A stretch of 64,000 nucleotides of DNA from a virus (Duplodnaviria; Heunggongvirae; Uroviricota; Caudoviricetes), in IMG/VR virus record IMGVR_UViG_3300021475_000005; one strand, 5' to 3'. Shown one piece after another: positions 1 through 64,000 of the stretch. The notes below the pieces were generated by a model. The model saw nothing but the letters and a program-made list of their open reading frames with translations, ran no database searches and was not told where the DNA came from. How positions within the stretch are numbered: position 1 is the first letter of the stretch; each line of letters starts with the position of its first letter. Both the position numbers and the translations under genes were made by a program.

Positions 1-380
1 TCGTCCTCGCTGGTGTTGGCCTGTTCGTCGGGAAGGCCATGCGTCAATCGACCGAGGCGGACGCCAAAGCCGCGCTGCCTGCTGCAAAGCTCGTCGATGC
101 ACCGGTTGCTGCACGCGTCGAGTTGATCGGCACGGTACTGCGCACGACGCCCTACACCAACGATTTCGGGGGCGGTCTGGTGATTGCCATTCGTGGTGAT
201 CACGGCGAGAACATGGTCCACTTCTATTCGGGTAATGCCGAGTCTCCCGAAGCTGGACGCCGGTACAAAATCCGCGCCACGGTGAAGAAGCATACCGAAG
301 ACAAGCGCTCGCACGAGCCGCAAACCATCGTTAGCCGCGCATCTTATAAGGACGTGCCTGCACAAGGAGCGTTGCTATGA
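1..380 (+). CDS. hypothetical protein, 5'-truncated by the window edge; N-terminal hydrophobic segment
   Basis: The reading frame is open from position 3 with no upstream stop. The translation begins with a VLAGVGLFVGKA transmembrane-like stretch before the first Met at 39. Confidence 0.4.
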   Translation, partial: VLAGVGLFVGKAMRQSTEADAKAALPAAKLVDAPVAARVELIGTVLRTTPYTNDFGGGLVIAIRGDHGENMVHFYSGNAESPEAGRRYKIRATVKKHTEDKRSHEPQTIVSRASYKDVPAQGALL

Positions 381-874
381 TGAAACCGTGGCTTGTTCAG
401 CAATTCGAAATCTCCGGTCATTATACCGGTAGTCATGTTTATCGTTATCGTTTCAATCAGCGTGAAGTAATTCATGTGATCGCGGCGAAAGACGGCTTTT
501 ATGCTACACCAGAAGAACGTGAGCGCGTTCAGGAAGAATGCCAAATCATTGCCAATTTCCTTAATGGAAAAATGCGTGATCTGAATACTGACTACTATGC
601 GGACAATGATATCGCCCGCGCTGTCGAAAAAGCATTTCCACATTTTCAGGAAGAGATGGCAGTGACGCCGGAAGCCGTCGCTGAGATCGGCAAAGAATAT
701 TTGCAACTCATCACCGATCCCGGCCCGTCGAAAATCAGCTTCTCGGATCAGACAGGCAAAGTTCGTCAGATTGTTTACGATCAGGGAGATTCCGGAGCCG
801 GTATTCAATCCGGCTGGACGATCCCCGAAGACGCCGACTGGTACGCGGAAGATTGCGAGGAGCCATTCCAATGA
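377..874 (+). CDS. hypothetical protein
   Basis: 165-aa ORF. Its stop overlaps the next start (ATGA), consistent with translational coupling. Confidence 0.5.
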   Translation: MMKPWLVQQFEISGHYTGSHVYRYRFNQREVIHVIAAKDGFYATPEERERVQEECQIIANFLNGKMRDLNTDYYADNDIARAVEKAFPHFQEEMAVTPEAVAEIGKEYLQLITDPGPSKISFSDQTGKVRQIVYDQGDSGAGIQSGWTIPEDADWYAEDCEEPFQ

Positions 875-1155
875 CATGGCGTACTCCTCAATACCCCGGC
901 GATACCGTTAGAATTTTGGATGTTCGCAAAGACGCCGAAGTGGGGTCGATTCGTATCCAAGCTTATGGCAATCCTTCCAACCCAACATTCAAGGTTGGCA
1001 CATTTTTGCCCGGAGAGATCGAATGTGCGCCCGGCGACACGCCGAAAGTCTGGCCTGAAGAATTCGAATGGACGAAAAGCGTCGAAATTGCAGATCAGAT
1101 TTTCGACGCTTATACGGAAAAAGCATTTGCGGATGGATGGAAGGAAGTGCAATGA
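871..1155 (+). CDS. hypothetical protein
   Basis: ORF with an ATGA overlap to the previous gene, continuing a compact same-strand block. Confidence 0.45.
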   Translation: MTWRTPQYPGDTVRILDVRKDAEVGSIRIQAYGNPSNPTFKVGTFLPGEIECAPGDTPKVWPEEFEWTKSVEIADQIFDAYTEKAFADGWKEVQ

Positions 1156-1508
1156 AAGCGACACTCGAAGACTATCGCGACAAACCCGGCACGAAACTTC
1201 GCATGGGCTGTGGCACCCCGATCATGATACTGGCCCTCGCGGTCGGTATGATTCAGAGCGGCGGTCGCCGGTCTGGCGGTAAGGACACCGTTGCCGTCGT
1301 GAATCTGATGAGCGGCGAATGCCAGTTCTGGCATGGGAGCGCCGAGGTGCATCCGATGCCGCCGAAGCGCGCGCTTCGGATCATCCGCGATCTCATCGAT
1401 TCGCTTTCCTACATCAACAAGAATTTCCCCGGCACGAGTGGCTACAGCGTTCGTCATGAACGCATCGAAGCTGCCGAGGCTTTCCTCAACGAGATAGGTG
1501 CAGCATGA
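1152..1508 (+). CDS. hypothetical protein
   Basis: The ATG at 1152 overlaps the preceding stop codon. 118 aa. Confidence 0.45.
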   Translation: MKATLEDYRDKPGTKLRMGCGTPIMILALAVGMIQSGGRRSGGKDTVAVVNLMSGECQFWHGSAEVHPMPPKRALRIIRDLIDSLSYINKNFPGTSGYSVRHERIEAAEAFLNEIGAA

Positions 1509-1921
1509 AAGCCAAATTGAATATCATCGCCGACGAGAAGTGGACCCCCGTAGCGCGAGGCGGCGTTTATTGTTCGCCGCGTTGCGGCTATGGCTGTACG
1601 CGGGCTGCCTATGAGCGCGCTGTTAAGGAAGCCGATATCCTAACAAAACGAATGGGCGCGGGATGGGAACCGGAAATTTGGGAAAATGGTGGCTGGCACC
1701 ACGCGATCAACAAAGGCGTCGCCAGAATCGTTCCAAGCGTTCGGGGTAGCACGATCAGTGGCGTCTACAAGATAGACGGCTACAGTTGCTACCTCAACAG
1801 CGCCAAGCAGGTCGTAACCGATGCCAAAACGCCTGAAGATGCGTTGGGCTTTGCGGTGCAGACTGCGCGAGGTATCGAGCGCCAGATCGCAGCCGATCTC
1901 GAATTTATCGGCAGCGCCTGA
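1505..1921 (+). CDS. hypothetical protein
   Basis: 138-aa ORF with an ATGA overlap to the upstream gene. Confidence 0.45.
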   Translation: MKAKLNIIADEKWTPVARGGVYCSPRCGYGCTRAAYERAVKEADILTKRMGAGWEPEIWENGGWHHAINKGVARIVPSVRGSTISGVYKIDGYSCYLNSAKQVVTDAKTPEDALGFAVQTARGIERQIAADLEFIGSA

Positions 1922-1928
1922 TAATCGG

Positions 1929-2159
1929 ATGGGGGCACGATTTAAGAACGAACTGATGAATAATGCCTACAAGACGTTTCGGCGTCTAGGTGCATCTGGT
2001 ACGTTTCACAAAGCGGAAGCCATGTATGGCACTGCACACGAAGCGTACATAAACGGACATAAAGGAATTGCCGAAAATCGTTACCCTAGAAATTCTCTTT
2101 CCTACGCAGCATGGGCTGCCGGGCGAGACGACGCACGTTTAAAGAAGGAAACCATATGA
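1929..2159 (+). CDS. hypothetical protein
   Basis: In-frame ATG at 1929 just after the stop of the previous gene. Small basic protein. Confidence 0.35.
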   Translation: MGARFKNELMNNAYKTFRRLGASGTFHKAEAMYGTAHEAYINGHKGIAENRYPRNSLSYAAWAAGRDDARLKKETI

Positions 2160-2344
2160 TTTTTCAAAGCTGCACATCGAGCGCCAATTTTGCCATCAAC
2201 GCGGCTGAAGGCAATCCTATCCATCTGGCGCGCATGTTTACGGGCATGAGCGAAACGACTGCCGTCAATGTCCTCGCCAATCTTAAACGCGTGCGCCGCA
2301 TTGCCCGCGACAAGATTGATGTTCCTAACGACCTCGTTGTCTGA
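2156..2344 (+). CDS. hypothetical protein
   Basis: ATG at 2156 overlapping the upstream stop (ATGA). 62 aa. Confidence 0.35.
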   Translation: MIFQSCTSSANFAINAAEGNPIHLARMFTGMSETTAVNVLANLKRVRRIARDKIDVPNDLVV

Positions 2345-3000
2345 TGGGAAAGAAAGCAGCCGAGAAGAAAGAAAAGATCGAGACCTATCAGGTCGGCGAC
2401 GATGTTATCACGATCAAGCGAACTCAGGTTGCGCAGTACCGACCTTACGGCGACGGCGAAGTTGCATCGCCCGAACGTTCAAAATATGAAGTACTGATCA
2501 ATGGAGAATTACGCGGCTGGCTCGTGTTTCCACAAGGGTGGGGACAGTCGTGGCATCTGTACACCTTGCGTGAAAAGTCTTACCCAAGCGACAGTGTCGA
2601 TGGCGTTTTTGGGACATCGGGAGTCTATCATGTCGTAACTGCACCTTGCGTAATTCCGGGGTTACAGTTTGGAACGCAGTGGGAATCTCGCGCGCATCTG
2701 ATCGAAAATATTATTCCAGCCTTCAAGAAAGGCTTTCTTCCCTCTCAGTTGGAAGTAGATGCGCAAATCGCTGCCGATGAAGCGCGCAGGCTTCAAGAAA
2801 AGCAGCAGGAAGAAATCGACTGGATTGCGCACGTCAAGAAACGTGACGAAGAAGACCGTCAGGCAGAAGAATACCGTTGCGAGACCCTTGATGGGCTCAC
2901 GTCGATCAAGGACAAATATTTTTCGCAACTCACCAACCTCGAACAGGTCGCGATCCAGCGAGCCATCGAGATATATACCACGAAGAAGAGAAGGGGATAA
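2344..3000 (+). CDS. hypothetical protein
   Basis: 218-aa ORF with an acidic, coiled-coil-like C-terminus. Confidence 0.5.
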   Translation: MGKKAAEKKEKIETYQVGDDVITIKRTQVAQYRPYGDGEVASPERSKYEVLINGELRGWLVFPQGWGQSWHLYTLREKSYPSDSVDGVFGTSGVYHVVTAPCVIPGLQFGTQWESRAHLIENIIPAFKKGFLPSQLEVDAQIAADEARRLQEKQQEEIDWIAHVKKRDEEDRQAEEYRCETLDGLTSIKDKYFSQLTNLEQVAIQRAIEIYTTKKRRG

Positions 3001-3002
3001 CC

Positions 3003-3281
3003 ATGCAAATAGAGTCAGCCATGCCTGCACCAACGCTCGTCACTTCCCGAAAATCCGTCGCCGATGTGAATGCTCTCCTCAATGAGGCCCGTGAAGAAGC
3101 TCTCGTTCTTGCGCGGGCTGCGCTTGAGCGGACGCAATCGCTGACCGAGGAGGTTGGCGCTCTTGCATCTCTCGATGTCCTCAACCCAGCGCTCCGGGCG
3201 GAGTTCCAGACTCTCTTCAAGGCAATGGAAGGGCAAGCTTCCCGCATCAAAAGTCGGCTGGAAAGCGCCGGGCGTCCCTGA
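3003..3281 (+). CDS. hypothetical protein
   Basis: 92-aa ORF immediately downstream. Confidence 0.4.
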   Translation: MQIESAMPAPTLVTSRKSVADVNALLNEAREEALVLARAALERTQSLTEEVGALASLDVLNPALRAEFQTLFKAMEGQASRIKSRLESAGRP

Positions 3282-3343
3282 AGGTTGACAGTCCAGAATG
3301 AAAATGGTTTACCTGTCGGGGAATTCGACAGATAGATTCGGCG

Positions 3344-4555
3344 ATGCAGACGATCCAAGGCCACCACGGGGGCCTTATCAAGGCATGGGTAGACGGAGTT
3401 GAGTTTGAGGAATCGGCTCAACGACAGGTCCATAATCTCGCCGCGATGCCGTTCATTCATAAGCATGTCGCGATCATGCCGGATTGCCATGCGGGAATCG
3501 GTGCAACGGTTGGATCGGTTTTTGCGACCCGTGGCGCTGTCATACCCGCAGCCGTGGGCGTCGATATTGGCTGCGGTATGGCCGCGATTAGAACGTCCCT
3601 GACGGCGTCCGATCTGCCGGATAGCCTCCACGACCTTCGTTGCAATATCGAGCGTACGGTGCCGCATGGCGGTCTTGGACCATCCTCGGGATGGGGCGGC
3701 AAACCGGGTGGTATTCCGAACTCCGTCAAAAGTCGATGGAATACGCTGGAGCCGAGATTCAAGAATCTCTGTGAACGCTATCCGGCATTGGAAAATGAGA
3801 ATCACCTCATTCATCTCGGCTCGCTGGGCGGCGGAAATCATTTCGTCGAGGTCTGCCTCGATACCGAACAACGTGTTTGGGTCATGTTGCATTCTGGCTC
3901 TCGCGGCATCGGGAACAAGATCGGACGCATGTTTACCGAGAGCGCCCGTGAAATGCTTGGTAAACGAATTGGACATCATTATGTCCCCGACAAAGACCTC
4001 GCATGGTTCGAGGAAGGTGAGCAGCAGTTCGACGATTATATCGAGGCCATGCTTTGGGCGCAGGATTTTGCGGCTGAAAATCGTAAAGCCATGATGGAGC
4101 GCACGCTCAATGTGATGCGTACGCATTTCCCCGGCTTCACGACTGATAAGCACGCCGTCAACTGCCATCACAATTTTGCGCAGAAAGAACGTCATTTCGA
4201 TGCCGATGTATGGGTCGCGCGTAAGGGTGCGGTCGAAGCAACGCAGGGAAAGCTTGGCATCATCCCCGGCTCGATGGGCGCGAAATCATTCATTGTTCGC
4301 GGGCTTGGGAATCCCGAATCCTTTAACTCGTGCAGCCACGGAGCCGGTCGCCGTATGTCGCGGGGCGCTGCAAAGAAAACCTTTTCCCTCCAAGATCACG
4401 AGATTGCGACCGCTGGCGTCGAATGCCGCAAGGATGCAGGCGTGATCGACGAGACTCCGGGATGTTACAAAGACATTGATGCCGTGATGGCAGCACAATC
4501 CGATCTCGTTGAGATCGTCGCCACCCTTAAACAAGTTCTCTGCGTCAAAGGCTAA
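3344..4555 (+). CDS. rtcB: RNA ligase RtcB (3'-phosphate/5'-OH RNA-splicing ligase)
   Basis: 403-aa ORF containing the RtcB metal- and GTP-binding motifs: MPDCHAGIGATVGS, GGGNHFVE, HNFAQKE and NSCSHGAGR. Confidence 0.85.
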   Translation: MQTIQGHHGGLIKAWVDGVEFEESAQRQVHNLAAMPFIHKHVAIMPDCHAGIGATVGSVFATRGAVIPAAVGVDIGCGMAAIRTSLTASDLPDSLHDLRCNIERTVPHGGLGPSSGWGGKPGGIPNSVKSRWNTLEPRFKNLCERYPALENENHLIHLGSLGGGNHFVEVCLDTEQRVWVMLHSGSRGIGNKIGRMFTESAREMLGKRIGHHYVPDKDLAWFEEGEQQFDDYIEAMLWAQDFAAENRKAMMERTLNVMRTHFPGFTTDKHAVNCHHNFAQKERHFDADVWVARKGAVEATQGKLGIIPGSMGAKSFIVRGLGNPESFNSCSHGAGRRMSRGAAKKTFSLQDHEIATAGVECRKDAGVIDETPGCYKDIDAVMAAQSDLVEIVATLKQVLCVKG

Positions 4556-4556
4556 T

Positions 4557-4985
4557 ATGGAAGACGAACGCGACGTTGCACTTATTAACTGGCTTGCTGA
4601 TTTTATAGCAAGTTCAACATATAGTTTCGATATGTCGCAACCGACAGCGAAACCTCACTGCGGTACCGCAGGATGTATTGGCGGACACGCAGCAGTCTTA
4701 TGGGAAGATATCCGCGACAACAATTGGGGCGTCGATTCTGGTTATAGCTGGAAAGACGAGGCGCTTGCAGAGAAGCTCGGCATAAGCTGGCATGCGCATC
4801 GTGCAATGTGTTATCCCGGCGATGACGAAGAAGAATCATGTTTCAGTGATACTGGAACATATATCAATTATTCAAAAGTATCCAGAGAAAGTGCCGTCGA
4901 TATGCTGCGCAATTTCGCTCGAACTGGAGAAGTTGTGTGGCGTCAGTTTCCAGATGGAATTCCGGAGGGCTTCCAAGATGAATGA
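4557..4985 (+). CDS. hypothetical protein, paralog 1 (conserved CGTAGCIGGHAAVLW motif)
   Basis: 142-aa ORF directly after rtcB. It shares a long conserved block with the next gene: ADFI, CGTAGCIGGHAAVLW, LAEKLGI, CYP, EVVWR. Confidence 0.5.
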   Translation: MEDERDVALINWLADFIASSTYSFDMSQPTAKPHCGTAGCIGGHAAVLWEDIRDNNWGVDSGYSWKDEALAEKLGISWHAHRAMCYPGDDEEESCFSDTGTYINYSKVSRESAVDMLRNFARTGEVVWRQFPDGIPEGFQDE

Positions 4986-5406
4986 CGATTCTCGCGTGAT
5001 CAACGTTGCGGCCATTACCGAACTTGCCGATTTTATCGAAAAAGCAACACTCGATTTCAATATGGATGAGGCCTATCCAAATCCGGAATGTGGAACAGCG
5101 GGATGCATTGGTGGGCACGCAGCCGTCTTATGGCCTGATATCCGTATCGACAATATGGACACTGAAGGGGGATATCCAACCTATACATGGGACGATGAAT
5201 TACTTGCCGAGAAGCTCGGCATTGAATTTATAGAGGCCGAGCACCTGTGTTATCCGGATGGCATATTTCGCGACAGTGGTAATTCAATCTATTATCGCTG
5301 CTCCTACAATATTTCGCGTGCGCAGGCCGTAGAAACATTACGTAATCTCGCCAAGACGGAAGAAGTCGTTTGGCGAGAAAACGTTCCGATCAAAGAAAGC
5401 GTTTAA
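4978..5406 (+). CDS. hypothetical protein, paralog 2 (conserved CGTAGCIGGHAAVLW motif)
   Basis: 142-aa ORF. It is a tandem duplicate of the previous gene and its start overlaps the previous stop. Confidence 0.5.
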   Translation: MNDDSRVINVAAITELADFIEKATLDFNMDEAYPNPECGTAGCIGGHAAVLWPDIRIDNMDTEGGYPTYTWDDELLAEKLGIEFIEAEHLCYPDGIFRDSGNSIYYRCSYNISRAQAVETLRNLAKTEEVVWRENVPIKESV

Positions 5407-5420
5407 CAAAAGGAAATCCC

Positions 5421-5624
5421 GTGGAAAACTGGTCTCTTTCTGCCATCATCGTGTGGTTTGGCTTATGCGCTGCATTCGCTATTGCGAATTTCGCTGCATT
5501 CGTCCATCACATCGTTTTCTGTATTCAACATCATGAGTATCTCCTCCTAATTGCAGGCGTTATTCTTCCCTTCGTCGGCATGATTCATGGATGGGGACTT
5601 TGGCTGGGGTGGTTCGCGTCTTAA
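5421..5624 (+). CDS. small membrane protein
   Basis: A GTG start is preceded by AAGGAAA. The translation contains two hydrophobic helices (AIIVWFGLCAAFAIANFAAFV; LLLIAGVILPFVGMI). Confidence 0.35.
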   Translation: MENWSLSAIIVWFGLCAAFAIANFAAFVHHIVFCIQHHEYLLLIAGVILPFVGMIHGWGLWLGWFAS

Positions 5625-5959
5625 TGGCATCACCAAAAGATTTTGCCGGGTCGAACAAGCTTCTAAAAGGACCGCCCGGATACGAAGATAGAATAGGCGA
5701 TCTACCGGTTTACAACAGTGGCGTCGAGTCTATTTCACGTTGGGCGCTCAGCCGTGAAGAACTACAAGCCGTTGTTGAGTCTGGCGATGTTTGGGTTTCA
5801 GTGGCAGCCGGATCGAGTCAACCACCGATGAAGGTTTCGGGTTTTCCTTTGATGGAACTGCGGGACGAAAACGGAAAGACCTCAAAATATGATCCGGACG
5901 CCGGACTTATTCCGCGTCCAGTCCGCATCATCGAATTCAGAGAAGAATATTCCCTCTAA
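5624..5959 (+). CDS. hypothetical protein
   Basis: 111-aa ORF from the in-frame ATG at 5624. Confidence 0.4.
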   Translation: MASPKDFAGSNKLLKGPPGYEDRIGDLPVYNSGVESISRWALSREELQAVVESGDVWVSVAAGSSQPPMKVSGFPLMELRDENGKTSKYDPDAGLIPRPVRIIEFREEYSL

Positions 5960-6456
5960 TGCGCACAGTCCCTATCTCGGTTCTTCAAGAACGCTATATC
6001 TACAATCCAGAGACCGGGAAGATTTCTGCACGCATCAAACTCGGCAAGAAAGATATCGGCGAAGAGGTCGGTACGATCAACCACGACGGCTACATCGTTT
6101 TGAAAGTCAGTTATGATGGACGCCGCACTCAGATCGCAGGGCATGTTCTAGCATGGACATTGTTCTATGGAGAGTATCCTGAATTCGATGTCGATCATCG
6201 TGATACAGTTCGAACCAATAATCGAATCGACAATCTGAGAAATGCAACGCGATCCCAAAATCTCGCCAATCGAAATCATGTTGGTGAACTGCCGCGCGGC
6301 GTCACGAGGACGAAGAATAAAAACCGTCCCTATCAAGCTCAAATACAGTGGGAAGGTAAGAAGCGCTATCTCGGCAGTTTTGCCGATCCCATGGATGCAC
6401 ACGCAGCATATGTGAAAGAAGCAACTCTCGTTTTTGCGGATTTCGTCAGGATATAA
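5959..6456 (+). CDS. HNH homing endonuclease with AP2 DNA-binding domain
   Basis: An HNH motif (DHRDTVRTNNRIDNLRNATRSQN) is followed by an AP2-like segment (YQAQIQWEGKKRYLGSFADPMDAHAAY). Confidence 0.7.
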   Translation: MRTVPISVLQERYIYNPETGKISARIKLGKKDIGEEVGTINHDGYIVLKVSYDGRRTQIAGHVLAWTLFYGEYPEFDVDHRDTVRTNNRIDNLRNATRSQNLANRNHVGELPRGVTRTKNKNRPYQAQIQWEGKKRYLGSFADPMDAHAAYVKEATLVFADFVRI

Positions 6457-6462
6457 CAATCC

Positions 6463-6744
6463 ATGAAGAAAGCATACCGCGAGGCTTTGCTTCAAGTTGC
6501 GAAATTTAACATATTCGGCAATGCATTCCATTTAACCCAAAGACCAAAAACCATGGCAAAACTTGAAGTTATGGGATTGGTGGAAAAACGAAAGGTAAAA
6601 GTTCTTGGATATCCCTGTGAAACTTGGTTCGTCACAAAAGACGGAAAAGAAGCGCTCGCGCAAATCAAAGAAGAATACGGAGTCTCAGTCTACGGCAAGA
6701 ACCGCCCAAGGCTTAAACATCGACGCGGTCGAGGAAAAGTATAA
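6463..6744 (+). CDS. hypothetical protein
   Basis: 93-aa ORF. It overlaps the start region of the next ORF by 140 nt in a different frame. Confidence 0.35.
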   Translation: MKKAYREALLQVAKFNIFGNAFHLTQRPKTMAKLEVMGLVEKRKVKVLGYPCETWFVTKDGKEALAQIKEEYGVSVYGKNRPRLKHRRGRGKV

Positions 6745-7639
6745 CGCAAAATATGTCGGGCAGTACGATCTCCCGTCAAGTCGTGGACCGTATCTGATCT
6801 TCTATGTGGAAAACCCCGATACGTCGAAGGGACACGACAATTATTTTGCTCTACGCCGTGGGATGGGCCTGACATCGAAAGGCGCATTCGGCTGGACCGA
6901 TTCTGTCACCATATTCAATGGTAAAGGAATCAGAGATTCAGAATGGGCAGCCATTTTGCTTGAAGACGACACCTTTCTGGTTTCACGCTGGCACCACGAT
7001 TATGTAACAGGGCCGCGCGGAGAAATGTTGGATGGCGGCTCCGACTACACAAGATACAATCTTGAATTTCCACCAACGCATAAAATGAAGATCATCGACG
7101 GAAAGGAAGTCTTTACACCCGTGCCACCAAGAGAACCGAAAGTCAAAAACGACGAAGACTTTGAGAACCTCGATCTTACACCAGAACAAACCAAGCTTGA
7201 AGACTGGTACGGATATGGCCTGAATGGCGTCTCTGGTATTATGTACGATGTCGGCGAATTCCATCTTGCGTGCGATCAACCGGTTCGCTACAAACCGGCG
7301 CTTCCTACCGCCGATGAAGCGGCACTTCGTTTGCGGCTGATCACCGAAGAGTTCGAAGAAACCAAGCGTGCAATCGAAACCGGTGACATCGTCGAAGTCG
7401 CGGATGGGCTTGCAGACCTCATCTATGTGATTGCAGGTACCGCATTGGTTTACGGTCTGCCATTGGATGAAGTATGGAGCGAAGTCCACGATTCTAATAT
7501 GGCAAAAGTCGATCCTGAGACCGGAAAAGTTTTGAAACGAGCAGACGGCAAGATTTTAAAAAGACCCGGTTGGACACCTCCAGATATCAAAACCGTTCTT
7601 GGATTATTTAGCGATGACACAGCATCCGACGCAGCTTAA
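6605..7639 (+). CDS. MazG-like nucleotide pyrophosphohydrolase domain protein (start uncertain)
   Basis: The C-terminal about 140 aa carry an EExxE / EVADGLADLIYV pattern typical of the MazG/HisE all-alpha NTP pyrophosphatase family. The first 50 codons overlap the previous ORF, so the true start may be internal (for example the GTG at 6806). Confidence 0.5.
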   Translation: MDIPVKLGSSQKTEKKRSRKSKKNTESQSTARTAQGLNIDAVEEKYNAKYVGQYDLPSSRGPYLIFYVENPDTSKGHDNYFALRRGMGLTSKGAFGWTDSVTIFNGKGIRDSEWAAILLEDDTFLVSRWHHDYVTGPRGEMLDGGSDYTRYNLEFPPTHKMKIIDGKEVFTPVPPREPKVKNDEDFENLDLTPEQTKLEDWYGYGLNGVSGIMYDVGEFHLACDQPVRYKPALPTADEAALRLRLITEEFEETKRAIETGDIVEVADGLADLIYVIAGTALVYGLPLDEVWSEVHDSNMAKVDPETGKVLKRADGKILKRPGWTPPDIKTVLGLFSDDTASDAA

Positions 7640-8153
7640 CGATATAGGGCGTGCGATTCAATTTGCACTCGACCGCCACAAGGGACAGCTTTATGCCGGG
7701 CTACCCTATGTCTATCATCTTTCTCGTGTTGCATTTGCCTGCGGCGATTTCGGTTATATTGATCCAGTGCATCAGTCAGCTTGTTGGCTGCACGATGTTG
7801 TCGAAGATACCGAAACATCTATCGAGACTGTGATCAAAGAGTTCGGTATCGAGGTCGGGCGTCATGTTTGGGCGTGTACCGGCATTGGAGAGAATCGAAA
7901 AGAACGCAATCTCGACATCTCAAGAAAACTTCTCGCTTTTCCGAAGGGATGTATCGTAAAGGCTTCGGATCGTATCGCAAATCTCGAAGCATGCATTCTC
8001 GATCCCGGGACAGGGCAACCCAATCGCGAACTCGCTGGAATGTATCTCAAGGAGCGCACAGATTTCATCGATTTGATGCGTGGCTGCATTCCTGATCCAA
8101 TGTTAACGCGCCTTAACCACGCTTTCGACGAATTGACTCATATCGTGCCTTAG
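7614..8153 (+). CDS. HD-domain hydrolase, RelA/SpoT-type (small alarmone hydrolase-like)
   Basis: Contains HKGQ, YVYHLSRVA and WLHDVVEDTETSIETVIKEFG. This matches the SpoT/Mesh1 HD signature (H...HD..ED). Confidence 0.65.
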   Translation: MTQHPTQLNDIGRAIQFALDRHKGQLYAGLPYVYHLSRVAFACGDFGYIDPVHQSACWLHDVVEDTETSIETVIKEFGIEVGRHVWACTGIGENRKERNLDISRKLLAFPKGCIVKASDRIANLEACILDPGTGQPNRELAGMYLKERTDFIDLMRGCIPDPMLTRLNHAFDELTHIVP

Positions 8154-8185
8154 AACCATTCTAAATTGCGGCTGGCTCCCAGAGG

Positions 8186-8214
8186 TTGACAATGCATAAA
8201 ATCCTCGTTAGGTT
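8186..8214 (+). promoter_or_regulatory. putative sigma70-like promoter
   Basis: TTGACA, then a 17-nt spacer, then TAGGTT, located in the intergenic region upstream of the small ORF at 8243. Confidence 0.25.
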
Positions 8215-8242
8215 GTAAGCTGCAATCGATGGGGAGGGTTTG

Positions 8243-8410
8243 ATGCCCAAAAAATTCAAGATTTTTGTGTATGCAGCTATCGCGGCCCTCTTGTTTCCTC
8301 TTCTGATCAAGGCCATGATCGTTGGTGTGAAACCTTCCATCTTTCTCATTCTCGCCGGGTGCGCCGTGCTCTACGGTTTGACGACGCTCTCGACCCTCAA
8401 ATCCAGCTAG
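8243..8410 (+). CDS. small membrane protein (55 aa). Below the length cutoff of the supplied ORF track.
   Basis: A GGGGAGGG ribosome-binding site sits 4 nt upstream of the ATG at 8243. The translation MPKKFKIFVYAAIAALLFPLLIKAMIVGVKPSIFLILAGCAVLYGLTTLSTLKSS contains two hydrophobic segments. Confidence 0.45.
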   Translation: MPKKFKIFVYAAIAALLFPLLIKAMIVGVKPSIFLILAGCAVLYGLTTLSTLKSS

Positions 8411-8418
8411 GAGCCTCA

Positions 8419-8703
8419 ATGGCAAATTATCGTACAAAGCAATTCGAAGTCAGCGTTCATAAGTACACGGGTGAGCGTAAGGACGACCTTCCTGACTGGG
8501 TGCAAGCTTTCCAGTCCTATGCGCCCGAGGGCGGCTCTATGGGCGTCGGTAGGGATGCTGTCGGGACGCTCTTGATCCCAACAGGTACAGGGCTCGAAAA
8601 ATGCTTGCCCGGCGATTATATCGTCCTCGACGGCGCTGCAATGAAGGCGTATAAGGCAGCCGAGTTCGACCGTCTGTTTGAAGAGTATACCGAACAGGCC
8701 TAA
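8419..8703 (+). CDS. hypothetical protein
   Basis: An AGGAG ribosome-binding site lies at 8411 with the ATG at 8419. 94 aa. Confidence 0.5.
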   Translation: MANYRTKQFEVSVHKYTGERKDDLPDWVQAFQSYAPEGGSMGVGRDAVGTLLIPTGTGLEKCLPGDYIVLDGAAMKAYKAAEFDRLFEEYTEQA

Positions 8704-8756
8704 ATCGTCACGGGGCAACTTTATGCACGGCAATCCATCAGACATCGTGATGGCGC

Positions 8757-9200
8757 ATGCTTTCCAGCAGACGCCACGTACATGGTGGCAAAAACTGCGC
8801 GCCTACTTCGGTTATGCGTCGTAGCCCCTATCGCGGCGGGATGCCGTACCGCCCAATGCTGCACTGGCCCTATGAGCGTCGTCCCGGCGACTTTTTGAGG
8901 CATTGGGAAGACCTACACTTTTACGGATTCACGCGGGTCCGTCCTTTCTACTGCATCTTCACTGATCCTGTCAGCGGGATGCTCAATCTCCAGCATAAGA
9001 ATCTCCTCAACAAGATACACCGTGCACGGCGGCTTGGTCGGAAGATGTTCAAGAACTCGCGGCCCTTTTATAAAAGCCGTGCGCGCATCCCGGATGAAAT
9101 TGAAGCCATTCGCTACAGAGCAGCACTCAATCGCTCGAAAGATGCACGTCGCGACAGGATCGAACTCGTCGAATTGGAATTGATTCCCTTCTGGGATTGA
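8757..9200 (+). CDS. hypothetical basic protein (weak call)
   Basis: Arg-rich 147-aa ORF. Competing minus-strand ORFs exist at 8721-9203, so the coding status of this 550-bp stretch is unclear. Confidence 0.2.
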   Translation: MLSSRRHVHGGKNCAPTSVMRRSPYRGGMPYRPMLHWPYERRPGDFLRHWEDLHFYGFTRVRPFYCIFTDPVSGMLNLQHKNLLNKIHRARRLGRKMFKNSRPFYKSRARIPDEIEAIRYRAALNRSKDARRDRIELVELELIPFWD

Positions 9201-9253
9201 CACCTTAGCCGCGACAGCCTATGTCCAATTCCTCGACAGGTTGAGGGATTCGG

Positions 9254-10303
9254 ATGCCAAAGCCATACAAGCTAGCCGTCCTTATTGGACGCTTTCAGCC
9301 TTTCCATCGCGGGCACGAGCAGGTCATGCTTGATGCATTATCCAATGCTGACCGGCTTCTTGTGATGGTTGGATCGTCTAACCTTTCGCGCACTACGCGT
9401 AATCCGTTCTCCTATGAAGAACGTGAGAGTATGATCATGCAAGCCATGTGTGATAAAGGCGTCGAAGGGCAAGTCGAAATCATTCCTCTTTCAGACAATC
9501 CGTATGAACTTCAAAGCTGGATAACATCCGTTCAAAACCACATAAAATCGTTGTTCCCTTTTGGCAACGATAAAGATGTCGCAATCACCGGCCATGAACG
9601 CGACCAGTCGAGTTTCTATTTGAAGCAGTTTCCGCAATGGGGATTTATTCAGCCTAAAATTCATTCGTTGCATATCAATGCAACGGAAATCCGCGAAGTC
9701 TATTTTGGCAGCGAAGGATGGTTCGATATGCTCGCCAAGAACTGGCTGCCAAAATCTTCGCTCGAATTTCTAATCGAATTCACTCGCGGACATCATTTCA
9801 AAGATATTTGTGCCGAGAAGACATTCGAAGTCGAATATCGTAAGAGATGGGGTAAAGGTCCATTCCAGACTGTCGATCCTGTTGTGATTCAGTCCGGGCA
9901 CCTCCTAACTGTGATCAGAAAGGATGCCCCGGGCAAAGGAATGCTTGCCTTGCCGGGTGGTCACGTAGAATACGGTGAGACCTGTGACGCTGCTGTGATC
10001 CGCGAACTCTTCGAAGAAACCCGCATTCATTTTCATGTCAAAAATAAAGACCTTCGTGTCCAACGAATTTGGCAAGGCTTTCGTGGGCGTCGCCGGTTCG
10101 ACGATCCGGCGCGGTCGTGCAGGGCGCATGTCATCACAGAAGCATTCCTCTTCAAGCTTCCGGATTATGACGAATTTCCATCCGTCCTTGGGGCTGATGA
10201 TGCCGAGATCGCGATGTGGACGCCACTCAGCGAGCTACGGTCACACAACATGTTCGAGGATCATTTCTGGATAGTTCAGAAGATGATTTCGACGTATCTA
10301 TGA
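9254..10303 (+). CDS. natV: bifunctional nicotinamide mononucleotide adenylyltransferase / Nudix ADP-ribose pyrophosphatase (NatV-like)
   Basis: The N-terminus has the GRFQPFHRGH nucleotidyltransferase motif of NadM-type NMNAT. The C-terminus has a Nudix box (GGHVEYGETCDAAVIRELFEETRI). Confidence 0.8.
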   Translation: MPKPYKLAVLIGRFQPFHRGHEQVMLDALSNADRLLVMVGSSNLSRTTRNPFSYEERESMIMQAMCDKGVEGQVEIIPLSDNPYELQSWITSVQNHIKSLFPFGNDKDVAITGHERDQSSFYLKQFPQWGFIQPKIHSLHINATEIREVYFGSEGWFDMLAKNWLPKSSLEFLIEFTRGHHFKDICAEKTFEVEYRKRWGKGPFQTVDPVVIQSGHLLTVIRKDAPGKGMLALPGGHVEYGETCDAAVIRELFEETRIHFHVKNKDLRVQRIWQGFRGRRRFDDPARSCRAHVITEAFLFKLPDYDEFPSVLGADDAEIAMWTPLSELRSHNMFEDHFWIVQKMISTYL

Positions 10304-10313
10304 AGGAAGTTTT

Positions 10314-11738
10314 ATGAGCCTGCCCACCTATCTTAAGCCACAACCGTACAATTCGATCATCGACGCGGATAGTTATAAAGTGCCTCATTGGATGTTCTAT
10401 CGTGAGGGCATCAAAAGCGTCTACAGCTTTATCGAGTCGCGTGGCGGCGAGCATGACACGATCATGATGGCAGGTCTTCAACCTCTTCTTTACGAAAAAA
10501 TTGCTCAACCCGTGCAAGATTGGGAGATCGAGGAGGCAGGAGAATTCTTCGCGAAGCATTTTGGCTTTCCCTCTTATTTCAACAAGAATATGTGGGATGA
10601 GATCGTCAATAAATGGGATAGAAAGCTTCCTCTCGAAATCCGTGCACTGCCTGAAGGTCTCCTCGTTCCCAAGCATACACCGATGGTTACCGTACAGAAC
10701 CATGGCGGGAAGGTTCTTGCGCCATTAACGAGCTACAAAGAGACCATGCTGATGCGGAATGTTTGGCCCGCATGCTCTATCGCGACTCGCGTCTTTCGTA
10801 TGAAGCAGCGTCTCAAGCCGTTTTACGACGAAACAAGCGATAACCCGATTTCGCCTTTTGCAGTTCTTGACTTCTCATCGCGCGGAGTTTTCGGCGACGA
10901 TCATTCCAAGATTGCAGGCGCAGTATTTTGCTTCATGTTTCAAGGTTCCGATAACATGCTCGGAATCCGTCATGCAAATTATTACTATTTCCACGAAATG
11001 TCGGCATTTTCTGTGGCGGCGACCGAACACAGTATTGCAAGCGGATGGGTGCACGACGACGACGGCTACATCGACAACTGTCTCGAAAAAGCGCTGCCTA
11101 ATTCCATCCTTTCGATGGTCGGTGACACTTGGAATATCTTCGAGTTCGCCAAGAAGCTCTGCCGGGGGGATCGGCAAGCGATCATAGCAAACAAAAATCT
11201 CAGTATCGTCGGGCGTCCAGATTCCGGAGAACGCTATGACGTGTTGCCACAATTTCTTGCGACTTTGTATCAAGGTGTCGGCGCACGCAAAAATTCTAAG
11301 GGCTACGACGTATTGAACTTGAACATGAAAGCTCTCTGGGCCGATGGGATGAATGAGGACACCATTACAGAGCCAAATCAGATCGCGAAGGATATGAAAA
11401 TCGCAGCGGACTGTGTGTTGACAGGTGCTGGTGGTGGAATTGCTGCCGCAAAACTGGACCGCGATACCGACCGATGGGCTATGAAAGCTTCCACATATTT
11501 GATGGAAGACGGCTCACAGATGGAGATTTTCAAAGACCCAATCACCGATCCGGGTAAAAAATCCAAGCGTGGGAGATTTACTGTTCGTCCAGATGGGTAT
11601 GGACACACGCTAGTCGGACGCAGATTTGGTGATACCGAATTCGCCGATGATCTCCTCGGTATCCGTTACCTAAACGGCGACGTTCTCAACGCAGCGATTT
11701 TGGAGGACATTCGCAGGCTTGTGGACTCTCAACTATGA
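10314..11738 (+). CDS. nadV: nicotinamide phosphoribosyltransferase (Nampt/NadV)
   Basis: 474-aa ORF. It contains DSYKVPHW, LEIRALPEGLLVPKHTPMVTVQN, NSKGYDVL and FKDPITDPGKKSKRGRFTV, which parallel conserved Nampt blocks. Confidence 0.85.
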   Translation: MSLPTYLKPQPYNSIIDADSYKVPHWMFYREGIKSVYSFIESRGGEHDTIMMAGLQPLLYEKIAQPVQDWEIEEAGEFFAKHFGFPSYFNKNMWDEIVNKWDRKLPLEIRALPEGLLVPKHTPMVTVQNHGGKVLAPLTSYKETMLMRNVWPACSIATRVFRMKQRLKPFYDETSDNPISPFAVLDFSSRGVFGDDHSKIAGAVFCFMFQGSDNMLGIRHANYYYFHEMSAFSVAATEHSIASGWVHDDDGYIDNCLEKALPNSILSMVGDTWNIFEFAKKLCRGDRQAIIANKNLSIVGRPDSGERYDVLPQFLATLYQGVGARKNSKGYDVLNLNMKALWADGMNEDTITEPNQIAKDMKIAADCVLTGAGGGIAAAKLDRDTDRWAMKASTYLMEDGSQMEIFKDPITDPGKKSKRGRFTVRPDGYGHTLVGRRFGDTEFADDLLGIRYLNGDVLNAAILEDIRRLVDSQL

Positions 11739-12214
11739 GCGCCATTTCCCATGACGAACTCAGTCAGATCGAACGACGCATAACCGAGACTGGTCTTCTC
11801 TTGACTCCGGAAGAGGCTCAGAAATTGATCGGAACGACTCGGCGGCTGATGTCGGCTGAGTTCTGGAACAAATTTGTCTATCCTGAAGGCGCACTTGCGC
11901 AAGACGTTCAGAACGAACTCAATGATTATAAGTTTTTGCTGGAGCAGGTCTCTCTTGTCTACTGCCATGTAACAGGTGGTCTGCTTTCGAAGACAAACTA
12001 TTTTGCTTCGGAAGTGATTTCCGCGATGGATCGCTTTGTTGAGCACATGATCGACGAGGCCGTACTTGAGGCCCGAGAGGAGTGGGAAGAAGAACACATA
12101 GCCACCATGGATCGCTTTGTTGAGCACATGATCGACGAGGCCGTACTTGAGGCCCGAGAGGAGTGGGAAGAAGAACACATAGCCACCATGGAAAAGCTGA
12201 CTCTAGATGACTAA
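11735..12214 (+). CDS. hypothetical protein carrying an in-frame duplicated 27-aa segment
   Basis: ORF of 159 aa. The segment MDRFVEHMIDEAVLEAREEWEEEHIAT occurs twice in tandem. Confidence 0.5.
   Translation: MSAISHDELSQIERRITETGLLLTPEEAQKLIGTTRRLMSAEFWNKFVYPEGALAQDVQNELNDYKFLLEQVSLVYCHVTGGLLSKTNYFASEVISAMDRFVEHMIDEAVLEAREEWEEEHIATMDRFVEHMIDEAVLEAREEWEEEHIATMEKLTLDD
12026..12187 (+). repeat. perfect 81-bp direct tandem duplication (2 copies) inside a CDS
   Basis: 12026-12106 is identical to 12107-12187. The next 5 nt (atgga) also match the repeat start. Confidence 0.9.
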
Positions 12215-12449
12215 CAAGCTTGGCCTGTTCATTCTGGACGAGGCACCTCTGGCGATCAAAGAACTCGTTTGGGATTATGGCGAGGGGGAAGTGATCCGTG
12301 CGCGCTTCGCATTACAATCTGAGGACGCAGACGTTCTCGGTAGTTTTCTCAAGAAAAATCGTCAAGTGTCTCAGCAAAAAATCGAAGAACGTCTGGCAGC
12401 GGACGAAGTCGGAAAAACCATCAATAAATCCCTTCGTGGAAAGTTATAG
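12207..12449 (+). CDS. hypothetical protein
   Basis: 80-aa ORF. Confidence 0.4.
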   Translation: MTNKLGLFILDEAPLAIKELVWDYGEGEVIRARFALQSEDADVLGSFLKKNRQVSQQKIEERLAADEVGKTINKSLRGKL

Positions 12450-13553
12450 ATGTCGATAATCAAACCGCCAGACTTGTTAGGTCAGCTTTCAATAGCGGAT
12501 ATGGATAAACTAATGAAAGAGTCCTATATCGGCGGTAAGTCAATTTCGGAACAGATTTTCGAAAGAAACTATCTCAATCAAGTCAATTTTGTTATGGCTC
12601 CCAATCAGAAAAAAATGTGCGAAGCCGTTCTGGCTAGTCGTGAATTTTTTCAAGGATCGAGTCTACCACACATTATGCCGTGGATGGCTCATCGACCTAT
12701 TTTTAGAGAATTCCTTTGGGGTCCGAATGGAGAATGGACAGGGCTGCTTCGTACAGACGATTTCAAAGTTTTCGATCAAATGGACTATGGGGAATCTTAT
12801 GAGATGGTTATTTCTAACACAAGAAACAGTTATGGAAGTAATTTAGCACTACCGTTTAAAGGGCGTGCTGCATACGAAAATCGCTGGATGAGGTGGGATG
12901 AAAGGATTTCTCACGGATTTTTAAATGCGACAGGATTGTCTATAGCAATGTACGACCCAAAAGTCGCAGTCTTTTTCGACAACTATCAATCGATGATGGA
13001 ATATACGCGATATGTAGGTGCGCGATCTCCTGCGGTTCCGATTATTCTAGAGATGGCGTCTTTTATTCAATATCTCGATCTGAACGCTTCCATTATCGCA
13101 CAATGGAGCGATGCCATGATGAGGCCGAAATATAAATACTGCTATGGTGCGTTGCGCGATGGCAAAGATAGGTTCAGTCCTCTTGGTGTTATGCTGGACT
13201 TCATGGATTGCGAGTGGGTCTGGGATCACGACGATGCCGAATGGAATGCTGTCGATTGTGATGAGAATAATGTTATCTCTAGTTCTCGGGCTCGTTCTCT
13301 CTTTAAAATTCCTAGCGGAATTTCAAATAACTCGGTTGAATTCGGGATTCAGTTATTGACGGATGTTTCCGATAAGTTTTCCGATTTTGGACGTTTCTGC
13401 GAGTACCTAAAATTGGCTGACGAGATCGTAGGCGACCGTCAGCAGATAGTTCGGCGCGCATTTGATTCCAATCCGGATCAACATCGATACCGGATGGCGG
13501 ATCAGATAAGTCTCGTGCGTCCTGAAACGCTTTTCTGGAATTCAAAGGTATGA
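12450..13553 (+). CDS. hypothetical protein encoded by an AT-rich gene
   Basis: 367-aa ORF. GC content is visibly lower (about 40%) than the flanking genes (about 52%). I recognise no motifs. Confidence 0.5.
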   Translation: MSIIKPPDLLGQLSIADMDKLMKESYIGGKSISEQIFERNYLNQVNFVMAPNQKKMCEAVLASREFFQGSSLPHIMPWMAHRPIFREFLWGPNGEWTGLLRTDDFKVFDQMDYGESYEMVISNTRNSYGSNLALPFKGRAAYENRWMRWDERISHGFLNATGLSIAMYDPKVAVFFDNYQSMMEYTRYVGARSPAVPIILEMASFIQYLDLNASIIAQWSDAMMRPKYKYCYGALRDGKDRFSPLGVMLDFMDCEWVWDHDDAEWNAVDCDENNVISSSRARSLFKIPSGISNNSVEFGIQLLTDVSDKFSDFGRFCEYLKLADEIVGDRQQIVRRAFDSNPDQHRYRMADQISLVRPETLFWNSKV

Positions 13554-13996
13554 GCACCGTCCTCGTCTGCGGAGCTAGATTTGACGTTCGGATCGAGCAC
13601 ATCTATGCGGTCCTCGACGGCATTCAGCAGGTACTAAAATTCCCGCAGGAAACAATTTTTGTGCATGGTGGGGCGCGAGGCACAGATCGCTTTTCCGGCG
13701 CATGGGCACGCTGGCGAGGATTTCAGGAATCTGTATGCGCTATCGACACGGCGCTCGACGATAACGACAAAGGGGGCGCACCGAAACGCCGTAATATTCG
13801 GATGAAGGAAACCTTCCAGCCGGAATGGGCGATCTGCTTTCCGGGCGGTCCCGGAACAAGGCATATGATGGATATTTGCCTAAAGGACAGAAAAATGCAA
13901 GTTTTGGACGTGGAAATCGAAGGTACCAATTTTACGGTTTGGTGGCTGCGATTCGGTCTCCCAGTCATGGTTCTAACGCAAGGAATTCTCAAATGA
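13550..13996 (+). CDS. SLOG / DUF2493-family Rossmann-like protein
   Basis: Contains VLVCGARFDV, IFVHGGARGTDRFSGAWARWRG, APKRRNIRM and AICFPGGPGTRHM. This is the DUF2493 (YspA/SLOG) pattern. Confidence 0.55.
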   Translation: MSTVLVCGARFDVRIEHIYAVLDGIQQVLKFPQETIFVHGGARGTDRFSGAWARWRGFQESVCAIDTALDDNDKGGAPKRRNIRMKETFQPEWAICFPGGPGTRHMMDICLKDRKMQVLDVEIEGTNFTVWWLRFGLPVMVLTQGILK

Positions 13997-14370
13997 CACA
14001 ACGCTCGACGTTTTCTCATGGCAACGAAATTCTTACCGATGGTAGGACTGTCTGGGTAAATGGTCTCGACGGCGCATGTCTTGGGCGGTTCTCCAAAAAT
14101 GGCTATGAGATTATGAATGCCGGTACGCCACCACCGAAATCGAGTCATTATCTTTTGGCTGAAGCGGGACCTACCGATCTCGACGATTGGGAAGTTTTCT
14201 GTGTCTGCATGATGGGGCACCATAACATCGATGTACCTTTCGATTACGCACCGGATTTTCTCGATGTGAGTCCAGTCGGATTTTGGGGCGAAGTTCGACG
14301 CACAATAAAGAGCCGAACTTTTTGGGAGGGATTCTTTGATACTTTCACTTTTGCTGGAATCTGGAAATGA
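13993..14370 (+). CDS. hypothetical protein
   Basis: The ATG at 13993 overlaps the upstream stop. 125 aa. Confidence 0.4.
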   Translation: MTQRSTFSHGNEILTDGRTVWVNGLDGACLGRFSKNGYEIMNAGTPPPKSSHYLLAEAGPTDLDDWEVFCVCMMGHHNIDVPFDYAPDFLDVSPVGFWGEVRRTIKSRTFWEGFFDTFTFAGIWK

Positions 14371-15458
14371 GACAGCTTTACGATCCCATTTACAAATTCG
14401 ATACGAAAGGAAAAGTTCGTGTTTGGCGCATGGAACAAGAGAATGGACGCCATCGCACGATTGCTGGAATCAAAGACGGTAATCTTGTTACAAGCGGCTG
14501 GACCCAGTGCGAGCACACAAATGTCGGGCAGTCCAATCATCGCGACCCGGTCGAGCAGGCAAGTTTTGAGATTGCTGCTGCGTATAAGAAAAAGTTGACG
14601 CGAGAGTATCACGAGACAATTGAAGGGGCCAAAGGCGGAGCACACTTCTTTAAGCCAATGCTGGCTGAGAAGTATGACGCAAAGAAATTCACGTCGGGAT
14701 TTGCGCAACCTAAGCTTGATGGTATCCGTTGTATCATCAAAGCTGATGGTATGTGGTCTCGTGAAGGCAGGCCAATTAAAGGTGCGCCACATATTTTTGA
14801 AGCTCTCGTATCTCTATTCCAACAAATTCCCGATCTCGTTCTTGACGGCGAGATTTACAATCACGATCTCAAGGATGATTTCAATACGATTGTCTCAATC
14901 GTGAAAAATCAGACTCCGAACACCGACGAGTTGGAGAAATCACGGCTGCTCGCTCAATATCATAGCTACGATTTACCTTCTCATACTGGTCCGTTTCGGG
15001 AACGCACTTTGATGTTGGGCAAGCTCCTTCAAGGCTATGCTCCGATGATCCAGCGTGTACAGACCCAGAGTGTTGATACGGTTGAAGTCTACGATAAGTG
15101 GCATCTCGAATGGCTTGAGGCTCGCTACGAAGGGTCTATGTGGCGCGACGATAAACCTTACGAGCAGAAACGCTCGAAAACTCTGCGTAAGCGTAAGGAG
15201 TTCATCGACGAAGAATTCGAAGTCGTGCGGATCGAAGAGGGTCTCGGAAATTGGGCCGGTGCTGCAAAGAATGTGATCTGCCGCTTCCCTGATGGTCGCG
15301 AGTTCGGTGCCGGTATCGCTGGGACGTACGAGCGCGGCGTCGAGCTTCTTCACGAGAAGCACAAGGTCGTGACGATCAAATATTTTGCGCTGACGCCGGA
15401 CGGCATTCCGCGTTTCGGCGTCGCAACCAAATTCCATGGCGATAAGAGAGAGCTATGA
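14367..15458 (+). CDS. lig: ATP-dependent DNA ligase (T7-like)
   Basis: Motif I KLDGIRC, motif III LVLDGEIY, motif IV EGSMWRDD and motif V LRKRKEF. At 363 aa it is similar in length to T7 ligase. Confidence 0.8.
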   Translation: MRQLYDPIYKFDTKGKVRVWRMEQENGRHRTIAGIKDGNLVTSGWTQCEHTNVGQSNHRDPVEQASFEIAAAYKKKLTREYHETIEGAKGGAHFFKPMLAEKYDAKKFTSGFAQPKLDGIRCIIKADGMWSREGRPIKGAPHIFEALVSLFQQIPDLVLDGEIYNHDLKDDFNTIVSIVKNQTPNTDELEKSRLLAQYHSYDLPSHTGPFRERTLMLGKLLQGYAPMIQRVQTQSVDTVEVYDKWHLEWLEARYEGSMWRDDKPYEQKRSKTLRKRKEFIDEEFEVVRIEEGLGNWAGAAKNVICRFPDGREFGAGIAGTYERGVELLHEKHKVVTIKYFALTPDGIPRFGVATKFHGDKREL

Positions 15459-15670
15459 CAAAGAAAAAAGTCTTGGAACTCAAGAATGGCGTCTATCGAA
15501 TTTTCTGGAGAGAGGGAGGTAGCTCGTTAGCTGCTGTCGGTATAACTGATTCTGGCGACCGCTGGATGGCACCCACAAATTGGACTGCACTCGACGAGAA
15601 ATATCCGAAAGTTGCTGTCACTCATGTTTGGCGTGAGGTCAAATCTGCTGTGCTGTTGATAGCCGCCTAG
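15455..15670 (+). CDS. hypothetical protein
   Basis: 71-aa ORF coupled to the ligase. Confidence 0.35.
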   Translation: MTKKKVLELKNGVYRIFWREGGSSLAAVGITDSGDRWMAPTNWTALDEKYPKVAVTHVWREVKSAVLLIAA

Positions 15671-15715
15671 AAGAGGAAACCATGCTTATCCGATTGACGT
15701 ATACAGGAGCTAGAT

Positions 15716-16102
15716 GTGTATCCGCGAACTGAATATGAAATGACCAAGGTTGACCTTGGTGAACTTCTTAAAGCGTGTAAGCCCGTCCCATATATGGTGA
15801 TTGGTGGCATGGAGCCGCCGTCGCCTCAAGAGAACGCCAACGCCGCTTGGGCACGTCTCGGAGCTAAAATGGGGTTCGATAGCAATTCCGTCCGCCCAGT
15901 CGATGGTAAGGGCCAGAGGTTCTTTACGGCGGTTCCTAACGAGACAGAGGATCAGCGGACGGAGCGCTTAGCTCACGAGGCAGCAGACAAGCGGCGATAT
16001 GACATTAAGCGGCTCGCTGCCGAAATCGCCGACCGCCAAAAGCAACTCGACACGCTTGAAGCCGCAGACTACCAAGCACAACTCGATGCACACAAGGTTT
16101 AG
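15716..16102 (+). CDS. hypothetical protein
   Basis: 128-aa ORF. Confidence 0.4.
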   Translation: MYPRTEYEMTKVDLGELLKACKPVPYMVIGGMEPPSPQENANAAWARLGAKMGFDSNSVRPVDGKGQRFFTAVPNETEDQRTERLAHEAADKRRYDIKRLAAEIADRQKQLDTLEAADYQAQLDAHKV

Positions 16103-16120
16103 CGGTCAAGCTGGATAGGC

Positions 16121-16345
16121 ATGGAGGAAACTATGACTCAGAGCCTTATTAAAGACGAGCAGACCCCGACAGAGCGCGAGCTTCTCAGAGATGCGTGGGG
16201 GGCGCTGAACTTCATTCTGGCCTTCTACGAGCCGGGCCAGCGTCATCTCGATACCGAAGCTTGGAAACGTGCTGAGGCCGATGGTAGGCGTGTACACGCC
16301 GCGCTAAGAGAGTATCTTGATGCGGTTGCGCCCAATGACGGATGA
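16121..16345 (+). CDS. hypothetical protein
   Basis: 74-aa ORF. Confidence 0.35.
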   Translation: MEETMTQSLIKDEQTPTERELLRDAWGALNFILAFYEPGQRHLDTEAWKRAEADGRRVHAALREYLDAVAPNDG

Positions 16346-16553
16346 GAATCGTCTGTTCGAACGCGCATTCAATATCCGCCCAACCTTTCGCCTCATTCGA
16401 CGTGATATCGTGCCTCATCTTCACGACATCACACGCTACTATAACACTTATGAAGACGGGGTTGGCGGAAGCTATGTGACCGAAGTTAGGCCGGTGGTTA
16501 CTATAGAATTCGTAGCAGTTCCAGAAAGAAGGAGGTTGTATCGTGGCGCGTAG
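16317..16553 (+). CDS. hypothetical protein
   Basis: 78-aa ORF overlapping its neighbours. Confidence 0.25.
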   Translation: MMRLRPMTDENRLFERAFNIRPTFRLIRRDIVPHLHDITRYYNTYEDGVGGSYVTEVRPVVTIEFVAVPERRRLYRGA

Positions 16554-16758
16554 CATTCAACGCATTCCAATTATCCTAGCAGAGCTACAGACCTTTTGGG
16601 AGCGTCATCCAGACCTGCGGCTCGGTCAAGTATTCTACATGATAGTAGACGGAGATTTCTTCTACATGGAAGACGAGAGGATTCTGGAGAACCTCGTCAA
16701 GAATCGCGATGTCGAGTGTCACCTATGCGCTCCTGAAAACAAAAAGGCCGGGAAATAA
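16543..16758 (+). CDS. hypothetical protein
   Basis: 71-aa ORF ending just before the terminator hairpin. Confidence 0.35.
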   Translation: MARSIQRIPIILAELQTFWERHPDLRLGQVFYMIVDGDFFYMEDERILENLVKNRDVECHLCAPENKKAGK

Positions 16759-16775
16759 TCCCGGCCTTTCCGAAT
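16741..16775. terminator. bidirectional rho-independent terminator between convergent gene blocks
   Basis: The sequence AAAGGCCGGGA-aataa-TCCCGGCCTTT forms a perfect 11-bp stem with A/T runs on both sides. Confidence 0.75.
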
Positions 16776-16792
16776 TTTGTGCCTTGTAAAAA

Positions 16793-17545
16793 TCAGTTCA
16801 GGCCCATGCGCCCGACGACCTGTCCGAGAAGAATTACCTTCGTGATCGGAATCTCGTCGAAATTTGTCCGGTCTTTCGCATAGAGTCGCAGCATCGAACT
16901 GCGCGCCGGGCGTTCCAAGAAACCCACACGCATTTCTTTATGCCGCGCATTGCCGGTGGCATAGACATATTCTGCGCCGAGCGCGCCGGGGATCGAATTG
17001 CGCTTGACGACGACCATGTCGCCGCGCTTGGCGGTCGCAGCATCGTCTTCGAGTTCGACAAGAACCGTTTCGGAGACATCCATCTCGTAGCGGGACTGGA
17101 ACCATTCGCTGTTGAACGAGCACTGATTGACCGGCTCGAAAGAGTCTTTCGACACCATGAAACGATATTGGGGAACCACAGCAGCTTTCGGCGTCCCAAA
17201 GGCGAGCCATTCGGGCGTCACCTGAAGGTATTTCGCGATCTGCTCGATCACGTAGAGCTTGAGTTCCGCCTTTCCGGTTTCATAGTTCGAATAGGTATTG
17301 CGGGCGCAGCGGAATTCGGTGCCGTCTTTGAGCCTCAGCGTGATGCGTGCAGCGATGTCGCCGTGGCTGAGGCCCAGTTCCGTACGTCTGGCGCAAAGCC
17401 GCTCTGGGATCGTCTGAGGGGTGCTGAGAGCCTCTTCCGTATGGGTCTGGGATTGTATGCGATTCTCGTTGTGACTGGGCACCACTTTCAGGTGCGGCTT
17501 GCGTGGGGTCGCGGCTGGCTTGCGCATCGTTGCAGATTTCGCCAT
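16793..17545 (-). CDS. CI/LexA-like repressor (HTH-XRE N-terminal domain plus S24 peptidase-like C-terminal domain)
   Basis: An HTH segment (LCARRTELGLSHGDIAARI) is followed by a C-terminus resembling the lambda CI/LexA autocleavage domain (GDMVVVKRN ... ITKVILLGQVVGRM). Confidence 0.55.
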   Translation of the reverse strand: MAKSATMRKPAATPRKPHLKVVPSHNENRIQSQTHTEEALSTPQTIPERLCARRTELGLSHGDIAARITLRLKDGTEFRCARNTYSNYETGKAELKLYVIEQIAKYLQVTPEWLAFGTPKAAVVPQYRFMVSKDSFEPVNQCSFNSEWFQSRYEMDVSETVLVELEDDAATAKRGDMVVVKRNSIPGALGAEYVYATGNARHKEMRVGFLERPARSSMLRLYAKDRTNFDEIPITKVILLGQVVGRMGLN

Positions 17546-17764
17546 CGGGTTACTCCTTCGGTTGGGCTGCTGTCGGATTTCATAACGACAAGTGTCGTGT
17601 TTCGTTGCAGCCGTGAATTACATCGTAGACGGAGTATTAGTTCCCCTCTGGCAACAAGTCAAGTCTAAATTCAAAAATTTGGGAGAAAAAATGGTATTCG
17701 CGACAGGTATTGTCAACCCGCGCGTCCGGCAATATGATGAAATTTCAAGGGCTTAGAGAATTAA

Positions 17765-19003
17765 CTAACAGTCATGAATCTCGACAATATCAGTCCATTG
17801 GAGTTCCCGAATCAGGTCATCTGCACCGCCGATAAACTGCGGCATTTTGTCAAGAGCAAGACGGAATACGAGTGGAAAGGTTTCCCAGTCCTCCAACTCC
17901 GCTTTCATCTGCGCGCGCTTGTCCGGGTCCGCGACAAGTTCCGTCGTGAAGGTCATCTTCTTTTCGGTGAGAGCTTGGACGGCGCGGTCACAATGCGGGC
18001 AGCCGGGCATCGTATAAACCTTGTATTGCAGTTTCATGTCGATGAAGTCGAATGCATTGTTCCAACCTTCGATCTCGCCTTTTCCATATTCGGTTGAACG
18101 GCTCTCAAAGAAATTGGTATGAGTTGGCGCATTCATGATCCAATCCAACCATGGAAGCGGATTGTCTTTGACGCGGTAATTTGGCTTTAAGCCGAGTTGC
18201 AGCAACCGCCGATCCGCGATGTATCGAATATATTTTTTCGCTTCATCAGGCGTAATCCCATCGACCGGGCCGATAGAGAATGCCTGATCAATGAAGGCAT
18301 CTTCCAACTTGACCATCTGGCGGCAGGTTTCATAAATGCGCTGCTTGGTCTCATCGTTCCAGACGCGTGGATGTTCCTGTACCAATGTGTGGAAGAGCTT
18401 GATCATCGCTTCGACGTGAAGCGATTCATCTCTTAGAGACCACTCAACCAAACTCGACATTCCTTTCATCAGTCCGCGTTTCTGAAAACTCAAAAGGATA
18501 GCGAAGGATGAGAATAGCTGCATGCCTTCACCAAAGGCGCTGAAGATAGCAATATCGACAGCGAGATCGGCGATGCCTTTGCCCATGCTGTTCTCAAACA
18601 TGAATTCATGTTTGTTGCGCATGGCAGCATATTCCTGAAATGCTTTGTACTCAGACTCTGGAAGTCCAAGCGTATCGATCAGGGTTGAATAGGCATCGAT
18701 GTGATTGGCCTCCATGTCGATGAAGGCACCGAACATCATCCGAATCTCAGGATGCGGGAAGCGTGGGGCATACTTCTCGAAATAACCTTTGGCGATATCG
18801 ATGTCAGCCTGCGTGAAGAAACGGAATAACTGCGTGAGAAGAGATTTTTCGTTCTCTGTCAGTTTCTTGTTCCAGTCGTTGATATCCTCAGCCATCGGAG
18901 CCTCATGTGGTTCCCATGCCATCGAACGCGCTTTTTTATACGCCTCATAAGCCCATGGATAAGAAAACGGCTTAAAATAGTCGCGTGAATCTAAAATACC
19001 CAT
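17765..19003 (-). CDS. nrdB: ribonucleotide reductase class I small subunit NrdB fused to a C-terminal glutaredoxin domain
   Basis: The di-iron ligand motifs of R2 are present (EANHIDAY and RDESLHVEAM). The C-terminal about 80 aa carry the CPHC active site and an IGGADDL glutaredoxin motif. Confidence 0.8.
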   Translation of the reverse strand: MGILDSRDYFKPFSYPWAYEAYKKARSMAWEPHEAPMAEDINDWNKKLTENEKSLLTQLFRFFTQADIDIAKGYFEKYAPRFPHPEIRMMFGAFIDMEANHIDAYSTLIDTLGLPESEYKAFQEYAAMRNKHEFMFENSMGKGIADLAVDIAIFSAFGEGMQLFSSFAILLSFQKRGLMKGMSSLVEWSLRDESLHVEAMIKLFHTLVQEHPRVWNDETKQRIYETCRQMVKLEDAFIDQAFSIGPVDGITPDEAKKYIRYIADRRLLQLGLKPNYRVKDNPLPWLDWIMNAPTHTNFFESRSTEYGKGEIEGWNNAFDFIDMKLQYKVYTMPGCPHCDRAVQALTEKKMTFTTELVADPDKRAQMKAELEDWETFPLVFRLALDKMPQFIGGADDLIRELQWTDIVEIHDC

Positions 19004-19006
19004 GGC

Positions 19007-21706
19007 TTAACCTTGACACGCTAGACAGTCATCTGCCTGCTTACCGCTACCATCCTCGACAACAAAATTTTCCGCCATTGTCATGCGTTCAACTTTCTTA
19101 TTCGTATTCTCCGCACGTGACGGCGTCGTCGATCTCAGATAATAAAGAGACTTCACACCCATTTCCCACGCTTTGTAGTGTGCCTTAGTGATCTCTTTTG
19201 CGTCGGCATTATGCTCGAAGAACAAATTCAGCGATTGTGCCTGACAGATATATGGCGCGCGGTCTGCTGCCAACTGAACAAGAGCCATCTGATCCAATTC
19301 GGTCGCCGTCTTGAAGATTACCTTTATATCGTCAGGAATGTCGAGATGCTGAACCGAACCTTCATTGGCGACGATACTCTGCCACGTTGCGTCATTGTCC
19401 AGATCGAGCTTCTGAAGGGCTTTTGACAGATATGGGTTCTTTACCGGGAACGATCCTGACAATGTTTTGTGTAGGAAAGCATTAGCACGGTGAGGCTCGA
19501 TTGAGGGTGATGTTCCTCCGCACAGGATCGAAGAAGAAGCATTTGGGGCCACAGCGAGTTTATGCGCAAATCGTTCCCCTGTACCCTCCATATCCGGTGC
19601 TTCGCCGCGTTCTTCGCCGAGTTTCAGTGAGATGCGGTTTGCTTCGGCACGAAGATAAGTAAAGAGATCGAGGTTTAATAATCTGGCCTGTGGAGATTCA
19701 AGGGAAAATCCTTTTGCCTGCAAATAAGATTGAAAGCCGAGCACACCAAGGCCAACAGAGCGCTCCCGCATGGCACTATAAACTGCATTATGCAATTCTG
19801 GAGGCGCATCCGAGATGAAAGCGTTCAACGCGTTATCGAGCATGCGGAACAGGTCCTCAAGAAACTGAGGATCGTAACGCCATTCATCGAACTTTTCCGC
19901 ATTCACGCTCGACAAGCAGCAGACCGCAGTACGCATCTTGTCGAATTTATCCACACCGGTCGGAAGCGTGATCTCGGTGCAATTCCCGGTGATATAGCCA
20001 TTGAAAGTAAGGCGACCGGTTTTTGGCTCCGTTGCGCAATAGGTTTCGAGACGAAATGGAAGAGGTTGCACATCGCATACAACCGCATGGTGAATTGGGC
20101 TTGGATGAATTCCGTCTACAAGTGCGTCGAAATCTTCCTGTGTCAATGTCAGGGCGTTCATCGTATCTGTCAAACGAATCACCGGTGACAAACCAAGTTC
20201 CAGTGCGATCAGGCGAATTCCTCGAATCAAATCCACATCATTCGACCCAATGCAGAGCAATTCGGCATCGCTATCATCGAGACGCATTTTTGTGCCGGAG
20301 GCCATGATAATTCCACGAAGCCATTCGCGGCGTTCACTGACAGACCATGTAAGCGGTAAACGTCCCGCTGGAATATCCCGTGGTTCATATCGAATCATCA
20401 TTCCAGCTTCGTCCTGTTCCGAATTTACGGAGGCCGTCAGAAGCTGCTTTAATTCGGAGTCGGGAAGAGCGGCTGGAGCATAAACTGCCAAACGGTTACT
20501 GTCTTCGAAACCTGCAAATGTCGCCCACCCAGCCGTGAACGCAATTGCCATGGCATGATGGGGGTCTTCGTCAAGTTGGAATTTCTTCCATTCATTCGCA
20601 ATACCGGTGCGTGCTCCCCAAAGAGTGCTGCCATTTTCCAGTTCTCCGGCCTGCACAATGGTCCCATCGAAGAGATGAAATTTATGTTGCGGAGTGCAGT
20701 CAACATAATCGCCATCTTCAAACCAGACACGGACAAGCTCAGCTTCATCCGCTGTTTTGCGGATCGTGACTGGAACAAAGTCATCACCATTCCAGATATC
20801 GACTGTCTGATCGACAAGACCCTCGATAGGTAAATGGCCTATGCGAGTCAGCATTTGTGTATAAGGTGCAACGCAGAGATTCGATTGATGGACTTTTAGA
20901 CCAAGCTTTTTCTGCGGCTCTGGAAGAGAACGATTGATAGTGTCGATGAAGACCATATAAGGCTCGCCAGTCTGCATGCGAGTCTCGATAAGAAGCCGCC
21001 ATAAATCACGTGCACGCACAGTTTTGGTGACGGTCCCATCCTTTGGAGAGCGTAGATTGAAAGTGGTATTGTTTGTAACGGCTTCCATGAATTCGTCTGT
21101 GATGTTGACCGCGTTATGGAGATTGGTAGCCTTTCGGTTTTGATCGCCGCCAGTCGGTTTGCGCATCGTAATGAATTCTTCGATCTCTGGATGTGAGATA
21201 TCGAGATATGCCGCGTAACTTCCTCGACGAGTACCACCTTGTGAGACAGAAAGGATAATTCGGTCAACAGCGGCAACGAAGGGAATCATGCCGGTAGATT
21301 TGGAGCCTTTCGCAGTCTCCTTACCAGCTTCACGCAGAAATCCCCAATAGCCTCCCACGCCGCCTCCAACTGATGAGAGCCAGCCAGTTTCCGTCCAGTG
21401 ATCGAAAATACCTGATCGGCTGTCGGACACGGCACTCAAAAAGCACGAGATGGGAAGACCGCGTTCAGAACCACCGTTCGAAAGGATAGGTGTTGCATAC
21501 ATGAACCACAACTTCGAAACAGCTTCATAAAGCCGTTGTGCATGATCCTCGTCATCTGCATAGGCAGCCGACGCACGCGCGAATGCATGCTGTGGAGAAG
21601 TCTCTCCCGGCAGCATGTAGCGCTCGATTAGTGTCTGTTTAGTGAAGTCGTTTAGAAGGCTGTCGCGGGAGAGATCAATTTTAATAGATGAGGGACTAAC
21701 AGCCAT
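19007..21706 (-). CDS. nrdA: ribonucleotide reductase class I large subunit NrdA, interrupted by an intein in the catalytic SNLC|TEI site
   Basis: Motifs present: GLPISCFL, GGGVGGYWG, QGGTRRGSYAAYL, a C-terminal YY pair and CLACQG. The catalytic QSNL and CTEITLPT segments are separated by 298 aa. Confidence 0.85.
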   Translation of the reverse strand: MAVSPSSIKIDLSRDSLLNDFTKQTLIERYMLPGETSPQHAFARASAAYADDEDHAQRLYEAVSKLWFMYATPILSNGGSERGLPISCFLSAVSDSRSGIFDHWTETGWLSSVGGGVGGYWGFLREAGKETAKGSKSTGMIPFVAAVDRIILSVSQGGTRRGSYAAYLDISHPEIEEFITMRKPTGGDQNRKATNLHNAVNITDEFMEAVTNNTTFNLRSPKDGTVTKTVRARDLWRLLIETRMQTGEPYMVFIDTINRSLPEPQKKLGLKVHQSNLCVAPYTQMLTRIGHLPIEGLVDQTVDIWNGDDFVPVTIRKTADEAELVRVWFEDGDYVDCTPQHKFHLFDGTIVQAGELENGSTLWGARTGIANEWKKFQLDEDPHHAMAIAFTAGWATFAGFEDSNRLAVYAPAALPDSELKQLLTASVNSEQDEAGMMIRYEPRDIPAGRLPLTWSVSERREWLRGIIMASGTKMRLDDSDAELLCIGSNDVDLIRGIRLIALELGLSPVIRLTDTMNALTLTQEDFDALVDGIHPSPIHHAVVCDVQPLPFRLETYCATEPKTGRLTFNGYITGNCTEITLPTGVDKFDKMRTAVCCLSSVNAEKFDEWRYDPQFLEDLFRMLDNALNAFISDAPPELHNAVYSAMRERSVGLGVLGFQSYLQAKGFSLESPQARLLNLDLFTYLRAEANRISLKLGEERGEAPDMEGTGERFAHKLAVAPNASSSILCGGTSPSIEPHRANAFLHKTLSGSFPVKNPYLSKALQKLDLDNDATWQSIVANEGSVQHLDIPDDIKVIFKTATELDQMALVQLAADRAPYICQAQSLNLFFEHNADAKEITKAHYKAWEMGVKSLYYLRSTTPSRAENTNKKVERMTMAENFVVEDGSGKQADDCLACQG
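19982..20875 (-). mobile_element. intein (298 aa) within nrdA
   Basis: The insert starts with Cys (CVAPY...), contains a block-B-like TPQHKF, ends ...FNGYITGN and is followed by Cys+1. Removing it restores the conserved SNLCTEITLPT. Codon boundaries were checked on the reverse strand. Confidence 0.7.
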
Positions 21707-21787
21707 TGTTTTTCTTGCTCGAATGCGGGAACGCGGATCGTTCCGTATGGGTGATTTTTGAGGAATGCGGAGAGTAGTCTGTGTGAC

Positions 21788-22156
21788 CTATCGAGTCAAG
21801 ATTCTGGACATGAGAATCTCAGGAAATTTATCGGTGTCTGAGATTTTTACGGTGTCAAGAATTTTCTCATAACAGAATCTGCAACGCTTAAACCGAATTG
21901 TCTGTTTGACGCGCTCTTTTACCGCATCATCGATAAATTCGCGAAATTCAACATGCTCCTGCTGGTCCTCCGTATGATGACCCTTTCCACATTTTCTTCT
22001 CTGGATCGCGGCGGCAATGCCAATGTGGGTTTCCGTATAAAGATCGCCTAGCCAGATAGAGAGACGCAACGCCAAGGCGAGCGTAAAGAAAGCAAGCGCG
22101 ATCCAGCCGATGATGTTCCAGCTTCCACCGGCTACACATAAAAAGCTACATGTCAT
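21788..22156 (-). CDS. hypothetical membrane protein
   Basis: An N-terminal transmembrane segment (IIGWIALAFFTLALALRLSIWL). Confidence 0.4.
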   Translation of the reverse strand: MTCSFLCVAGGSWNIIGWIALAFFTLALALRLSIWLGDLYTETHIGIAAAIQRRKCGKGHHTEDQQEHVEFREFIDDAVKERVKQTIRFKRCRFCYEKILDTVKISDTDKFPEILMSRILTR

Positions 22157-22512
22157 ACTGAGACTCCTGCCGCACGCATCAAGTCCGTCGCATTACAGGC
22201 GCGTCCGTCCAGCGTATAGTGAGTGCGTTTATTCTTGACTCGGTCTCCTAAGATAATAAGAGCACGCTCAAATGGCGTAAGACCATCACCAATCGGAGCG
22301 ACAATTGCACCGCGTTCTCGTGGTAGCCGATTCGACAGCTTGGGATTCGTATCCTTTGTCAATCCAATCGTATTGCCATATCGACGTTTTTCTTTGCGCT
22401 CGGTGAATTCTGCCGGTGTTTCATCGCCGCTTTCAGCCGGAACAGCATTTTGCTCGGCGATCTGCTCACCAAGAATTATGGCTTCTGAGACATCAAGATG
22501 GGATTTCATCAC
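22153..22512 (-). CDS. hypothetical protein
   Basis: 119-aa ORF. Confidence 0.4.
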   Translation of the reverse strand: MMKSHLDVSEAIILGEQIAEQNAVPAESGDETPAEFTERKEKRRYGNTIGLTKDTNPKLSNRLPRERGAIVAPIGDGLTPFERALIILGDRVKNKRTHYTLDGRACNATDLMRAAGVSV

Positions 22513-22795
22513 GCCCCATCGACAATAGGAGATTTATACTATTGACAGCATCCACTTCGTTCATTGGGCCGTTCTCCAAAAGAAAATCAACCCGTTTTTC
22601 AACAAGACCTTCTCGTTCTAGAAGAAGCCACGCCAAGCCGTACATCAAACCTAGGGATGCATGCTTTTTAATATCTGGTGTTCTCGGGATATTTACGGTG
22701 ATGTCTATATTGTCCTCGTTGTTGTCAAAAACCATCAATGTGAATTCAGGAACTACTACACCGTCACCAGATAACTCGTCTGGAGGAATACTCAT
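22493..22795 (-). CDS. hypothetical protein
   Basis: 100-aa ORF. Confidence 0.35.
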   Translation of the reverse strand: MSIPPDELSGDGVVVPEFTLMVFDNNEDNIDITVNIPRTPDIKKHASLGLMYGLAWLLLEREGLVEKRVDFLLENGPMNEVDAVNSINLLLSMGRDEIPS

Positions 22796-23706
22796 TCAGT
22801 CAATGCCTCGTTGTCGAACATCTTGCGGAACTGTTCCCACCCGGTGAAATTTCCGCATAGACCATCGGAATCACGCGGGATAGGTGACGCCTGATGTTCA
22901 AGCGGCGTCGCATGCATTGGCCCATTATCGGGCATGAGCTTTTTGAAACGTTCGATATCCTCAGCAAAATTAGACTTTGTGCCGTCGTGTTTGGAATAAG
23001 ATACACGGCAGCAGCGCGCCGCAGAGGCGATCAGCAACAATGCCTCCGGTCTGGAAACTTCAAACATGACCGTTTTAGAGAAGATTTTCCTGATGTCTGA
23101 TTTGAAATCGTCCGCATACTGAATAGCGAGAGTTCTATCTTCCGGCGTAATATAGGGAAGGTGCCACTCGCGTTCATCGAGAACCATCGGCTTGACACGC
23201 TTTCTTTCTTTCTTAATGGCGCGCGCCAATATTGCAATCTCATCCTGTGCCGCATCGTGGTCTCGTAGATGATCCCAGTTCGCCCAATTCGTCGTCGTCA
23301 CAAGAACATCGATGTAGCCGAACCATTCGAGGGGTCTGTTGGCATATTGCTTATGAACATTCAGCCCATCTTTGGCTGCGAGAGTCTTACAACCGTTTAT
23401 GACCGTATCAGCCATCTGTTTCCAGATGCGGGCCGCTTCAGCCTGATCGTCTGAACATAGATGTCCTCCGGGCTGCATCCCCGGTTTATTATATCTAAAA
23501 TCTGGGATGAAGATGTCCTCGTCACGTGCGAGAAGAGAAGTTGTAGGAATAGCGCGGCTTGAACTTGCATTACGCGAAAACATGCGATGTGTCATGAATT
23601 CGGCATGAATGATACGCGGGTAACGCAGTTGCATTGTGTCGATACGAACGCCGTCGAGACTCATAGACGATGCGATCATTTTTGCTGTGATATCTGGGCG
23701 TATCAT
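22792..23706 (-). CDS. thyX: FAD-dependent thymidylate synthase ThyX
   Basis: A ThyX signature (FMTHRMFSRNASSSRA) aligns with FRHRIASYNELSGRY of characterised ThyX. A later LRDHDAAQDEI aligns with LRADSHAQWEI. Confidence 0.7.
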   Translation of the reverse strand: MIRPDITAKMIASSMSLDGVRIDTMQLRYPRIIHAEFMTHRMFSRNASSSRAIPTTSLLARDEDIFIPDFRYNKPGMQPGGHLCSDDQAEAARIWKQMADTVINGCKTLAAKDGLNVHKQYANRPLEWFGYIDVLVTTTNWANWDHLRDHDAAQDEIAILARAIKKERKRVKPMVLDEREWHLPYITPEDRTLAIQYADDFKSDIRKIFSKTVMFEVSRPEALLLIASAARCCRVSYSKHDGTKSNFAEDIERFKKLMPDNGPMHATPLEHQASPIPRDSDGLCGNFTGWEQFRKMFDNEALTE

Positions 23707-24251
23707 TAGGCAACTTCTCCCAGAGAATTTGCTACGACTTCGTGCACAGCATGGTGAAGCTGTTCAATGGTTCCGGAATTGTCAATCGTATAATCAGGCG
23801 AGATTCCGTCCATTTCCGTTTCAGAACGATGGCTTGTGAACTCATCATTGTCTTGTTTTCGCGGATTAATGATACGGATGATAAGTCCATTATTTTCTCG
23901 AAGCATTTTCTCTTCATTGAGAAAACGAAGGTCTGAAATAACAACTTTATCATGTTCACGAGCACGCCGTTCGAGCGCTTTGACCCATGTCTGCTGGTCG
24001 ATGAGATCGCGGAACGCTTGTGTGCCGAGCTTTGTCAAAAGTTCACGAGGACTCATGAAAGGATAGCGATCAAGCTTTTTCTCTTTCAAGATTGGGTCAG
24101 TCATTTCTTCGTAAGTGACTCCATACGCGATATTGGTAATTTCTCGTAATGGGTCGGCGAAGCTGAGATGCTTATAGCCGATTTTTTTCAAAGCTTCGGC
24201 AGCAGTATCTTTTCCCGAGCCCTTTTTACCTGTGAACGCTACGATATGCAT
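23706..24251 (-). CDS. deoxynucleoside monophosphate kinase (T4 gp1-like)
   Basis: A P-loop (FTGKKGSGKDT) plus the downstream blocks LGTQAFRDLIDQQTWVK and SHRSETE resemble T4 dNMP kinase. Confidence 0.65.
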   Translation of the reverse strand: MHIVAFTGKKGSGKDTAAEALKKIGYKHLSFADPLREITNIAYGVTYEEMTDPILKEKKLDRYPFMSPRELLTKLGTQAFRDLIDQQTWVKALERRAREHDKVVISDLRFLNEEKMLRENNGLIIRIINPRKQDNDEFTSHRSETEMDGISPDYTIDNSGTIEQLHHAVHEVVANSLGEVA

Positions 24252-24252
24252 G

Positions 24253-24702
24253 CTAATCCTTTTCTGCACGTTGTTTTGTATAGTAGTCTTTCCACATAAC
24301 CCAACCATCTGGTGTATGGAATCCCCATTCGCGGGTTTTCGGACCCATGAAACAAAGTGTAACTGCTCCTTCCGGAGCTACCTGAACGATTGAATGACGA
24401 TCCCAGTCCGAACCTGTAATTCGATTGGTATGATTGATGCTACGAAATGTTGGAGTGAATCCAGTATAGAATTTATCGACGACGCGTTTTTCAGTGTACC
24501 AACCTTTGAGGACAAGCGAGAAAAACGAAACAGGATGGTCGTGAAGCCACGGTTCAGGGTCCGGCTTTATGATCCAATGTACACAGATTGCCCACCACGG
24601 GGTTTTGATAACATGTAGCCGAACGATGTACTCAGAGTCTACGTCGGTCCAACGCCAAAGTGCCCAGATACTTCCAGATTTGTACTTTCGATTGCGCAGC
24701 AT
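24253..24702 (-). CDS. hypothetical protein
   Basis: 149-aa Trp-rich ORF. Confidence 0.4.
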   Translation of the reverse strand: MLRNRKYKSGSIWALWRWTDVDSEYIVRLHVIKTPWWAICVHWIIKPDPEPWLHDHPVSFFSLVLKGWYTEKRVVDKFYTGFTPTFRSINHTNRITGSDWDRHSIVQVAPEGAVTLCFMGPKTREWGFHTPDGWVMWKDYYTKQRAEKD

Positions 24703-24769
24703 GTGCCTATCGTAATATTTTTAAGGTTTTAGAGGCCCTAGTGATTCCCGTATAAAGATGACGATCAGC

Positions 24770-26080
24770 TTAATCTCTAAACACACTAGACTCATCGATT
24801 AAAACAACATCCGGCCAGTCAGAACCTTGCGCGACATGAGTTGTAATGGCATAGCTCCAATCGGCGCAGATCGAATTCTTCTTCGCGCGAAACGCAAGTC
24901 GTTCAGGTGCAGAGAAACCATTTTGTTTACGACTGAAATGTTCCTCGAATAGGCCTTGGAATACAGATTTGTCCTTATATTCTGTCCCTTCATCATCCTC
25001 GAATGATAAGGTGAACTTTGCCTGCCCATCAATCAAATCGGCAGAAGAAGTCGCTGTGCATTCCGTACCATTGACGAGGTTGGGATGTTCTCGCGTATTC
25101 TTCTTGATGACGATGGGCTCGCCAATGAGCGGCCCAACGCGCTCACCGCGCTTAATAAACCCAAAGTCTGCGCGTAGAGTCTGATTGACTCCCCAACGAG
25201 TTCGATTCATACCAACGATGAATTGAGGACGTGTTTCAAATTTCAAATCGGGGTCAAAATCCGACCGTTTGATAACCTCTGCTTCTGACCCGTATTTGCC
25301 ATATGGCAAATCCTTCCCTTCCCGCGCAAGCGTTGCCAAATGAATGATCGGATTGTCGGCAGCCTGCCGATGAATTTCGGTCAAAAAGCAATCGGGAATT
25401 CCAGCAGTCAATCCTGCAACGTCTTCAATCGGTGGAAGCTGTCCGGGATCGCCAATTGCAAGAACAGGAACACCGAACTGCATAATATCTTCAGCCATTC
25501 GCCTGCCGACCATCGACGCCTCATCGACGACGATTAACTGTGCATTTTGAACCGGCGAATCCGGATTAAGTTGAAAGTTGATCGTATCTTCCCGATAAGC
25601 TGCCGATAGCTCTTCCTTGAGTCTTAGAATCAGCTTTCTCTGTGTCTCGATTTTTGGATGTTTCGAAAGATGAACCGGAGTCTGCTGATCAAAATCATCC
25701 TGCGCACCAGATTCCATGCGAATCGTATAAATCAGTTCCGCAAGTTGCTCTTCATGCTCCTGAAGATTCGTTTCCAACGTCGCAATTGGAGCAGGCTTTG
25801 CACGATAAATCGCTGAGTGGATTGTACTCGTATCATAGTTCGGGTAGCCCTGCGCCTTCAGCTTCGAGCGCATAACTTTCGCTGCTTTGCCGGTGGGAGC
25901 CATGAACACGACATCTAACGGATTGAATCTGAGCGCTTCCAGAATCAGCGGCAATATTGTACTTTTTCCCGTACCAGCGAAGCCGCCAAGATAAGTCAGT
26001 GGCTCGGGCGTAATAATTCCCTTCAATCGCGATACGACGATCTGAACGGCTTTTTCTTGATGTGGCGTAAGGATCGTCAA
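24770..26080 (-). CDS. dda: Dda-like / RecD-like SF1B DNA helicase
   Basis: Motifs present: GFAGTGKST, VVDEASMV, GDPGQLPPI and TTHVAQGSDW. Confidence 0.8.
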   Translation of the reverse strand: MTILTPHQEKAVQIVVSRLKGIITPEPLTYLGGFAGTGKSTILPLILEALRFNPLDVVFMAPTGKAAKVMRSKLKAQGYPNYDTSTIHSAIYRAKPAPIATLETNLQEHEEQLAELIYTIRMESGAQDDFDQQTPVHLSKHPKIETQRKLILRLKEELSAAYREDTINFQLNPDSPVQNAQLIVVDEASMVGRRMAEDIMQFGVPVLAIGDPGQLPPIEDVAGLTAGIPDCFLTEIHRQAADNPIIHLATLAREGKDLPYGKYGSEAEVIKRSDFDPDLKFETRPQFIVGMNRTRWGVNQTLRADFGFIKRGERVGPLIGEPIVIKKNTREHPNLVNGTECTATSSADLIDGQAKFTLSFEDDEGTEYKDKSVFQGLFEEHFSRKQNGFSAPERLAFRAKKNSICADWSYAITTHVAQGSDWPDVVLIDESSVFRD

Positions 26081-26150
26081 TTAAATCTCCACCGTTTTCG
26101 CGCGGTCTCTCAACGAGACCGCGCGATTTGGGTATTCGTGTTGATGGAGA

Positions 26151-26960
26151 TTAGAAACGAGCGCGGGGTTTACGCTGCTCGGTTCCTGCGCCGTTTGCCT
26201 TGGTCTGAACCTTAGCAGTCGAGCGATCTTCTGCGACTGCCTTGCGCTCTTCCGCAACGGCCTGCTTGACTTCCTTGCGATCCACCAGTTCCTCGGCAGT
26301 ATCGTCGTCTGCGGACGCCTGCTCGTAATCGGAAGGAGCACCATCCGAAAGTTCAGCCATCTGCTCTTCTGTGATCCAGTTGACGATCTTGAAGTCCGGC
26401 GCATGCATCGTTGCTTTGCGTCCGGTTTCGGTCTTCGTCGGGAATTCATGCTCGTCGATCTCGACGACCGGGAACATGTCACGATGCATTTTGTAATTGG
26501 CGATGAAATCTTTCATCAATGCGCCAAGTGCACGGACTTTGGACTTGTTGTTGGCCTGAAAGACCATCGTAACAAACGGCTCTTCAACCGTTGCAAACTC
26601 GATGGTGAACTGTTCGACTGGACCATCGTCTTTTGTATAAGGCCCAAGATCAGGAAGGCTCTGCTTTGAAGGCTGCGGACCTTCATGGAAGAAGGTCATA
26701 GCTTCGTGTTCGACCTTCCCGCCAACCCAGATCACCCAGCCACGGCGATAGGATTTCCAGTTCATGATCAGTTGCGTGCCCGGTTCAAGCGGCTCATTTT
26801 CAGCACCATAACTGAATTTGCCGTCGATACCGGAGAACTTCATGAACGCTTTGCCGCCTTCGCCGCCCTTGATATTGGGAGCATCGGCCTCCAGCATGGA
26901 GAAAAAATCTTCATTCGTGGCTGGCAGATTTCCACGAGTGGTCGTCAAGTCATTCGACAT
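26151..26960 (-). CDS. hypothetical protein (possible single-strand annealing / ssDNA-binding partner of the adjacent exonuclease)
   Basis: 269-aa ORF with an acidic, low-complexity C-terminus. The assignment rests on gene context only. Confidence 0.25.
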   Translation of the reverse strand: MSNDLTTTRGNLPATNEDFFSMLEADAPNIKGGEGGKAFMKFSGIDGKFSYGAENEPLEPGTQLIMNWKSYRRGWVIWVGGKVEHEAMTFFHEGPQPSKQSLPDLGPYTKDDGPVEQFTIEFATVEEPFVTMVFQANNKSKVRALGALMKDFIANYKMHRDMFPVVEIDEHEFPTKTETGRKATMHAPDFKIVNWITEEQMAELSDGAPSDYEQASADDDTAEELVDRKEVKQAVAEERKAVAEDRSTAKVQTKANGAGTEQRKPRARF

Positions 26961-27095
26961 TTCTACTTCTTACCTTTTTGGTTGAACCCGGTGCGGGTAT
27001 CGCACCGGGCCGTCTAAACTACCCTTGGGCTAATCGAGACTATTTCGTCTTTCTTCTTCGTTTCTGTTCTAAGCTATTCCATTTTCTATTCTAGT

Positions 27096-28274
27096 TTACT
27101 CATCTTCATCTGATCGCCTCGCACCTTTCTCTGAAACGTTGAGACGATCATAACCTTCACCTTCGCGTTGATATGCATCAACATCGATACCGTCAGCGCG
27201 CATGGCCTCGATGTCATAGGTCTTGCGACCTTTGATCCACGAGATGGAGGCCTTAATGCCGTCGTCCGCCGTAATTGCACGTCGAACACCGGTTTCGCGG
27301 AACCATTGCTTAAGCCTCTCGGAGGCTTCCTTTGCTTCCGCTTCGGCAACCTTCTTGGCGTTCGAAGCGGCCCGCTCCGTACGCGCTAGCTGCTCGAATT
27401 CATCTAAAAGCGGGAGTGCAGTGTTCTTCTTGTTAGATTCGCCTGCTTTATCATCGGGAGTAGCATTCTTCGTTGCTCTTGAGCAGGCAACCGTGAACGG
27501 GCAGTACTCGCATCCGCCTTCGATCTTTCCTTCAGGGAAAATTTCGGCGACATTCTTTATACTGAAGACATCGGCAGCGCGTTTCTTTGCGACTTCGAAA
27601 GCCTTCTGGTCGTAGCTGACGATAAAAACATCTATATCATCGAAGAAGCTGGCATCGACATACAGGATCACGGCATAATTCGGTTTGTACATCGTCTTTT
27701 GGCGGATCAAGCCCATTTGAACTTGAACCTGCCCACGATGGACGGCTTTTTCTTCTTTTAAATTGACGCGGGGATCGATGGATTTCACTTCGAATGTGAA
27801 GCAACCGCTGCCGCCGAGAGACGCAATTCCATATTCAGCAAGCGCATCATCCGCAACACCGATTACAAGTCCGTCAGGTGTAGCCGACAGTCTGCCGTCG
27901 ATCAGTGTACGCTGTTTCTTACCACCCCAGACTAGACGCGCTGAGCCGTGTAAGTTCTCCATGAACCAGCGGACAGCAGGCTCGACGAAATGGTTTTCAA
28001 TCAAGTCACCGCGTTGAAGCGCACCCCATTTGTCTTTGTGGTCCGTATCCTTTTCGGTACCATGTTTGCCAAACCATGCCTTGCGCATGCAGCCAAAGAC
28101 TTCAGACGCACCTACGCTCTGGCTGCGATCATGTTTCCAAGTCTTCTGATGTGCCTTAACATATGCATCAAAACCTTTTTCAAAGTTGATGACTGTCGGA
28201 ACGGCAGTATCGGCTTTTACGGATTCTAGGACCTCACTCAAGGAAGAAAATCCTTCGTCAATGATTTCATCCAC
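27096..28274 (-). CDS. PD-(D/E)xK recombination exonuclease, YqaJ / lambda-exo-like
   Basis: Contains SVGASEVFGCM, LSATPDGLV and FEVKS (D...E.K). A downstream Cys cluster (GGCEYCPFTVAC) is also present. Confidence 0.5.
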   Translation of the reverse strand: MDEIIDEGFSSLSEVLESVKADTAVPTVINFEKGFDAYVKAHQKTWKHDRSQSVGASEVFGCMRKAWFGKHGTEKDTDHKDKWGALQRGDLIENHFVEPAVRWFMENLHGSARLVWGGKKQRTLIDGRLSATPDGLVIGVADDALAEYGIASLGGSGCFTFEVKSIDPRVNLKEEKAVHRGQVQVQMGLIRQKTMYKPNYAVILYVDASFFDDIDVFIVSYDQKAFEVAKKRAADVFSIKNVAEIFPEGKIEGGCEYCPFTVACSRATKNATPDDKAGESNKKNTALPLLDEFEQLARTERAASNAKKVAEAEAKEASERLKQWFRETGVRRAITADDGIKASISWIKGRKTYDIEAMRADGIDVDAYQREGEGYDRLNVSEKGARRSDEDE

Positions 28275-28594
28275 ATGACATCACTCAGCATGTAGATGCT
28301 CTTCCCTCGCATTCTTGCCCACGCGATTTCGCGCTTAGTGCTGTCTCCGATGTAACCACCCACATCCAGAACGAAAATCGCATCGCTTTCTTCAATCTTT
28401 GCCAGATGGATCATATCCAGATGAATTTTCTGCTTATCTGTAACCATAAGATTGTCTGTCGGCTTTCCTATGTCAGACGCTTGTCTTCCGAAACACCCAA
28501 GGGAATAAACAAGATGACCTTCGAGTGTTAGAATTTTATTATATTCTTCGAATGCCCCACGAAAGCGCGTGCTGCCACAGAGCGTAATCTTCAT
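28238..28594 (-). CDS. nucleoside 2-deoxyribosyltransferase-like (flavodoxin-fold) protein
   Basis: MKITLCGSTRF together with DVGGYIGDSTKREIAWARMRGKSIY resembles the NDT/Rcl/DUF4406 family pattern. Confidence 0.35.
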   Translation of the reverse strand: MKITLCGSTRFRGAFEEYNKILTLEGHLVYSLGCFGRQASDIGKPTDNLMVTDKQKIHLDMIHLAKIEESDAIFVLDVGGYIGDSTKREIAWARMRGKSIYMLSDVMWMKSLTKDFLP

Positions 28595-29208
28595 TTCAAA
28601 CGTTCCTTGGCCTGTTGTGCCAATTTCTGAAGTTCGTAATAGCATCGCCGGGCTGCAAGTACGTCACTAATGGCTTGGTGCGCTCCATCGAAGGCCTGAC
28701 CATTGAAAAAGAACTTGTGAATTTCCGTGAGATTTGGTTTTTTGTAACCTCCGCGTGATCCCGGAATCTTGCACACGGGCTGCGCAGCAAGCATTGTATC
28801 GAAGATTTGTTTATCCACGAATGGATCGATATTCTCGGCTTGGTGCAGCCGTCGCACTGTTCCGGTGACAATATCGTTGTCGAACCCTTTAATATTTTGG
28901 CCGACGATGGTATCGGCTGCATCGATCAAATCGAGAAAGAGATCGATAGCGGTCGTCTCATCGACGCCTACAAGCATCGCCTTCTCGGGACTGATTCCAT
29001 GAACCTTCTCGGCACCACGCCATGAGTCAATGACGCACTGAGGGGCTTCTGGATGCCGGATAATCACATCGAGACGCATTAGCTCTTTTTGATTATCATC
29101 GTCGAGGACAACGCCAAGCTGAACAATACGCGGCTGATTTGGATGACTAAGCGGCGTGCGTTTATCGCCAAAACCGCTCGTTTCTAAGTCATAAAACAGA
29201 GTAGGCAT
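28591..29208 (-). CDS. DnaQ-like 3'-5' exonuclease (DEDDh)
   Basis: Exo I (FYDLETSGF), Exo II (GQNIKGFDNDIV) and Exo III (HQAISDVLAA) are all present. Confidence 0.75.
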   Translation of the reverse strand: MPTLFYDLETSGFGDKRTPLSHPNQPRIVQLGVVLDDDNQKELMRLDVIIRHPEAPQCVIDSWRGAEKVHGISPEKAMLVGVDETTAIDLFLDLIDAADTIVGQNIKGFDNDIVTGTVRRLHQAENIDPFVDKQIFDTMLAAQPVCKIPGSRGGYKKPNLTEIHKFFFNGQAFDGAHQAISDVLAARRCYYELQKLAQQAKERLK

Positions 29209-29577
29209 TTAATTGAGTTTTCCCTTCTGCCCGGTTGAGATGGTTTCGACGGACAGAGAACCATTCTGTTCTTGTAGATCGGAGATAAATTTTCCAATGG
29301 CCTGTTGATTTGCACTATTGGCCTGAAGGCTGATCAAAGATTGTGTAACCATCTCATGATCCTTCAAAGTCGTCATAAATGTGTGAAACAACATAACACC
29401 GACAAATAGAAGCGCCATATAACCGGCAATCCAGAGTGGATGAGCAATTGCAAGCGAGACGATCCACACCACTCCCGAGATAAAGGCAAAAAGTCCAAGA
29501 CGGGCTCGAAAAGCTTTTACATTGAGATGGGCTTCGTGAAGCGCCGGGATCGTTGTTTTAGAATCATCAATCATCAT
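29209..29577 (-). CDS. hypothetical membrane protein
   Basis: Two transmembrane segments (LGLFAFISGVVWIVSLAI; IAGYMALLFVGVMLF). Confidence 0.4.
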   Translation of the reverse strand: MMIDDSKTTIPALHEAHLNVKAFRARLGLFAFISGVVWIVSLAIAHPLWIAGYMALLFVGVMLFHTFMTTLKDHEMVTQSLISLQANSANQQAIGKFISDLQEQNGSLSVETISTGQKGKLN

Positions 29578-29618
29578 GGGAGTGTTGTGTTACCTTTCTC
29601 GACTCGATCTGTCAAGGT

Positions 29619-30125
29619 TCAAGACACTTGTTTGCGGAGATTTTTTATAGGAACAATGCCATTATGGATGAGAATTTCGGAACGAATATCCATCCAGAGA
29701 TTACCTAATGTGTTTTTCCCATTATGATCTTCTCCCCATCCCCAGAAATCATCACGCCAGCTATCTTCAATCAGCGCGCGCTCACCGGTTTCGAGAAGCT
29801 TTTTCAGAACGTAGGGATGCTGAGCAACCTTTTCATATAGGATATCTCTCATCACTCCCACTTTGATTTCGTCCCAGTCAGGACGATAGAGTGCTTTGTA
29901 CGCGTTGGCGACTTTGAAAGCATTGTGCGCCGATGTCGCGTAACGAATTTCGTCTTGGATCGTCGGAGACTCTGGAAACTTCTCCCAGTGGTATGCTGCT
30001 TCGGATGTGTCAAAGCGATATCCTTTCCATAGAAGTGCAAATGACGAGAAGTTCGATAGAGGGTAAAATTCCTGCTCGTAGAAAAGAACTTGCGTATCGG
30101 TGTCAAGCTTGTAGTTCACAGCCAT
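29619..30125 (-). CDS. NADAR (YbiA-like) domain protein, copy 1
   Basis: Contains FYEQEFYPLSNFS, FDTSEAAYHWEKF and GWGED..NGKNTLGNLWMDIR. This is the YbiA/NADAR pattern. Confidence 0.7.
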   Translation of the reverse strand: MAVNYKLDTDTQVLFYEQEFYPLSNFSSFALLWKGYRFDTSEAAYHWEKFPESPTIQDEIRYATSAHNAFKVANAYKALYRPDWDEIKVGVMRDILYEKVAQHPYVLKKLLETGERALIEDSWRDDFWGWGEDHNGKNTLGNLWMDIRSEILIHNGIVPIKNLRKQVS

Positions 30126-30132
30126 TGTTTTC

Positions 30133-30672
30133 TTACTCTTCCTGATGTGTTGAAGTGTTCGGGATTTTCAAACGATTCATGATTCTGTCCTTAAGCACCG
30201 CGATATTATCGAGTTTCTCTTCCGCAATCGTAGAACGTTGCCCATAACCATAAGTTTTCAGTACGCTCTCATTTATGAATCTTTCTTTTGTTATCCAGCC
30301 TAGAAAACGCAGCCGTGTTGGGTTGATGATCTGAATTCCAACAGCAATGGATGCCTTAAGATCGACGATACTATTGAAGAACAGGTCAACCTTCTTGCCG
30401 GTGAACGTACGAGTTTTTACCTGAATGGAACCCAGAGGCGATTGCATATCTTCCCCTTCGTCTGGACCGGGTAAAATGCGGTTGTCAATCTCTAGTCCCA
30501 GATATTTAGCGACCGCGAATTCTCCCATCGCTCCAACGTAATGCAGCCCAAATTCCGTAAAATCATCACTATGTTTAAGCGAATGATTTCTGGTTGCCTC
30601 TCTCGCAGCGCTTCGATGGGAAGCGACCAGATTTATGTGAGCAACGGAGAAAGAATCGAGATCGAAAATCAT
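30133..30672 (-). CDS. hypothetical protein, possible PD-(D/E)xK nuclease fold
   Basis: GAMGEFAVAKYLG ... PGPDEGED ... IQVKT loosely resembles a restriction-endonuclease-like core. Confidence 0.25.
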   Translation of the reverse strand: MIFDLDSFSVAHINLVASHRSAAREATRNHSLKHSDDFTEFGLHYVGAMGEFAVAKYLGLEIDNRILPGPDEGEDMQSPLGSIQVKTRTFTGKKVDLFFNSIVDLKASIAVGIQIINPTRLRFLGWITKERFINESVLKTYGYGQRSTIAEEKLDNIAVLKDRIMNRLKIPNTSTHQEE

Positions 30673-30700
30673 CTTGTAAGCTTTCAGTTAGTACGACTTG

Positions 30701-31087
30701 TTAAGCGACAATCTTTCGTCCATTCGTCAGCGTGATAAATCGTTTATCAGACGGAATGTACTCACGCCATTTCTTCAGCCATGGTCCGCGCAACGTGAAC
30801 GCCCATGTATCGCCTTCACTCACGACCTTATGAAAAGTGTCTCGTGTCGTGATAATTGGGATTAAGCTGGGGCGATAAGTTTTGACTGTGCCATCGAGTT
30901 CATGCTCGACGAGCTTGCCTTTGAAAATCCACGAGATCGCATTAAAGGCGTGCGTGTGATAGGCGTCTCTCGAACCATCTTCAAAATGCAAGAAGACGAT
31001 GGAGAACAAGCGTTTCAATTCGAGGACGAATAGGCCTGTCGTATGAGATTCAGGTCCACCATCCTTGGCGACTTTGAAGAGTTTCAT
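30701..31087 (-). CDS. hypothetical protein
   Basis: The ORF is taken from the internal Met (MKLFKV), which has a GGAA-type ribosome-binding site. Confidence 0.35.
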   Translation of the reverse strand: MKLFKVAKDGGPESHTTGLFVLELKRLFSIVFLHFEDGSRDAYHTHAFNAISWIFKGKLVEHELDGTVKTYRPSLIPIITTRDTFHKVVSEGDTWAFTLRGPWLKKWREYIPSDKRFITLTNGRKIVA

Positions 31088-31098
31088 TTGGTTCCTTT

Positions 31099-33420
31099 TT
31101 AATGTGTTTCCGACCAACGCATACCGAACTTCACGTCGATATCGACCGGCGCTCTAAAGTTCAGACGAATGCCTGCTTCGACCGCAGCCTCTTTCACATT
31201 GCGTTCGCAGATTGCTAAGATTCTTGGATCGTCACGAACGGCGATCTGCAATTCGTCGTGAATCCATGCCAGCACAGCAAAATCACCATCCCATCCATGC
31301 ACGAGACCTTCGTCTTCACAAAACTGCTCGAAATAGACGCACCAAAGTTTCGCTACCGTTGCCGCTGCGCCTTGAAGCTTCGTATTCAAAACGGCGTGCT
31401 GAGAGCGCACGAAGAGATGACGGCCATCCAAAGCTTCGACATAGCCGCGCTTAGCGTCACGCTGCGAAGCTTTAACGACTGCACCGAAAGCTGGAATTCG
31501 CGTCATGAGACGACGACGCATTTCTGCGCCAAGCGCCTTGGCTTTCGACGGATACATTGCGAGTGTGGGGTCGCAGGTAATACCAAGTTTATAATCTTGT
31601 GCGCCATAGATCATGGCATAGATCGCCGTCTTTGCCGTATCGCGTGAATCCAATTCCATAACTGCTTGGTGCAGATCGTGAGGATCGGATTCGACCACGA
31701 GTTTCAGATATTCGCCGTTATCAAATTCCGACATATAATGACCAAGTGCGCGAAGCTCGATGCCTTTCTGGTCGGCACCCATCAGCTTCCAGCCCTCCGG
31801 CACATAGAAGAGATTACGAAAATCCCATCCGTGATCTCCAGCGCGTCCTTTTAGCAGCGTCTTCTTTAGTTTGATTTTACCAGCGTCATCACGCTTATAA
31901 TCGCGTGCTTCATTATCGTATTCTGGGCGACCTACAAATTGTTTTCCATCCGGATCGAGAAGCGGTTTCAAACATTCACGATCCAGATATTTCACACCAT
32001 CTTCGTTTGCTTTCCAAATTCCGTAAATAATTTTGCCGTGATCGAATGAGTACGCGACATCTGGCTGTTCCCATTGAAGTAGGTTCTTGAAAACAACGCG
32101 GGGAACCTGAGCAATATTGGGATTAGAATGAGATGCGCGGTTAGTAACTGTTCCACCGCAATTCGTACGTGCATGGATTTTGTTGTCGCCGCGTTCTAAT
32201 GCTTTTCCAATGAGCCCGTTCTTGCCATCGACGAGTTGTCCGAGACGTTTTTTGAAATAGAAAATCTCGGCGAGAACGTCGCAAATCTCAACAGTCTTTG
32301 CGAGATCGCGCAGAACGTCGTCGTCAACCTTGGCTTGACCTTTCTCGGTAAATTCTTGAGGCTCCCAGCCATAGATTTTCTCAAGGCGATTAACGATTTG
32401 TTGTCTGGAGTTAGGATTGAACTCGATAAGTTTGACAGGTGTGAAAGGACATCCGGCTTCAGTATCGCCTTTCATGATCTCTTTGAATTTGGTGGTCTTC
32501 TTGGGGATTTGAACTTCGCCCCAATGCTGACGCGTATCATCCTCACCAAAATCTGCGCGTGGACGATAGTTTGGGAGATTCTTCTCAGACTCTTTCGTCG
32601 CCGGATTATAGTAAGTGGTGGAGACTCCGGTCTTCAACCATTTCTTCGGAACCCACCATGATCCGAAATGTTCTATAGCAGTCTTCGACATACGCTCGTG
32701 ACTTTCGCGCATGTCTTCTTCTAATTTCTGTGCAAGTGGGATATCGAGCGGAAATCCATTATCCTGCGTTCGCTCCATTAGATCATGGATGGAATGCTCA
32801 AGTTTCGTCGCGAATTCAGACCAAGGACGCTCTTCAACCTTTTGCCAAAGTGCATATGTAACTTCGACATCTCGGATGGCGTATTCCTCCATCTCGCGAT
32901 TCCATTCGCCCCAGACGAATTTGGCGATTTCTGCTTTATCGGTGATGCCTAAAGCTTTAGCTTCGGTTTCTTTCACATCCTTGTAGTCGCCTTTTGGGAA
33001 ACCCAGACGCTGTCCCCATGCAGCCAATTCATGTGAACCAATGTATTCACCATCGAGTTGCTGACGTTTCCATAGACGGAAATCTCTTTCCTTGGCGTCT
33101 GCAAAGAGCATGCGCGTCATAACCATCGAATCGCGTACGATGCCTTTGGGCTGATAACGGTCGCCGTAGACCTTCCAAAGCGCCTTCTGATCGAAGCCAA
33201 CCCAGTTGTGTCCGACAATGAGAGCCGCATTATTGAGACGCTCTATGCCTTCTAGGATTGTGTTTTCACGATTATTGTGACGATACACATAATTCTCGCC
33301 GGTATCGATGTCCTTAGCGACGAGGATGTGAATCTTCGTAAGTTGCTGGAGAAGCCCGTTTGTTTCTAGGTCTGCAATGAGACGTTGATTGGATGGGGCC
33401 GAATCGGCTGTGTTGAGCAT
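31099..33420 (-). CDS. DNA polymerase, family A (T7-like), with 3'-5' exonuclease domain
   Basis: N-terminal exonuclease motif IADLETNGL. Polymerase motif B RDTAKTAIYAMIYG and motif C AWIHDELQ. Confidence 0.85.
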   Translation of the reverse strand: MLNTADSAPSNQRLIADLETNGLLQQLTKIHILVAKDIDTGENYVYRHNNRENTILEGIERLNNAALIVGHNWVGFDQKALWKVYGDRYQPKGIVRDSMVMTRMLFADAKERDFRLWKRQQLDGEYIGSHELAAWGQRLGFPKGDYKDVKETEAKALGITDKAEIAKFVWGEWNREMEEYAIRDVEVTYALWQKVEERPWSEFATKLEHSIHDLMERTQDNGFPLDIPLAQKLEEDMRESHERMSKTAIEHFGSWWVPKKWLKTGVSTTYYNPATKESEKNLPNYRPRADFGEDDTRQHWGEVQIPKKTTKFKEIMKGDTEAGCPFTPVKLIEFNPNSRQQIVNRLEKIYGWEPQEFTEKGQAKVDDDVLRDLAKTVEICDVLAEIFYFKKRLGQLVDGKNGLIGKALERGDNKIHARTNCGGTVTNRASHSNPNIAQVPRVVFKNLLQWEQPDVAYSFDHGKIIYGIWKANEDGVKYLDRECLKPLLDPDGKQFVGRPEYDNEARDYKRDDAGKIKLKKTLLKGRAGDHGWDFRNLFYVPEGWKLMGADQKGIELRALGHYMSEFDNGEYLKLVVESDPHDLHQAVMELDSRDTAKTAIYAMIYGAQDYKLGITCDPTLAMYPSKAKALGAEMRRRLMTRIPAFGAVVKASQRDAKRGYVEALDGRHLFVRSQHAVLNTKLQGAAATVAKLWCVYFEQFCEDEGLVHGWDGDFAVLAWIHDELQIAVRDDPRILAICERNVKEAAVEAGIRLNFRAPVDIDVKFGMRWSETH

Positions 33421-33462
33421 TGAGGCCGATCTAATATATGTCGGTGTTCAGGTCAAGTGGTG

Positions 33463-34185
33463 TCAGTAAATGCGATCTCTCGCATACGCTGATTCATCCG
33501 CTTTAGGGCCAGTCTTCCATCCGTTCCCACTGATCACTTCACGAAAACCACTCTGACGTAAGTCGGGATTTGGCTGGAAAGGAAGAGCGTTGCCCATATT
33601 CGCTCGTGCCCATCCTGCAAGTTCTTCTGAAATAGCTTCAAAGGAGGTATGAAAATCCTCAAGAAGTTTTTCAGTTTCATGAATAAGATTGCCAGCGCGC
33701 GTAAGAAGTTCAGGCGGAAGCTGGGGCATGACCTTAAGGTCTTCTTTAAGTAACTGCTCCCCTGCAACACCTACTAACTGATGCTTCGATTCAGGTGGCG
33801 GATTAACAGGTTTAAGTACAAAGCATTGATCGATAACTTCGTCGATCAATCTACAAAGTGGATGACTAGCACGAACTTCCTCATCTTTTTCGTTGAGATA
33901 GACGTATTGTTTCTCGATTGTGAGAAATTCATCTCCATTGAAAAATAATTTTCCAAGCTTACCAGTTTTAAGCTTGATGCCGATACTGTCTATTTCATTT
34001 TTGAAATAGGAACTATTTTCCCAATGTATATTAGTTGTGAGGACGTGGATTTTCTGTAAAGTATCGGCTGTCTCGTATCCGATACCAATTTGAATGCTGT
34101 TTCCACCGGTATGCGCGGTATAGAAAAATAGATCGTAAAGATTAGTACTGACAAAGTTCTCGCGAGCATATGTAATTTTTCGCAT
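33463..34185 (-). CDS. hypothetical protein encoded by an AT-rich gene
   Basis: About 240-aa ORF with a GGAAGTG ribosome-binding site. GC is about 40%, versus about 50% for its neighbours. Confidence 0.45.
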   Translation of the reverse strand: MRKITYARENFVSTNLYDLFFYTAHTGGNSIQIGIGYETADTLQKIHVLTTNIHWENSSYFKNEIDSIGIKLKTGKLGKLFFNGDEFLTIEKQYVYLNEKDEEVRASHPLCRLIDEVIDQCFVLKPVNPPPESKHQLVGVAGEQLLKEDLKVMPQLPPELLTRAGNLIHETEKLLEDFHTSFEAISEELAGWARANMGNALPFQPNPDLRQSGFREVISGNGWKTGPKADESAYARDRIY

Positions 34186-34195
34186 TTTCACTTCC

Positions 34196-35941
34196 TTACA
34201 GAGGAACACAAAACTTGGAACCAACGCACGTGATCAACGTGCGCTTACCGCTAGCATACTGTGCAACAAGCGTCGGTGACCATCCGGTAGGGCCATGATT
34301 ATAACCTTGTTCCATCAAGCACGACATTCCGCCTGCATAGAGACCGTTTAAGATCGCTGGAGAATGAACATGTCCAATCGTCATTTTCGAGGCGACCTTC
34401 GAGAGAGAAGCAACACCTCCTCGTGCGCCGTTGATCCCTCGGTGACCATGGTTGGAATGCTCTACGCCCCCGATATTCACATCGTCTTTGTCTTCACGCA
34501 GAAATTTGATTTTCGAACAGTCCCATTCCGTCAATTCGTTGACCGCGTGATGGAAGATTCGATAATTGCCATCGCCATTCTTAAGAGCGCGATAGGTCGC
34601 AGTTTGTAGTTCAAGAAAGAAGAGGGCATTGACGGGATCATACTTATAATCACCGGTCTTTAGCCATTTCCCGAGCGCCTGATCGTGATTGGAATCGACG
34701 ACATAGAATTGGGTGTCAGGATAACGATCCGCCAGCGTCGCCATAAACATCGCTGCTTCACTGACCTCACCCTCTACCGATTCTCGCCCCATAATATGGA
34801 GGCGATATCTATCATGGGGATCGAAAATGTTATGATGATTGCGTGCGCGGAAGTCGAGAATATCGTGAAGAAATAGATTTTCTGGTTTCAAGATATCCAG
34901 CATGGACGAATGAGTTGTATCCGTTCTCCACACTCGCGGTTCGATGCCTCCGGTCATCTTCTCATCAGTAGGGAAGACCCCAAAGATGGCATGGGCAAGT
35001 TGCGGATCGACACCCGCACAATGCACGTCGCCCGGTGTTAGTACAGAAAGGCGATTTCCCTGTGAGACTTGTCCATTCTCAACTTTACGGTCGAGATCGT
35101 AAAACGTGCCTTTGTCGTCTGCGATTAAGTGACGACAGAAGAAGTCCCCATCTTTATCGACCTCGACGAGTACTGCACCATAGATATGATGGAAGGATGC
35201 CTTAATACCGGCTTTCTTCATGATGTAATTAGATTTGGTTACCGCACCTGTCGTCATGATCTGCTTGGGCGGTAAATGCGGAAGCCGCGCAACTGAGACG
35301 AGTTGGACCTTGGCGTGGGGAAAGACGCCCCAGCGATCATTTGTATAGGTATCGAAATCCGACAGAGGCTTTGTCGCAGTTGGCAGCGTATTCATCTCAC
35401 CGCAGAAATCGATCTTGTCGGCGATGCGCATCCGGTCGGAGACGATATAGGGCTTGATACGATCAGGCCATACAACGGATGTCTTCGCATGATCCTCAAA
35501 AAGAGATTTACCATATGTGAAACCTCCAATCATAATTTCACAGGAACCGTAGTTCTTGAGGAATGTGCAGTAAGCTTCGAGATTGGTCAGGAATTGTTCG
35601 TGGAGGGCGGTGGAGTCCTGTGCAGATGAGAGAATAAAGCGGCGCACGCCTTTCTTCATTCCAATATTTTTAGCAACTGGTGCAGGACGATGACTGAAAC
35701 GAAGCTTATAAAGACGATCCTGTAAGGTCGTGCGGGGAATGCCATGCTCACGAGCAAAGGCTCGCTGTCCTCCGGCTTTCTTGACGAGTTTGAGAAGTTC
35801 GGCAGGCGCTATAGTCTGGATATCAATTGGATCATTTTGCATAAACAAGTTCCGGTCTGGCGTGAGGGGCAAGATATGCCTTTGTGAAATTCCATATAAA
35901 CCAAGAATACGGGAAACGCGGGGCTCCGTCTGAGCCTGCAA
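34196..35941 (-). CDS. calcineurin-like metallophosphoesterase with N-terminal HTH region
   Basis: Phosphoesterase motifs: GDVHCAG, DSNHD and GHVHSP. The N-terminus contains an HTH-like segment (GIPRTTLQDRLYKL). Confidence 0.55.
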   Translation of the reverse strand: MQAQTEPRVSRILGLYGISQRHILPLTPDRNLFMQNDPIDIQTIAPAELLKLVKKAGGQRAFAREHGIPRTTLQDRLYKLRFSHRPAPVAKNIGMKKGVRRFILSSAQDSTALHEQFLTNLEAYCTFLKNYGSCEIMIGGFTYGKSLFEDHAKTSVVWPDRIKPYIVSDRMRIADKIDFCGEMNTLPTATKPLSDFDTYTNDRWGVFPHAKVQLVSVARLPHLPPKQIMTTGAVTKSNYIMKKAGIKASFHHIYGAVLVEVDKDGDFFCRHLIADDKGTFYDLDRKVENGQVSQGNRLSVLTPGDVHCAGVDPQLAHAIFGVFPTDEKMTGGIEPRVWRTDTTHSSMLDILKPENLFLHDILDFRARNHHNIFDPHDRYRLHIMGRESVEGEVSEAAMFMATLADRYPDTQFYVVDSNHDQALGKWLKTGDYKYDPVNALFFLELQTATYRALKNGDGNYRIFHHAVNELTEWDCSKIKFLREDKDDVNIGGVEHSNHGHRGINGARGGVASLSKVASKMTIGHVHSPAILNGLYAGGMSCLMEQGYNHGPTGWSPTLVAQYASGKRTLITCVGSKFCVPL

Positions 35942-36557
35942 TCCAGCGTGGTCTATGGCGCAGAGTGATTTTCATAGTAAAGGCGGGATGGTCGAAGAGA
36001 TCGGAGCGGCTCTTTGCGCAGTCCCACTCATGGCGACACAGAAATGCAACAAGGCCTTTTTGTTCTTCCATCAATTTCAATGCATGGCGAGCAGCCTTCT
36101 CCGCATCTTTTCCATATGGTGGATTTGTAATAATCGCGTCTGGAGTAAAACCTTTTAAAGCCGTAACCCAATCCAGCGTAGTCGCATCATTCCATGTCGC
36201 GTTATCAGGATCGGGATGAGCAGCACGCCACGCATTATAACGTTCGGTCGCTTCAGCTTGCGTGACGAACTGGAAGAAATCGAACAGACCGTCCGGATCG
36301 AATCCCGGATAGGCTTTAATATCTGTCGAGACAAGGTTGCGTGCATCTCCCATACGTTTGGAAATGGCACCGTCGCCGCAGAACGGCTCCCATACTTGAT
36401 ATGACGGCAGATCGTCGGCGATGACTTCGAAAAGAGAGTCGATGGCAGAATCTGGGGTCGGGTAAAAATCTAAGGGAACACGCTCATATGCAGATGTTCC
36501 CATCATTGAGGGGTCTTTTCGACCCGAGTCGCTTAGGGGCATGGCCGGAATGTACAT
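35832..36557 (-). CDS. DNA N6-adenine (or N4-cytosine) methyltransferase, NPPY class. Orphan; I see no adjacent endonuclease candidate.
   Basis: Motif I (VWEPFCGDGA) and motif IV (ITNPPYGK). Confidence 0.65.
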   Translation of the reverse strand: MYIPAMPLSDSGRKDPSMMGTSAYERVPLDFYPTPDSAIDSLFEVIADDLPSYQVWEPFCGDGAISKRMGDARNLVSTDIKAYPGFDPDGLFDFFQFVTQAEATERYNAWRAAHPDPDNATWNDATTLDWVTALKGFTPDAIITNPPYGKDAEKAARHALKLMEEQKGLVAFLCRHEWDCAKSRSDLFDHPAFTMKITLRHRPRWIAGSDGAPRFPYSWFIWNFTKAYLAPHARPELVYAK

Positions 36558-36853
36558 TTGTAGGTGGCCGCGTCAAGGATTCCAGCATTATCGGTCGGAA
36601 TCCCTGACTCATATATTTCCTTGACATTTCCATATCAGTTTGATCTAGTTCATTGATGCCCCATGTTTCCCCAGCTTGGCTTTTCGCTTACGCAATGTTC
36701 GCGCTGATTGAAACCTGCGAGACGCAAAATCGAAAATTCTTTGATAACTGGCGGGCGCTCGCGAGGTTGCTGCCTTATTGAAGGCCTCGCAAGTTTCATC
36801 TTGCGGGGACTGACTTCTTTCGATACCTTTCCATCTTCTGTCCTGATGCCAGA

Positions 36854-37105
36854 GTGACTATGGGGACGCCTGCAAAGCGTTTCAGGCCGGTTAAAATCCG
36901 GCTCAGGACTCCATTCAAGGCCAATCCCATGAGCAAAGTAGGCAAACGCCTTATTGCCTCTTTACAGGAGGCGAAAGCCTTTGCTCAGGGCAAGCTTGCC
37001 CTTTCCGTTACAACTTTTACACCCAACAAGGATGGTTCCGTAACACGCCAGACACGGGTTGCAACCAGACAGGAGATCGAAGATGACGCAACAGACATGG
37101 GTTGA
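36854..37105 (+). CDS. hypothetical protein
   Basis: 83-aa ORF at the start of a plus-strand block. Confidence 0.3.
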   Translation: MTMGTPAKRFRPVKIRLRTPFKANPMSKVGKRLIASLQEAKAFAQGKLALSVTTFTPNKDGSVTRQTRVATRQEIEDDATDMG

Positions 37106-38168
37106 GCTTTACGCAGCGCACGATCCCGGCACCACGAATACTGAGATGACTTCTACCGATGCCTCGGTTCAGGCGTGGAACGAAAGCTATAGGCTGACCT
37201 CCTATACCAATATGTGGCATGCCACGAAGGACAACAGCTATCTCGATAAGGCTGTCTATAATATCGATGCGATCTTTGCAGCGGCTGCAAAGAATACCGA
37301 CACTCTTCTCCCCGGATGGGGATGGACAAGCGCCAATTACAGCACCAATAAGGTGCCATATTCATACATCGTCAGCGATGGTATGATCCTGACGGCGATT
37401 GCCGAGTATGTCCGCTGTGTCCTGACGAACCAGCCGTTACTGCAATCCTATAAAGCGAAAGCCGACTACTATCTTGGTATCCTGATCAGCAAATTCGCCA
37501 GTCGCTGGGATTTTTGCTATCAGACCGAACGTGCGGCACTGCTCGATTTCACCGATGATATCGGCTTTTTCGTGATGGCGAAGTGGTGTACTGGATATGC
37601 AGGTCTGCCGCCCGGCATCTCGCTGCCATTCAATCAATCGAATGCTTTTGCGCGATTCCTGCTGAAGCTTTACGCCGTCACGGGAAACAACGATTATCTG
37701 ACGAAAGCAGTTCAGATCGCCAATACGATGAAATTTAAAGCCCTCAAGCCGACAGCCGGTGGCGTCTTGTGGAACTTCGCAGCCGATCTGCTTTCGACGG
37801 ATGGTACACGTTATATGCCGGTCAGCGACGTTTCGCATTCCAATGTCGATGCATCCTTCATTCTCGAAATGTACGAACATGGAAACGTGTTCACGCAAAC
37901 GACAATCGACGAGATCAAATATCAGCTTTTAAACGTGATTTGGGACAAGACGAAGAATGTCTCGCACGTCTTCATGGATGGAACTGATCAGGATTCGACG
38001 ATTGAAATCGATAACTTGACTGGGTACGCTTTGTTCGGCGCTGATCCGGCAGTCGCAGCGGCTATCTGGTCGATGATGAGTAATCCCGCATCGAAATGCA
38101 ATGGACCTATGATGGCGCTCACAATTGCCAATCTGGCGATGTCGAGCAAAACGGCTGGTCCGACATGA
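37059..38168 (+). CDS. hypothetical protein (the likely start is the internal Met at about 37083)
   Basis: 369-aa ORF rich in aromatic residues and Asn. I recognise no confident motif. Confidence 0.45.
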   Translation: MQPDRRSKMTQQTWVELYAAHDPGTTNTEMTSTDASVQAWNESYRLTSYTNMWHATKDNSYLDKAVYNIDAIFAAAAKNTDTLLPGWGWTSANYSTNKVPYSYIVSDGMILTAIAEYVRCVLTNQPLLQSYKAKADYYLGILISKFASRWDFCYQTERAALLDFTDDIGFFVMAKWCTGYAGLPPGISLPFNQSNAFARFLLKLYAVTGNNDYLTKAVQIANTMKFKALKPTAGGVLWNFAADLLSTDGTRYMPVSDVSHSNVDASFILEMYEHGNVFTQTTIDEIKYQLLNVIWDKTKNVSHVFMDGTDQDSTIEIDNLTGYALFGADPAVAAAIWSMMSNPASKCNGPMMALTIANLAMSSKTAGPT

Positions 38169-38347
38169 CGGCTAAGCAACGTATTTGGCATATCATCGGA
38201 TTTATCTTCGGTGTGTTAATCAAAGTAGATGGAAAAACGGTTGGACGCTATAAGCGTGAGCCGGATTATGTCTACGGTTCAGATGGCACCACTGTCCAAG
38301 GTATTCGGTCGGCAACCCTTGAACCATTCTGGGAACGTCGATCTTGA
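38165..38347 (+). CDS. hypothetical small protein
   Basis: ATGA overlap with the upstream stop. 60 aa with an N-terminal hydrophobic segment. Confidence 0.3.
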   Translation: MTAKQRIWHIIGFIFGVLIKVDGKTVGRYKREPDYVYGSDGTTVQGIRSATLEPFWERRS

Positions 38348-38576
38348 CATCGGCATAACGAGTCCATATATACGACATAATATCGATTCGCTCCGCTGGC
38401 TGACTGGTAAAGCAGCGATCTCTAAAATCGCCTATGTCGGTTCAAACCCGACGCGGGGCACCAATGAAAGTTGTACAATGTTTCCGGAACACGACGATTA
38501 GCTAGTCCACGTACGAGGACCGCCTGTCCTGTTGTCAAAACATTCGTAATGACAACAATCTAATAGGACAGAAAAT

Positions 38577-38990
38577 ATGACACCTTTCAAATCACACCAA
38601 CTCAAGATCAAAACCGTTTCGCTCGGCCTCGAAGGCGCACTCATTCATCGCGAAGAGTGCAAGATCAAGGATCAGATCGAACGTGCAAAGCTTTCTGAGA
38701 ACCCTCAGAAAGATGCATGGCTTGTGCGCCTGCGGGCAACCCGCGACAGCCTCCGCGAACACCGGAAGGCCGTCGTGCGTCCCTATACGCGTAATGCCAT
38801 CCTCGCCTACGGATTTCTCCGGGGACGTACTTATACCCAGATGGAACCTAAGCGCTATACCAATCCGGACTGGGCTCAGATCGAGCGCATGATCCTAAAA
38901 CATGGTCGATATGCTGGGCTTCCAACCGATCTTCTCCAGACTTTCGAACGTTGGAAGCAGGAAGCTGGCGAGGTTTCCAAGCGTTCCTAA
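38577..38990 (+). CDS. hypothetical protein
   Basis: 137-aa ORF. Confidence 0.4.
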   Translation: MTPFKSHQLKIKTVSLGLEGALIHREECKIKDQIERAKLSENPQKDAWLVRLRATRDSLREHRKAVVRPYTRNAILAYGFLRGRTYTQMEPKRYTNPDWAQIERMILKHGRYAGLPTDLLQTFERWKQEAGEVSKRS

Positions 38991-39478
38991 TGCGAACTAA
39001 GAAAACCACGCTCGAACTGTTTCACGAAAAATATATTGTCGATCCCGTAACAGGATGCTGGCAATGGCAGGCCGGAACATGCGGGCGTGGTTATTCAAAA
39101 ATAGGGTATACGCGTCCAGATGGCACGCGTAGGACAGTTGGTGCTTATAAATGGATCATGGAGCAAATTCATGGACCAATTGCTCCCGGCTATGAACCCG
39201 ATCATTTATGTCGAAACAAATTATGTGTAAATCCAGATCATATGGAGATTGTAACACGCGCCGAAAATAATAGAAGACGTGTTGCGGCTTATCGGGAGAA
39301 TGGCAAGGAAATGCATTGGAAACTGCGTGCGAGTGGGAAATGCCGAGAAGGGCATGAAATGACGCCAGAAAATACTATTGATAAGAAAGACGGTACAAGA
39401 ACATGCCGGACATGCCGCCAAAAATTCCAGAGAAAATGGCTGGCTGCCAAAAAATCAAAGCTTGACAGGGCTGCCTAG
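38990..39478 (+). CDS. HNH homing endonuclease
   Basis: Contains DHLCRNKLCVNPDHMEIVTRAENN, followed by a Cys/His cluster. Confidence 0.7.
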   Translation: MRTKKTTLELFHEKYIVDPVTGCWQWQAGTCGRGYSKIGYTRPDGTRRTVGAYKWIMEQIHGPIAPGYEPDHLCRNKLCVNPDHMEIVTRAENNRRRVAAYRENGKEMHWKLRASGKCREGHEMTPENTIDKKDGTRTCRTCRQKFQRKWLAAKKSKLDRAA

Positions 39479-39490
39479 TGTCGGTATAAG
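39462..39490 (+). promoter_or_regulatory. strong sigma70-like promoter feeding the RNA locus
   Basis: TTGACA (39462-39467), a 17-nt spacer, then TATAAG (39485-39490). It overlaps the stop codon of the HNH gene. Confidence 0.45.
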
Positions 39491-39496
39491 CGACAG

Positions 39497-39562
39497 ATGA
39501 TTGCTGTAAAAAGCGGTCGGTAAGTCGTGGCAAGACCCCGGTTCGAATCCGGGCATCTCCAC
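39497..39562 (+). ncRNA. tRNA 3'-half-like element (T-arm plus acceptor 3' strand plus ACCA) without a matching 5' acceptor strand. A tRNA remnant or tRNA-like RNA.
   Basis: cccgg-TTCGAAT-ccggg forms a perfect T-arm. It is followed by catctcc-a-cca. The complementary ggagatg is not present upstream. Confidence 0.35.
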
Positions 39563-40557
39563 CAAAAGCGCCTCGCCGCCTTTAATGGGCCGAAAGCCAC
39601 GGGTAGCAGTGTCAGGGGTGCTTCTGAGGGGGATGATTTGGGACTCGATTGTCAGGCGAAGCGATTGACGCAGCACGGACTTATCTCCGGGTAGCTTCCA
39701 CTACCGCTCGATTAAACGACAGAAATGTCAACGACAACGAGCCGATGGCTCTTCGTCTCGCGGCCTAATTAGCTGCGGAGGCCTTTCGGGTGGTGCAGGC
39801 GGCAACAGGAAGCACCACCCAACTTGATATTTTCGCCTGACCTCGACTGAGGTGTTGCAACACTGCTAAGTCGGAGCTAATGGCGGAATGTGGGGAAGCT
39901 GAGAGGTCGTGCAAATCGATCCATCCTCGATATCCGGGGACGCGTAGTGCAAGGTGGACCGAAGCGGTTATCGAAAGCCGCCCTGACAGTTGAGATCAGG
40001 CGAAAGTATCAAATTCAGCGCTTGCGCTGATCCTGTGACGGTGACCTTTTAAAACCCCGTTGGGGTATTATCTCGCAAGCGAGATCGAGAGGATCGAAAG
40101 TTACGAGCGAAGTCCATCGCTCTAGCACGGGAAAACGGACAACGAATTGTGTCGAAAGACACATAGCCACGATAAGATATGGGCAGGAAGGCCGTAACTC
40201 CTGTGTGGCGCAAACGGTAGCGAATTTGGGCACTCTGCGAGCCCTAAGCTAGATGGAAACGTCCGCCGTTTAATTGACGGCTGAGCTTAGAAGGTACGGA
40301 GTGACCCAAAAGTCATCGCCGGATAGTGCTTGTCTCTATCTTGGGTTGGTGCAGGAAGGCCGTTCCTGTATGACGCAAACGGTCGCGTTTTTGAAGCGAG
40401 GTGACTGGAGGTAGTACCAGTCTGGTTTCATAAGCCAGCAAATTAGGTCGGTGCAAGTCCGATCCTCGCAACCAAATTTGTAACACAGTTTGGAGGTCTC
40501 ATTAAGGTGAGATCGAGCTATTCGGAAGGATAGCTTCCGTGTTACAAACCTTATATC
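39563..40557 (+). ncRNA. candidate large structured noncoding RNA(s): an ORF-poor, hairpin- and GNRA-tetraloop-rich region
   Basis: Roughly 1 kb with no convincing ORF. Hairpin features: many short perfect hairpins (for example gtc-GAAA-gac, cctc-gact-gagg, ggtggtgc/gcaccacc) and a 12-nt perfect palindrome gtgttgcaacac. Repeat: a related internal copy gcaggaaggccgt..cgcaaacggt at about 40172 and 40352. The region is flanked by tRNA elements. Confidence 0.4.
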
Positions 40558-40594
40558 GTCCCGTAGCTTAGTTGGTCCTCTGCTCATAACCAGT
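40558..40594 (+). pseudogene. partial duplicate of the downstream tRNA-Met (5' acceptor/D region plus anticodon loop, with a 7-nt deletion)
   Basis: gtcccgtagcttagttggtcc + tctgctcataac is identical to the corresponding parts of the tRNA at 40675 but lacks aaagcca. It does not fold into a cloverleaf. Confidence 0.5.
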
Positions 40595-40595
40595 T

Positions 40596-40664
40596 TGTAA
40601 GGCCATATTTAGGGTCTCATCATGGTGAGATTGAATCATTCGTGAGGATGATTTTCGGCCTTAC
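40596..40664 (+). ncRNA. three-way-junction RNA-like structured element
   Basis: An 8-bp closing stem (gtaaggcc/ggccttac) encloses two hairpins (tctca..tgaga and atcat..atgat). Confidence 0.3.
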
Positions 40665-40674
40665 AATTTAATAT

Positions 40675-40752
40675 AGTCCCGTAGCTTAGTTGGTCCAAAG
40701 CCATCTGCTCATAACGGATTGATCGTGCGTTCGAATCGCACCGGGACAACCA
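40675..40752 (+). tRNA. tRNA-Met (anticodon CAU; could alternatively be lysidine-modified tRNA-Ile2)
   Basis: Manual cloverleaf: acceptor agtcccg/cgggaca, D-stem gctt/aagc, anticodon stem atctg/cggat with loop CTCATAA, variable loop tgatc, T-arm gtgcg-TTCGAAT-cgcac, discriminator A and an encoded CCA. Confidence 0.7.
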
Positions 40753-40776
40753 TTTACAACCTGTCCAGAATGAAGT

Positions 40777-40811
40777 AGACCCGTGTCCGTAACTCCGACA
40801 CGGGTCTTTTC
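40777..40811 (+). terminator. rho-independent terminator-like hairpin after the RNA locus
   Basis: agacccgtgtc..gacacgggtct forms a stem followed by TTTT. The downstream gene starts 3 nt later without a Shine-Dalgarno sequence. Confidence 0.55.
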
Positions 40812-40813
40812 AC

Positions 40814-41272
40814 ATGGGCATGTCAGCAAGCGGCATCATCGCATTCGGAATTCCTCTCGACGAGGATGATGCTCTCTTTCCGGAAATCGAAGAAGGCGAC
40901 GATCCTGAATACGCTTCAGGATTCAGCGAAGAGAATTTTGAAAAATGGATCGCCGAACAAGCCGGGATCATTGCGCCGCAAGAAGAATGGGTGCAAGGGA
41001 GCAAGAACACGGCATGGTCTTATTATTGGGACAGGCAACGTAAAGCTGTCGCCGAATTTCCTATCGAGGTCGTCGCACACTGTTCGTGCGATTATCCGCT
41101 TTATATCATAGCGCTACGTGGGACCGTCATGAAGGCATGGGATGGGGAGCCCAGAGATATCATGCTGCCCTCGATCCCGGCTGAGAAAGTACAGATGCTC
41201 ATTGATTTCTGCGCAGAGCATGGAATCAAGGGCGCAGCGCCACGCTGGCTACTGACGAGTAACTGGGGCTGA
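40814..41272 (+). CDS. hypothetical protein
   Basis: 152-aa ORF with an acidic N-terminus. Confidence 0.45.
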   Translation: MGMSASGIIAFGIPLDEDDALFPEIEEGDDPEYASGFSEENFEKWIAEQAGIIAPQEEWVQGSKNTAWSYYWDRQRKAVAEFPIEVVAHCSCDYPLYIIALRGTVMKAWDGEPRDIMLPSIPAEKVQMLIDFCAEHGIKGAAPRWLLTSNWG

Positions 41273-41365
41273 TTAGGTCGCGAAGGCGCTACGGGTCACC
41301 GCTGCGGCTGCACGGGTGCCTGTGATCGCGGTTGCGGCGATCATAAGGACAACGACTGCAAACAT
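41273..41365 (-). CDS. small hydrophobic peptide (30 aa). Below the ORF-track cutoff.
   Basis: MFAVVVLMIAATAITGTRAAAAVTRSAFAT, with an AAGGA ribosome-binding site upstream. It sits downstream of the SNF2 gene on the same strand. Confidence 0.3.
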   Translation of the reverse strand: MFAVVVLMIAATAITGTRAAAAVTRSAFAT

Positions 41366-41464
41366 GGGAGAATCCTTTTTGGTTATGTTGCAATGCAACA
41401 TACCATAATGAGTCCTGAATGCAAGGATTACTATTCACAAATCTGGACAGGTCTGCTATGCAAA

Positions 41465-43336
41465 TTAGCTGTCCAGAATGCGGTCGATGTTCTCTTCCTT
41501 CATCTGAGATGACTGTGCGATACGGCAATCCAATGATCCGTCTGCGACTAGGAAGTAGCCCATAAGCGCGGCAGCAAGCTGACCAATCCTACAAATACGG
41601 TCAAATGCTTGAATCAATTTGCTTGGAACCCAATCGCCTTCCACGAATGCCACGTCTTTTGCACGTGTGAGCGTATATCCCACACCACCTGCATCAATAT
41701 TCAGAATAATAACGCGGCAGGATTCATCATCCTGAAATTTATCGACTTCGGCTTGACGTTTGTGTGGTGGCGTACCACCCCAAATTACGGCTGGATTGTA
41801 TTTCCTAAGTTCTTCGGCGAGTCCTTTAACAACATCTGTGTGATATGCGAAGACGACAAGCTTATCGCCGCCATCAAGAAAATCCTTAATCCATGGAACG
41901 GTCGCTGACATTTTGGCGAGCCCGAGATCGCGGCGCACCGTTGCGATCTGCTCGAAGATAATCTGGATTTCTGGAACTTGGAGACCTGTAATCGCAGCAA
42001 TATAATCCACATCGAGCTTACTGAAATTGGGTTTATCAGGATCACCGAGCGCAGCATCCAGTCCCATGAGGCGTGCGCGTTCTACAACCATCGTTCCGAT
42101 AGCCGCATCCCGTTCGTGTTCTTCTTCAATCCCCTTAAGGATCGTATTTTCGTAAAGACCGAGAGCTTGAGTTAGCTCGTCTTCCTTCATGACGAGAGCA
42201 CGAATATCCGGAGAATCGATGATGATGACGCGGCGCTGCTTTTCGGGAAGATCGGATTGCACCTCGGAGCGCAATCGGCGAATCATGAAAGCTTCACGTA
42301 GTTTTTGTCCGAGTTCTTCCTGATAGGATGCACCCAAGACATTCAGCGCGCCTTTCGGACCTCGACTAGAATCGAAGAATGCATCACAATAGCGATAAAC
42401 AAATCTGAGATAGTCTTTACCAAGTCCTTCGGGATCAAACGCTTGGACCATGGGCCAAAGTTCGATAGGCCGGTTCATGATCGGGGTGCCGGTGAGGAAG
42501 AGACGACGCAGTGCGGCAATAGGTTCGTAGCGAACGCGTTTCTTGAACGTGCGCCCATTGATCTCCGACTCTTCAAGGCGAGTACCGCCGAGTACGTGGA
42601 GCGTACGACTGGAGTCTATGGTTTTTAGAGCATGCGCTTCGTCACAAATAAGCAAGTCCCACGTATGACCTTTGATTTTATCTGCGAAGCGTTCAAGAAT
42701 ATGATAATTAATAACAACGACATCGGTATTAGGCCAGAAATCAGGCTCTTCAATCCACTTATACTTATTCTTTCCGTTTTTGTACGTCCCGACTCTAATA
42801 AGTTCTTTTCGTTTTGCCTCAGCAATTCCGACACTGACGTTACGTGTCTTCCAAAGATCAAATTCACGTTTCCAGTGAATCTTCAATCCTGCCGGAGAGA
42901 CGATCAAAACTTGCCTGATCTTCTCATCGGCATTGAACAACAAAATGCCTTGTAGTGTCTTGCCTAAACCGGGCTGATCGGCGATCAGCGCATCTGTCCG
43001 TGGCAGGCAATATTCGACGCCCGCATCCTGATAACGAAACGGTTCTAGCTGTTTACCGGTGACGGGGTGGATTTTATTCGGAACCGGACTTCTAAAGTCC
43101 GTAGTATCCGCATACGACATTTTCGCGGAGAGTTCGGCTTGTGCAGCTTTCTCTTCAACGTGTCGTAATGCACGATCAGTCCATGGGACTTTGACTTGCT
43201 CGGCTAGTACCTGATCGGTGGTGATCCAGCATTTACGGACGGCAGATCGCGTGAATCCAGCTTTCTTCCAGATTTCACGTTCTTCGTAAGTGCCGATGCC
43301 GCAGAAATAGCCGTCTTTATAATCGAGATGAGCCAT
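41465..43336 (-). CDS. SNF2-family DNA helicase/translocase
   Basis: DEAH box (LLICDEAHALK), DQPGLGKT, and a helicase-C region (FLTGTPIMNRPIELW ... DAGGVGYTLTRA). Confidence 0.75.
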   Translation of the reverse strand: MAHLDYKDGYFCGIGTYEEREIWKKAGFTRSAVRKCWITTDQVLAEQVKVPWTDRALRHVEEKAAQAELSAKMSYADTTDFRSPVPNKIHPVTGKQLEPFRYQDAGVEYCLPRTDALIADQPGLGKTLQGILLFNADEKIRQVLIVSPAGLKIHWKREFDLWKTRNVSVGIAEAKRKELIRVGTYKNGKNKYKWIEEPDFWPNTDVVVINYHILERFADKIKGHTWDLLICDEAHALKTIDSSRTLHVLGGTRLEESEINGRTFKKRVRYEPIAALRRLFLTGTPIMNRPIELWPMVQAFDPEGLGKDYLRFVYRYCDAFFDSSRGPKGALNVLGASYQEELGQKLREAFMIRRLRSEVQSDLPEKQRRVIIIDSPDIRALVMKEDELTQALGLYENTILKGIEEEHERDAAIGTMVVERARLMGLDAALGDPDKPNFSKLDVDYIAAITGLQVPEIQIIFEQIATVRRDLGLAKMSATVPWIKDFLDGGDKLVVFAYHTDVVKGLAEELRKYNPAVIWGGTPPHKRQAEVDKFQDDESCRVIILNIDAGGVGYTLTRAKDVAFVEGDWVPSKLIQAFDRICRIGQLAAALMGYFLVADGSLDCRIAQSSQMKEENIDRILDS

Positions 43337-43403
43337 GCGAATCCGAATCCAAATGGACTCGGAGTGTCGGAGATCAGGACTCGTCTGTCAAAGATTCAAT
43401 GGA

Positions 43404-43922
43404 CTAAAGGCTCATAGCCAAGGGATTGTCCATGTGACTTTTCCCCTTTTCTAATTTCTGCGCAAACAGTCGCAAGGCTGTGAGCCGGGATGTAAATTCC
43501 TCCTCTGTCAAAACAGTATGTTCTGGATCGTTCGAACCGATAGAGTGGCGCAAGATGCTGTCTCTACTATCCACCAACGCTTTCCTAAAACGCGTAACCT
43601 GATGGAAAAGTGCAGTGTAAGCTCGGTTGAGAAGAAGCTGATACTCTTGCGATTCGCGGGGCATTTCTACCCCATTCCACCAGACGACTTGCAGCCCCTT
43701 CCAGACAAGGTTCATTTGCCTACCGCGCTTTTTGGCAATTATCCCTTCGAGCCCGCAGACTTTTTTCTGGACCTCTGGATCGGAAAATTTGAAAGCTTGG
43801 ATCAATCCTTCCATGCTCGCGCAGAAGACATTATCGAACACAAAATAATGTGGAGCGAAGTTTGATAGCTCGCAACTTGGATAGGGATGATCGGAATGGA
43901 TATCGAGAATTCTAGGCATCAA
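43404..43922 (-). CDS. NADAR (YbiA-like) domain protein, copy 2
   Basis: YPSCELSNFAPHYFVFDNVFCASMEGLIQAFKF matches the NADAR N-terminal signature and is distinct from copy 1. Confidence 0.6.
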   Translation of the reverse strand: MMPRILDIHSDHPYPSCELSNFAPHYFVFDNVFCASMEGLIQAFKFSDPEVQKKVCGLEGIIAKKRGRQMNLVWKGLQVVWWNGVEMPRESQEYQLLLNRAYTALFHQVTRFRKALVDSRDSILRHSIGSNDPEHTVLTEEEFTSRLTALRLFAQKLEKGKSHMDNPLAMSL

Positions 43923-44128
43923 AATTTTTCAACACTGTAAAGTTCGCCGGGAAGTTTCCTCGCCATCTGTTTGACAAATGCGTGGCCCCACCATTCAGGG
44001 CAAAGCGGGACGACGATCTGACCAGAAGAATGAACGACCATGTAGCCGCCCTGATCGAAATCATATTCAATCTGCTTCTCGATTTCGTCATGCAAAAGTC
44101 TTGCGGTTTGAAGGCTCATCCGCGCCAT
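43919..44128 (-). CDS. hypothetical protein (start uncertain)
   Basis: Only the C-terminal about 70-85 aa of the 154-aa ORF look protein-like. The upstream part overlaps a better membrane-protein ORF. Confidence 0.3.
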   Translation of the reverse strand: MARMSLQTARLLHDEIEKQIEYDFDQGGYMVVHSSGQIVVPLCPEWWGHAFVKQMARKLPGELYSVEKF

Positions 44129-44358
44129 CTCCAGATGCCGATCAAGTTCAGAGCCGTGAAAAAGACCCATTGGGCTAGGACGGCTTTGTCCTTGGTCTTT
44201 ACCCCAACTCCGGCCCATAACAGCGATCCGGCAAGCATGACTCCGAATCCCCACGGCGTCAAATCGCCTATACCGGGAACGGTAAGGTGGAAAGCAACCA
44301 TCGCGGCTCCCGCCATGCTGAACGTAGCACCGGGACGCTTCAGGTAGCGCAGGCGCAT
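44116..44358 (-). CDS. small membrane protein
   Basis: 80 aa with two transmembrane segments (AGAAMVAFHLTVPGI; VLAQWVFFTALNLIGIW). Confidence 0.4.
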   Translation of the reverse strand: MRLRYLKRPGATFSMAGAAMVAFHLTVPGIGDLTPWGFGVMLAGSLLWAGVGVKTKDKAVLAQWVFFTALNLIGIWRWRG

Positions 44359-45326
44359 TAAAGCTCCGTTGAATCCTCGTCACGCTGAGAGAAGTAGACC
44401 CTCAATTCATCTCGCAACTGGGGCTTGTTCCCAGTAAGCTTTAGAAGCCCTTGGGCGTCATAGCAGACATCCCGGTCGGGATCGTACTCGTTCTCGGAAA
44501 GAATATGCCAGCGGCTGCTATAGCGTCTCTTGGCGTAATTTCCGTGCCAGAAATGAACCGCGACTCCGGGAACCAAGCCGACATCCCCACAGATATGTCG
44601 AGAAGCGCGTTCGCGCCATGCGGATACCATGGCGGCGTAGCGACATCCACCCCGCTCAGCGGTCGGGTCCGGCAGTCCAAGCAGTCCATAAGCCATATGG
44701 TGATCACCGGAGCCAAGAATACAGAGATCGAGCAAGCCTCCCAGATCGTCATAGGCCTCGCGCCGGTAAGCCCATGCCAAGCCGGGATAGCCATGCTTCT
44801 TTAGCCAATCCAGATTCGAGTCGTCATAGATGCTGCCATTCGGGCCGGGCTGCGTATCCCAGAGATGATCTTGATAACGTTTCATGAGCGACGGCGCGAC
44901 GCCGAGATGCTCGTGCTTCGGCCCTAGAGAAATCATCTCAGATGAGATTTGGACGACCTTGTAAAGCTGTAGAGCATGCAGGGTCTCCATAACCCAGTCG
45001 GGATGGGTCATATGCGAATCGCCGTCGATCCACGCCGCATAATTCCAGTCACCGGCATGCAGGAGGCCAAGACGAATTAGATTCTCTTTCTGCCAGAGGA
45101 CCGTTTTGGAGCGAACTTGTACCAGCTTGATGCCGGGTTGGTCCGCGATCTCGAATGGACGCTCGCCATAGGCACATTCGACAATCACGACGCGGGCACG
45201 ACTTGCGATCAGATGATTGATGAGATTTCGAAAGTGGGCGACGCGTGTATTCCAACGAAGGGGATTATTCAATACAGCTACTACAGTCAACATTTCCGGA
45301 CGCATCACATTCCCTTTGGTCAGCAC
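44358..45326 (-). CDS. putative glycosyltransferase (GT-A-like, DxD motif)
   Basis: A beta-strand start (MLTVVAVLNNP) and a DGD motif (AWIDGDSHM). Confidence 0.35.
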   Translation of the reverse strand: MLTKGNVMRPEMLTVVAVLNNPLRWNTRVAHFRNLINHLIASRARVVIVECAYGERPFEIADQPGIKLVQVRSKTVLWQKENLIRLGLLHAGDWNYAAWIDGDSHMTHPDWVMETLHALQLYKVVQISSEMISLGPKHEHLGVAPSLMKRYQDHLWDTQPGPNGSIYDDSNLDWLKKHGYPGLAWAYRREAYDDLGGLLDLCILGSGDHHMAYGLLGLPDPTAERGGCRYAAMVSAWRERASRHICGDVGLVPGVAVHFWHGNYAKRRYSSRWHILSENEYDPDRDVCYDAQGLLKLTGNKPQLRDELRVYFSQRDEDSTEL

Positions 45327-45423
45327 GAATCAACTCGCATATCCTTTCTAATACAATGCGTTGGGAAGTAAAGTTACATGTTTGTGAATTCGACAGTATC
45401 TGTCGGAAAACTTGACAGGCTGA

Positions 45424-45672
45424 TCAGAAGGAAGCTTCCGGTTCTGGATATTCGCCATCGGGATCGACGACCGGCTCTTCTTCGGACTCCATGTGAGCCA
45501 TGACGGCTGCTTCCGGCGAGCGCATGATGTAATCGGGGTTCGCCTGTGCAGTCTTTTCTCTCTTGAGGAGGGATTCGGCGACAGCAATGGCTAGTCCGCT
45601 ATGAACGCCATAGTTATTGCGAAGAGCAGTATGCGCGGCAACAATCCATGCGGCATCGTGCTGAGTCGTCAT
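45424..45672 (-). CDS. hypothetical protein
   Basis: 82-aa ORF with an acidic C-terminus. Confidence 0.35.
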   Translation of the reverse strand: MTTQHDAAWIVAAHTALRNNYGVHSGLAIAVAESLLKREKTAQANPDYIMRSPEAAVMAHMESEEEPVVDPDGEYPEPEASF

Positions 45673-45681
45673 CTGATTTTC

Positions 45682-45957
45682 CTAAACAAGTTTGATGAAT
45701 TTCAGAGGCCAATACGTACGCGTATCGCCATGGCTATTGAGGAATTCCGTACTGCGGTGCTTATAAATCATCAGACAAGCAACAAGGCCGTCTTTGGGAT
45801 TGCATATGACGCCCGTTATACGACCTCTACGCCCTTTAAATTTGCCTTTCAGCGCAATAGCTTCCCGGTGCACAAGCATAGTCGCGGCATTGCGCGTACA
45901 ATCGATAATTTCACGAGACAGCAATTCCAGCTTCTTTTCGAAGGTGAAGTGCGCCAT
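45682..45957 (-). CDS. hypothetical protein
   Basis: 91-aa ORF. Confidence 0.35.
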   Translation of the reverse strand: MAHFTFEKKLELLSREIIDCTRNAATMLVHREAIALKGKFKGRRGRITGVICNPKDGLVACLMIYKHRSTEFLNSHGDTRTYWPLKFIKLV

Positions 45958-46119
45958 GCTATTGATCCAGCTTGGCGAGTGCTGTCCCTACAAGAAAAGC
46001 ACAAATAGGAGACAACGCAATCCAGAAGAGAACCCAGATCATTTTGCCTCCTACCCGCCTGCTATGGAACTCCTATTTATGCAGCCTCTCGGGAAAAGGC
46101 AAGAGGCATCCCCAGAAAA

Positions 46120-46790
46120 AAATGCGCCGGACAGGCCATCCATGGGTTTCACGATCACTCGGGTCCGGCGCTCCCGTGAGCACGGGAATTCTGTCTCCTT
46201 GATTAGATGCGACGAGAGCGACAGTCCTCATTAGGGTCTCGTGGGTGGTAAGGTCGCTCTCATCACAAATTATGCGTCGAACATATCACATAAGGGTTTC
46301 AAATTTACGTAGGTCCGACGCTCTCGCTTTCACGAGAATTTCTTTCTCCATTAGTGATGCGACGAGAGCGACATTTCTCAACAGGGTCTCAATGAACTAC
46401 TGGTCGCTCTCATCACAAATTCTGCGCCAGACAAATTAGCAAAGGGTTTCATGGTGTGATCGGTCCGACGCTTCCACCTTCGTGGAATTTCTTTCTCCTC
46501 TATTAGACGTGACGAGAGCGACAGTCCGACGTAGGGTTTCAGATTACAACAGGTCTCTCTCGTCACAAATTGCGCGTCCAACAACTCGTCGTAGGGTTTC
46601 ACAGTTCAATAGGTTGGACGCTCCGCTCGCGCGGAAACTATGCAGCCTCCAATTCAGGTACGACGGTAGCGACACTCTTGTGCAGGGGTTCATGATTGTC
46701 AGGATCGCTCCCGTCGCAAGCTCTGGCGTCAGGCAATTGATCTGTGGGTTTCACCGAGCGGTTGGCCTGACGCCACGCCGACCAAAGATC
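46120..46790. repeat. tandem array of about 9 hairpin units (roughly 75 bp each). Each has a conserved central RGGGTYTCA core flanked by a 9-13-bp inverted repeat.
   Basis: Cores lie at about 46143, 46234, 46303, 46388, 46453, 46535, 46606, 46693 and 46758. Two alternating arm types occur: gacgagagcgac/gtcgctctcRtc and gcgYc..gac/gtc..Rcgc. Flanking spacers such as caaatt and gaatttctttctcc also recur. Confidence 0.8.
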
Positions 46791-47612
46791 GGCGAGAAAG
46801 ATTTTCTCCATATAGCGCATAGCGCGTTTATGCGCCACAACGAGAAGATTCGTTCGTGTAAGTTCGTAGACTTTCCGCGCATCATAGATTGCACGATAGT
46901 GTCCGGCTTCCGACAACACTTCACCTGTTTCTTCATCGACACGTGCGCTCTGGGCTTTAAACAAAGCTTGTCCGATATTCCAACTAACCGAGCGACGGGT
47001 GGGATTGTAACCGTGTGCGATCCATGTCGCGCTTGTCGCGCCTTCACCGGGCGCACCTTGACGCTTGCCGTCGATCACAGCGAGCCCGAGGCGTTTCCAG
47101 AGTTTTGAGACAGTCGTGTACTTCGTGAGATCACCACACTCGCCGACAATCTGTGCAAGACCGAAGGAACCAAACCCACGAATATCTTTTCCCCACTCAC
47201 GCCAGACTGGCAAAGTCTCCGCAAGCTTTGTCATGGCAAATTCTTTGTCGTCTCGCAGATCGATCATCGGCTGCACCGCATTCGCATTCGTGATGGCTAC
47301 TCGATGCGTCGGGTGACTAGGATCGACGAGTGCATCTTTGATAACTTTTTTCGCTTGGGCATAAGCCTTCTTGAGCGCCGGTTTATCATTGGGATCGGAT
47401 TTGAGAACGTGAAAGACAATGAGAGATTCACAAGCACGTTCTAACCTAGCCTGCTGCTTTAACGCAAAACGTGCTTCACGATGATAGCCGATAATTTCGC
47501 GAATAAGGTCTTCCTGATTCGTCGGAACTTTGATGTCGGAAGACTTTCGGCGTTTTGATTTAACTTTTGTTTCAGGCGTTTCCATTTGATGTCTTTCCGA
47601 GAACGAGTTCAT
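46638..47612 (-). CDS. protein with an IS110 C-terminal (Transposase_20, HhH-like) motif. No DEDD N-terminal domain is recognisable.
   Basis: IRGFGSFGLAQIVGECGDLTKYTTVSKLWKRLGLAV parallels the IPGIGxxxAxxLxAExGDxxRFxxxxxLxAYAGLxP block of IS110-family transposases. The last about 50 codons run into the repeat array. Confidence 0.35.
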   Translation of the reverse strand: MNSFSERHQMETPETKVKSKRRKSSDIKVPTNQEDLIREIIGYHREARFALKQQARLERACESLIVFHVLKSDPNDKPALKKAYAQAKKVIKDALVDPSHPTHRVAITNANAVQPMIDLRDDKEFAMTKLAETLPVWREWGKDIRGFGSFGLAQIVGECGDLTKYTTVSKLWKRLGLAVIDGKRQGAPGEGATSATWIAHGYNPTRRSVSWNIGQALFKAQSARVDEETGEVLSEAGHYRAIYDARKVYELTRTNLLVVAHKRAMRYMEKIFLADLWSAWRQANRSVKPTDQLPDARACDGSDPDNHEPLHKSVATVVPELEAA

Positions 47613-48294
47613 CCTTTACTTCATTCATCGCACATTCGATCTCGTCATTGCTGAAGAGGGTGCCAAGTTCTGCAAAGGGATCGGCGACGCGCGAATAACG
47701 CCGAGAAAGGTTTTCACACAAAGCACCTTCAAATTTTCCGCGTGTCGCGAGCGTTTTAAGTTCGTGCCAGCGCACCTTCCCGATAGGACGGCCATCGAGC
47801 ATCTTATAGGATTCGAGAATTCTCCCGGCACTTGCATCTGCTGCTTCGAAACGGGCAGCGCGGCGGTAGTGTTCGGAGACGCGGATAGGTTTCGGCTGAG
47901 AAGGCGCACATTGGATACGGGGTTCAATCTTGCGCAGGCTCTCCCTCTCAGCCAAGGAGTCGGAGACAGCCGCCGTTTGGAGTTCATATGGTTTTTGGTC
48001 TCCGTCGCCATCACTGGCGAAAATTTGGGAGGCAGCGCCATTCTGGGTTTCAGACGATGTCTGGCCTCCCTCGATCTTGCGACCGAATCTCATGTCTTCA
48101 GCAACTTCGCGTAGGTAATCCAATTCAAGTTCGATTAACAAACTCTCGTCCTCCATAATCATTCTATGGAATTCGCGACGGGCAGCAAACGCGTTTTTGG
48201 ATACCTTACTCAATGCATTCGAAGCAGCCATGTAAAGAGAAGCCGGGGCATCCATTCCGATCTGCTGAAGTTCGGGCTTTATCGAGCGAGACAT
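47572..48294 (-). CDS. hypothetical protein
   Basis: Taken from the internal Met (MSRSIKPELQQIG), which avoids overlapping the upstream gene. Confidence 0.35.
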   Translation of the reverse strand: MSRSIKPELQQIGMDAPASLYMAASNALSKVSKNAFAARREFHRMIMEDESLLIELELDYLREVAEDMRFGRKIEGGQTSSETQNGAASQIFASDGDGDQKPYELQTAAVSDSLAERESLRKIEPRIQCAPSQPKPIRVSEHYRRAARFEAADASAGRILESYKMLDGRPIGKVRWHELKTLATRGKFEGALCENLSRRYSRVADPFAELGTLFSNDEIECAMNEVKDELVLGKTSNGNA

Positions 48295-48304
48295 TTTAGA
48301 TTCC

Positions 48305-49294
48305 TTATTTGTTTTGGATGCCAAGAAAGGGAACAGCCTCTCGGGAAAAGGCAAGAGCCTCTTCGGCGATCTCGGCAGTTTTGGCCTCAACGGTCTCACG
48401 CAGTACGTCGTCGAATAGCGGCGTATTGGTAACCTTCTTTTTCGGGAGAGCTTTTTTGCCGATCAACCGCGTCATCTGCTTGTCTTGCAGGAAATGTTCC
48501 AAAGCGGCAGCGGTCTTGGCATAGCGAATGTTTTGCACTTCAGCGCCGCCCGACGATCCGTATGCCTTGTCGAGGTAACGCCGGAGAGCCAATTCTGGCG
48601 AACCATCGGCACAATCTGCACCTGTAGCGATACGTCGTCCGAATTCGGTGACCTTCTTCGAATCTTCGCCTGCAATTATCGCTTCGGCCAATGCACAGGT
48701 GACCGGAGCGGGGAGGCGTGACATGTAAGAGACCTCGGCAAGCGTCGTCAGGGCCGGTGAGAGATACTCATACCATTCCAGCAATTGCTGCGGGGTTGCC
48801 TTATGGGCCTTTGGATTGCTGATGGGCTTATCAGTAGCACCATAGAGACCATGGAAGCGACAGACCGCCATCGTTGTCCCGGTCGCTTCCGGACGGTCAA
48901 AAACAAACTTCATCAAATCTGATGCTGTCCGCTTCAATCCCGTATCGATGGCAGCGCCTGCACGTGGATCGGCACCAGTCACGACAAGAAGCGGGAAATT
49001 CGGGCAGAAGCCGACCTTGCGAAACGCGTGCAGACGATGCTGCCCATCCCCGAGAATGCCACCGCGCAGAACAGTAATTCCTTGCGCGGTCGCATGATAT
49101 TCGCCCTGTGCGATCATGCTGCTGAGCCATTCCACGTGGGAGGGACGCATGGGACGGTTGTTGACGTTCAGGCTGAGAAGATACTCAACGTTCGCTGCGT
49201 CCGCCGCCACAAAAAATGTTTGGAGCGCGTCTAGCTTAATTGCACCAAGCAATTCGACAAAACTCTTTACGGGATGATGTGCTGACTGTGTCAT
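48305..49294 (-). CDS. ParB/Srx-fold (ParB N-terminal nuclease-like) domain protein
   Basis: GGILGDGQHRLHAFRKVG matches the ParB/sulfiredoxin DGxHR core. Confidence 0.5.
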   Translation of the reverse strand: MTQSAHHPVKSFVELLGAIKLDALQTFFVAADAANVEYLLSLNVNNRPMRPSHVEWLSSMIAQGEYHATAQGITVLRGGILGDGQHRLHAFRKVGFCPNFPLLVVTGADPRAGAAIDTGLKRTASDLMKFVFDRPEATGTTMAVCRFHGLYGATDKPISNPKAHKATPQQLLEWYEYLSPALTTLAEVSYMSRLPAPVTCALAEAIIAGEDSKKVTEFGRRIATGADCADGSPELALRRYLDKAYGSSGGAEVQNIRYAKTAAALEHFLQDKQMTRLIGKKALPKKKVTNTPLFDDVLRETVEAKTAEIAEEALAFSREAVPFLGIQNK

Positions 49295-49304
49295 TTGGAT
49301 TCTC

Positions 49305-50171
49305 CTATTTGTGTTGGATGTCAAGGAAGGGAAGCGTACCGCCCGGGATCATCGTCTGAGGCAATTTGCCGTCCCATTTCTCAGCCGCAACAAGGGTGGG
49401 AAGCTCAGGATTCTCTCGCAGCGCATCGCCGCGTGCCTTGATCGCTCCAGCTTCGGCGTTGCCCATCACTTCAGTCTGATGAGCTTTGGCATCGGCTGCG
49501 GCACGAACTTCATAGGCAGCAGCATCGGCATCGATGATGCGCTTGGCTTTTTGAGCCTCGGCTTGCTGCTGACGAACCGTAGCTTCCATACGCGCTTCGA
49601 CCGCTTTTTCATAAGTATCGGAAAACTCGATGTCCTCGATCTGTACGGAATCAACGATGATCGGCGTCCCTTTAACAGTAGCCTGCAAGGTTCTCGTAAC
49701 ATCGGCATTGAACTTCGCGCGCTTTTGAATAGCAGAGGCGGCTTCATATTGCCCGAAAACGTTTTTCAAGACCTCGTACACACGCGGTTCGAGCAGCTTT
49801 GCCACTCCAGTATCGATATCGCCGTAGCTTGAATAAAGCCCCTCAACGTCGATCACGTGATAGTTTACAGAAAGACGAATTTTGGCTGGTTGCTGATCGT
49901 AGCTGTAGGCGGCAATCGGATTATCACTGCTGCCGTATACAATCTTCTGAGGCTGAACCGAAATGTCGTTCGCGCCTTGAAAGATTGGCATCTTGAAGTG
50001 AAGTCCGGGACCATAGTTGCCGACGACGGAACCGTTCGTGGTCAGAACCGCACGATAGCCTTGGGAGACTGTAAAGAAAGAAGAAAAGGCGACGATGAGC
50101 GCAAACAAGCCTGCGACGGCGGTTACGGCGTACGCAATGATGCGCTGCGGTGTAAAATAAGACGGCTGCAT
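49305..50171 (-). CDS. SPFH / band-7 (prohibitin/HflC-like) membrane protein
   Basis: An N-terminal transmembrane segment, an SPFH core (YRAVLTTNG ... NYHVIDVEGLY ... LEPRVYEVLKNVFGQYEA) and an Ala/Gln-rich coiled coil. Confidence 0.7.
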   Translation of the reverse strand: MQPSYFTPQRIIAYAVTAVAGLFALIVAFSSFFTVSQGYRAVLTTNGSVVGNYGPGLHFKMPIFQGANDISVQPQKIVYGSSDNPIAAYSYDQQPAKIRLSVNYHVIDVEGLYSSYGDIDTGVAKLLEPRVYEVLKNVFGQYEAASAIQKRAKFNADVTRTLQATVKGTPIIVDSVQIEDIEFSDTYEKAVEARMEATVRQQQAEAQKAKRIIDADAAAYEVRAAADAKAHQTEVMGNAEAGAIKARGDALRENPELPTLVAAEKWDGKLPQTMIPGGTLPFLDIQHK

Positions 50172-50187
50172 TGGGAGTTCCTTTGAA

Positions 50188-50304
50188 TTATTTGATTGGG
50201 GGATCGGGAAGATTCTTTGTCATGGCCCACATCACGGCGTAATACACACCGAGAAGCGTGAACCCGATGATCACGGCACATCCTACGATATCGACGAGCT
50301 TCAT
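50188..50304 (-). CDS. small membrane protein upstream of the SPFH gene (38 aa)
   Basis: MKLVDIVGCAVIIGFTLLGVYYAVMWAMTKNLPDPPIK. It is taken from the internal Met of a 93-aa ORF. Confidence 0.3.
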   Translation of the reverse strand: MKLVDIVGCAVIIGFTLLGVYYAVMWAMTKNLPDPPIK

Positions 50305-50314
50305 GTTGTTCCTT

Positions 50315-50809
50315 TCAGAGATGAGGCTTTGCTTCAACATCCACTTCAGCGAAACGCCGAAGCGTAAAGAGTCGAGACACCCGAACGAGCGCTCGATATT
50401 TGTTTTCGAGATGGGTATAAGTCTCGGGTGCATGTTCCGGCAGTGCAGAAAGACCTGTCCCAATTCCATCGCGCGGCCAGATCACGATGCCTCCATTTAC
50501 GAGATGCTGAAATAGCGGCTTCATGTCGTTATCGATGATTCGGTTCTGAGCCAGAATTTCCGCTGGCGTATCTCCATAAAAGCGGCTCGGCGAATATTTC
50601 GTCGCTACTCCAACTGCATTGGGTTCATAACGCATCTCGTATGCCTGACCACCCATTCCGACACGCTGGACATTGTCTCCGAAGACATAGAGCCAGTCGA
50701 AATTTTGGAGAGCGTCCGCGAGGCATTGCGTGTCAGGGTGACGATTGACGCGCGCATCCTCGCGGTAGTATTTTTTGACCTCGCCCAGCGGCATTAGAAC
50801 AAATTCCAT
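50315..50809 (-). CDS. hypothetical protein
   Basis: 164-aa ORF. I recognise no family. Confidence 0.4.
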   Translation of the reverse strand: MEFVLMPLGEVKKYYREDARVNRHPDTQCLADALQNFDWLYVFGDNVQRVGMGGQAYEMRYEPNAVGVATKYSPSRFYGDTPAEILAQNRIIDNDMKPLFQHLVNGGIVIWPRDGIGTGLSALPEHAPETYTHLENKYRALVRVSRLFTLRRFAEVDVEAKPHL

Positions 50810-52173
50810 GCGTTGAGGTAGCCAACAGCATACCCAAGATCATAAGCTGTCATGTGCTCCTCCGGTATCTCGGACTGAGAAGCACCGTCTAGAGTGCAAA
50901 GAAGGAATCCGTTATTGGTGTCGCTTCCTGAGAAATCTTCATGACCGATAGCTTCACCATCGACGACGCCTTCATCGTAAGCACGCTCGCTGGCATATTC
51001 ATCCAGTTCGAAATTATCGACGTATGAGACCACATAGTGAAGCATATAAGTGCGTTCGAGATGCTCTGGAACTTCGCCCCAGTGTTCGCCTTCTTCGTGT
51101 TCGCACGCGAAGATTTTACTGATGGAATCGTTTACCGCACATTCTTCGGCATCTTCCCGTGCCCAACGCACGACGGTCACAAAGCCAATAGCTTCCTCTT
51201 CGTCTTCCTCATCTTCCTCATTGGGAATATCGGAAATCGGATAGCAATCAGGGCAATCCGGATCGCCGCAGCCGTTATCGTCCTCGCTCCAGCCCAGAGT
51301 AAGATCATTTTCGTCGGCTTCTTCAGTTGCTGCCGATTCCGGCTGGGAAGTATAACGGTCTTCGACGACCTTTTTGAAATGCTCCGCAGCACTTTCTGCC
51401 GAAATTTCATCAACGATCTCCATGGCGCAGCAGCGCAACTTCGTATCGTTGTAGTCGGACGGAATTGCGGTAACTTCGCTCGGCTTGATTTTGACGACGA
51501 CGACTCTGCCAGCGTTGCCCATATAATGTTGGAGATAGTCGAATGAGCAGGCATGCAATCCGACCGAGCATGTCCGATTACGGTCGGGATCACAGAGGGT
51601 GCGATCCATGACAAGCATAGAACCGACCATATGCGGAATTTTTCCGACGTAGCTCTTTGAATCTTTGACGACATCATTTTCGTCAAACGTGATGACCATG
51701 ACCGATTCGCTGCCACTATGATAGGAGAAATAATCATCTTGAACACGTTTGAATGCATGGAAGCAACCATCCGGCGTGATCGGCAGACCACCAACTTCGA
51801 GGAAGCGGTATAGGTGATTGGCGATTTCCTTATCCGGATTCCGGGCTACATCTTCGAGAAACAGTGTCAGGTGGCTGACATCCGCGCCATCGTTGATCAT
51901 GCGCGTGATGACGCCAGCGACACCAAAATCGACTATCTCGCCATCGAGATAGAGTTGGTCTTTCTCGTCAACCGTAACACGTCCAGACGTGTACTTGGCG
52001 ATATAGGCAGGCATATCTGCGATCAGACAGATTTCATCGAAATCGTGCTCCTTCTTGCGAAGTGCAGCGAGGAGCTTTTGACCTTGCGCAGTATCGAGAC
52101 GTAGGCTCTTTGGACGACCGTTGATATGAACCGTGACGGCTTCGGTTGTTGCGATATAGGGGACGTTAGACAT
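50794..52173 (-). CDS. rIIB-like protein (assigned by position after the rIIA-like gene; acidic C-terminal half)
   Basis: About 460 aa. It starts 10 nt after the rIIA-like stop and has an AAGGAAAG ribosome-binding site. There is a long Asp/Glu-rich region. Confidence 0.3.
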   Translation of the reverse strand: MSNVPYIATTEAVTVHINGRPKSLRLDTAQGQKLLAALRKKEHDFDEICLIADMPAYIAKYTSGRVTVDEKDQLYLDGEIVDFGVAGVITRMINDGADVSHLTLFLEDVARNPDKEIANHLYRFLEVGGLPITPDGCFHAFKRVQDDYFSYHSGSESVMVITFDENDVVKDSKSYVGKIPHMVGSMLVMDRTLCDPDRNRTCSVGLHACSFDYLQHYMGNAGRVVVVKIKPSEVTAIPSDYNDTKLRCCAMEIVDEISAESAAEHFKKVVEDRYTSQPESAATEEADENDLTLGWSEDDNGCGDPDCPDCYPISDIPNEEDEEDEEEAIGFVTVVRWAREDAEECAVNDSISKIFACEHEEGEHWGEVPEHLERTYMLHYVVSYVDNFELDEYASERAYDEGVVDGEAIGHEDFSGSDTNNGFLLCTLDGASQSEIPEEHMTAYDLGYAVGYLNAWNLF

Positions 52174-52183
52174 GACTTTCCTT

Positions 52184-54346
52184 TCAGAACTTGAGCGTGA
52201 TTGGGACGTTATGGGCAACGGCGATGAGAGCTTCCGTCAAAGCTTTGAGTTGTTCTTTCGTATTTCCTCGCGAAACGTTTCCGAGAAACAGCGAAAGCGG
52301 CGAACGATAGTTGTCGTCTAGTTGCTTTCTAAGCTCCAAAACTCGGGTAATTGGCGCAGAGGTAACCAATTTGCGTTCTACTTTTGTGTCTGGATCGCGG
52401 TTCACGACCCTCATGATTTGAATTAAATCATATGTGACTGGGAGTACTTTGGGCTCCAACATCGGCTTGAGAAGCCGAACGATTTCGCCGATAATTGTCC
52501 TGCTACGCTTAAGCTTCAAATAAGAATCCGGTGCTTTTTTAAGAAGTTCCGAAACAAAATTGAGAAGATAGTCCCCGTTGCCACCGTAAGAATTGACGGC
52601 GACAGCACAGACATCATCCCAAGTCGTATTGTGATTGGCTTTTAGCAACTCATTGATTGTCTCGTCGATCCGCTTGATGCCTGCATCGATGACCTTCTGA
52701 CGCGCATGCGTCGAAGTCACATAAAAGGCTTCTAGTCCAAATCTTTTCCCGAGCGCCTTCAAGGATATGTCATTTGCTCGATACATTTCCGAGGACACCC
52801 ATGCGCGCTTCGGAGATGCTTCAAGCGACTTGATCGGTTCTTGCTGCTCGGCATTAATTCGTGCAATCGAAACACCGCGAATGATTTTTTCGGAATGAGT
52901 AACATTCCGTTTCGGGATCGCAGCGTTTAGGTCGTCTGTCGTTATGAGAACTCGGTTCGAAGCCGGGCAGAGACAGTTCCACATGTCGTCTGACCATTTT
53001 ACACCAAGAGCAAAGAGGGCTTTCGCAATCCCCTTCGATTCAAGATACCCACGCATACGGCGGATAAGACGACGATATTCACGGTCGGTGTAGATTCCTT
53101 CCTTCCGGATGGACCAAGTATTTCCTGCGCTCGCCGGATTTGGAATATCTCGATTGGCATCGAGAAGTTTTGACAAATCCTCGATAATGAAGATTTGTTT
53201 GATCGGCAGCGTCGGCGATGGAAGTTCGGCATCGAAGGTGAGCGCAGGAGTGTAGTTCCAGTGTTTCGATCTATCGTCGAAGCCGACATGGAAAAAACAC
53301 ATAGGCGGCACAACATCTGCGCTGGGGCCTGTAAGTCCCGTCTTCGGATGGACAAAATTCCGTTTGCAAAATTCAGGCTTGATTCGATTCAGTTGGTGAT
53401 AGAATTCGGCAACATTATCGAATTTTTCTACCATCTTTTCGACGGTATCGGCTGCCTCTTTTACGACTCGGGCAAGACGTTCCTCAATGTACTTTATGAC
53501 ATGAGGCTTATAGGATACGTCTTCCCGCGATGTCGTGACTTCGATTGTTCCAATCGGGCAGTCGATGAGATAGCGACGCGGTGAATTATATCCGTCGTTC
53601 GGCAATTGCAGGCCACCGATATTTTTCAGAGGATAGATGACGCAACCCTGTTTGACACACCAACGATCCGGAAGATTGGAGTCGGTGTAGGAGGCCCAAC
53701 CGGTTCCTGAGAGGGCGAGTTTGCCTTTTGAATTCAAAGCCTGATTCGAATTGGTTTCAAAAATCGGATCGAAGCCTAATGAAACTGCTTTTACGGCTGC
53801 AATGAAGGATGCGTGATCTTTCCCCTGAACGGCAAAGCCAACTCGAACTCCGGCTGCTTCGTCGCAGAGTTCGCCGTGCATAAGAATGATTTGCGGAACA
53901 CCTCCCGGACCAATAGCGGCACTATAATGGCGTGCTTCGCTGCCATCGTAACAGGTGACATAAAATTGATCGGTATATGCAAATGGCGACTTCGATCCAA
54001 GGCCGAACATTCCGACGAGATCATTATCCTCGTCCTTATCAGAATCGAAAAGCGTCGAATAAAGGTTCATCACCTTTTGATGCGACATCCCAATTCCATA
54101 GTCGCGCACATAAAATTCAGGACGCATCGTGGTCGGGACATGGATGAAAAACGGCTTGCTCGTTTTTGCCGCAATATGCGAATCGAACGCATTCGATGCC
54201 AGTTCACGAACAATCGATTGTGCCTTATTGGCGTAGAGGCCATCTATCAAAACCCGGAAAGCTTTTCCCGTTGCCTTGATTCGGAAAGTCCCCTGTTCCT
54301 CGGAACGATTCGTTTCGAGGCTGTCTTTTTCCTTGGCGAGAAGCAT
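52184..54346 (-). CDS. rIIA-like protein with N-terminal GHKL (HATPase_c) ATPase domain
   Basis: N box (RELASNAFDSH), G1 (RDYGIGMS) and G2 (GMFGLGSKS). At 720 aa it is similar in length to T4 rIIA. Confidence 0.5.
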   Translation of the reverse strand: MLLAKEKDSLETNRSEEQGTFRIKATGKAFRVLIDGLYANKAQSIVRELASNAFDSHIAAKTSKPFFIHVPTTMRPEFYVRDYGIGMSHQKVMNLYSTLFDSDKDEDNDLVGMFGLGSKSPFAYTDQFYVTCYDGSEARHYSAAIGPGGVPQIILMHGELCDEAAGVRVGFAVQGKDHASFIAAVKAVSLGFDPIFETNSNQALNSKGKLALSGTGWASYTDSNLPDRWCVKQGCVIYPLKNIGGLQLPNDGYNSPRRYLIDCPIGTIEVTTSREDVSYKPHVIKYIEERLARVVKEAADTVEKMVEKFDNVAEFYHQLNRIKPEFCKRNFVHPKTGLTGPSADVVPPMCFFHVGFDDRSKHWNYTPALTFDAELPSPTLPIKQIFIIEDLSKLLDANRDIPNPASAGNTWSIRKEGIYTDREYRRLIRRMRGYLESKGIAKALFALGVKWSDDMWNCLCPASNRVLITTDDLNAAIPKRNVTHSEKIIRGVSIARINAEQQEPIKSLEASPKRAWVSSEMYRANDISLKALGKRFGLEAFYVTSTHARQKVIDAGIKRIDETINELLKANHNTTWDDVCAVAVNSYGGNGDYLLNFVSELLKKAPDSYLKLKRSRTIIGEIVRLLKPMLEPKVLPVTYDLIQIMRVVNRDPDTKVERKLVTSAPITRVLELRKQLDDNYRSPLSLFLGNVSRGNTKEQLKALTEALIAVAHNVPITLKF

Positions 54347-54459
54347 GTAGAGCGAATCACTTGTTGGTATCTAGGAAGCCTTCTATGTCGGTGATCCCGA
54401 CATGTCAATGACCTGTCGGAAAACTTGACCGATACAGTCGAATATGGCAGTTTACGAGG

Positions 54460-54708
54460 ATGGAATCTCCACAATTACCGCCCCCGGATCAGGAAAAAAC
54501 GGACAAAGATAGTAGTCCGGTCTGCATCTGCCGCGATCCCGGCCCATTGACAAAAATCATGGAAGTCTTCGTCAAGCGCCCACATTCGCAATTACGGACG
54601 GACACATGGGTACGGGAATGGTATGCGCGGACGAACTGTCCCATTCACGGCATCAAGGAAGTCGCTCCTGAAGATGTCAAACCTGATGCACTGGAACCCA
54701 TCAAATGA
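54460..54708 (+). CDS. hypothetical protein
   Basis: 82-aa ORF. Confidence 0.35.
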   Translation: MESPQLPPPDQEKTDKDSSPVCICRDPGPLTKIMEVFVKRPHSQLRTDTWVREWYARTNCPIHGIKEVAPEDVKPDALEPIK

Positions 54709-55085
54709 GTAAAACAATACTGATCTACAATGGCGCGATCAAAGCCAATCATGTCGGCGCGTTCACACGAGGAGGTGTTATATTCGACATCGTCAGTCCG
54801 GGATATGATTCGCAGGGACGACGACGCACGTCATGGATTCAATACGTGCATGAAGGAGTCCCTGTATTTGAGACCAAGATGGACTGCTCGCTAAAAGAAT
54901 CGCTAGAGCTATTTGACTCATTGTGGAAAGAAAGCATTGGCGATAACGCAAGCCTCCTCGTAAAAGCCATTGCGGCTGCAAAGGTAGAACGTCTTTCTCG
55001 CTTTAAAGATGGCAAGACTGGGATTGAAGGTGCTCCGGCCCTGAAGGTCGATGGGCGTCCAGAAGGTAAAAAATACCCGGCATAG
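54705..55085 (+). CDS. hypothetical protein
   Basis: 126-aa ORF with an ATGA overlap. Confidence 0.4.
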   Translation: MSKTILIYNGAIKANHVGAFTRGGVIFDIVSPGYDSQGRRRTSWIQYVHEGVPVFETKMDCSLKESLELFDSLWKESIGDNASLLVKAIAAAKVERLSRFKDGKTGIEGAPALKVDGRPEGKKYPA

Positions 55086-55113
55086 CAAGAGTCATTTTCC
55101 CAGACGCGAGTAG

Positions 55114-55142
55114 TTGACAATGCTTTCTCTTTGGCCTATACC
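55114..55142 (+). promoter_or_regulatory. putative sigma70-like promoter upstream of the recombinase gene
   Basis: TTGACA, a 17-nt spacer, then TATACC. Confidence 0.35.
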
Positions 55143-55162
55143 CCCATCGAACTGATGCGGAG

Positions 55163-55870
55163 GTGCCCATGCCAAAGACCTATTATCGCGGCGTAAATGC
55201 TGGAAGAGGACGCGCAAAGCGTCGTTCTCGCCGTCCCAAACACGGTTACGGCAAAGTTAACGCCTTGACGCCTGCGCAATTCCTGAAGGTGTGGGAACTG
55301 GCTGGGCATACAAAGGCTCCTCTACGGGATCGTGCGCTTGTCGGCTTGTCATTCGGATGCGGGCTGCGTGGTTGCGAAATTGCCGGATTGCGCTGGCACA
55401 CAAATGTTTTGGATGCCGATGGCAAAGTCGCTGAACGCATTCACATTACCTCCGATATCGCAAAGATGTCTATCGAACGCTTTATCTACCTGACACCTGA
55501 AGTGCGCGAAGCACTCGTTGCGCTCCACAAGGCGCGACCCAACGATCCATATGTCATCTATCCCTTGCAGCCTCATCGGGCTGGATCGAAGCGTGCGAAA
55601 CAGCTTGGTCCTCACCGCTGTCATCCGAACACACTTGTCCAATACTGGAAGCGCCTCTACAGACAGGTCAAAATTCATCACTGCGCAAGCCATACGGGGC
55701 GCGTAACGTTTGCGACAAATGCCGGTCGCCAATGCAACCTCGTTGGCGGCTCGACTCGTGACGTTCAGGACTTGCTTGGGCATGCGTCGCTAGAATCCAC
55801 TCAGCGCTATATGATGGAACAGGATGGTGCCCATCGAGCAGCGCTCGTTCGCCGCATCCTTCCTTTCTAA
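55163..55870 (+). CDS. tyrosine site-specific recombinase (small integrase/Xer-like)
   Basis: GLRGCEIAGLRW (Arg box), CASHTGRVTFAT and LLGHASLESTQRY (the H..R...Y catalytic tail). Confidence 0.7.
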   Translation: MPMPKTYYRGVNAGRGRAKRRSRRPKHGYGKVNALTPAQFLKVWELAGHTKAPLRDRALVGLSFGCGLRGCEIAGLRWHTNVLDADGKVAERIHITSDIAKMSIERFIYLTPEVREALVALHKARPNDPYVIYPLQPHRAGSKRAKQLGPHRCHPNTLVQYWKRLYRQVKIHHCASHTGRVTFATNAGRQCNLVGGSTRDVQDLLGHASLESTQRYMMEQDGAHRAALVRRILPF

Positions 55871-56130
55871 TGGCGATCCATCCAAAAGACCATACGTCGT
55901 CAAATCCGCGCCTCCAATGTTCCTGCTGTGGGAAATGGAAGCGGCTGATACGGGCAACTGAACACCCCGACCATTCGGGTTGGATGGAGAATTTCTACGG
56001 CGGATGTTCATATACTGACGATGATCATCTCGCTGGGGATCATGCTGAAGTCTGCGTGGAATGTTGTGACACGAAATGCAGGGCGCTTGCCGAGGAGAAA
56101 AAGAATGAAAAAAGATCATCGCGGAAATAA
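55870..56130 (+). CDS. hypothetical Cys-rich small protein
   Basis: Contains CSCCGKW..C..C and CVECCDTKC clusters. Confidence 0.35.
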   Translation: MAIHPKDHTSSNPRLQCSCCGKWKRLIRATEHPDHSGWMENFYGGCSYTDDDHLAGDHAEVCVECCDTKCRALAEEKKNEKRSSRK

Positions 56131-56359
56131 AATCTTCGAGTTCGTGCATCGAACGCATCATTTCGAAGTTTTCGAAGACCCGAAAGCAGAGGACGAATAC
56201 ATATTCGTCGGCTACCATAACGGGCAGCAGAGTATCACTGCTACCCGCGCCGACATCTGTGCCCGCGCAATGCAGAAGAAGCATCTCTATGGACTTCCCG
56301 AAGGGGAACTCATAGACTTTCAAACTGCGGTCGCAAAACTAAAGAAGGCAAAAACATGA
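56106..56359 (+). CDS. hypothetical protein
   Basis: In-frame ATG at 56106 (MKKDHRGNK). Confidence 0.3.
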
Positions 56360-56583
56360 TTATCGGGCGACAAATATTGATCCGAACCATTGCGATTCTT
56401 GCAATGATTTGGGGCGGTCCATTCCTGCTGGTTATCGTCATCTTAAACGTGCATTCTATTGGAACACTTTTGTTCGGATGCGCAGCATCCTTAACCAATA
56501 TGCTGGCATCGGCGACGTTGCTGACGGTTCCACTTGACAGTCCCTTTATGCCGCTTCCTTTGCCCGATGATCAACCTTCATAA
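56356..56583 (+). CDS. small membrane protein
   Basis: Two transmembrane segments (IAILAMIWGGPFLLVIVIL; LLFGCAASLTNMLASATLL). Confidence 0.4.
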   Translation: MIIGRQILIRTIAILAMIWGGPFLLVIVILNVHSIGTLLFGCAASLTNMLASATLLTVPLDSPFMPLPLPDDQPS

Positions 56584-59500
56584 GATAAAAAGCCATATTG
56601 TCATCTGCGTTCAGTCCTGACCGCACCATATAGTCTATCTCGTCGATCTTGAATGTGCGTCCGTCCAAGATCGGCATCATCTTCATGAAGCGCGACTTCT
56701 TCTGGTCGTCGTTGTTGCCGGTGATGACATCCCAATCAGCGTTGATTGCCCATGCAAACAGTTCAGCCGGAGTGAGCATCCGATTGACTTGATACTTCTT
56801 GAGCCATTCCTTGACGAATTGCTTGACGGCAGCTTCATCTGCATCCTGTGCGACAACTTTCTTATTATCGAGAAAGCCTTCGATGCCGCACGCCTGAAGA
56901 ACACCACCAACTTTTTCTGCCCAATCTTCGAAGCTGGCACGTTTGCGGGCTGTGAAAGGGACTGCTCCCGTCGAGAGCCAGTATTCGATCATCGTTAAGA
57001 TATGACAAACTGCGACACCACGCTCGCGCTTGACGAATTGTTCGAAATCACTGTGCAAATAAGTGCGTTGCTGAATGTCATTTGTTTTGGCATTCATGCG
57101 AATCCAGCAGATACGGCGTTCCATCTCGCCTTTGATATCTGGATTGTTACCGGTACCGATCCAATTAAACCGGTTGGGACGTTCGATATTCTTTGAAGAG
57201 CCGAGAAGGCGACCACCAATTTGCTGTGCGGTCAATGACTGAAGGATTTGACGATTATTGAATTCGCGCACATCGTCAAAAAACAAATGCGAGCGCGTCT
57301 CCATGATGGCAGCGGTCAATGCCTTCTGCATTTCTTCTTCGTTTTGGGTATAGCGCATCGGGGCCGATTCGATCCCATCGAATAGGAGCATAGGAAGTTT
57401 GCCGAGAAGCGTTCCACCAGTACCGGCAGTTGGTTTGGTGATAAAGAAGACCGGTGTGCAACTATTGATCATGCGCCGCATAAAGGGTGTCAAAAGCATC
57501 GCGAAAGCATTTGCCTCGGAAGGCTCGCGTCGTTCATTGCCTTGAAGATCGTAATCAAGGAATGGAAAGTCACTAAACAAGTGATAACGCAGCCAATCGC
57601 GTGCGATTTCCATCTCTTCGTGCGTCGGATTTACCGGGACTGGTGGAATTGAGAATCCCGTGTTCGGCATCAGAATATCATGGTCTTGAAGCCAACCGGG
57701 ATTCAACATCAAGGTATTATCCGGCAGATATAATGGTGTATAGATAACTTCCGGAGTTGGCGGCAATTGCGTATAGCATTGCTCATAGACGTGATCACCG
57801 ACTTCACGGGGAACAGCAGAACGTGCGCCTTCGCCTTTTTCGTTTTTGCACACAAATGCGACACGCATATTCAGTTCGGACCACATAGAACGCGGGTTGA
57901 GAGGGTCGAATGCAATGCGACCATCTTTGTTTGCGCGCATGCGGACGGGGTCGCCGTTGATGTGGCTAAACATAGGCCAATTTTCTTTTGCGTTCGCCTG
58001 TTTCAGAATCGCATAGCACCGTGAAGTTGCGTCATCAAAATTGAATTCGCCATGAAACGTAAAGATATCCAAACCTTTGACAACGGCATCCGTATGCCGC
58101 TTTTCAGCAGCACTCATCTTATGCTCGACATCTTTAAACAACTTACGAACGACCGCAGTTGTTGAACTAACTTTCTTTGCAAGTTCGGTGTGAATAAAAG
58201 AAACTGAAAGCGCATCCAATTTAGCGTCAATTGTCATTCTGATGGCTTCTTCAATTTCCGAAGGGGAACTATCGGCTTTTAGATCGTCCAATGCCTGACG
58301 ATAATCACGTTTAGCATTATCTTCTTTCTGAATTCTCTTCGCCACTTCGGGCTTCGGCGCATCTTCCGGCGCAATGGCATTGAATTGGTCATCATCTAAT
58401 ACGGAACGATCAAACCAACCATCCGTAACCATCTTGCCCAACATGTCGAGCAGAGTGTACTGCCGACAAGATTCATGCCGACAAGAAATCGTGAACCACT
58501 CTGTCGTGCCGTCCCCCGCATTCACTGCGAAACAAGCACGATCATCAAGATCGCCGGGATTATTATGATTTTCGTCGAACGGACATTCGATATCCACGCC
58601 AGACGTACCTTTGCCGCGAATCCGGTCTGGACAATATGTTTCCAAAACATCGACGATTTGAAAGCCGTGCGCAGCCTTCATTGACCAGCGGCCTAACGCA
58701 CGACCGCCTTCCGTTTTCGACTTGCTCGTGCCTTTGCTGACCTCTGCTGCCAGACGGTCTAGCGGATCGTCGAGTTCGAGCGAGCGCCAATCGAAAAGAT
58801 CACCGCCAAAAATTGAAATTTCGTAGGGACGATTTTTTGCATGCCGAGGGAAGTAAAACAACCGGGAGGGATCGGTGCCGGTTTTGTCGAGAGGAATGTT
58901 GAGCTTCTCGGCGAGGGCAAGCGGGACTTTTGTCCAGCGTTCCATAGCGGCCTGCTGCGTGACGCCTTCATCCGCGATCACAAATGGTTTTGCAAATGGG
59001 ATGATGATGCGCGTCTTTGGCATCGGCGCGTGTTCGACGATAGCCATAATGCCTTTTTCGTTATGCTCATCGCCAACGTAAAAGGCGCTCTCGATGACGC
59101 TTGCATCCCACTCTTTCGAAATTAAGTAACGCTTGATTTGATCGTCGCCGATTTCTTCGCCGGACGCGAACTTCAAGAGCGCATCTTTTTTGAATTCGGT
59201 GCGCGTTTTGTTGTGAGAATGCGTTGTGTAGCAGATCGCAGAGCAGCCTAAATCTTTCAATGCTGCATATACCGTTGCGAGGGGTGTTCCGGTGTCAATG
59301 TCGAGCCCCACGCCTGACAAAGATATGACTGCATTTTTGAGTCGGCGACCCTCGACCATCTTGCCGACAACGAATGCCGGGCCATCTTTTTTGCCTTCCT
59401 TATGTTCTGACAGGCGCATGAAAAAGGTGGCAATGTCCATCACCACCGGTTTCCAGTTCTTGGATTCCGCGCTGCCCCCGACTGTGATAATCATTTCTTG

Positions 59501-60070
59501 TACATATCGATCATCACTCGGATCGAACGGCGTCAGCACGGACGCGTCGTGAAATTTGCCGAGCACTTCCATGTCTGTGCTCGCAGACTGAGTAACGTAG
59601 GCGCTTTCGAGATCGCGTAATGTGCAGTAGATGTCAGCATCCACATATGCAAGCGACCATCCGTCCGTTCCCGGCAATGGAATGCATTCATCGAGGGCAT
59701 CCATTCCAAGCGCATCAGCAATCGGCTGCGCCTGCGCAACGCTCGCCGGACGATCAAGCGTCCACACGAGAATCATCGTGCCGTCTTTGAATAAGGCAGC
59801 CGTAGGTTTAACACGACATTCAGTGTAGGAATCTTCGGATGCGTCCTCGATGACACCGAAGAAAAAGGCGACGCCGTCATCGGTCAGCGGGCTAACGCGA
59901 AGCTTGCCTTCGTTCTCTTTGAAGAACGCTGGATCGCTTATGGCTAGTTCGCATCCGTCGAGGAAGACCGGAATTGGGGATTCGGTGGCGGCGTAGGTTG
60001 CGTTGAGGAATTCAGAATATTGAGACATGCACCTTGGGAGAATCGGGATGGGCGAACATCGCTGAAACAA
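56546..60070 (-). CDS. DNA primase / D5-P4alpha-like helicase (primase zinc-binding motif plus P-loop NTPase)
   Basis: 1174-aa ORF. Zinc-ribbon-like CPFDENHNNPGD..CFAVNAGDG..CRHESC. The C-terminal half has Walker-B-like FFDDV and motif-C-like WIGTGNNP. Confidence 0.5.
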   Translation of the reverse strand: MFQRCSPIPILPRCMSQYSEFLNATYAATESPIPVFLDGCELAISDPAFFKENEGKLRVSPLTDDGVAFFFGVIEDASEDSYTECRVKPTAALFKDGTMILVWTLDRPASVAQAQPIADALGMDALDECIPLPGTDGWSLAYVDADIYCTLRDLESAYVTQSASTDMEVLGKFHDASVLTPFDPSDDRYVQEMIITVGGSAESKNWKPVVMDIATFFMRLSEHKEGKKDGPAFVVGKMVEGRRLKNAVISLSGVGLDIDTGTPLATVYAALKDLGCSAICYTTHSHNKTRTEFKKDALLKFASGEEIGDDQIKRYLISKEWDASVIESAFYVGDEHNEKGIMAIVEHAPMPKTRIIIPFAKPFVIADEGVTQQAAMERWTKVPLALAEKLNIPLDKTGTDPSRLFYFPRHAKNRPYEISIFGGDLFDWRSLELDDPLDRLAAEVSKGTSKSKTEGGRALGRWSMKAAHGFQIVDVLETYCPDRIRGKGTSGVDIECPFDENHNNPGDLDDRACFAVNAGDGTTEWFTISCRHESCRQYTLLDMLGKMVTDGWFDRSVLDDDQFNAIAPEDAPKPEVAKRIQKEDNAKRDYRQALDDLKADSSPSEIEEAIRMTIDAKLDALSVSFIHTELAKKVSSTTAVVRKLFKDVEHKMSAAEKRHTDAVVKGLDIFTFHGEFNFDDATSRCYAILKQANAKENWPMFSHINGDPVRMRANKDGRIAFDPLNPRSMWSELNMRVAFVCKNEKGEGARSAVPREVGDHVYEQCYTQLPPTPEVIYTPLYLPDNTLMLNPGWLQDHDILMPNTGFSIPPVPVNPTHEEMEIARDWLRYHLFSDFPFLDYDLQGNERREPSEANAFAMLLTPFMRRMINSCTPVFFITKPTAGTGGTLLGKLPMLLFDGIESAPMRYTQNEEEMQKALTAAIMETRSHLFFDDVREFNNRQILQSLTAQQIGGRLLGSSKNIERPNRFNWIGTGNNPDIKGEMERRICWIRMNAKTNDIQQRTYLHSDFEQFVKRERGVAVCHILTMIEYWLSTGAVPFTARKRASFEDWAEKVGGVLQACGIEGFLDNKKVVAQDADEAAVKQFVKEWLKKYQVNRMLTPAELFAWAINADWDVITGNNDDQKKSRFMKMMPILDGRTFKIDEIDYMVRSGLNADDNMAFYLMKVDHRAKEAA

Positions 60071-60094
60071 TCTAACATGTCAAGGAAACCGACT

Positions 60095-60373
60095 CTATTC
60101 GCCAGTCTTGAGCCATTCGATGAGAGGGGGCGCACCACGGCGGCGCGTGATTCTGACGAGCCCAGCCTTGATCGCGTGATGATATAGGTCCTCGGGCTTC
60201 TGCATGCGCCCTATACGAGCCAAGCCGAGTTGATGTTTTTTCCGCCTGCGACGACGGGGAGGCTGATTGAAGGCTTCAATCAGTGCTTCATCATTGCCGC
60301 TGGGAACAGGAGAAGTAGGGGAATCGGATGTTTGGGTAATCGGCTCTTCAGCCGTCGAGGTGATGCTCTGCAC
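60095..60373 (-). CDS. hypothetical basic protein
   Basis: 92-aa ORF containing an Arg/Lys run. Confidence 0.3.
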   Translation of the reverse strand: MQSITSTAEEPITQTSDSPTSPVPSGNDEALIEAFNQPPRRRRRKKHQLGLARIGRMQKPEDLYHHAIKAGLVRITRRRGAPPLIEWLKTGE

Positions 60374-60557
60374 GAATGTTCTCTGCTGTTCGAAAGATGA
60401 GAAGGATGAACCATGCTACTGCGGGTAGCATCACGAGATGCCACGGCAGGAGGACGGTCCAGAGGAAGGATAGGGATATTATTTTTATGATGATGCACAT
60501 CATAGCGAAAATCAGAATGATACCTGTCGCGGTGATGTCTTTTTCTTGCGTTTCCAT
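60348..60557 (-). CDS. small membrane protein
   Basis: 69 aa with two hydrophobic helices. Confidence 0.35.
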   Translation of the reverse strand: METQEKDITATGIILIFAMMCIIIKIISLSFLWTVLLPWHLVMLPAVAWFILLIFRTAENIRAEHHLDG

Positions 60558-60601
60558 AGCGAATCCCTTAACAGCTATTTACCTATCTCGGTCTTAAATG
60601 A

Positions 60602-60644
60602 TTGTCAACCCCCCGTTGACAAATCCTTTCCGATTGGCTATCAA
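60602..60644 (+). promoter_or_regulatory. promoter with an overlapping palindromic operator
   Basis: Perfect palindrome TTGTCAAC-ccccc-GTTGACAA (60602-60622). Its right arm supplies the -35 TTGACA. A 17-nt spacer follows, then TATCAA (60639-60644). Confidence 0.45.
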
Positions 60645-60671
60645 GAACCCTCGACAGTATACGGAGAACGC

Positions 60672-61253
60672 ATGAACGACGCGGACGAACTTGATTTTGA
60701 CGATGGTGCCACCTCAGTCATCACTGGGGATGCACCACGTTTACAGGCCGCGCGTTCGCCGGAAACTGCTGCGCAGATGAAGCCGGGTGGTAAGATGGTC
60801 AATGTGCAGCCTCTCGGGGTAGAAGCACAGCGCGAATTCATCTCGCTGCGCACGCCTCAAGGTGCAGTTCGCATCACCTTTTCCCATTTCCCATTTCTCA
60901 AGGCTCTCTGGCGCGTCTCACTGCGCAAACGAGTACGGGGAGAAGATGAAGGTGTGCGCGCAAAGGAGATCGCGGATGAGATGAATATCTCGACCACAAA
61001 GGTCACCGCAATCATCTCGTCGCTTCGCAGCAACGAAGTCGCCCGATCTGTCACCACTCACGAAGGATGGGCAAAGGTCGTAAGTAAGCACTATCCGACT
61101 GAACTCGGCTACCAGCTTTTGGCGCTGGCGTCGTTTCTCGGGAATGGTGTTATACAGGTCGGCAGAAACTCAAGTGCATGGGCAAACCGTGCTAATGACG
61201 AGCCGGAAAGCTTTTTCCGGCATGCCGATTTTATTCGCGCAAAAACCAGCTAG
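60672..61253 (+). CDS. putative winged-helix transcription regulator
   Basis: A GGAGAA ribosome-binding site. HTH-like segment KEIADEMNISTTKVTAIISSLRSNEVA. Confidence 0.4.
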   Translation: MNDADELDFDDGATSVITGDAPRLQAARSPETAAQMKPGGKMVNVQPLGVEAQREFISLRTPQGAVRITFSHFPFLKALWRVSLRKRVRGEDEGVRAKEIADEMNISTTKVTAIISSLRSNEVARSVTTHEGWAKVVSKHYPTELGYQLLALASFLGNGVIQVGRNSSAWANRANDEPESFFRHADFIRAKTS

Positions 61254-61266
61254 AGGGAGAGTACAG

Positions 61267-61713
61267 ATGGCAAAAAACGGTGAATTTATCGAAATCCTCG
61301 ATCCTGCCGATTTTCAAAAGATCGGTATGAGCATTGGAGGTACATATTGGCAAGTCGATGTTGCCAATGCAACGAACAATTCAAAGTCACAAATCACGCG
61401 CTTTTTGAACAAGCAGCGGACACCGACTTATGCATTCGCGCAGTGCCTCAAAGGCATGATGATTGAGCGCATCGAGAACATCTCACAGCATTTCAGCACG
61501 CGGGCGCTTCCACTCTGGAATCATCGAGACACAAAAAAGGCCCAAGCATTGATTGCCGAGGCCATTACCATCTTGGAACGTGGAGATGCAGTGATGCCGC
61601 GTTTTCAGCCGAAGCCGCCAAAACCGCGCGGTGGGAATAAGGCTCATACCGTCGTGAAGGCACGGAAGAAAGCCGCGCCGACGAAAAGCCGGGATATCAA
61701 GAAGACTGTTTAA
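61267..61713 (+). CDS. putative HTH DNA-binding protein
   Basis: A GAGGGAGAG ribosome-binding site. Contains NNSKSQITRFLNKQRTPT (XRE-like) and a basic C-terminus. Confidence 0.4.
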   Translation: MAKNGEFIEILDPADFQKIGMSIGGTYWQVDVANATNNSKSQITRFLNKQRTPTYAFAQCLKGMMIERIENISQHFSTRALPLWNHRDTKKAQALIAEAITILERGDAVMPRFQPKPPKPRGGNKAHTVVKARKKAAPTKSRDIKKTV

Positions 61714-62054
61714 TCGGAAGCTTTCGCATCAGTTACAGCGCGCCAGACGCGGGTAAAGAACCCGTAGTGCTGTAGCTCGTACTGATTGACGTACAAGGCA
61801 CGTTCTTTAGCCCATCCGGCGACCGTCATCTTGCAATCCGAATAGGCTCCATAGAGTCCAATCGTCAATTCAGCTTTCTCACGGGCGGTACGCGGCTTCG
61901 TGGGGTCTGCACGCACATCCACCTTCGGAGCATCTTGGCAAGTCGTCAGGATCGATGGATAAAGTGCGTCCGGAGGCAACAGGCCTGCGTTCTCGGCGCA
62001 GCCTGAGAGCACCAGACCAAGCATAACCACTCCTAAAATTGGAATGTATTTCAT
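61710..62054 (-). CDS. outer-membrane lipoprotein, o-spanin candidate
   Basis: Signal peptide with a lipobox (VLSGC). It is the last gene of the lysis cluster. Confidence 0.5.
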   Translation of the reverse strand: MKYIPILGVVMLGLVLSGCAENAGLLPPDALYPSILTTCQDAPKVDVRADPTKPRTAREKAELTIGLYGAYSDCKMTVAGWAKERALYVNQYELQHYGFFTRVWRAVTDAKASD

Positions 62055-62055
62055 C

Positions 62056-62307
62056 TTAATTTCCGAGCTTATCGAGATGCGTATCCGTATTTTGGATCAT
62101 CTTATCGACAAGGTCCTTCAAGGCCGGACGTGCTTGAACATCAGGATTTTCTGGCGGAATAGGAGCCTTGTCATGAATCACTACTGTACGCAGGATCACT
62201 TCAGCCGGAACAACGGGCACAAAAGGATCGCGCGCCGCTCCGCCTGCCGGAACCATAAAGCCCATCAAGCTACTTGCTAGTAGCAGAACTATTGTTGTTA
62301 GCTTCAT
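62056..62307 (-). CDS. i-spanin candidate (N-terminal signal-anchor plus periplasmic domain)
   Basis: MKLTTIVLLLASSLMGFMV followed by a charged periplasmic segment. It overlaps the upstream gene. Confidence 0.35.
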   Translation of the reverse strand: MKLTTIVLLLASSLMGFMVPAGGAARDPFVPVVPAEVILRTVVIHDKAPIPPENPDVQARPALKDLVDKMIQNTDTHLDKLGN

Positions 62308-62695
62308 CTTTTCCAATCGCGTCCCACGCTGCATCATCTTCATCTCCAACAGGTGCAGTATTGATTACGTCTTGCAAATGCTTTTGTACGATTACGGCTG
62401 CGTTTTTCTTTTTTGTCACATCGGTAATTACCGCTTGTGTATTGGCTTGAGCAGTGACGGTACTTTTCGCCACTGCATTCTGTTGCTGATCTTTCTTGAT
62501 CGTCTCACCCGCATTGATAAACGCAACAAGACCTAAAAAGGCTGCAACGCCAACCCAAATTCTCCAGTTCAACAAATCGGCGATCAATGCCGGTAAACCT
62601 TCGATGAAAAATACGGCTGCGGCTGCGGCGAGTACGCACAAGACCGCGATAAGCATCGGCAGATTAAAGAAAAGAGGAGCGAGAGTTCCGAGCAT
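62270..62695 (-). CDS. holin candidate (two transmembrane segments plus a hydrophilic tail)
   Basis: The start is 7 nt after the endolysin stop, with an AGGAAG ribosome-binding site. Transmembrane segments: LAPLFFNLPMLIAVLCVLAAAAAVFFI and IWVGVAAFLGLVAFI. Confidence 0.4.
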   Translation of the reverse strand: MLGTLAPLFFNLPMLIAVLCVLAAAAAVFFIEGLPALIADLLNWRIWVGVAAFLGLVAFINAGETIKKDQQQNAVAKSTVTAQANTQAVITDVTKKKNAAVIVQKHLQDVINTAPVGDEDDAAWDAIGKDEANNNSSATSK

Positions 62696-62702
62696 GGGCT
62701 TC

Positions 62703-63314
62703 CTAGGGAGTAAAGGCTTCTGCGGTCTGATATGCTTTTGCAGCGTCCCATCCGCTATAAACAAGCAACTCAGCGATGCGGCGACGAAAAAGGCCTAGAT
62801 AGAACTGTCCTCCACCTTCAGACCAGTGAACGAAGGCAGTAGGCATATTAGTAGAACTCACATGATTGACGGCATCTTGATAGAGATCGCCAAGAGAAAT
62901 CTGTCCGACCTCGCGATTACCGGCATTGTGTAGCCGTTTTACGGCAGAAATTGCGAAATTCCCAATACCGACATTATATGTAAAGGAGAACATAGCATCA
63001 AATTGTGACTGCGTCGTGTCAGCCGCGACTTGGGCTGACAATTGTGCTTCACGGCTTGTCAGATCGGTTGTAAGGAGACTATCGGCTTGCTGCTGAGTGG
63101 CATCAGGCGCACCAAAGATGCGCATCATGGCAGCTTGAGCAAGCTGCTGTGCCAAAGTAGTTCCAAATGTCTTGGTATTGATTTCCTGACCGGAAGAGGT
63201 CGTGAGTGCGTGGCCCCATCCAACGGTCCAGACACCGACTGCGTCGATATAAGGCGTCAGAGAACACTTCTCAAAAGATTGAATGAGCGCTAGGCCCTCA
63301 GCAGAGATGTTCAT
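62703..63314 (-). CDS. endolysin, GH24 lysozyme (T4 lysozyme-like)
   Basis: AEGLALIQSFEKCSLTPYIDAVGVWTVGWGH matches the E..L..Y.D..G..TIG.GH signature. Confidence 0.8.
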   Translation of the reverse strand: MNISAEGLALIQSFEKCSLTPYIDAVGVWTVGWGHALTTSSGQEINTKTFGTTLAQQLAQAAMMRIFGAPDATQQQADSLLTTDLTSREAQLSAQVAADTTQSQFDAMFSFTYNVGIGNFAISAVKRLHNAGNREVGQISLGDLYQDAVNHVSSTNMPTAFVHWSEGGGQFYLGLFRRRIAELLVYSGWDAAKAYQTAEAFTP

Positions 63315-63386
63315 GGCTTCCAGTCACATAGACCGACACTTATCGTCTGGAACGGCGACTCTGTCAAGGATTCTAAAAAAGTTCCC

Positions 63387-63974
63387 TTAGAAGTGGATGA
63401 TCACCACATTTGTCGATGTAGAGGAACCACCACCGCTTCCAGCCCCTGATAATAGAATTTGCATATAAGCGCTCGGCTCACCACTTGATCCTGCTGTGAT
63501 AACAGACGAGACAGAAGACCCAGAAGACGCTACGATATCCTGCGCTCCTTGCCACGCACCATAACGGGTATTATCGAGTACGTTCGTGACAAAATCGAAA
63601 TTTGTTAATGAGACAAGAGCCGTAGCACTATAATTGACAGCGTCCAGAAGTGCGAGTGTATTATTGGAAGCTGTGGTATCGCTCGTCGTCGTCATCGACG
63701 ATCCGGAACCCTGATATCCGTTCTTTGAATCTACGAAATCGCTGGCCCATGTTCCGGTGACGCCACTGATTTCGAAAACCACAATCGACCAGAATGTCGA
63801 ACCGCTTGTGCATAATGTTGGGATCGGATCACTATCGCCTCCTTGCACATATCGGTAAAGGCCGATGATCATCGGGTCACTGCCGTTTAAGGCCTGATCG
63901 AATTGCGTCCAATTGGTGGAAATAGTAGGAGCAGCATTATTTCCATGAGACCAATTTAGAAATGCGATAAACAA
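63387..63974 (-). CDS. Ser/Thr/Gly-rich structural (tail-fibre-like) protein, C-terminal part. The ORF probably continues beyond the window.
   Basis: Low-complexity S/T/G-rich sequence. The ORF is open to the window edge. Confidence 0.3.
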   Translation of the reverse strand: MFIAFLNWSHGNNAAPTISTNWTQFDQALNGSDPMIIGLYRYVQGGDSDPIPTLCTSGSTFWSIVVFEISGVTGTWASDFVDSKNGYQGSGSSMTTTSDTTASNNTLALLDAVNYSATALVSLTNFDFVTNVLDNTRYGAWQGAQDIVASSGSSVSSVITAGSSGEPSAYMQILLSGAGSGGGSSTSTNVVIIHF

Positions 63975-64000
63975 GTCACCAACAATAGGAGTTCCTCCCA

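Follow-up and report, generated by a model that had tools for sequence, protein, structure and literature searches.

Here, we report that two adjacent genes of an uncultivated phiCbK-like jumbo phage, natV and nadV, very probably constitute an NAD+ salvage operon of the NARP2 type, which would keep NAD+ high against NAD+-depleting defences. NARP2 is the NAD+ reconstitution pathway composed of a phage Nampt and a phage Nmnat (Osterman et al., bioRxiv 10.1101/2024.02.11.579819). The stretch of DNA that we analysed, hereafter the window, is 64 kb of a ~206 kb metagenomic contig from a jumbo phage that is phiCbK-like but distant, with 63% identity in DNA polymerase. As an example of a pathway already characterised and catalogued in phages, the natV–nadV pair is new but ordinary; it extends the carriers of NARP2 by one divergent, uncultivated jumbo phage of the phiCbK-like group, and contributes little beyond annotation.

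The natV and nadV genes and their products

Megablast of the phage collection with the 3 kb region as query gave no nucleotide match, and homologues had to be sought at the protein level. The initial annotation had described an NMNAT-Nudix gene and a Nampt gene lying next to each other in the same orientation; this was borne out, with the two ORFs occupying exactly the positions in Table 1 and separated by a 10-nt spacer, and profile searches (Pfam, NCBIfam, PHROGs) place both genes in the families claimed. When NatV and NadV of vibriophage KVP40 were used as queries against the window, each matched only the corresponding ORF.

Table 1. Positions of the genes, motifs and local signals discussed in the text
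Feature	Position	Strand	Basis
natV, 349 aa, ATG start	9254..10303	+	ORF, profile, PDB and KVP40 comparisons
nadV, 474 aa, ATG start	10314..11738	+	ORF, profile, PDB and KVP40 comparisons
NatV HxGH nucleotidyltransferase motif, H18-R-G-H21 inside GRFQPFHRGH	9305..9316	+	Alignment
NatV Nudix box, G236-x5-E242-x7-R250-E251-L-F-E254-E255-T-R-I	9959..10027	+	Alignment
Codon of NadV His239, equivalent to human NAMPT His247	11028..11030	+	MAFFT alignment, human NAMPT numbering
Shine-Dalgarno GAGGGA, 5 nt before natV ATG	9243..9248	+	Direct sequence reading
Shine-Dalgarno AAGGAAG for nadV, 4 nt before ATG, overlapping last base of natV stop	10303..10309	+	Direct sequence reading
Possible natV promoter, TTGACAC, 14 nt spacer, CCTATGTC; 29 nt upstream of natV start	9197..9225	+	Relaxed pattern, weak, post hoc
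YAcAr (YpsA-like SLOG) gene, 1.8 kb downstream of nadV	13550..13996	+	Pfam PF10686, 9.8e-9
NADAR-domain gene, single copy found in window	29619..30125	-	Pfam PF08719, 1.5e-26

NatV has a NadM-type NMN adenylyltransferase domain (~aa 7-185) followed by a Nudix hydrolase domain (~aa 205-345). It is matched by Pfam CTP_transf_like (7.7e-11) and NUDIX (5e-13), both above gathering scores, by NCBIfam PRK05379 models up to 3.8e-95 spanning aa 4-345, and by PHROGs at 2.4e-68, and it shares 36% identity with KVP40 NatV (1.2e-51). The best PDB matches are the NadM-Nudix enzymes of Francisella tularensis (2qjt, with 2r5w) and Synechocystis slr0787 (2qjo), which align with NatV collinearly over the full length at 5e-59 and have identical active-site motifs, including the context of HxGH. 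In an alignment with NatV of KVP40 and of a Brevundimonas phage, H18, G20, H21 and R147 are invariant, the last belonging to the intact second NMNAT motif (S/N)xTxxR, i.e., N-A-T-E-I-R147. The same alignment shows G236, E242, R250, E251, E254 and E255 of the Nudix box to be invariant; relative to the consensus that we applied (Gx5Ex7REUxEExGU), the Gly at the end is Arg in NatV and in the Synechocystis NadM-Nudix (EETRL), and Asn in the Francisella enzyme. By homology, NatV is securely assigned as a bifunctional NadM-type NMNAT and Nudix hydrolase, and full-length homology to 2qjo/2qjt makes ADP-ribose the most likely substrate of its Nudix domain.

NadV is made up of an N-terminal domain (aa 14-109) and a catalytic barrel (~aa 182-427). 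It is matched by Pfam NAMPT_N (4.7e-22) and NAPRTase (9.5e-17), again above gathering scores, by NCBIfam NF006629 over the full length (3.4e-106) and by PHROGs (1.1e-109), and is 33% identical to KVP40 NadV (1.3e-60). Xanthomonas Nampt (7yqo, 2.6e-75) and human NAMPT (~1e-55) are collinear with it over the full length at ~29-35% identity, with identical active-site motifs. These Nampt proteins and the bacterial NadM-Nudix enzymes above serve housekeeping salvage in cells, whereas natV–nadV is a phage-borne operon. Conserved in NadV, in human numbering, are D16, Y18, R40, F193, R196, D219, E246, H247, S275, R311, D313, D354, G383, G384, R392, K400, K415 and K423; in the numbering of NadV itself the conserved positions include Y21, F187, R190, D213, H239, R301, D303, D344, G373, G374, R383, K391, K407 and K415. 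In Nampt enzymes, Tyr18 and Phe193 stack against nicotinamide, Asp219 accounts for specificity, His247 is the phospho-histidine (the autophosphorylated residue of human NAMPT), and further residues are ligands of PRPP or phosphate. NadV is thus securely identified, from its homology, as a nicotinamide phosphoribosyltransferase (Nampt), and the predicted folds of both proteins are already settled by full-length homology to solved structures. None of the catalytic residues checked is substituted: HxGH and the Nudix glutamates, on which the initial annotation depended, are intact, and so are NATEIR and the Nampt residues.

Two other positions of NadV do differ from the human enzyme: His191 is replaced by Leu throughout the lineage, i.e., in the window and in phiCbK-like NadV alike, and Gly353 is replaced by Ala in NadV and its closest relative. 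KVP40 NadV differs from the window protein at both. Neither is known as a catalytic position. Please note also that both proteins score below the cut-offs of the NCBIfam equivalog models, NatV with 319.1 vs 397 bits for NF003786 (NadM-Nudix) and NadV with 355.7 vs 405 bits for NF006629 (Nampt), and are therefore not filed in those narrow equivalog groups. We counted these scores, the 33-36% identity to the KVP40 enzymes and the two NadV substitutions against the NARP2 reading.

Each gene is preceded by a Shine-Dalgarno sequence, and the spacing of that of nadV is consistent with translation of the two genes from one transcript; the stop codon of nadV in turn overlaps the ATG of the next ORF (ATGA at 11735-11738). 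Within the window, only the candidate promoter upstream of natV fits a relaxed version of the alphaproteobacterial sigma-70-like consensus; the pattern was relaxed after the sequence had been seen and is expected to match ~0.6 times by chance. Standard sigma-70 promoter and terminator scans were not enriched over shuffled sequences and gave no site for natV–nadV, terminator-like hairpins upstream of the pair have no folding advantage over shuffled sequence (z -0.33), and a search of Rfam yielded neither a riboswitch nor any other RNA close to the two genes.

Gene order in KVP40, in phiCbK-like relatives and in other phages

The experimentally characterised phage pair of this kind is that of KVP40, with KVP40.0264 as NadV and KVP40.0162 as NatV (Lee et al. 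2017, as cited in bioRxiv 10.1101/2024.02.11.579819). The two enzymes, their domain architectures and all of their catalytic motifs are common to KVP40 and the window. The initial annotation had also taken the adjacency of the genes to be the KVP40 architecture, which is wrong: natV and nadV are ~43 kb apart in KVP40 (its 140-190 kb stretch is without either gene) and 10 nt apart in the window phage. Adjacency is the arrangement of phiCbK-like phages and of several others. KVP40 further differs in carrying nadR and pnuC, whereas the 64 kb window has neither. Both phages have a SLOG/YAcAr gene no more than ~4 kb from natV: KVP40.0155, ~3.8 kb upstream of KVP40 natV, is homologous to the YAcAr gene near natV–nadV (32% identity, 8e-14).

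natV lies just upstream of nadV in all of the eight related loci examined, and the conserved block in these relatives comprises MazG, HD, natV, nadV, SLOG (YAcAr) and an ATP-dependent ligase, with the YAcAr gene between nadV and the ligase also in loci L010, L014 and L015. Gene order, strand, adjacency and flanks are the same in phiCbK-like phages of Caulobacter and Brevundimonas (Dolichocephalovirinae; vB_BpoS-Papperlapapp, CcrColossus, CcrRogue), and the host of the window phage is probably alphaproteobacterial. The cultured members have NadV 48-52% and NatV 34-43% identical to the window proteins. The best uncultivated relative, IMG/VR UViG_3300025924_000017, is closer (NadV 67%, NatV 48%) and has ~940 nt inserted between natV and nadV. 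A genome GC of ~50% is among the features by which the window phage differs from its phiCbK-like relatives. NatV occurs in 39 Caulobacter phage records, compared with 40 that have a related polymerase. The pair belongs to a vertically conserved core block beside nucleotide-metabolism genes in nearly all phiCbK-like phages. Such a pattern is seen more often with housekeeping auxiliary functions than with variable anti-defence genes, and we counted it against a counter-defence role. The vertically inherited core status of the pair in phiCbK-like phages bears on the question of NARP2 as anti-defence or as housekeeping NAD+ supply.

The order natV, one small ORF, nadV was found in three unrelated lineages. 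A tight operon of natV and then nadV is the common arrangement across several phage lineages, and the split layout of the model phage KVP40 is not the typical one. A conserved third component was considered and rejected; the small intervening ORFs of MD18, RSL1, fHe-Yen9-03 and the IMG/VR relative are homologous neither to each other nor to any part of the window. YAcAr and NADAR genes are absent near natV in MD18, RSL1 and fHe-Yen9-03, and their linkage to natV is therefore not general.

Pathway class and neighbouring genes

The phage pathways NARP1 (Adps and Namat), NARP2 and NARP3 (PnuC and NadR) share the purpose of restoring NAD+, and the Namat of NARP1 is homologous to NadV. NadV scores 250 bits against Xanthomonas Nampt, 202 against KVP40 and 186 against human, vs 83-144 bits against three Adps-linked Namats. 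In a neighbour-joining tree of only nine taxa it is placed with Nampt, and at human position 384 it has Gly as in Nampt, whereas the three sampled Namats all have Ser. Three Adps queries against the six-frame translation of the 64 kb window (of the ~206 kb contig) gave no match at E<0.3, and Pfam detected no Prs-family match in the window. Adps directly precedes Namat in the three NARP1 loci used for comparison; a Prs-like Adps adjoining the Nampt homologue defines NARP1, and the upstream neighbour of nadV is instead the NMNAT-Nudix gene. NARP3 is defined by a PnuC transporter and a NadR-type RNK-NMNAT. The KVP40 PnuC query had no match in the 64 kb window, and the KVP40 NadR query gave just a weak cross-match, on the NMNAT domain of NatV (E 0.0046), with no NadR gene detected in the 64 kb window of the ~206 kb contig. 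With NadV nearer to Nampt than to Namat, and Adps/Prs, NadR and PnuC all missing from the window, the pair is therefore NARP2-type: a Nampt-clade NadV and an Nmnat resembling KVP40 NatV are found in the same phage, and no Adps in the 64 kb window. Of the phages with this Nampt, 94% have an Nmnat as well (Osterman et al.).

The genes around natV–nadV encode MazG, HD, ligase, RNR, ThyX and dNMP kinase. The phage DNA ligase is ATP-dependent, and ligation is therefore not the NAD+ sink. Two NADAR genes had been reported in the window. Regular expressions for NADAR motifs found none, Pfam then detected the one in Table 1, and no paralogue was recovered by phmmer (the NADAR protein against the six-frame window matched only itself) or in a PHROGs scan of neighbours; the other gene of the NAD/ADPR network is SLOG/YAcAr. 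The ORF at 30133-30672 beside NADAR was tried as a second copy and rejected, since it shows no paralogy and has no NADAR match in Pfam or PHROGs.

Proposed role and competing readings

Judging from the homologues, NadV would convert nicotinamide and host-made PRPP to NMN, driven by ATP through the conserved His239, and the N-terminal NadM-type domain of NatV would join NMN and ATP into NAD+. The C-terminal Nudix domain would most likely cleave ADP-ribose to AMP and ribose-5-phosphate, which host Prs can in principle turn back into PRPP; both NADase products, nicotinamide and ADP-ribose, would then be recycled into NAD+. High NAD+ in infection would allow the phage to replicate despite the NAD+-depleting systems Thoeris, DSR, SIR2-HerA and SEFIR, and may incidentally supply its own NAD(P)H-dependent nucleotide enzymes. 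The module had been called complete, which calls for a qualification: PRPP would have to come from host Prs because there is no phage prs in the window. The counter-defence reading put forward in the initial annotation agrees with the published pathway, in which the KVP40 pair was found to synthesise NAD+ and to eliminate defence by Thoeris and DSR2 (Osterman et al.), and it is this KVP40 work that suggests counter-defence over general NAD+ supply as the physiological role here.

A housekeeping auxiliary module, providing NAD(P)+ for replication of a very large genome (RNR/glutaredoxin, ThyX and other redox steps) and not selected by NAD+-depleting immunity, is possible, though we consider it rather unlikely. 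Its position and order are conserved in all of the phiCbK-like relatives examined, with NatV nearly as frequent as the polymerase among Caulobacter phage records, and it lies amid nucleotide-metabolism genes, of which ThyX and RNR need reducing power. NARP2 increases NAD+ also when no defence system is present, and bacterial NARP1/2 homologues are mostly chromosomal, with non-defence roles suggested for them by the authors (Osterman et al.). The two roles are, however, not exclusive, the KVP40 pair did abolish two defences, and the fusion to an ADPR-recycling Nudix domain, together with the nearby SLOG and NADAR genes, fits conflict over NAD+ breakdown products. The same Nudix domain could be thought of as the selected activity, destroying ADPR-derived immune signals (e.g., of the Thoeris gcADPR type), toxic ADPR derivatives or RNA NAD caps, with NAD+ synthesis secondary; the intact catalytic residues of the Nudix box and the presence of SLOG and NADAR in the window are compatible with it. 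We regard this as improbable: in every case an intact NMNAT is fused to the Nudix domain and Nampt is linked with it, which argues for salvage, and among solved structures those nearest to it are NMNAT/ADPR pyrophosphatases that act in NAD metabolism.

That NadV is a NARP1-type Namat, joining nicotinamide to ADPR-pyrophosphate made by an Adps encoded elsewhere in the genome, draws on the homology of Namat and Nampt, in which every checked catalytic residue is common except position 384, on the weak use of ADPR-PP by KVP40 Nampt and on the coverage of the Adps search, 64 of ~206 kb. With an NMNAT as partner gene, no Adps/Prs homologue in the window where the NARP1 loci have Adps immediately upstream, and higher scores against and grouping with Nampt together with its Gly384, it is very improbable; no phage is known to have both NARP1 and NARP2 (for this and the ADPR-PP result, Osterman et al.). 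Decay of natV and nadV into inactive remnants is barely credible. The scores below the equivalog cut-offs and the two substituted positions of NadV might be read in that way, but both ORFs align collinearly over the full length with no frameshift and no internal stop, none of the catalytic residues is lost, the lineage that shares the substitutions keeps the pair in synteny, and the composition of the two genes is that of the genome (GC 0.48-0.49 vs 0.50).

As an extension of the NARP2 reading, natV–nadV and the conserved downstream SLOG (YAcAr) gene, which has its homologue near natV in the unrelated KVP40 too, might act as one larger unit in the phiCbK-like lineage. In this unit SLOG would sense or process an ADPR-derived product of host NADases and couple salvage to immune activation, and the His191 to Leu and, in the window phage, Gly353 to Ala changes of NadV would alter its substrate or inhibitor sensitivity compared with characterised Nampt enzymes; we think this improbable and offer it as speculation.

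Families and active sites of NatV and NadV

Profile searches (Pfam, NCBIfam) place both ORFs in the families that the initial annotation had proposed, i.e., a NadM-type NMN adenylyltransferase joined to a Nudix domain (NatV) and a nicotinamide phosphoribosyltransferase, Nampt (NadV). In NatV, Pfam detects two domains above the gathering score, one cytidylyltransferase-like at aa 10-71 (7.7e-11) and one NUDIX at aa 211-335 (5e-13); NCBIfam models named bifunctional NMN adenylyltransferase/Nudix hydrolase align end to end (best 3.8e-95), phrog_395 matches at 2.4e-68, and the NadM-Nudix structures from Francisella (2qjt, 5e-59) and Synechocystis (2qjo, 2.6e-58) match aa 3-346. NadV carries the Pfam domains NAMPT_N (4.7e-22) and NAPRTase (9.5e-17), is covered by NF006629 over aa 13-470 (NCBIfam, 3.4e-106), and matches phrog_448, 'nicotinamide phosphoribosyl transferase' (1.1e-109), as well as the solved Nampt of Xanthomonas (7yqo, 2.6e-75) and human NAMPT (~1e-55). 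Both scores fall below the NCBIfam equivalog cut-offs (NatV, 319 < 397 bits; NadV, 356 < 405 bits); the two proteins belong to these families but have diverged, and are not close orthologues of the sequences that seeded the models.

The catalytic residues of NatV, on which the annotation depended, are intact in the alignment: the HxGH motif reads GRFQPFH18RGH21, the second NMNAT motif NATEIR147, and the Nudix box, with its glutamates, G236-x5-E242-x7-R250-E251-L-F-E254-E255-T-R-I. All these positions are invariant among the NatV proteins of KVP40, a Brevundimonas phage and the window, and the motifs agree with the solved bacterial enzymes; the final consensus Gly of the Nudix box is Arg, as it is in the Synechocystis enzyme. 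For NadV, human NAMPT residues 8-478 were rebuilt from the printed alignment as the numbering reference, and we aligned the window protein with human and Xanthomonas Nampt, KVP40 and D479 NadV, Brevundimonas phage NadV, three NARP1 Namats and seven further relatives. NadV keeps the equivalents of human D16, Y18, R40, F193, R196, D219, E246, H247, S275, R311, D313 and D354, and also of G383, G384, R392, K400, K415 and K423, whose functional roles we take to be those assigned in the NAMPT literature. Human His191, present in the human, Xanthomonas, KVP40-like and Namat proteins, is replaced by Leu in nine of nine phiCbK-like sequences (NadV L185), and human Gly353 by Ala (NadV A343) only in the window and its closest IMG/VR relative. 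As they are common to a lineage that keeps the genes, these substitutions are traits of the lineage and not decay.

Operon-like layout and conserved gene order

The adjacent, co-oriented pair lies exactly where the initial annotation had placed it, with a spacer of 10 nt. The ATG of the next ORF overlaps the nadV stop (ATGA, 11735-11738), and natV, nadV and this ORF are laid out like a polycistronic unit. With GC contents of 0.48 and 0.49 against 0.50 for the window, natV and nadV show no sign of having been acquired recently. No family match was found for the product of the third ORF, which contains an 81-bp perfect tandem duplication of 2.1 copies (27 aa repeated); in the otherwise identical ENA contig the unit occurs once (132 aa vs 159 aa in the window), so that either the assemblies differ or the population is polymorphic here.

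Coordinates of features in the window
Feature	Position	Strand	Remark
RtcB RNA ligase	3344-4555	+	3.5e-121
HNH_3 homing-endonuclease-like genes	5959-6456; 38951-39478	+
MazG-like pyrophosphohydrolase	6605-7639	+	N-terminal extension, phrog_12504
HD_4 phosphohydrolase	7599-8153	+	RelA/SpoT-type HD
147-aa ORF	8757-9200	+
natV Shine-Dalgarno GAGGGA	9243-9248	+	read from sequence
natV	9254-10303	+	349 aa ORF
nadV Shine-Dalgarno AAGGAAG	10303-10309	+	overlaps last base of natV stop codon
nadV	10314-11738	+	474 aa ORF
NadV L185 codon	10866-10868	+
NadV A343 codon	11340-11342	+
ORF after nadV	11735-12214	+
81-bp tandem repeat	12026-12192
YAcAr / YpsA-like SLOG	13550-13996	+	9.8e-9; 1.8 kb downstream of nadV
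RNR small subunit	17765-19003	-	C-terminal glutaredoxin fusion
RNR large subunit	19007-21706		after small subunit
ThyX-like gene	22792-23706
dNMP kinase	23706-24308
NADAR	29619-30125	-	Pfam 1.5e-26
'Cysteine dioxygenase' PHROG match	30701-31117	-	5.2e-21; two genes from NADAR
369-aa protein	37059-38168	+
tRNA, CUA anticodon	38390-38463	+	ARAGORN label Pyl
Permuted two-piece alphaproteobacterial-type tmRNA	39458-39931	+	Rfam RF04321 86.5 bits, RF01849 53.7 bits
Tyrosine recombinase	55163-55870	+	Phage_integrase 6.7e-16

In each of the eight related loci natV shortly precedes nadV in the same orientation, within a syntenic block of MazG, HD, a small conserved ORF, natV, nadV, a 367-aa ORF, YAcAr/SLOG and an ATP-dependent ligase. 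In three unrelated lineages (Phaeobacter phage MD18, Ralstonia phage RSL1, Yersinia phage fHe-Yen9-03) one small non-homologous ORF stands between natV and nadV. In the locus of the closest relative (L010, 4063-5000) ~940 nt are inserted there, holding small ORFs without a homologue in the window, which shows that the junction tolerates insertions. The annotation had described the adjacency as the KVP40 architecture, which is wrong in detail, since KVP40 natV (KVP40.0162, 94.5 kb) and nadV (KVP40.0264, 138.2 kb) are 43 kb apart, and in one KVP40-like phage natV is likewise not beside nadV. The enzyme pair is the same; the tight operon is that of other lineages.

Upstream of natV, the overlapping MazG-like and HD_4 genes, syntenic in relatives, could form an alarmone- or nucleotide-degrading pair. 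The 147-aa ORF called between them and natV has a higher GC (0.54), contains terminator-like hairpins, and lacks both a Pfam or PHROG match and a homologue in the related loci; the ~550 nt around it (8704-9253) may have a regulatory role and code for no protein.

Pathway assignment and role

Descriptions exist of three pathways by which phages rebuild NAD+: NARP1 (Adps + Namat), NARP2 (Nampt + Nmnat) and NARP3 (PnuC + NadR). Nampt and Namat are homologous and therefore must be told apart by test. The three NARP1 loci compared (Staphylococcus phage P4W, Escherichia phage mio, Bacillus phage Smudge) have a Prs-like Adps directly upstream of Namat, whereas the window has an NMNAT partner instead. 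The Adps proteins of these three loci, KVP40 NadR and KVP40 PnuC found nothing in the six-frame window except a weak NadR cross-match to the NatV NMNAT domain, and Pfam scans of ~60 window ORFs gave no Prs family member. NadV scores higher against Nampt (Xanthomonas 250, KVP40 202, human 186 bits) than against Namats (83-144), and a small neighbour-joining tree places it with the Nampts. Human position 384 is Gly in NadV and every Nampt sampled and Ser in three of three Namats, a very small sample, and may possibly discriminate the two. The experimentally characterised KVP40 NatV and NadV match only these two ORFs (1.2e-51 and 1.3e-60). Given the partner gene, the absent Adps, NadR and PnuC, the scores and tree, Gly384 and the KVP40 matches, natV-nadV is, at the level of sequence, NARP2 on every count in the 64 of ~206 kb of genome searched. 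The original call is correct, and the pair is an ordinary example of a known, experimentally characterised phage pathway catalogued in AntiDefenseFinder.

What we show directly is which genes these are, that their active sites are intact, that they are arranged like an operon and that their linkage is conserved. Judging from homologues, NadV would convert nicotinamide and PRPP to NMN, the NMNAT domain of NatV would form NAD+ from NMN and ATP, and its Nudix domain would cleave ADP-ribose to AMP and ribose-5-phosphate; the return of ribose-5-phosphate to PRPP would fall to host Prs, because the window is without a phage prs. The NARP2 pair of KVP40 is reported to make NAD+ and to overcome defence by type I Thoeris and by DSR2 completely, at a cost due to its consumption of PRPP (Osterman et al. 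bioRxiv 10.1101/2024.02.11.579819). The same work reports that it raises NAD+ in infection whether a defence system is present or absent. Together with the genomic setting, this defence-independent increase leaves room for a general, housekeeping NAD+ supply: natV-nadV, which nearly every phiCbK-like phage carries, belongs to a core block that is conserved by vertical descent and includes nucleotide-metabolism genes (MazG, HD, ATP-dependent ligase, RNR with glutaredoxin fusion, ThyX, dNMP kinase). Such supply is compatible with counter-defence, and we consider it a rather unlikely primary selective reason for the pair. NadV is encoded by every NadM-encoding phage and in a third of jumbo phages (Iyer et al. 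2022).

The suggested investment in NAD/ADP-ribose metabolism is partly borne out, by NatV-Nudix and NadV together with a NADAR and a SLOG gene, one of each; of the two NADAR genes claimed, a single one was found, with no paralogue detectable in the window. The YAcAr/SLOG gene is syntenic in phiCbK-like relatives, and its homologue KVP40.0155 (32% identity, 8e-14; 318-689 of the KVP40 stretch L009) lies ~3.8 kb upstream of KVP40 natV; none occurs near natV in MD18, RSL1 or fHe-Yen9-03. Phage SLOG domains are predicted to sense or act on ADPR derivatives. The 369-aa protein, with sub-threshold matches only (including Macro_2, E 0.0047, 16.7 bits vs cut-off 27), might add another gene with a link to ADPR or be noise.

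Lineage and further genes

NadV occurs verbatim on the ENA metagenome contig ERZ27253578 k141_4465948 (206,491 bp); contig and window agree at 100% identity along 21.4 kb, barring the one repeat copy. Megablast with the 3 kb region gave no nucleotide match in the phage collection. The closest cultured relatives are phiCbK-like jumbo phages of Caulobacter and Brevundimonas (Dolichocephalovirinae; NadV 48-52%, NatV 34-43%, DNA polymerase 63% identity), and IMG/VR UViG_3300025924_000017 (225 kb) is nearer (NadV 67%, NatV 48%). The permuted alpha-type tmRNA, whose tag peptide is AEAFRVVQAATGSTTQLDIFA (ARAGORN), hints at an alphaproteobacterial host.

The CUA-anticodon tRNA resembles an amber suppressor, and its neighbourhood also has tRNA-Cys and tRNA-Met (36840-36913 and 40675-40752). 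RtcB is encoded upstream in the same gene string as natV-nadV, and no RNA-repair partner was recognisable among its scanned neighbours. Two homing-endonuclease-like genes are present, and this jumbo phage, of a lineage known as lytic, has a short tyrosine-recombinase gene.

Follow-up and report, generated by a model that had tools for sequence, protein, structure and literature searches.

NADAR proteins of phages have recently been recognised as orphan antitoxin-like counter-defences against DarTG1. The T4 protein gp30.3, renamed AdfN (anti-DarT factor NADAR), is necessary and sufficient for the resistance of T-even phages to DarTG1; the RB69 homologue is shorter by 15 residues at its C-terminus and is associated with sensitivity to DarTG1, and the T4 enzyme is apparently tuned to hydroxymethylated T-even DNA (PMC11257639). 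Two further clades of stand-alone phage NADARs, independently co-opted, also counter DarTG1, namely Bas32 (T5-like) and Bas60 (Vequintavirinae), and T-even phages stack several anti-DarTG factors, AdfA together with AdfN (PMC11257639). All NADAR types, YbiA and T4 gp30.3 included, hydrolyse G-ADPr on DNA in vitro, while neither E. coli YbiA nor the T4 NADAR rescued uninfected cells from DarT1 toxicity (PMC11125620). Moreover, guanosine-ADPr on RNA is also reversed by NADARs (PMC11833690), and among the four NADAR families the NADAR and YbiA types also act on C-ADPr, which DarG1 and the T4 NADAR do not remove (PMC12945103). YbiA, which is located in the DNA-damage operon dinG-ybiB (PMC11125620), has in addition a riboflavin-intermediate N-glycosidase activity (cited in PMC11543638). 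The catalytic position follows a family rule: YbiA has Glu, DarG1 (the NADARs associated with DarT1) has Asp, and the phage NADARs have His (PMC11543638). That NADARs reverse guanine ADP-ribosylation by DarT-type toxins, as a first-pass annotation of the DNA studied here had stated, is documented for DarT1 in the same work.

The window analysed here, a stretch of 64,000 nucleotides, comes from a soil/freshwater phage of approximately 206 kb related to Caulobacter phage phiCbK; an ENA contig of 206,491 bp carries the same proteins, which also occur in two further samples. As the first-pass annotation had described, the window holds two open reading frames of interest, both on the minus strand, here called P1 and P2 (Table 1).

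Table 1. Position and main attributes of the NADAR genes, the accessory block and the NAD genes in the 64,000-nucleotide window.
Feature	Coordinates	Strand	Remarks
Nmnat (cytidylyltransferase-like)-Nudix fusion, NatV-like NARP2 half	9254..10303	(+)	PF01467 E 7.7e-11, PF00293 E 5e-13
Nampt (NadV-like nicotinamide phosphoribosyltransferase), other NARP2 half	10314..11738	(+)	PF18127 NAMPT_N E 4.7e-22, PF04095 E 9.5e-17
Lineage-specific accessory block	29209..31117	(-)	Pol I-to-exonuclease slot; 138-aa, 179-aa, P1 and 122-aa ORFs
P1, YbiA-type NADAR	29619..30125	(-)	168 aa, ATG start; predicted base-ADP-ribose / ribosyl N-glycosidase
P2, phage-type NADAR (gp30.3/AdfN family)	43404..43919	(-)	171 aa from ATG

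The ATG of P1 is preceded by a Shine-Dalgarno-like stretch, AGGAAGAG. Its product scored 94 bits against PF08719 (NADAR; E 1.5e-26, cutoff 35.1) and 89.9 bits against TIGR02464 (cutoff 73.7), the NCBIfam model named 'riboflavin biosynthesis intermediates N-glycosidase'; with both scores above the curated cut-offs, P1 is classified by profile as a YbiA-type NADAR, and its PHROG match is phrog_1017. In a phmmer search, the match to E. coli YbiA (2b3w) had an E of 8.6e-16, and that to 8bau, the NADAR of P. nicotianae, an E of 0.0047. The AF2 model of P1 (pLDDT 86) gave the same two structures in a Foldseek search of the PDB, 2b3w at E 4.8e-8 (TM 0.75) and 8bau at E 6.5e-5, and no other significant match. 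P1 thus shares with E. coli YbiA the catalytic Glu of that type as well as the N-terminal beta-strands, but it differs in being phage-encoded, in belonging to a clade whose 60-69% identical relatives lie in phage contexts, and in having surroundings without a riboflavin or LexA context. NADARs of T5-like phages are among the matches of P1 as well, with about 34% identity; in the published tree Bas32 and Bas60 fall outside the YbiA group, with which P1 is placed by its HMM score.

The second gene was listed as an open reading frame from a TTG (43404-43922, 172 aa), the next codon of which is an ATG at 43919. This ATG overlaps the stop of the upstream gene (TGATG) and public gene calls are of 171 aa, so the shorter form was adopted; the residue numbers E38, K45 and H126 used below refer to the 172-aa frame and are lower by one when counted from the ATG. 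Whereas P1 is recovered by PF08719, the family named for both proteins in the first-pass annotation, P2 had no match to it even at E<=1, and was instead recovered by PF08010 (Phage_30_3) with 161.5 bits (E 1.3e-47, cutoff 36); its PHROG match is phrog_652. P2 is 37% identical to T4 gp30.3 over 147 aa (E 2e-28), 52% identical to CcrColossus gp169 (annotation 'similar to T4 30.3-like protein') and 49% identical to the KVP40 30.3 homologue. On these matches, P2 is assigned to the phage NADAR/AdfN (PF08010) family rather than to the PF08719/YbiA-like one. With P2 alone, phmmer against the PDB returned chance matches to Arc2 only, and the P2 family profile reached YbiA at E 0.59 only, so that plain sequence search of the PDB was insufficient and the link from P2 to the NADARs required profile-profile and fold comparison. 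In the latter, the AF2 model of P2 (pLDDT 93.7) matched 2b3w at E 4.8e-6 (TM 0.62); 8bau followed at E 0.02, each of the two matches having a probability of 1.00, and there was no other significant one. PADLOC gave only weak PDC-M42C matches for both P1 and P2, which are uninformative.

P2 and T4 gp30.3 are accordingly alike in Pfam family and in their small, core-only fold, and P2 keeps the Glu/Lys pair as well as the His specific to the family, which lies in KHSI in T4 and in RHSI in P2. The C-terminal helix of P2, modelled with high confidence at residues 140-164, is intact, unlike that of the RB69 homologue. On the other hand, the alignment of the two proteins reaches residue 149 of the 152 in T4, after which P2 runs for about 20 residues further, giving it a longer C-terminal tail; T4 is a myovirus, whereas P2 is carried by a siphovirus relative of phiCbK; and P2 lies by an rIIB block and an SNF2 helicase gene, while the T4 gene lies in the DNA ligase region. 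Finally, the T4 enzyme seems adapted to hmC DNA.

Regarding the relationship between the two proteins, BLASTP of P1 against P2 found nothing (E 0.57), in line with the earlier view that they are not recent duplicates, and a recent duplication was rejected on this basis. The N-terminal NADAR signature that had been read in both holds as a shared motif, but the actual pattern is looser, LSNF-x15-E-x6-KF (LSNFSSFALLWKGYRFDTSEAAYHWEKF in P1, LSNFAPHYFVFDNVFCASMEGLIQAFKF in P2); scanning all six frames of the whole window gave exactly two occurrences, one in P1 and one in P2. When the two family alignments were compared by hhalign, they aligned over their full length (143 columns) with a probability of 86% and E 5e-6. 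Moreover, some members of the P2 family match both PF08719 and PF08010, and several carry 'YbiA (DUF1768 family)' as their JGI name. Together with the Foldseek results and the members with both Pfam matches, the hhalign comparison places PF08010 within the NADAR superfamily, as its phage branch, which is why the absence of a PF08719 match, formally the outcome that the first-pass annotation had named as refuting its reading, is a poor test for P2. Judged from profiles and modelled folds, P1 and P2 are therefore classed as anciently diverged members of different families of that superfamily, and hence not as duplicates of one another. The first-pass description of both genes as NADAR (YbiA-like) stands as far as the superfamily and the YbiA type of P1 are concerned, but P2 belongs with PF08010 and has His in place of the catalytic Glu; the proposed comparison of predicted structures with YbiA/NADAR structures, for its part, led to the same two PDB entries for both models.

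The active-site residues are consistent with this assignment. According to the phmmer alignment, E42, K49, W84, E120, D125 and W128 of P1 correspond to E43, K50, W89, E125, D130 and W133 of 8bau (numbering taken from PMC11543638); none of the six varies among 30 aligned homologues, and the last three fall within LIEDSWRDDFWGWG. By hhalign, E38 and K45 of P2 align with E42 and K49 of P1, and H126 of P2 aligns with E120 of P1 and also with the His of the T4 KHSI motif; the three P2 residues are invariant among 33 homologues, and the DSWRDDFWGWG loop is absent from P2. E43 and K50 of the P. nicotianae NADAR equal E88 and K95 of E. coli C7, and both proteins keep the pair. By sequence, the Glu of P1 and the His of P2 fit the published family rule exactly. 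Both thereby differ from DarG1, the BC4488-family antitoxin of DarTG1, in which the position is Asp, although the superfamily is the same and, by analogy, so presumably is the hydrolysis of guanine-N2-ADPr. DarG1 also has an N-terminal beta1-beta2-alpha1 DNA-binding extension, while P2 has no N-terminal extension, and the DarT1 gene adjoins that of DarG1, whereas scans with Pfam, PHROG, NCBIfam and PADLOC found no ADP-ribosyltransferase (ART) beside P1 or P2. The 179-aa neighbour of P1 (30133-30672) was considered as a possible ART; it looks PD-(D/E)xK-like by eye and matches phrog_18407 only, and as it is not conserved beside P1 homologues this was rejected.

We then compared the genomic setting of the two genes with that in related phages. 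The Pol I of this phage (31099-33420) matches, by tblastn, Caulobacter phage CcrBL10 at 63.6% identity and other Dolichocephalovirinae, and the window is colinear with CcrColossus and CcrBL10 from a thymidylate-synthase-like gene to rIIA; at the DNA level similarity is absent, as megablast of positions 28000-46000 against reference phages gave no match. The slot of P2, between the rIIB block and the SNF2 helicase gene, is that of gp169 in CcrColossus, and is empty in CcrBL10. P1 lies in another slot, between Pol I and a DnaQ-like exonuclease, which holds a single unrelated ORF in each of CcrColossus and CcrBL10 and four here. Of the companions of P1 in this block, the 138-aa ORF is cupin-like and the 122-aa ORF is hydrophobic, with only a weak, sub-threshold ferroportin match; the block has a GC content of 0.44-0.465, slightly below the 0.484-0.50 of the genes on either side. 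A search with the P1 family profile detected no P1-type gene in the 40-42 kb of syntenic DNA of CcrColossus and CcrBL10, and on that ground we regard both NADAR genes as accessory and P1 as the newer gain. Such an accessory position on a conserved backbone is typical of counter-defence genes. We consider it probable that P1 and P2 are of separate origin, each having been acquired into a variable slot of the replication region.

The nearest relatives of P1 (55-69% identity) are found in phage contexts, which weakens a host-derived metabolic origin. Within the group at 64-66% identity, one relative is flanked by Mre11-like and Rad50-like genes, with RuvC and a T4 baseplate gene close by, and another is found within about 5 kb of a Nampt gene, near RNA ligase, HNH and Band_7 genes; the loci with P1 relatives by Mre11-like/Rad50-like genes or about 5 kb from the phage Nampt are L157/L158 (4949-8203) and L159 (1-6480). 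This suggests that the P1 clade is recurrently linked to DNA-repair and NAD genes. In the 148 related viral loci viewed, save for the synteny with CcrColossus/CcrPW, neither P1 nor P2 has a conserved partner gene, and since the neighbours do not recur, a toxin-antitoxin-like or operon-partner arrangement was rejected. These loci were recovered from IMG/VR by an alignment-based scan; a scan with P2 alone returned nothing, the patterns being too specific.

Within the reach of tblastn, 506 of 50,697 reference phage records had P1-type matches and 1,508 had P2-type matches, and no record was seen to carry both. A fused P1+P2 query found 1,861 records and 1,863 places, a census that is approximate, as about 150 weak P1-type matches dropped out with the longer query. 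The two surplus places are explained by same-type pairs, in a megaphage with two P1-like copies and in a record with two P2-like places, and it is from this that the lack of a record with both types follows. Among the 148 IMG/VR loci, viewed with flanks of +-10 kb, one (L141, IMGVR_UViG_3300037454_000906, 253 kb, 9950-12319) carries, about 1.2 kb apart, an AdfN-type gene and a NADAR gene of another family; the product of the latter resembles proteins of Staphylococcus Herelleviridae phages annotated 'NADAR family protein'. With none among the reference records and this one locus, the pairing of an AdfN-type with another NADAR is thus rare, but not unique in kind.

In addition, the same phage carries two NAD genes, which the first-pass annotation had counted, as Nudix and NAD salvage genes, among several independent countermeasures to ADP-ribosylation. 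This part of the proposal does not hold: by their domains, the adjacent Nmnat and Nampt genes (9254-11738) are identified as a complete phage NARP2 pair, and NARP2, a pathway found in about 1.1% of the phages sequenced, counters NAD+-depleting defences by rebuilding NAD+ (bioRxiv 10.1101/2024.02.11.579819), which is not an anti-ADP-ribosylation function. The pair would form a separate counter-defence layer, acting by rebuilding NAD+. In this window it is on the opposite strand to the NADAR genes and 18-32 kb away from them, while NARP2 genes occur within 10 kb of three other NADAR loci. The Vibrio phage KVP40 also carries the Nampt/Nmnat pair (bioRxiv 10.1101/2024.02.11.579819) and, like the phage studied here, combines NARP2 with a homologue of gene 30.3; in contrast, a P1-like YbiA-type NADAR alongside a 30.3 homologue was not detected in any reference phage record.

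From family membership, fold, conserved residues, synteny and the rarity of the pairing, we infer the enzymatic and counter-defence activities of the two proteins. On balance we favour the reading that they are two stand-alone NADAR-superfamily N-glycosidases of different families, with P2 acting as an anti-DarT1 factor and P1 as a second base-ADPr hydrolase. P2 is a strong candidate for the former role, as it belongs by sequence to the T4 gp30.3/AdfN family shown to protect T-even phages from DarTG1 (PMC11257639). It would cut ADP-ribose off the guanine N2 of phage DNA modified by a DarT1-type toxin of the host, using the conserved Glu/Lys pair and the phage-specific His, and so restore replication and transcription. 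For P1 an anti-DarT1 role is not established, considering that E. coli YbiA did not rescue cells from DarT1 (PMC11125620) and that P1 passes TIGR02464. Most likely it is a base-ADPr hydrolase of a different range, and less likely an N-glycosidase of a metabolite or signal; with its complete Glu-Lys-Glu-Asp-Trp site, it may act on different or broader substrates, and a range including cytidine-ADPr would widen protection to other ADP-ribosylating defences or toxin variants. Against the favoured reading we counted the failure of YbiA and the T4 NADAR to rescue from DarT1, the tuning of AdfN to hydroxymethylated DNA, the TIGR02464 score of P1, and the fact that neither gene has a conserved neighbour across the 148 loci that points to a substrate. 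A phage with AdfN-type, YbiA-type and NARP2 genes offers a natural test of the division of labour between NADAR families during infection, and may show if non-enterobacterial hosts defend themselves against phages by more than a single kind of nucleic-acid ADP-ribosylation. What the locus contributes otherwise is an extension of AdfN-type genes to phiCbK-like phages and a correct annotation of known parts.

A more specific form of the same idea, which we put forward tentatively, is that the two enzymes are non-redundant, P2 serving for DarT1-style G-ADPr and P1 for a second base modification beyond the phage-type NADARs, such as C-ADPr or base-ADPr on RNA, laid down by a pierisin/ScARP-like or novel ART defence. 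If this were true, the rare pairing would be a sign that the host population, probably alphaproteobacterial, has a second and so far uncharacterised immunity that ADP-ribosylates nucleic acids.

It is rather unlikely, in our judgement, that P1 and P2 are redundant, both stripping DarT1-type G-ADPr and differing only in the DarT1 variants, DNA contexts or hosts concerned. Representatives of every NADAR family hydrolyse G-ADPr in vitro, three independent phage NADAR clades counter DarTG1, and the layering of AdfA and AdfN in T-even phages would be a parallel. However, the key catalytic position differs between the two (Glu and His), P2 is devoid of the D/W loop, the published C-ADPr specificity of the YbiA type is unlike that of the T4 NADAR, and the two types were never seen together in reference phages, contrary to what routine redundancy would lead one to expect.

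We give little credence to the view that P1 is a metabolite damage-control N-glycosidase like YbiA/COG3236, acting on the reactive ribosylamino-pyrimidine intermediates of riboflavin synthesis or a similar small N-riboside and having no role in defence. Its TIGR02464 score, the JGI name 'ribA/ribD-fused' of homologues and the annotation of some phage homologues with or beside GTP cyclohydrolase II would fit such a function; yet no riboflavin gene was found among the Pfam-scanned ORFs of the window, P1 and its closest relatives are placed among phage replication and repair genes, and YbiA too hydrolyses G-ADPr and C-ADPr. Just as doubtful is the idea that one or both NADARs, together with NARP2, oppose NAD+-based immunity (Thoeris, for instance) by degrading small ADPr-derived immune signals or toxins, as N-glycosidic ADPr conjugates, instead of acting on modified DNA. 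In its favour, Iyer et al. 2022 (PMC9503650) argued on contextual grounds that soluble ADPr derivatives are the main targets of phage NADAR, Macro, SLOG and Nudix domains, and NARP2 is in the same genome; a close P1 relative has a Nampt within about 5 kb, and NARP2 lies near the three other NADAR loci mentioned. However, the published NADAR experiments all concern base-linked ADPr or riboflavin intermediates, none of them signal cleavage, and NARP2 is distant and on the other strand here.

Several other elements of the window were recorded. A 135-aa ORF on the minus strand (28238-28645), between the RecE-like and DnaQ-like exonucleases, resembles by eye a nucleoside 2-deoxyribosyltransferase/DUF4406-like protein, and had no Pfam, PHROG, NCBIfam or PADLOC match. 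In the tRNA region, a 369-aa ORF (37059-38168, plus strand) has a sub-threshold Macro_2 match (E 0.0047, 16.7 bits against a cutoff of 27), which could be a further ADPr-related domain or due to chance. A tRNA with a CUA anticodon (amber suppressor; 38390-38463, plus strand) is labelled 'Pyl' by ARAGORN and scores 57.7 bits with the Rfam tRNA model; tRNA-Cys (36840-36913) and tRNA-Met (40675-40752) lie near it, and the ORFs of the window read normally under code 11. A permuted (two-piece, alphaproteobacterial-type) tmRNA was found at 39458-39819 on the plus strand (RF04321, 86.5 bits, gathering threshold 47; RF01849 alpha_tmRNA, 53.7 bits, gathering threshold 50), for which ARAGORN predicts the tag AEAFRVVQAATGSTTQLDIFA; this phage tmRNA hints at an alphaproteobacterial host. 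Of two HNH_3 homing-endonuclease-like genes on the plus strand, at 5959-6456 and 38951-39478, the second is immediately upstream of the tmRNA. The small subunit of ribonucleotide reductase (17765-19003, minus strand) is fused to a C-terminal glutaredoxin (PF00268 and PF00462) and adjoins the large subunit (19007-21706). Finally, a tyrosine recombinase gene at 55163-55870 on the plus strand (Phage_integrase, E 6.7e-16) matches in position CcrColossus gp182 and CcrBL10 gp133, both annotated as tyrosine recombinases.

Follow-up and report, generated by a model that had tools for sequence, protein, structure and literature searches.

A putative stable-RNA operon in a distant relative of phage phiCbK: two-piece tmRNA, a pair of CAU tRNAs and a folded spacer

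Positions 39479-40813 of the 64,000-nt phage DNA analysed here (the window) raise the question of whether some 1.3 kb rich in hairpins and poor in reading frames encodes one large structured RNA, as the original prediction proposed. Its idea of a dedicated noncoding structured-RNA locus among phage tRNA genes is sustained, on the plus strand and with a promoter and a terminator-like hairpin of its own, whereas a single ~1.3-kb RNA is contradicted by the finding that roughly half of the region consists of a permuted tmRNA, two CAU tRNAs and a tRNA pseudogene. We propose, with a probability of roughly 70%, that the region forms a single operon for stable RNAs, carried by a distant relative of Caulobacter phage phiCbK. 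The tmRNA and tRNAs are identifiable, a duplication is evident and covariation at the level of helices is found in four elements; the idea of a new RNA class may at most apply to the ~575-nt spacer 39820-40394 and to a Y-shaped leader module. All RNA features located below lie on the plus strand.

As originally claimed, the region holds no credible ORF: the longest within 39479-40813 has 83 aa and lies on the minus strand, none of eight ORFs compared with Pfam has a match at E<=1, and gene calls of the identical public contig show the same gene-free gap. The claimed density of hairpins is likewise borne out by the plus-strand fold of 39815-40680, which lies well below shuffles (MFE -327.6 versus -271 +/- 6, z = -9.0), against z = -4.5 for the minus strand. 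This lower plus-strand z, together with G.U-compatible substitutions relative to the relative L020, leads us to read the RNA as plus-strand. Substitutions between the window and L020 mostly keep pairing, and the two differ by entire hairpins that are exchanged or lost with their flanks intact.

The window carries genes for a family A DNA polymerase, ribonucleotide reductase, SNF2 helicase, gp30.3 and HNH; its nearest annotated relatives are phiCbK-like phages (DNA polymerase 63% identical), and the source phage is, as judged from these sequences, a distant relative of phiCbK. No blastn match to the region was found among 50,697 phage records. The order tRNA-Cys, tmRNA, spacer, CAU tRNA, spacer, CAU tRNA, helicase is seen again in phiCbK, L006, L031, L034, L035, L036 and L112; CcrBL10 (L032) and CcrRogue (L033) have equal parts but carry tRNA-Cys on the opposite strand. 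With the phiCbK-like cluster (Dolichocephalovirinae), the window shares gene order, a place a few genes from the SNF2 helicase, the permuted tmRNA type whose tag reads ...NDN...AA, a long hairpin that directly follows the tmRNA and a pair of downstream CAU tRNAs. It differs by its 575-nt spacer with pseudoknot modules, by a non-canonical first CAU tRNA, by an HNH gene lying against the promoter and by a Y-shaped module in the slot taken by a permuted tRNA-like element in phiCbK and L006. The spacer between tmRNA and first tRNA is no conserved feature of the group, its length ranging between 90 and 1600 nt: most relatives have 90-275 nt, L023 ~290, L020 ~500, the window 575 and L006 ~1600.

The comparisons that follow are drawn from a small sample, each element resting on two to four independent sequences. 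Exact-protein look-ups returned L002 and L003, which are uninformative because they are identical copies of the window. A helicase-anchored search of viral contigs found nothing with a single sequence and 80 loci with an alignment, of which only L030-L037 were relevant; none of these has pseudoknot modules except L006's own contig. The 152-aa neighbour used as an anchor matched only itself and L020, and of the further contigs with a helicase homolog (L110-L114) one shows the standard layout, free of spacer modules, and the rest have no RNA locus.

The first gene of the region is a circularly permuted (two-piece) tmRNA at 39502-39819, an assignment based on family models (RF04321, 86.5 bits for a gathering score of 47; RF01849, 53.7 bits for a gathering score of 50), on the permuted order and on the tag; ARAGORN calls it tmRNA*. 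In the Rfam alignment and the sequence alike, the acceptor piece (T-arm and 3' acceptor strand), which ends in CCA at 39562-39564, lies upstream of the coding piece, from which it is separated by an intervening segment at ~39565-39628. The coding piece starts at ~39629 with GGGGAUG, which pairs with CAUCUCC and includes G3.U70, by sequence the alanine-identity pair. The tag ORF (39727-39768) is a short frame reading VNDNEPMALRLAA, with a hydrophobic ...AA end and a stop, and similar tags occur in L006 (VANDNEPEALRFAA, by ARAGORN) and L028 (VNDNEPAMAVAA, read by eye). Compared with L020, the T-arm carries compensatory substitutions, and the 3' pseudoknot hairpin extends to 39819, where the Rfam tmRNA models stop. 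The earlier inventory of RNA genes, nearly all of whose elements are present near their proposed places, had overlooked this tmRNA (the first 350 nt) and the CAU tRNA at 40395-40474; its "tRNA 3'-half-like element", given without coordinates, exists and is most likely the tmRNA acceptor piece ending at 39564. The tmRNA and tRNA parts are as such ordinary and already known for phiCbK-like phages, in which tmRNA genes have been reported (PMC13459779).

A sigma-70-type promoter read from the sequence at 39462-39490 (TTGACA 39462-39467, a 17-nt spacer, TATAAG 39485-39490) overlaps the 3' end of the HNH gene, and the alignment of the Rfam alpha_tmRNA model spans it. Both hexamers are unchanged in L020, every substitution falling in the 17-nt spacer; upstream of their tmRNAs, L006 and L028 carry comparable TTGACA-17-TATAnn sites, and a TTGACA stands at the equivalent place in phiCbK. 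The TTGACA-17-TATAAG element of the original prediction is present, but it belongs to the tmRNA and not to one large RNA; it is absent from our scan list because the scan demands T as the last base of the -10 hexamer. At the other end, the predicted terminator corresponds to a terminator-like hairpin at 40777-40810, with a G+C-rich 11-bp stem (40777-40787 with 40797-40807), a 9-nt loop and then UUUU, a run of only four U that explains why the scan did not list it. L020 keeps this hairpin, one loop substitution there lengthening the stem, and the next gene begins at 40814. Since the promoter is conserved and the scan found no plus-strand promoter-like or terminator-like site inside the region, we infer a single transcription unit that this one promoter would drive as a whole.

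Two CAU tRNAs close the putative transcript. The first, at 40395-40474, is by its cloverleaf and covariation a non-canonical CAU tRNA: its acceptor stem has 7 bp and a mismatch at 1x72, it carries D, anticodon and T arms with an anticodon loop of 7 nt, it ends in ACCA, and it departs from canonical nucleotides by its T-loop (UGCAAGU), an 8-nt variable loop and the lack of nucleotide 26. ARAGORN reports it, as tRNA-Met, only when the threshold is relaxed; with default settings ARAGORN makes no call, and Rfam has no match. Compared with its homolog in L023, all 21 cloverleaf pairs are kept (100% paired) through 10 double changes with all loops conserved, against 29-50% paired in slid controls; a search with a tRNA-like D-arm DNA pattern gave 0 matches. 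The second, at 40675-40752, is the tRNA-Met (CAU) of the original prediction, found by ARAGORN and Rfam (54.8 bits), with an A1xA72 mismatch.

Between the two tRNAs, the Y-shaped three-way-junction module occurs twice, as copy 1 at 40470-40557 (closing stem 40477-40486/40539-40548, hairpins 40495-40514 and 40515-40536, the latter with a GNRA loop) and as copy 2 at 40588-40674 (closing stem 40595-40604/40657-40666), directly 5' of tRNA-Met. Over three copies (two from the window, one from L020), all of its 27 pairs are kept (100% paired), 10 of them with both partners changed; none of 500 shuffles did as well, and slid controls were 32-47% paired. The four substitutions in the helices of copy 2 relative to L020 all keep pairing (C-G to U.G, G.U to A-U), and these kinds of change, paired only in plus-strand RNA, point to a plus-strand transcript. 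A single match to a DNA pattern of the module, in L029, was chance-like. The partial duplicate of tRNA-Met noted earlier is its 5' half (~40558-40590), truncated after the anticodon loop and with a 7-nt deletion, seen in direct repeat D6; it is a pseudogene left by tandem duplication. It lies with Y copy 1 in a 118-nt unit missing from L020, and the tandem duplication of this unit accounts for both the second Y module and the dead tRNA half.

The spacer 39820-40394 begins with D1, a long hairpin at 39821-40015 (inverted repeat I1, MFE fold), whose 29-nt arms, 86% complementary, enclose a branched 137-nt interior. This interior contains a T-loop-like hairpin, GGUCG-UGCAAAU-CGAUC, and the 12-nt perfect palindrome of the original prediction (gtgttgcaacac, 39852-39863). 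D1 is 100% identical in L020, and L023 has the D1 helix at the same place, enclosing an unrelated-looking interior of 50 nt instead; over 16 aligned pairs the base helix is 97% paired with four double changes, a pairing also reached by 27 of 500 shuffles. The base helix may be likened to RNase III processing stems, such as those known in rRNA operons and phage T7 early transcripts, as it would lie exactly at the border of two mature RNAs; the 137-nt interior, identical in L020, goes beyond the need of a simple processing stem, although recombination could also explain that identity. D1 is followed by a small hairpin (40015-40030) and a variable run of hairpins up to 40097, where L020 has a shorter, different hairpin (GAAGAUUGCAAGUAAUCUUC) in place of 40031-40097 between near-identical flanks.

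The remaining ~300 nt of the spacer are built around two pseudoknot modules. Domain A, at 40105-40227, comprises hairpin Ha (GAGCG/CGCUC, loop AAGUCCAU), closing helix Px (GAAUU/AAUUU), GNRA hairpin Hc, outer helix Hd (GCCAC/GUGGC) and inner hairpin S1 (CAGGA/UCCUG), the loop of which (GGCCGU) can pair with a downstream ACGGU in a predicted pseudoknot, S2. All six helices pair in the window, in L020 and in L006 (3382-3518), with double changes in Ha (three relative to L006, one to L020) and Hd (two). This pairing between window and L006 comes from an anchor-based alignment, the MAFFT/RNAalifold alignment having misplaced hairpins, and nhmmer aligns 40059-40227 to L006 3362-3517 at E = 2e-6. 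L006 is distant, its helicase just 53% identical and the noncoding surroundings of domain A no longer alignable.

Copy B of the module (40305-40394; model R2, 70 bits) has an outer helix GUCAU/AUGAC, the same core as the domain A copy and, at 40322-40340, an optional hairpin. The outer helix becomes GCCAU/GUGGC in L020, still paired, and the 21-nt hairpin is absent there. Over four copies of the module, the outer helix is 100% paired with four of five pairs changed on both sides, and a 22-nt core is invariant. S1 and S2 never vary, so their pairing is a prediction. The claim of two related internal segments is confirmed by exact 12-mers at 40184-40195 and 40352-40363, for which 0.26 would be expected by chance. 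Between the modules, MFE folding predicts a middle domain (40228-40304) of nested helices at 40231-40303 with GAAA and other loops; relative to L020, the pair 40236/40298 changes from U.G to U-A and is kept, and two helix-end pairs are broken. Model R2 found no further copy in 883 kb of related phage DNA, its marginal matches in L037 and L063 having no inner hairpin and that in L037 sitting in apparent coding sequence. In viral, metagenome and genome collections, the only real match to a DNA pattern of the core was L006, those in Nitrospira and Janthinobacterium being a terminator and coding sequence. No convincing antisense target of the invariant core was found inside the window.

Altogether, we propose a model in which one transcript would contain, in order, the tmRNA, the ~575-nt folded spacer (D1, a few variable hairpins and the ~300-nt domain around the pseudoknot modules), the first CAU tRNA, the doubled Y leader, tRNA-Met and the terminator-like hairpin. 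Host RNase P, RNase E/III and 3' exonucleases would presumably cut out the tmRNA pieces and the tRNAs. Our best guess is that the spacer is not inert and that selection has kept domain A and the Y-shaped module in shape, most likely as cis folding or processing scaffolds; both may also persist as stable by-product RNAs binding a translation-related partner. A parallel by operon placement only, from a different phage group, is the T4 tRNA cluster, in which the stable RNAs species 1 and 2 (rnaC/rnaD), single molecules of ~120-140 nt with unknown function, are co-transcribed with the tRNAs and freed by the same processing.

Known families account for none of the spacer. The GOLLD model (RF02032, gathering score 150) has no match in the window at its gathering score, nor any on the region with the threshold relaxed to E<=1 or E<=10, and it finds the phiCbK GOLLD at 165.3 bits, immediately beside its tmRNA. 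Against all 4227 Rfam families, which we assume to include ROOL, OLE, HEARO, raiA, group I/II introns and RNase P, 39800-40690 yielded no ROOL, intron or other large RNA at E<=10; searches of window, region and core at that threshold gave nothing beyond chance-level matches for 39820-40674. Hence membership in GOLLD, ROOL or group I/II introns fails, and the idea that part of the locus fits no known family stands for 39820-40394, which has no Rfam match at E<=10. GOLLD and ROOL are large ornate ORF-free phage RNAs encoded beside tRNA genes, some containing a tRNA or pseudo-tRNA, with HNH genes nearby (PMC12286853, PMC6582537); the locus resembles them in phage setting, size class, lack of ORFs and tRNA adjacency. 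It differs in having no conserved 3' domain and no common global architecture among its few relatives, and its unexplained 575 nt look modular rather than like one closed fold. For the Y-shaped module, the nearest comparison is with tRNA-mimicking YrlA/Y RNA modules, known from bacteria and phages alike (PMC4201824). One YrlA match below threshold lies between the two CAU tRNAs of phiCbK, the slot of the window's module, and YrlA (RF02553) has no match in the region at E<=10; unlike YrlA, which has a permuted tRNA-like domain on a long stem that binds Ro60 and is encoded close to a Ro60 gene, the module has neither T-loop nor D-loop.

It is possible, if doubtful, that 39820-40394 is nevertheless an autonomous large RNA, a new ornate class in GOLLD's role with the Y leader as a second motif, released to act in trans, for instance on ribosomes or tRNAs. 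The 575 nt are ORF-free and fold with z = -4.9 (0 of 100 shuffles equally stable), with many GNRA hairpins, a repeated pseudoknot module and an adjoining tRNA; the indels relative to L020 fall at hairpin tips, as is typical of large RNAs, and domain A is kept with compensatory changes in L006. Moreover, phiCbK has a GOLLD where the window has none, and GOLLD and ROOL are typically found near tRNA islands, GOLLD sometimes with a tRNA inside (PMC12286853). However, only ~125-170 nt are common to L006 and only the D1 helix to L023, no more copies of the module were found in the DNA and collections searched, and the closing helix and long-range pairs such as 40131-40137/40386-40392, which are energy predictions only, have no comparative support. 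The 1.6-kb spacer of L006 as a whole is no more stable than shuffles (z = -0.6) and matches no Rfam family. Conservation relative to L020 was rejected as a sign of constraint: the identity profile between the two is a mosaic with other near-identical blocks, and one of them, the coding block 36000-36600, is conserved as strongly as the spacer, whose near-identity recent recombination could therefore explain.

The same mosaic would suit the reading of the spacer as functionless filler, made of debris from tRNA and tmRNA duplication and of tolerated hairpins, which resembles L020 by recombination. The dead tRNA-Met half and the 118-nt unit absent from L020 favour such debris, as do T-loop-like hairpins scattered through the spacers of both the window and L006, a 15-nt repeat (D3) common to the spacer and the 3' part of the tmRNA, and a spacer length that varies hugely among relatives. 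We hold this reading unlikely, because the Y copies, ~75% identical, keep 27 of 27 pairs through the 10 double changes, the domain A helices and the 22-nt core persist over deep divergence, and the spacer folds far beyond shuffles with mostly pairing-preserving substitutions.

Even less probable is an extension of the tmRNA coding piece, in which D1 and the modules would replace the PK2-PK4 arc that in one-piece tmRNAs forms pseudoknots downstream of the tag. D1 begins at most 2 nt after the last tmRNA helix in the window and in L023, a 24-bp hairpin with covarying pairs lies directly 3' of the tmRNA in all phiCbK-like relatives, pseudoknot-like modules follow downstream of the tag here too, and D3 weakly resembles the tmRNA 3' pseudoknot. 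Nevertheless, the family models end at 39819, a coding piece of ~750 nt would be unprecedented, and the modules are missing from most relatives and from L028, in which a protein gene lies directly 3' of a tmRNA found by its tag pattern. Nor is D1 recognised as a hairpin of the phiCbK type: model R1, a covariance model of the post-tmRNA hairpin built from six relatives, gives the window at most 3.8 bits with filters off and L023 11.9 bits with the best match on the wrong strand, the two hairpins being alike only in position and in a common UUUCG...CGAAA core. Finally, decay of a protein-coding gene, which would have undone the original prediction, is effectively refuted by the absent Pfam matches of the ORFs, by the identifiable RNA genes that make up about half of the region, and by substitutions that are paired helix changes and not codon-like.

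Returning to the proposed operon, its ~125-nt pseudoknotted domain and Y-shaped tRNA leader are candidate new RNA motifs, with compensatory changes and no family. The tmRNA side of this locus seems to attract large or unusual RNAs, as illustrated by GOLLD and the sub-threshold Y-RNA-like match in phiCbK, the pseudoknot domain in the window and the 1.6-kb spacer in L006; if these RNAs were truly to interchange functionally, the locus would offer a genetic handle on the role of GOLLD-type RNAs. Because the sample is tiny, all such uses are leads and not results. On a smaller scale, the non-canonical CAU tRNA illustrates that conserved phage tRNAs escape tRNA finders run with default settings.

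The most likely reading of the locus at 39479-40813 (plus strand) is a single stable-RNA operon that would comprise, in order, a promoter, a two-piece tmRNA, a structured spacer, a non-canonical CAU tRNA, a Y-shaped leader (present twice, along with a dead half of a tRNA), a tRNA-Met, and a terminator. As originally predicted, the gap between the HNH stop codon (39478) and the next ATG (40814) is ORF-free, the longest ORF being at most 83 aa; an identical public contig has no called gene in this gap either, and a Pfam search of eight ORFs from the region at E≤1 gave no match. The predicted promoter, TTGACA (39462-39467), a 17-nt spacer, and TATAAG (39485-39490), also exists, and in L020, the closest relative, both hexamers are identical, with substitutions confined to the spacer; however, it is the tmRNA's own rather than that of one giant ncRNA. 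The locus ends, as expected, with a G+C-rich hairpin (11-bp stem) and then UUUU (40777-40810). Because the promoter is conserved and a promoter and terminator scan found no internal plus-strand signals within the region, we infer cotranscription of these parts; on general grounds, the transcript would be processed by RNase P, E, or III.

The 64-kb window comes from a phage and carries genes for a family A DNA polymerase, ribonucleotide reductase, SNF2 helicase, gp30.3, a DNA transfer protein, and an HNH endonuclease, and its closest annotated relatives are phiCbK-like Caulobacter phages (DNA polymerase 63% identical). This lineage is thinly sampled, with few sequences for comparison, and blastn of the region against 50,697 phage records gave no match. 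Two contigs (L002 and L003) match the window exactly; L020 (helicase 90% identical) is alignable over the whole region, the related contig L023 (62%) covers its 3' part only, and L006, a 225-kb viral contig whose helicase locus L030 encodes a 53% identical protein, has the same layout, with ~1.6 kb separating its tmRNA from the next gene. A scan with a helicase profile, along with other look-ups, brought in phiCbK, CcrBL10, CcrRogue, CcrSC, and CcrBL9 types and two metagenomic contigs. The order tRNA-Cys, tmRNA, spacer, CAU tRNA, spacer, CAU tRNA, a few genes, and helicase is common to seven relatives, from which CcrBL10 and CcrRogue (L032 and L033) differ solely by a tRNA-Cys on the opposite strand. 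The first spacer measures 90 to 275 nt in most relatives, ~290 nt in L023, ~500 nt in L020, 575 nt in the window, and ~1,600 nt in L006. The tmRNA genes of phiCbK-like phages are already in the literature, and we rate the locus as a variant of this known type of tmRNA/tRNA cluster. Upstream, a tRNA with a CUA (amber suppressor) anticodon at 38390-38463, labeled tRNA-Pyl by ARAGORN (Rfam tRNA, 57.7 bits) and kept in L020 at 10156-10229, could hint at stop-codon suppression or recoding. The L020 SNF2 helicase (4840-7755; 971 aa) is ~350 aa longer than its 623-aa window ortholog and, with a faint LAGLIDADG_3 match in the insert, appears to carry an intein.

The original prediction of a single ~1.3-kb RNA held as regards a noncoding structured locus, but the first 350 nt resolve as a tmRNA. 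ARAGORN called a permuted tmRNA, and the Rfam models tmRNA_permuted (39502-39768; 86.5 bits, threshold 47) and alpha_tmRNA (39458-39819; 53.7 bits, threshold 50) both match. On the plus strand, Rfam and the sequence place the CCA end of the acceptor piece at 39562-39564, and we take this piece to be the predicted "tRNA 3' half." The coding piece starts at 39629 with GGGGAUG, which pairs with CAUCUCC and includes G3.U70, the mark of alanine identity. Translated in the Rfam register, the tag is VNDNEPMALRLAA*, close to VANDNEPEALRFAA in L006 and to VNDNEPAMAVAA, read by eye, in the related contig L028. The ARAGORN call spans 39472-39931, and its tag (AEAFRVVQAATGSTTQLDIFA) and gene end at 39931 are unlikely to be correct; homology and the Rfam register point to VNDNEPMALRLAA and to an end near 39819. 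The L028 tmRNA, with the same tag core, was recognized by eye as permuted (~640-940, minus strand; no ARAGORN call) and is directly followed by a protein gene instead of tRNAs. The HNH gene (38951-39478), absent from L020, abuts and overlaps the tmRNA promoter, and the acceptor piece and intervening loop beside it are the most diverged RNA part (78 to 80%), with compensatory changes in the T-arm; the pattern is consistent with a free-standing homing endonuclease that has its target in the neighboring tmRNA sequence.

Downstream, the tRNA-Met was found as predicted. Another cloverleaf, at 40395-40474, has a CAU anticodon, a 1x72 mismatch, an 8-nt variable loop, an unusual T-loop (UGCAAGU), and an ACCA end; it was missed by default ARAGORN and by Rfam, and at a relaxed threshold ARAGORN called both it and its L023 homolog tRNA-Met. 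Since all 21 pairs are kept between the two, 10 via double changes, with every loop conserved (slid controls, 29 to 50% pairing), it is the counterpart of the first of the group's two CAU tRNAs. Just upstream of tRNA-Met lies the Y-shaped module, a 72-nt three-way junction closed by a 10-bp stem and bearing a pair of hairpins, one of them GNRA looped. Its three copies, two in the window (~75% identical to each other) and one in L020, keep 27/27 pairs, 10 by double changes; none of 500 shuffles did as well, and slid pairing was 32 to 47%. The predicted partial tRNA-Met copy is real and represents tandem-duplication debris, because L020 lacks the 118-nt unit formed by Y copy 1 and the truncated 5' tRNA-Met half. 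In phiCbK (L001, NC_019405), the stretch 8148-8215 between its two CAU tRNAs gives a subthreshold YrlA match (29.7 bits; gathering score, 69) and shows by eye a T-arm, closed stem, and D-arm in permuted order; a similar-looking element occupies the same slot in L006 (~4469-4552). Just upstream of the L006 tRNA-Met, a 108-aa ORF (4017-4380) is flanked on each side by a 26-nt direct repeat, gatggtgcaaggccatcgacagaatt, which includes a T-loop-like hairpin; the ORF resembles an insertion in the RNA operon.

The predicted hairpin density was borne out: 39815-40680 folds at -327.6 kcal/mol on the plus strand versus -271 ± 6 for shuffles (z = -9.0; minus strand, z = -4.5), and the core between tmRNA and first CAU tRNA (39820-40394) is more stable than 100/100 shuffles (z = -4.9). 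Also confirmed were the 12-nt palindrome at 39852-39863 and both related segments. The spacer is 90 to 100% identical to L020 per 100 nt in a background of 75 to 85%; this is not special, and recombination can explain it, because other blocks, including coding 36000-36600, are just as similar. Blocks of 93 to 100% identity at 36000-36600, 38400-38700, 41200-41500, and 46900-47900, also within a methyltransferase-like gene, indicate mosaic recombination between the two phages. Alignable spacer positions carry only ~20 substitutions, most pair-preserving and several fitting plus-strand RNA only; four break predicted pairs. The L006 spacer is no more stable than shuffles (z = -0.6) and matches no Rfam family, and long-range helices in the spacer have no comparative support.

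Selection seems to keep at least two elements of the spacer folded, the Y-shaped module and domain A (40105-40227, plus strand), which may act in cis as scaffolds, be released as stable RNAs, or belong to a new large RNA. Besides a closing helix and an outer helix, domain A has three hairpins: one with loop AAGUCCAU, one with a GNRA loop, and an inner one (CAGGA/UCCUG) whose loop GGCCGU can pair with downstream ACGGU in a predicted pseudoknot. nhmmer aligns 40059-40227 to L006 3362-3517, and in an anchor-based, script-checked alignment all six helices pair in the window, L020, and L006, with double changes in the first hairpin (three) and outer helix (two). The module recurs at 40305-40394 (plus strand); over four copies its outer helix is 100% paired with 4/5 pairs changed on both sides, and the predicted inner hairpin and pseudoknot stem are invariant. 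No further genuine copy emerged from 883 kb of related phage DNA searched with a model of the module, or from viral, metagenome, and genome collections searched with its core patterns. Nearer the tmRNA, the long hairpin D1 (39821-40015, plus strand) has base arms of 29 nt that are 86% complementary and enclose a branched interior of 137 nt; in L023 this helix sits at the same position and encloses another interior (4 double changes among 16 aligned pairs; 27/500 shuffles as good). In all phiCbK-like relatives the tmRNA is immediately followed by a 24-bp hairpin that covaries (double changes at 13 pairs). A model of this hairpin does not recognize D1, and the two are linked by position only. 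Past a small hairpin, L020 has a different hairpin in place of 40031-40097 (plus strand).

Membership of the core in GOLLD or ROOL failed, with no Rfam family matched even at E≤10, whereas the GOLLD model scores phiCbK's GOLLD at 165 bits. A functional analogy may still hold, because phiCbK has its GOLLD beside the tmRNA and RNAs of this type usually lie close to tRNA genes (PMC12286853). No GOLLD reached the gathering score in CcrBL10, CcrRogue, CcrSC, and CcrBL9-type loci. The phiCbK GOLLD (6289-6775, minus strand), above the gathering score and with an embedded tRNA-Gly(UCC), is oriented divergently to the neighboring permuted tmRNA (7254-7693, plus strand), and the NC_019405 feature table lists neither in that stretch.
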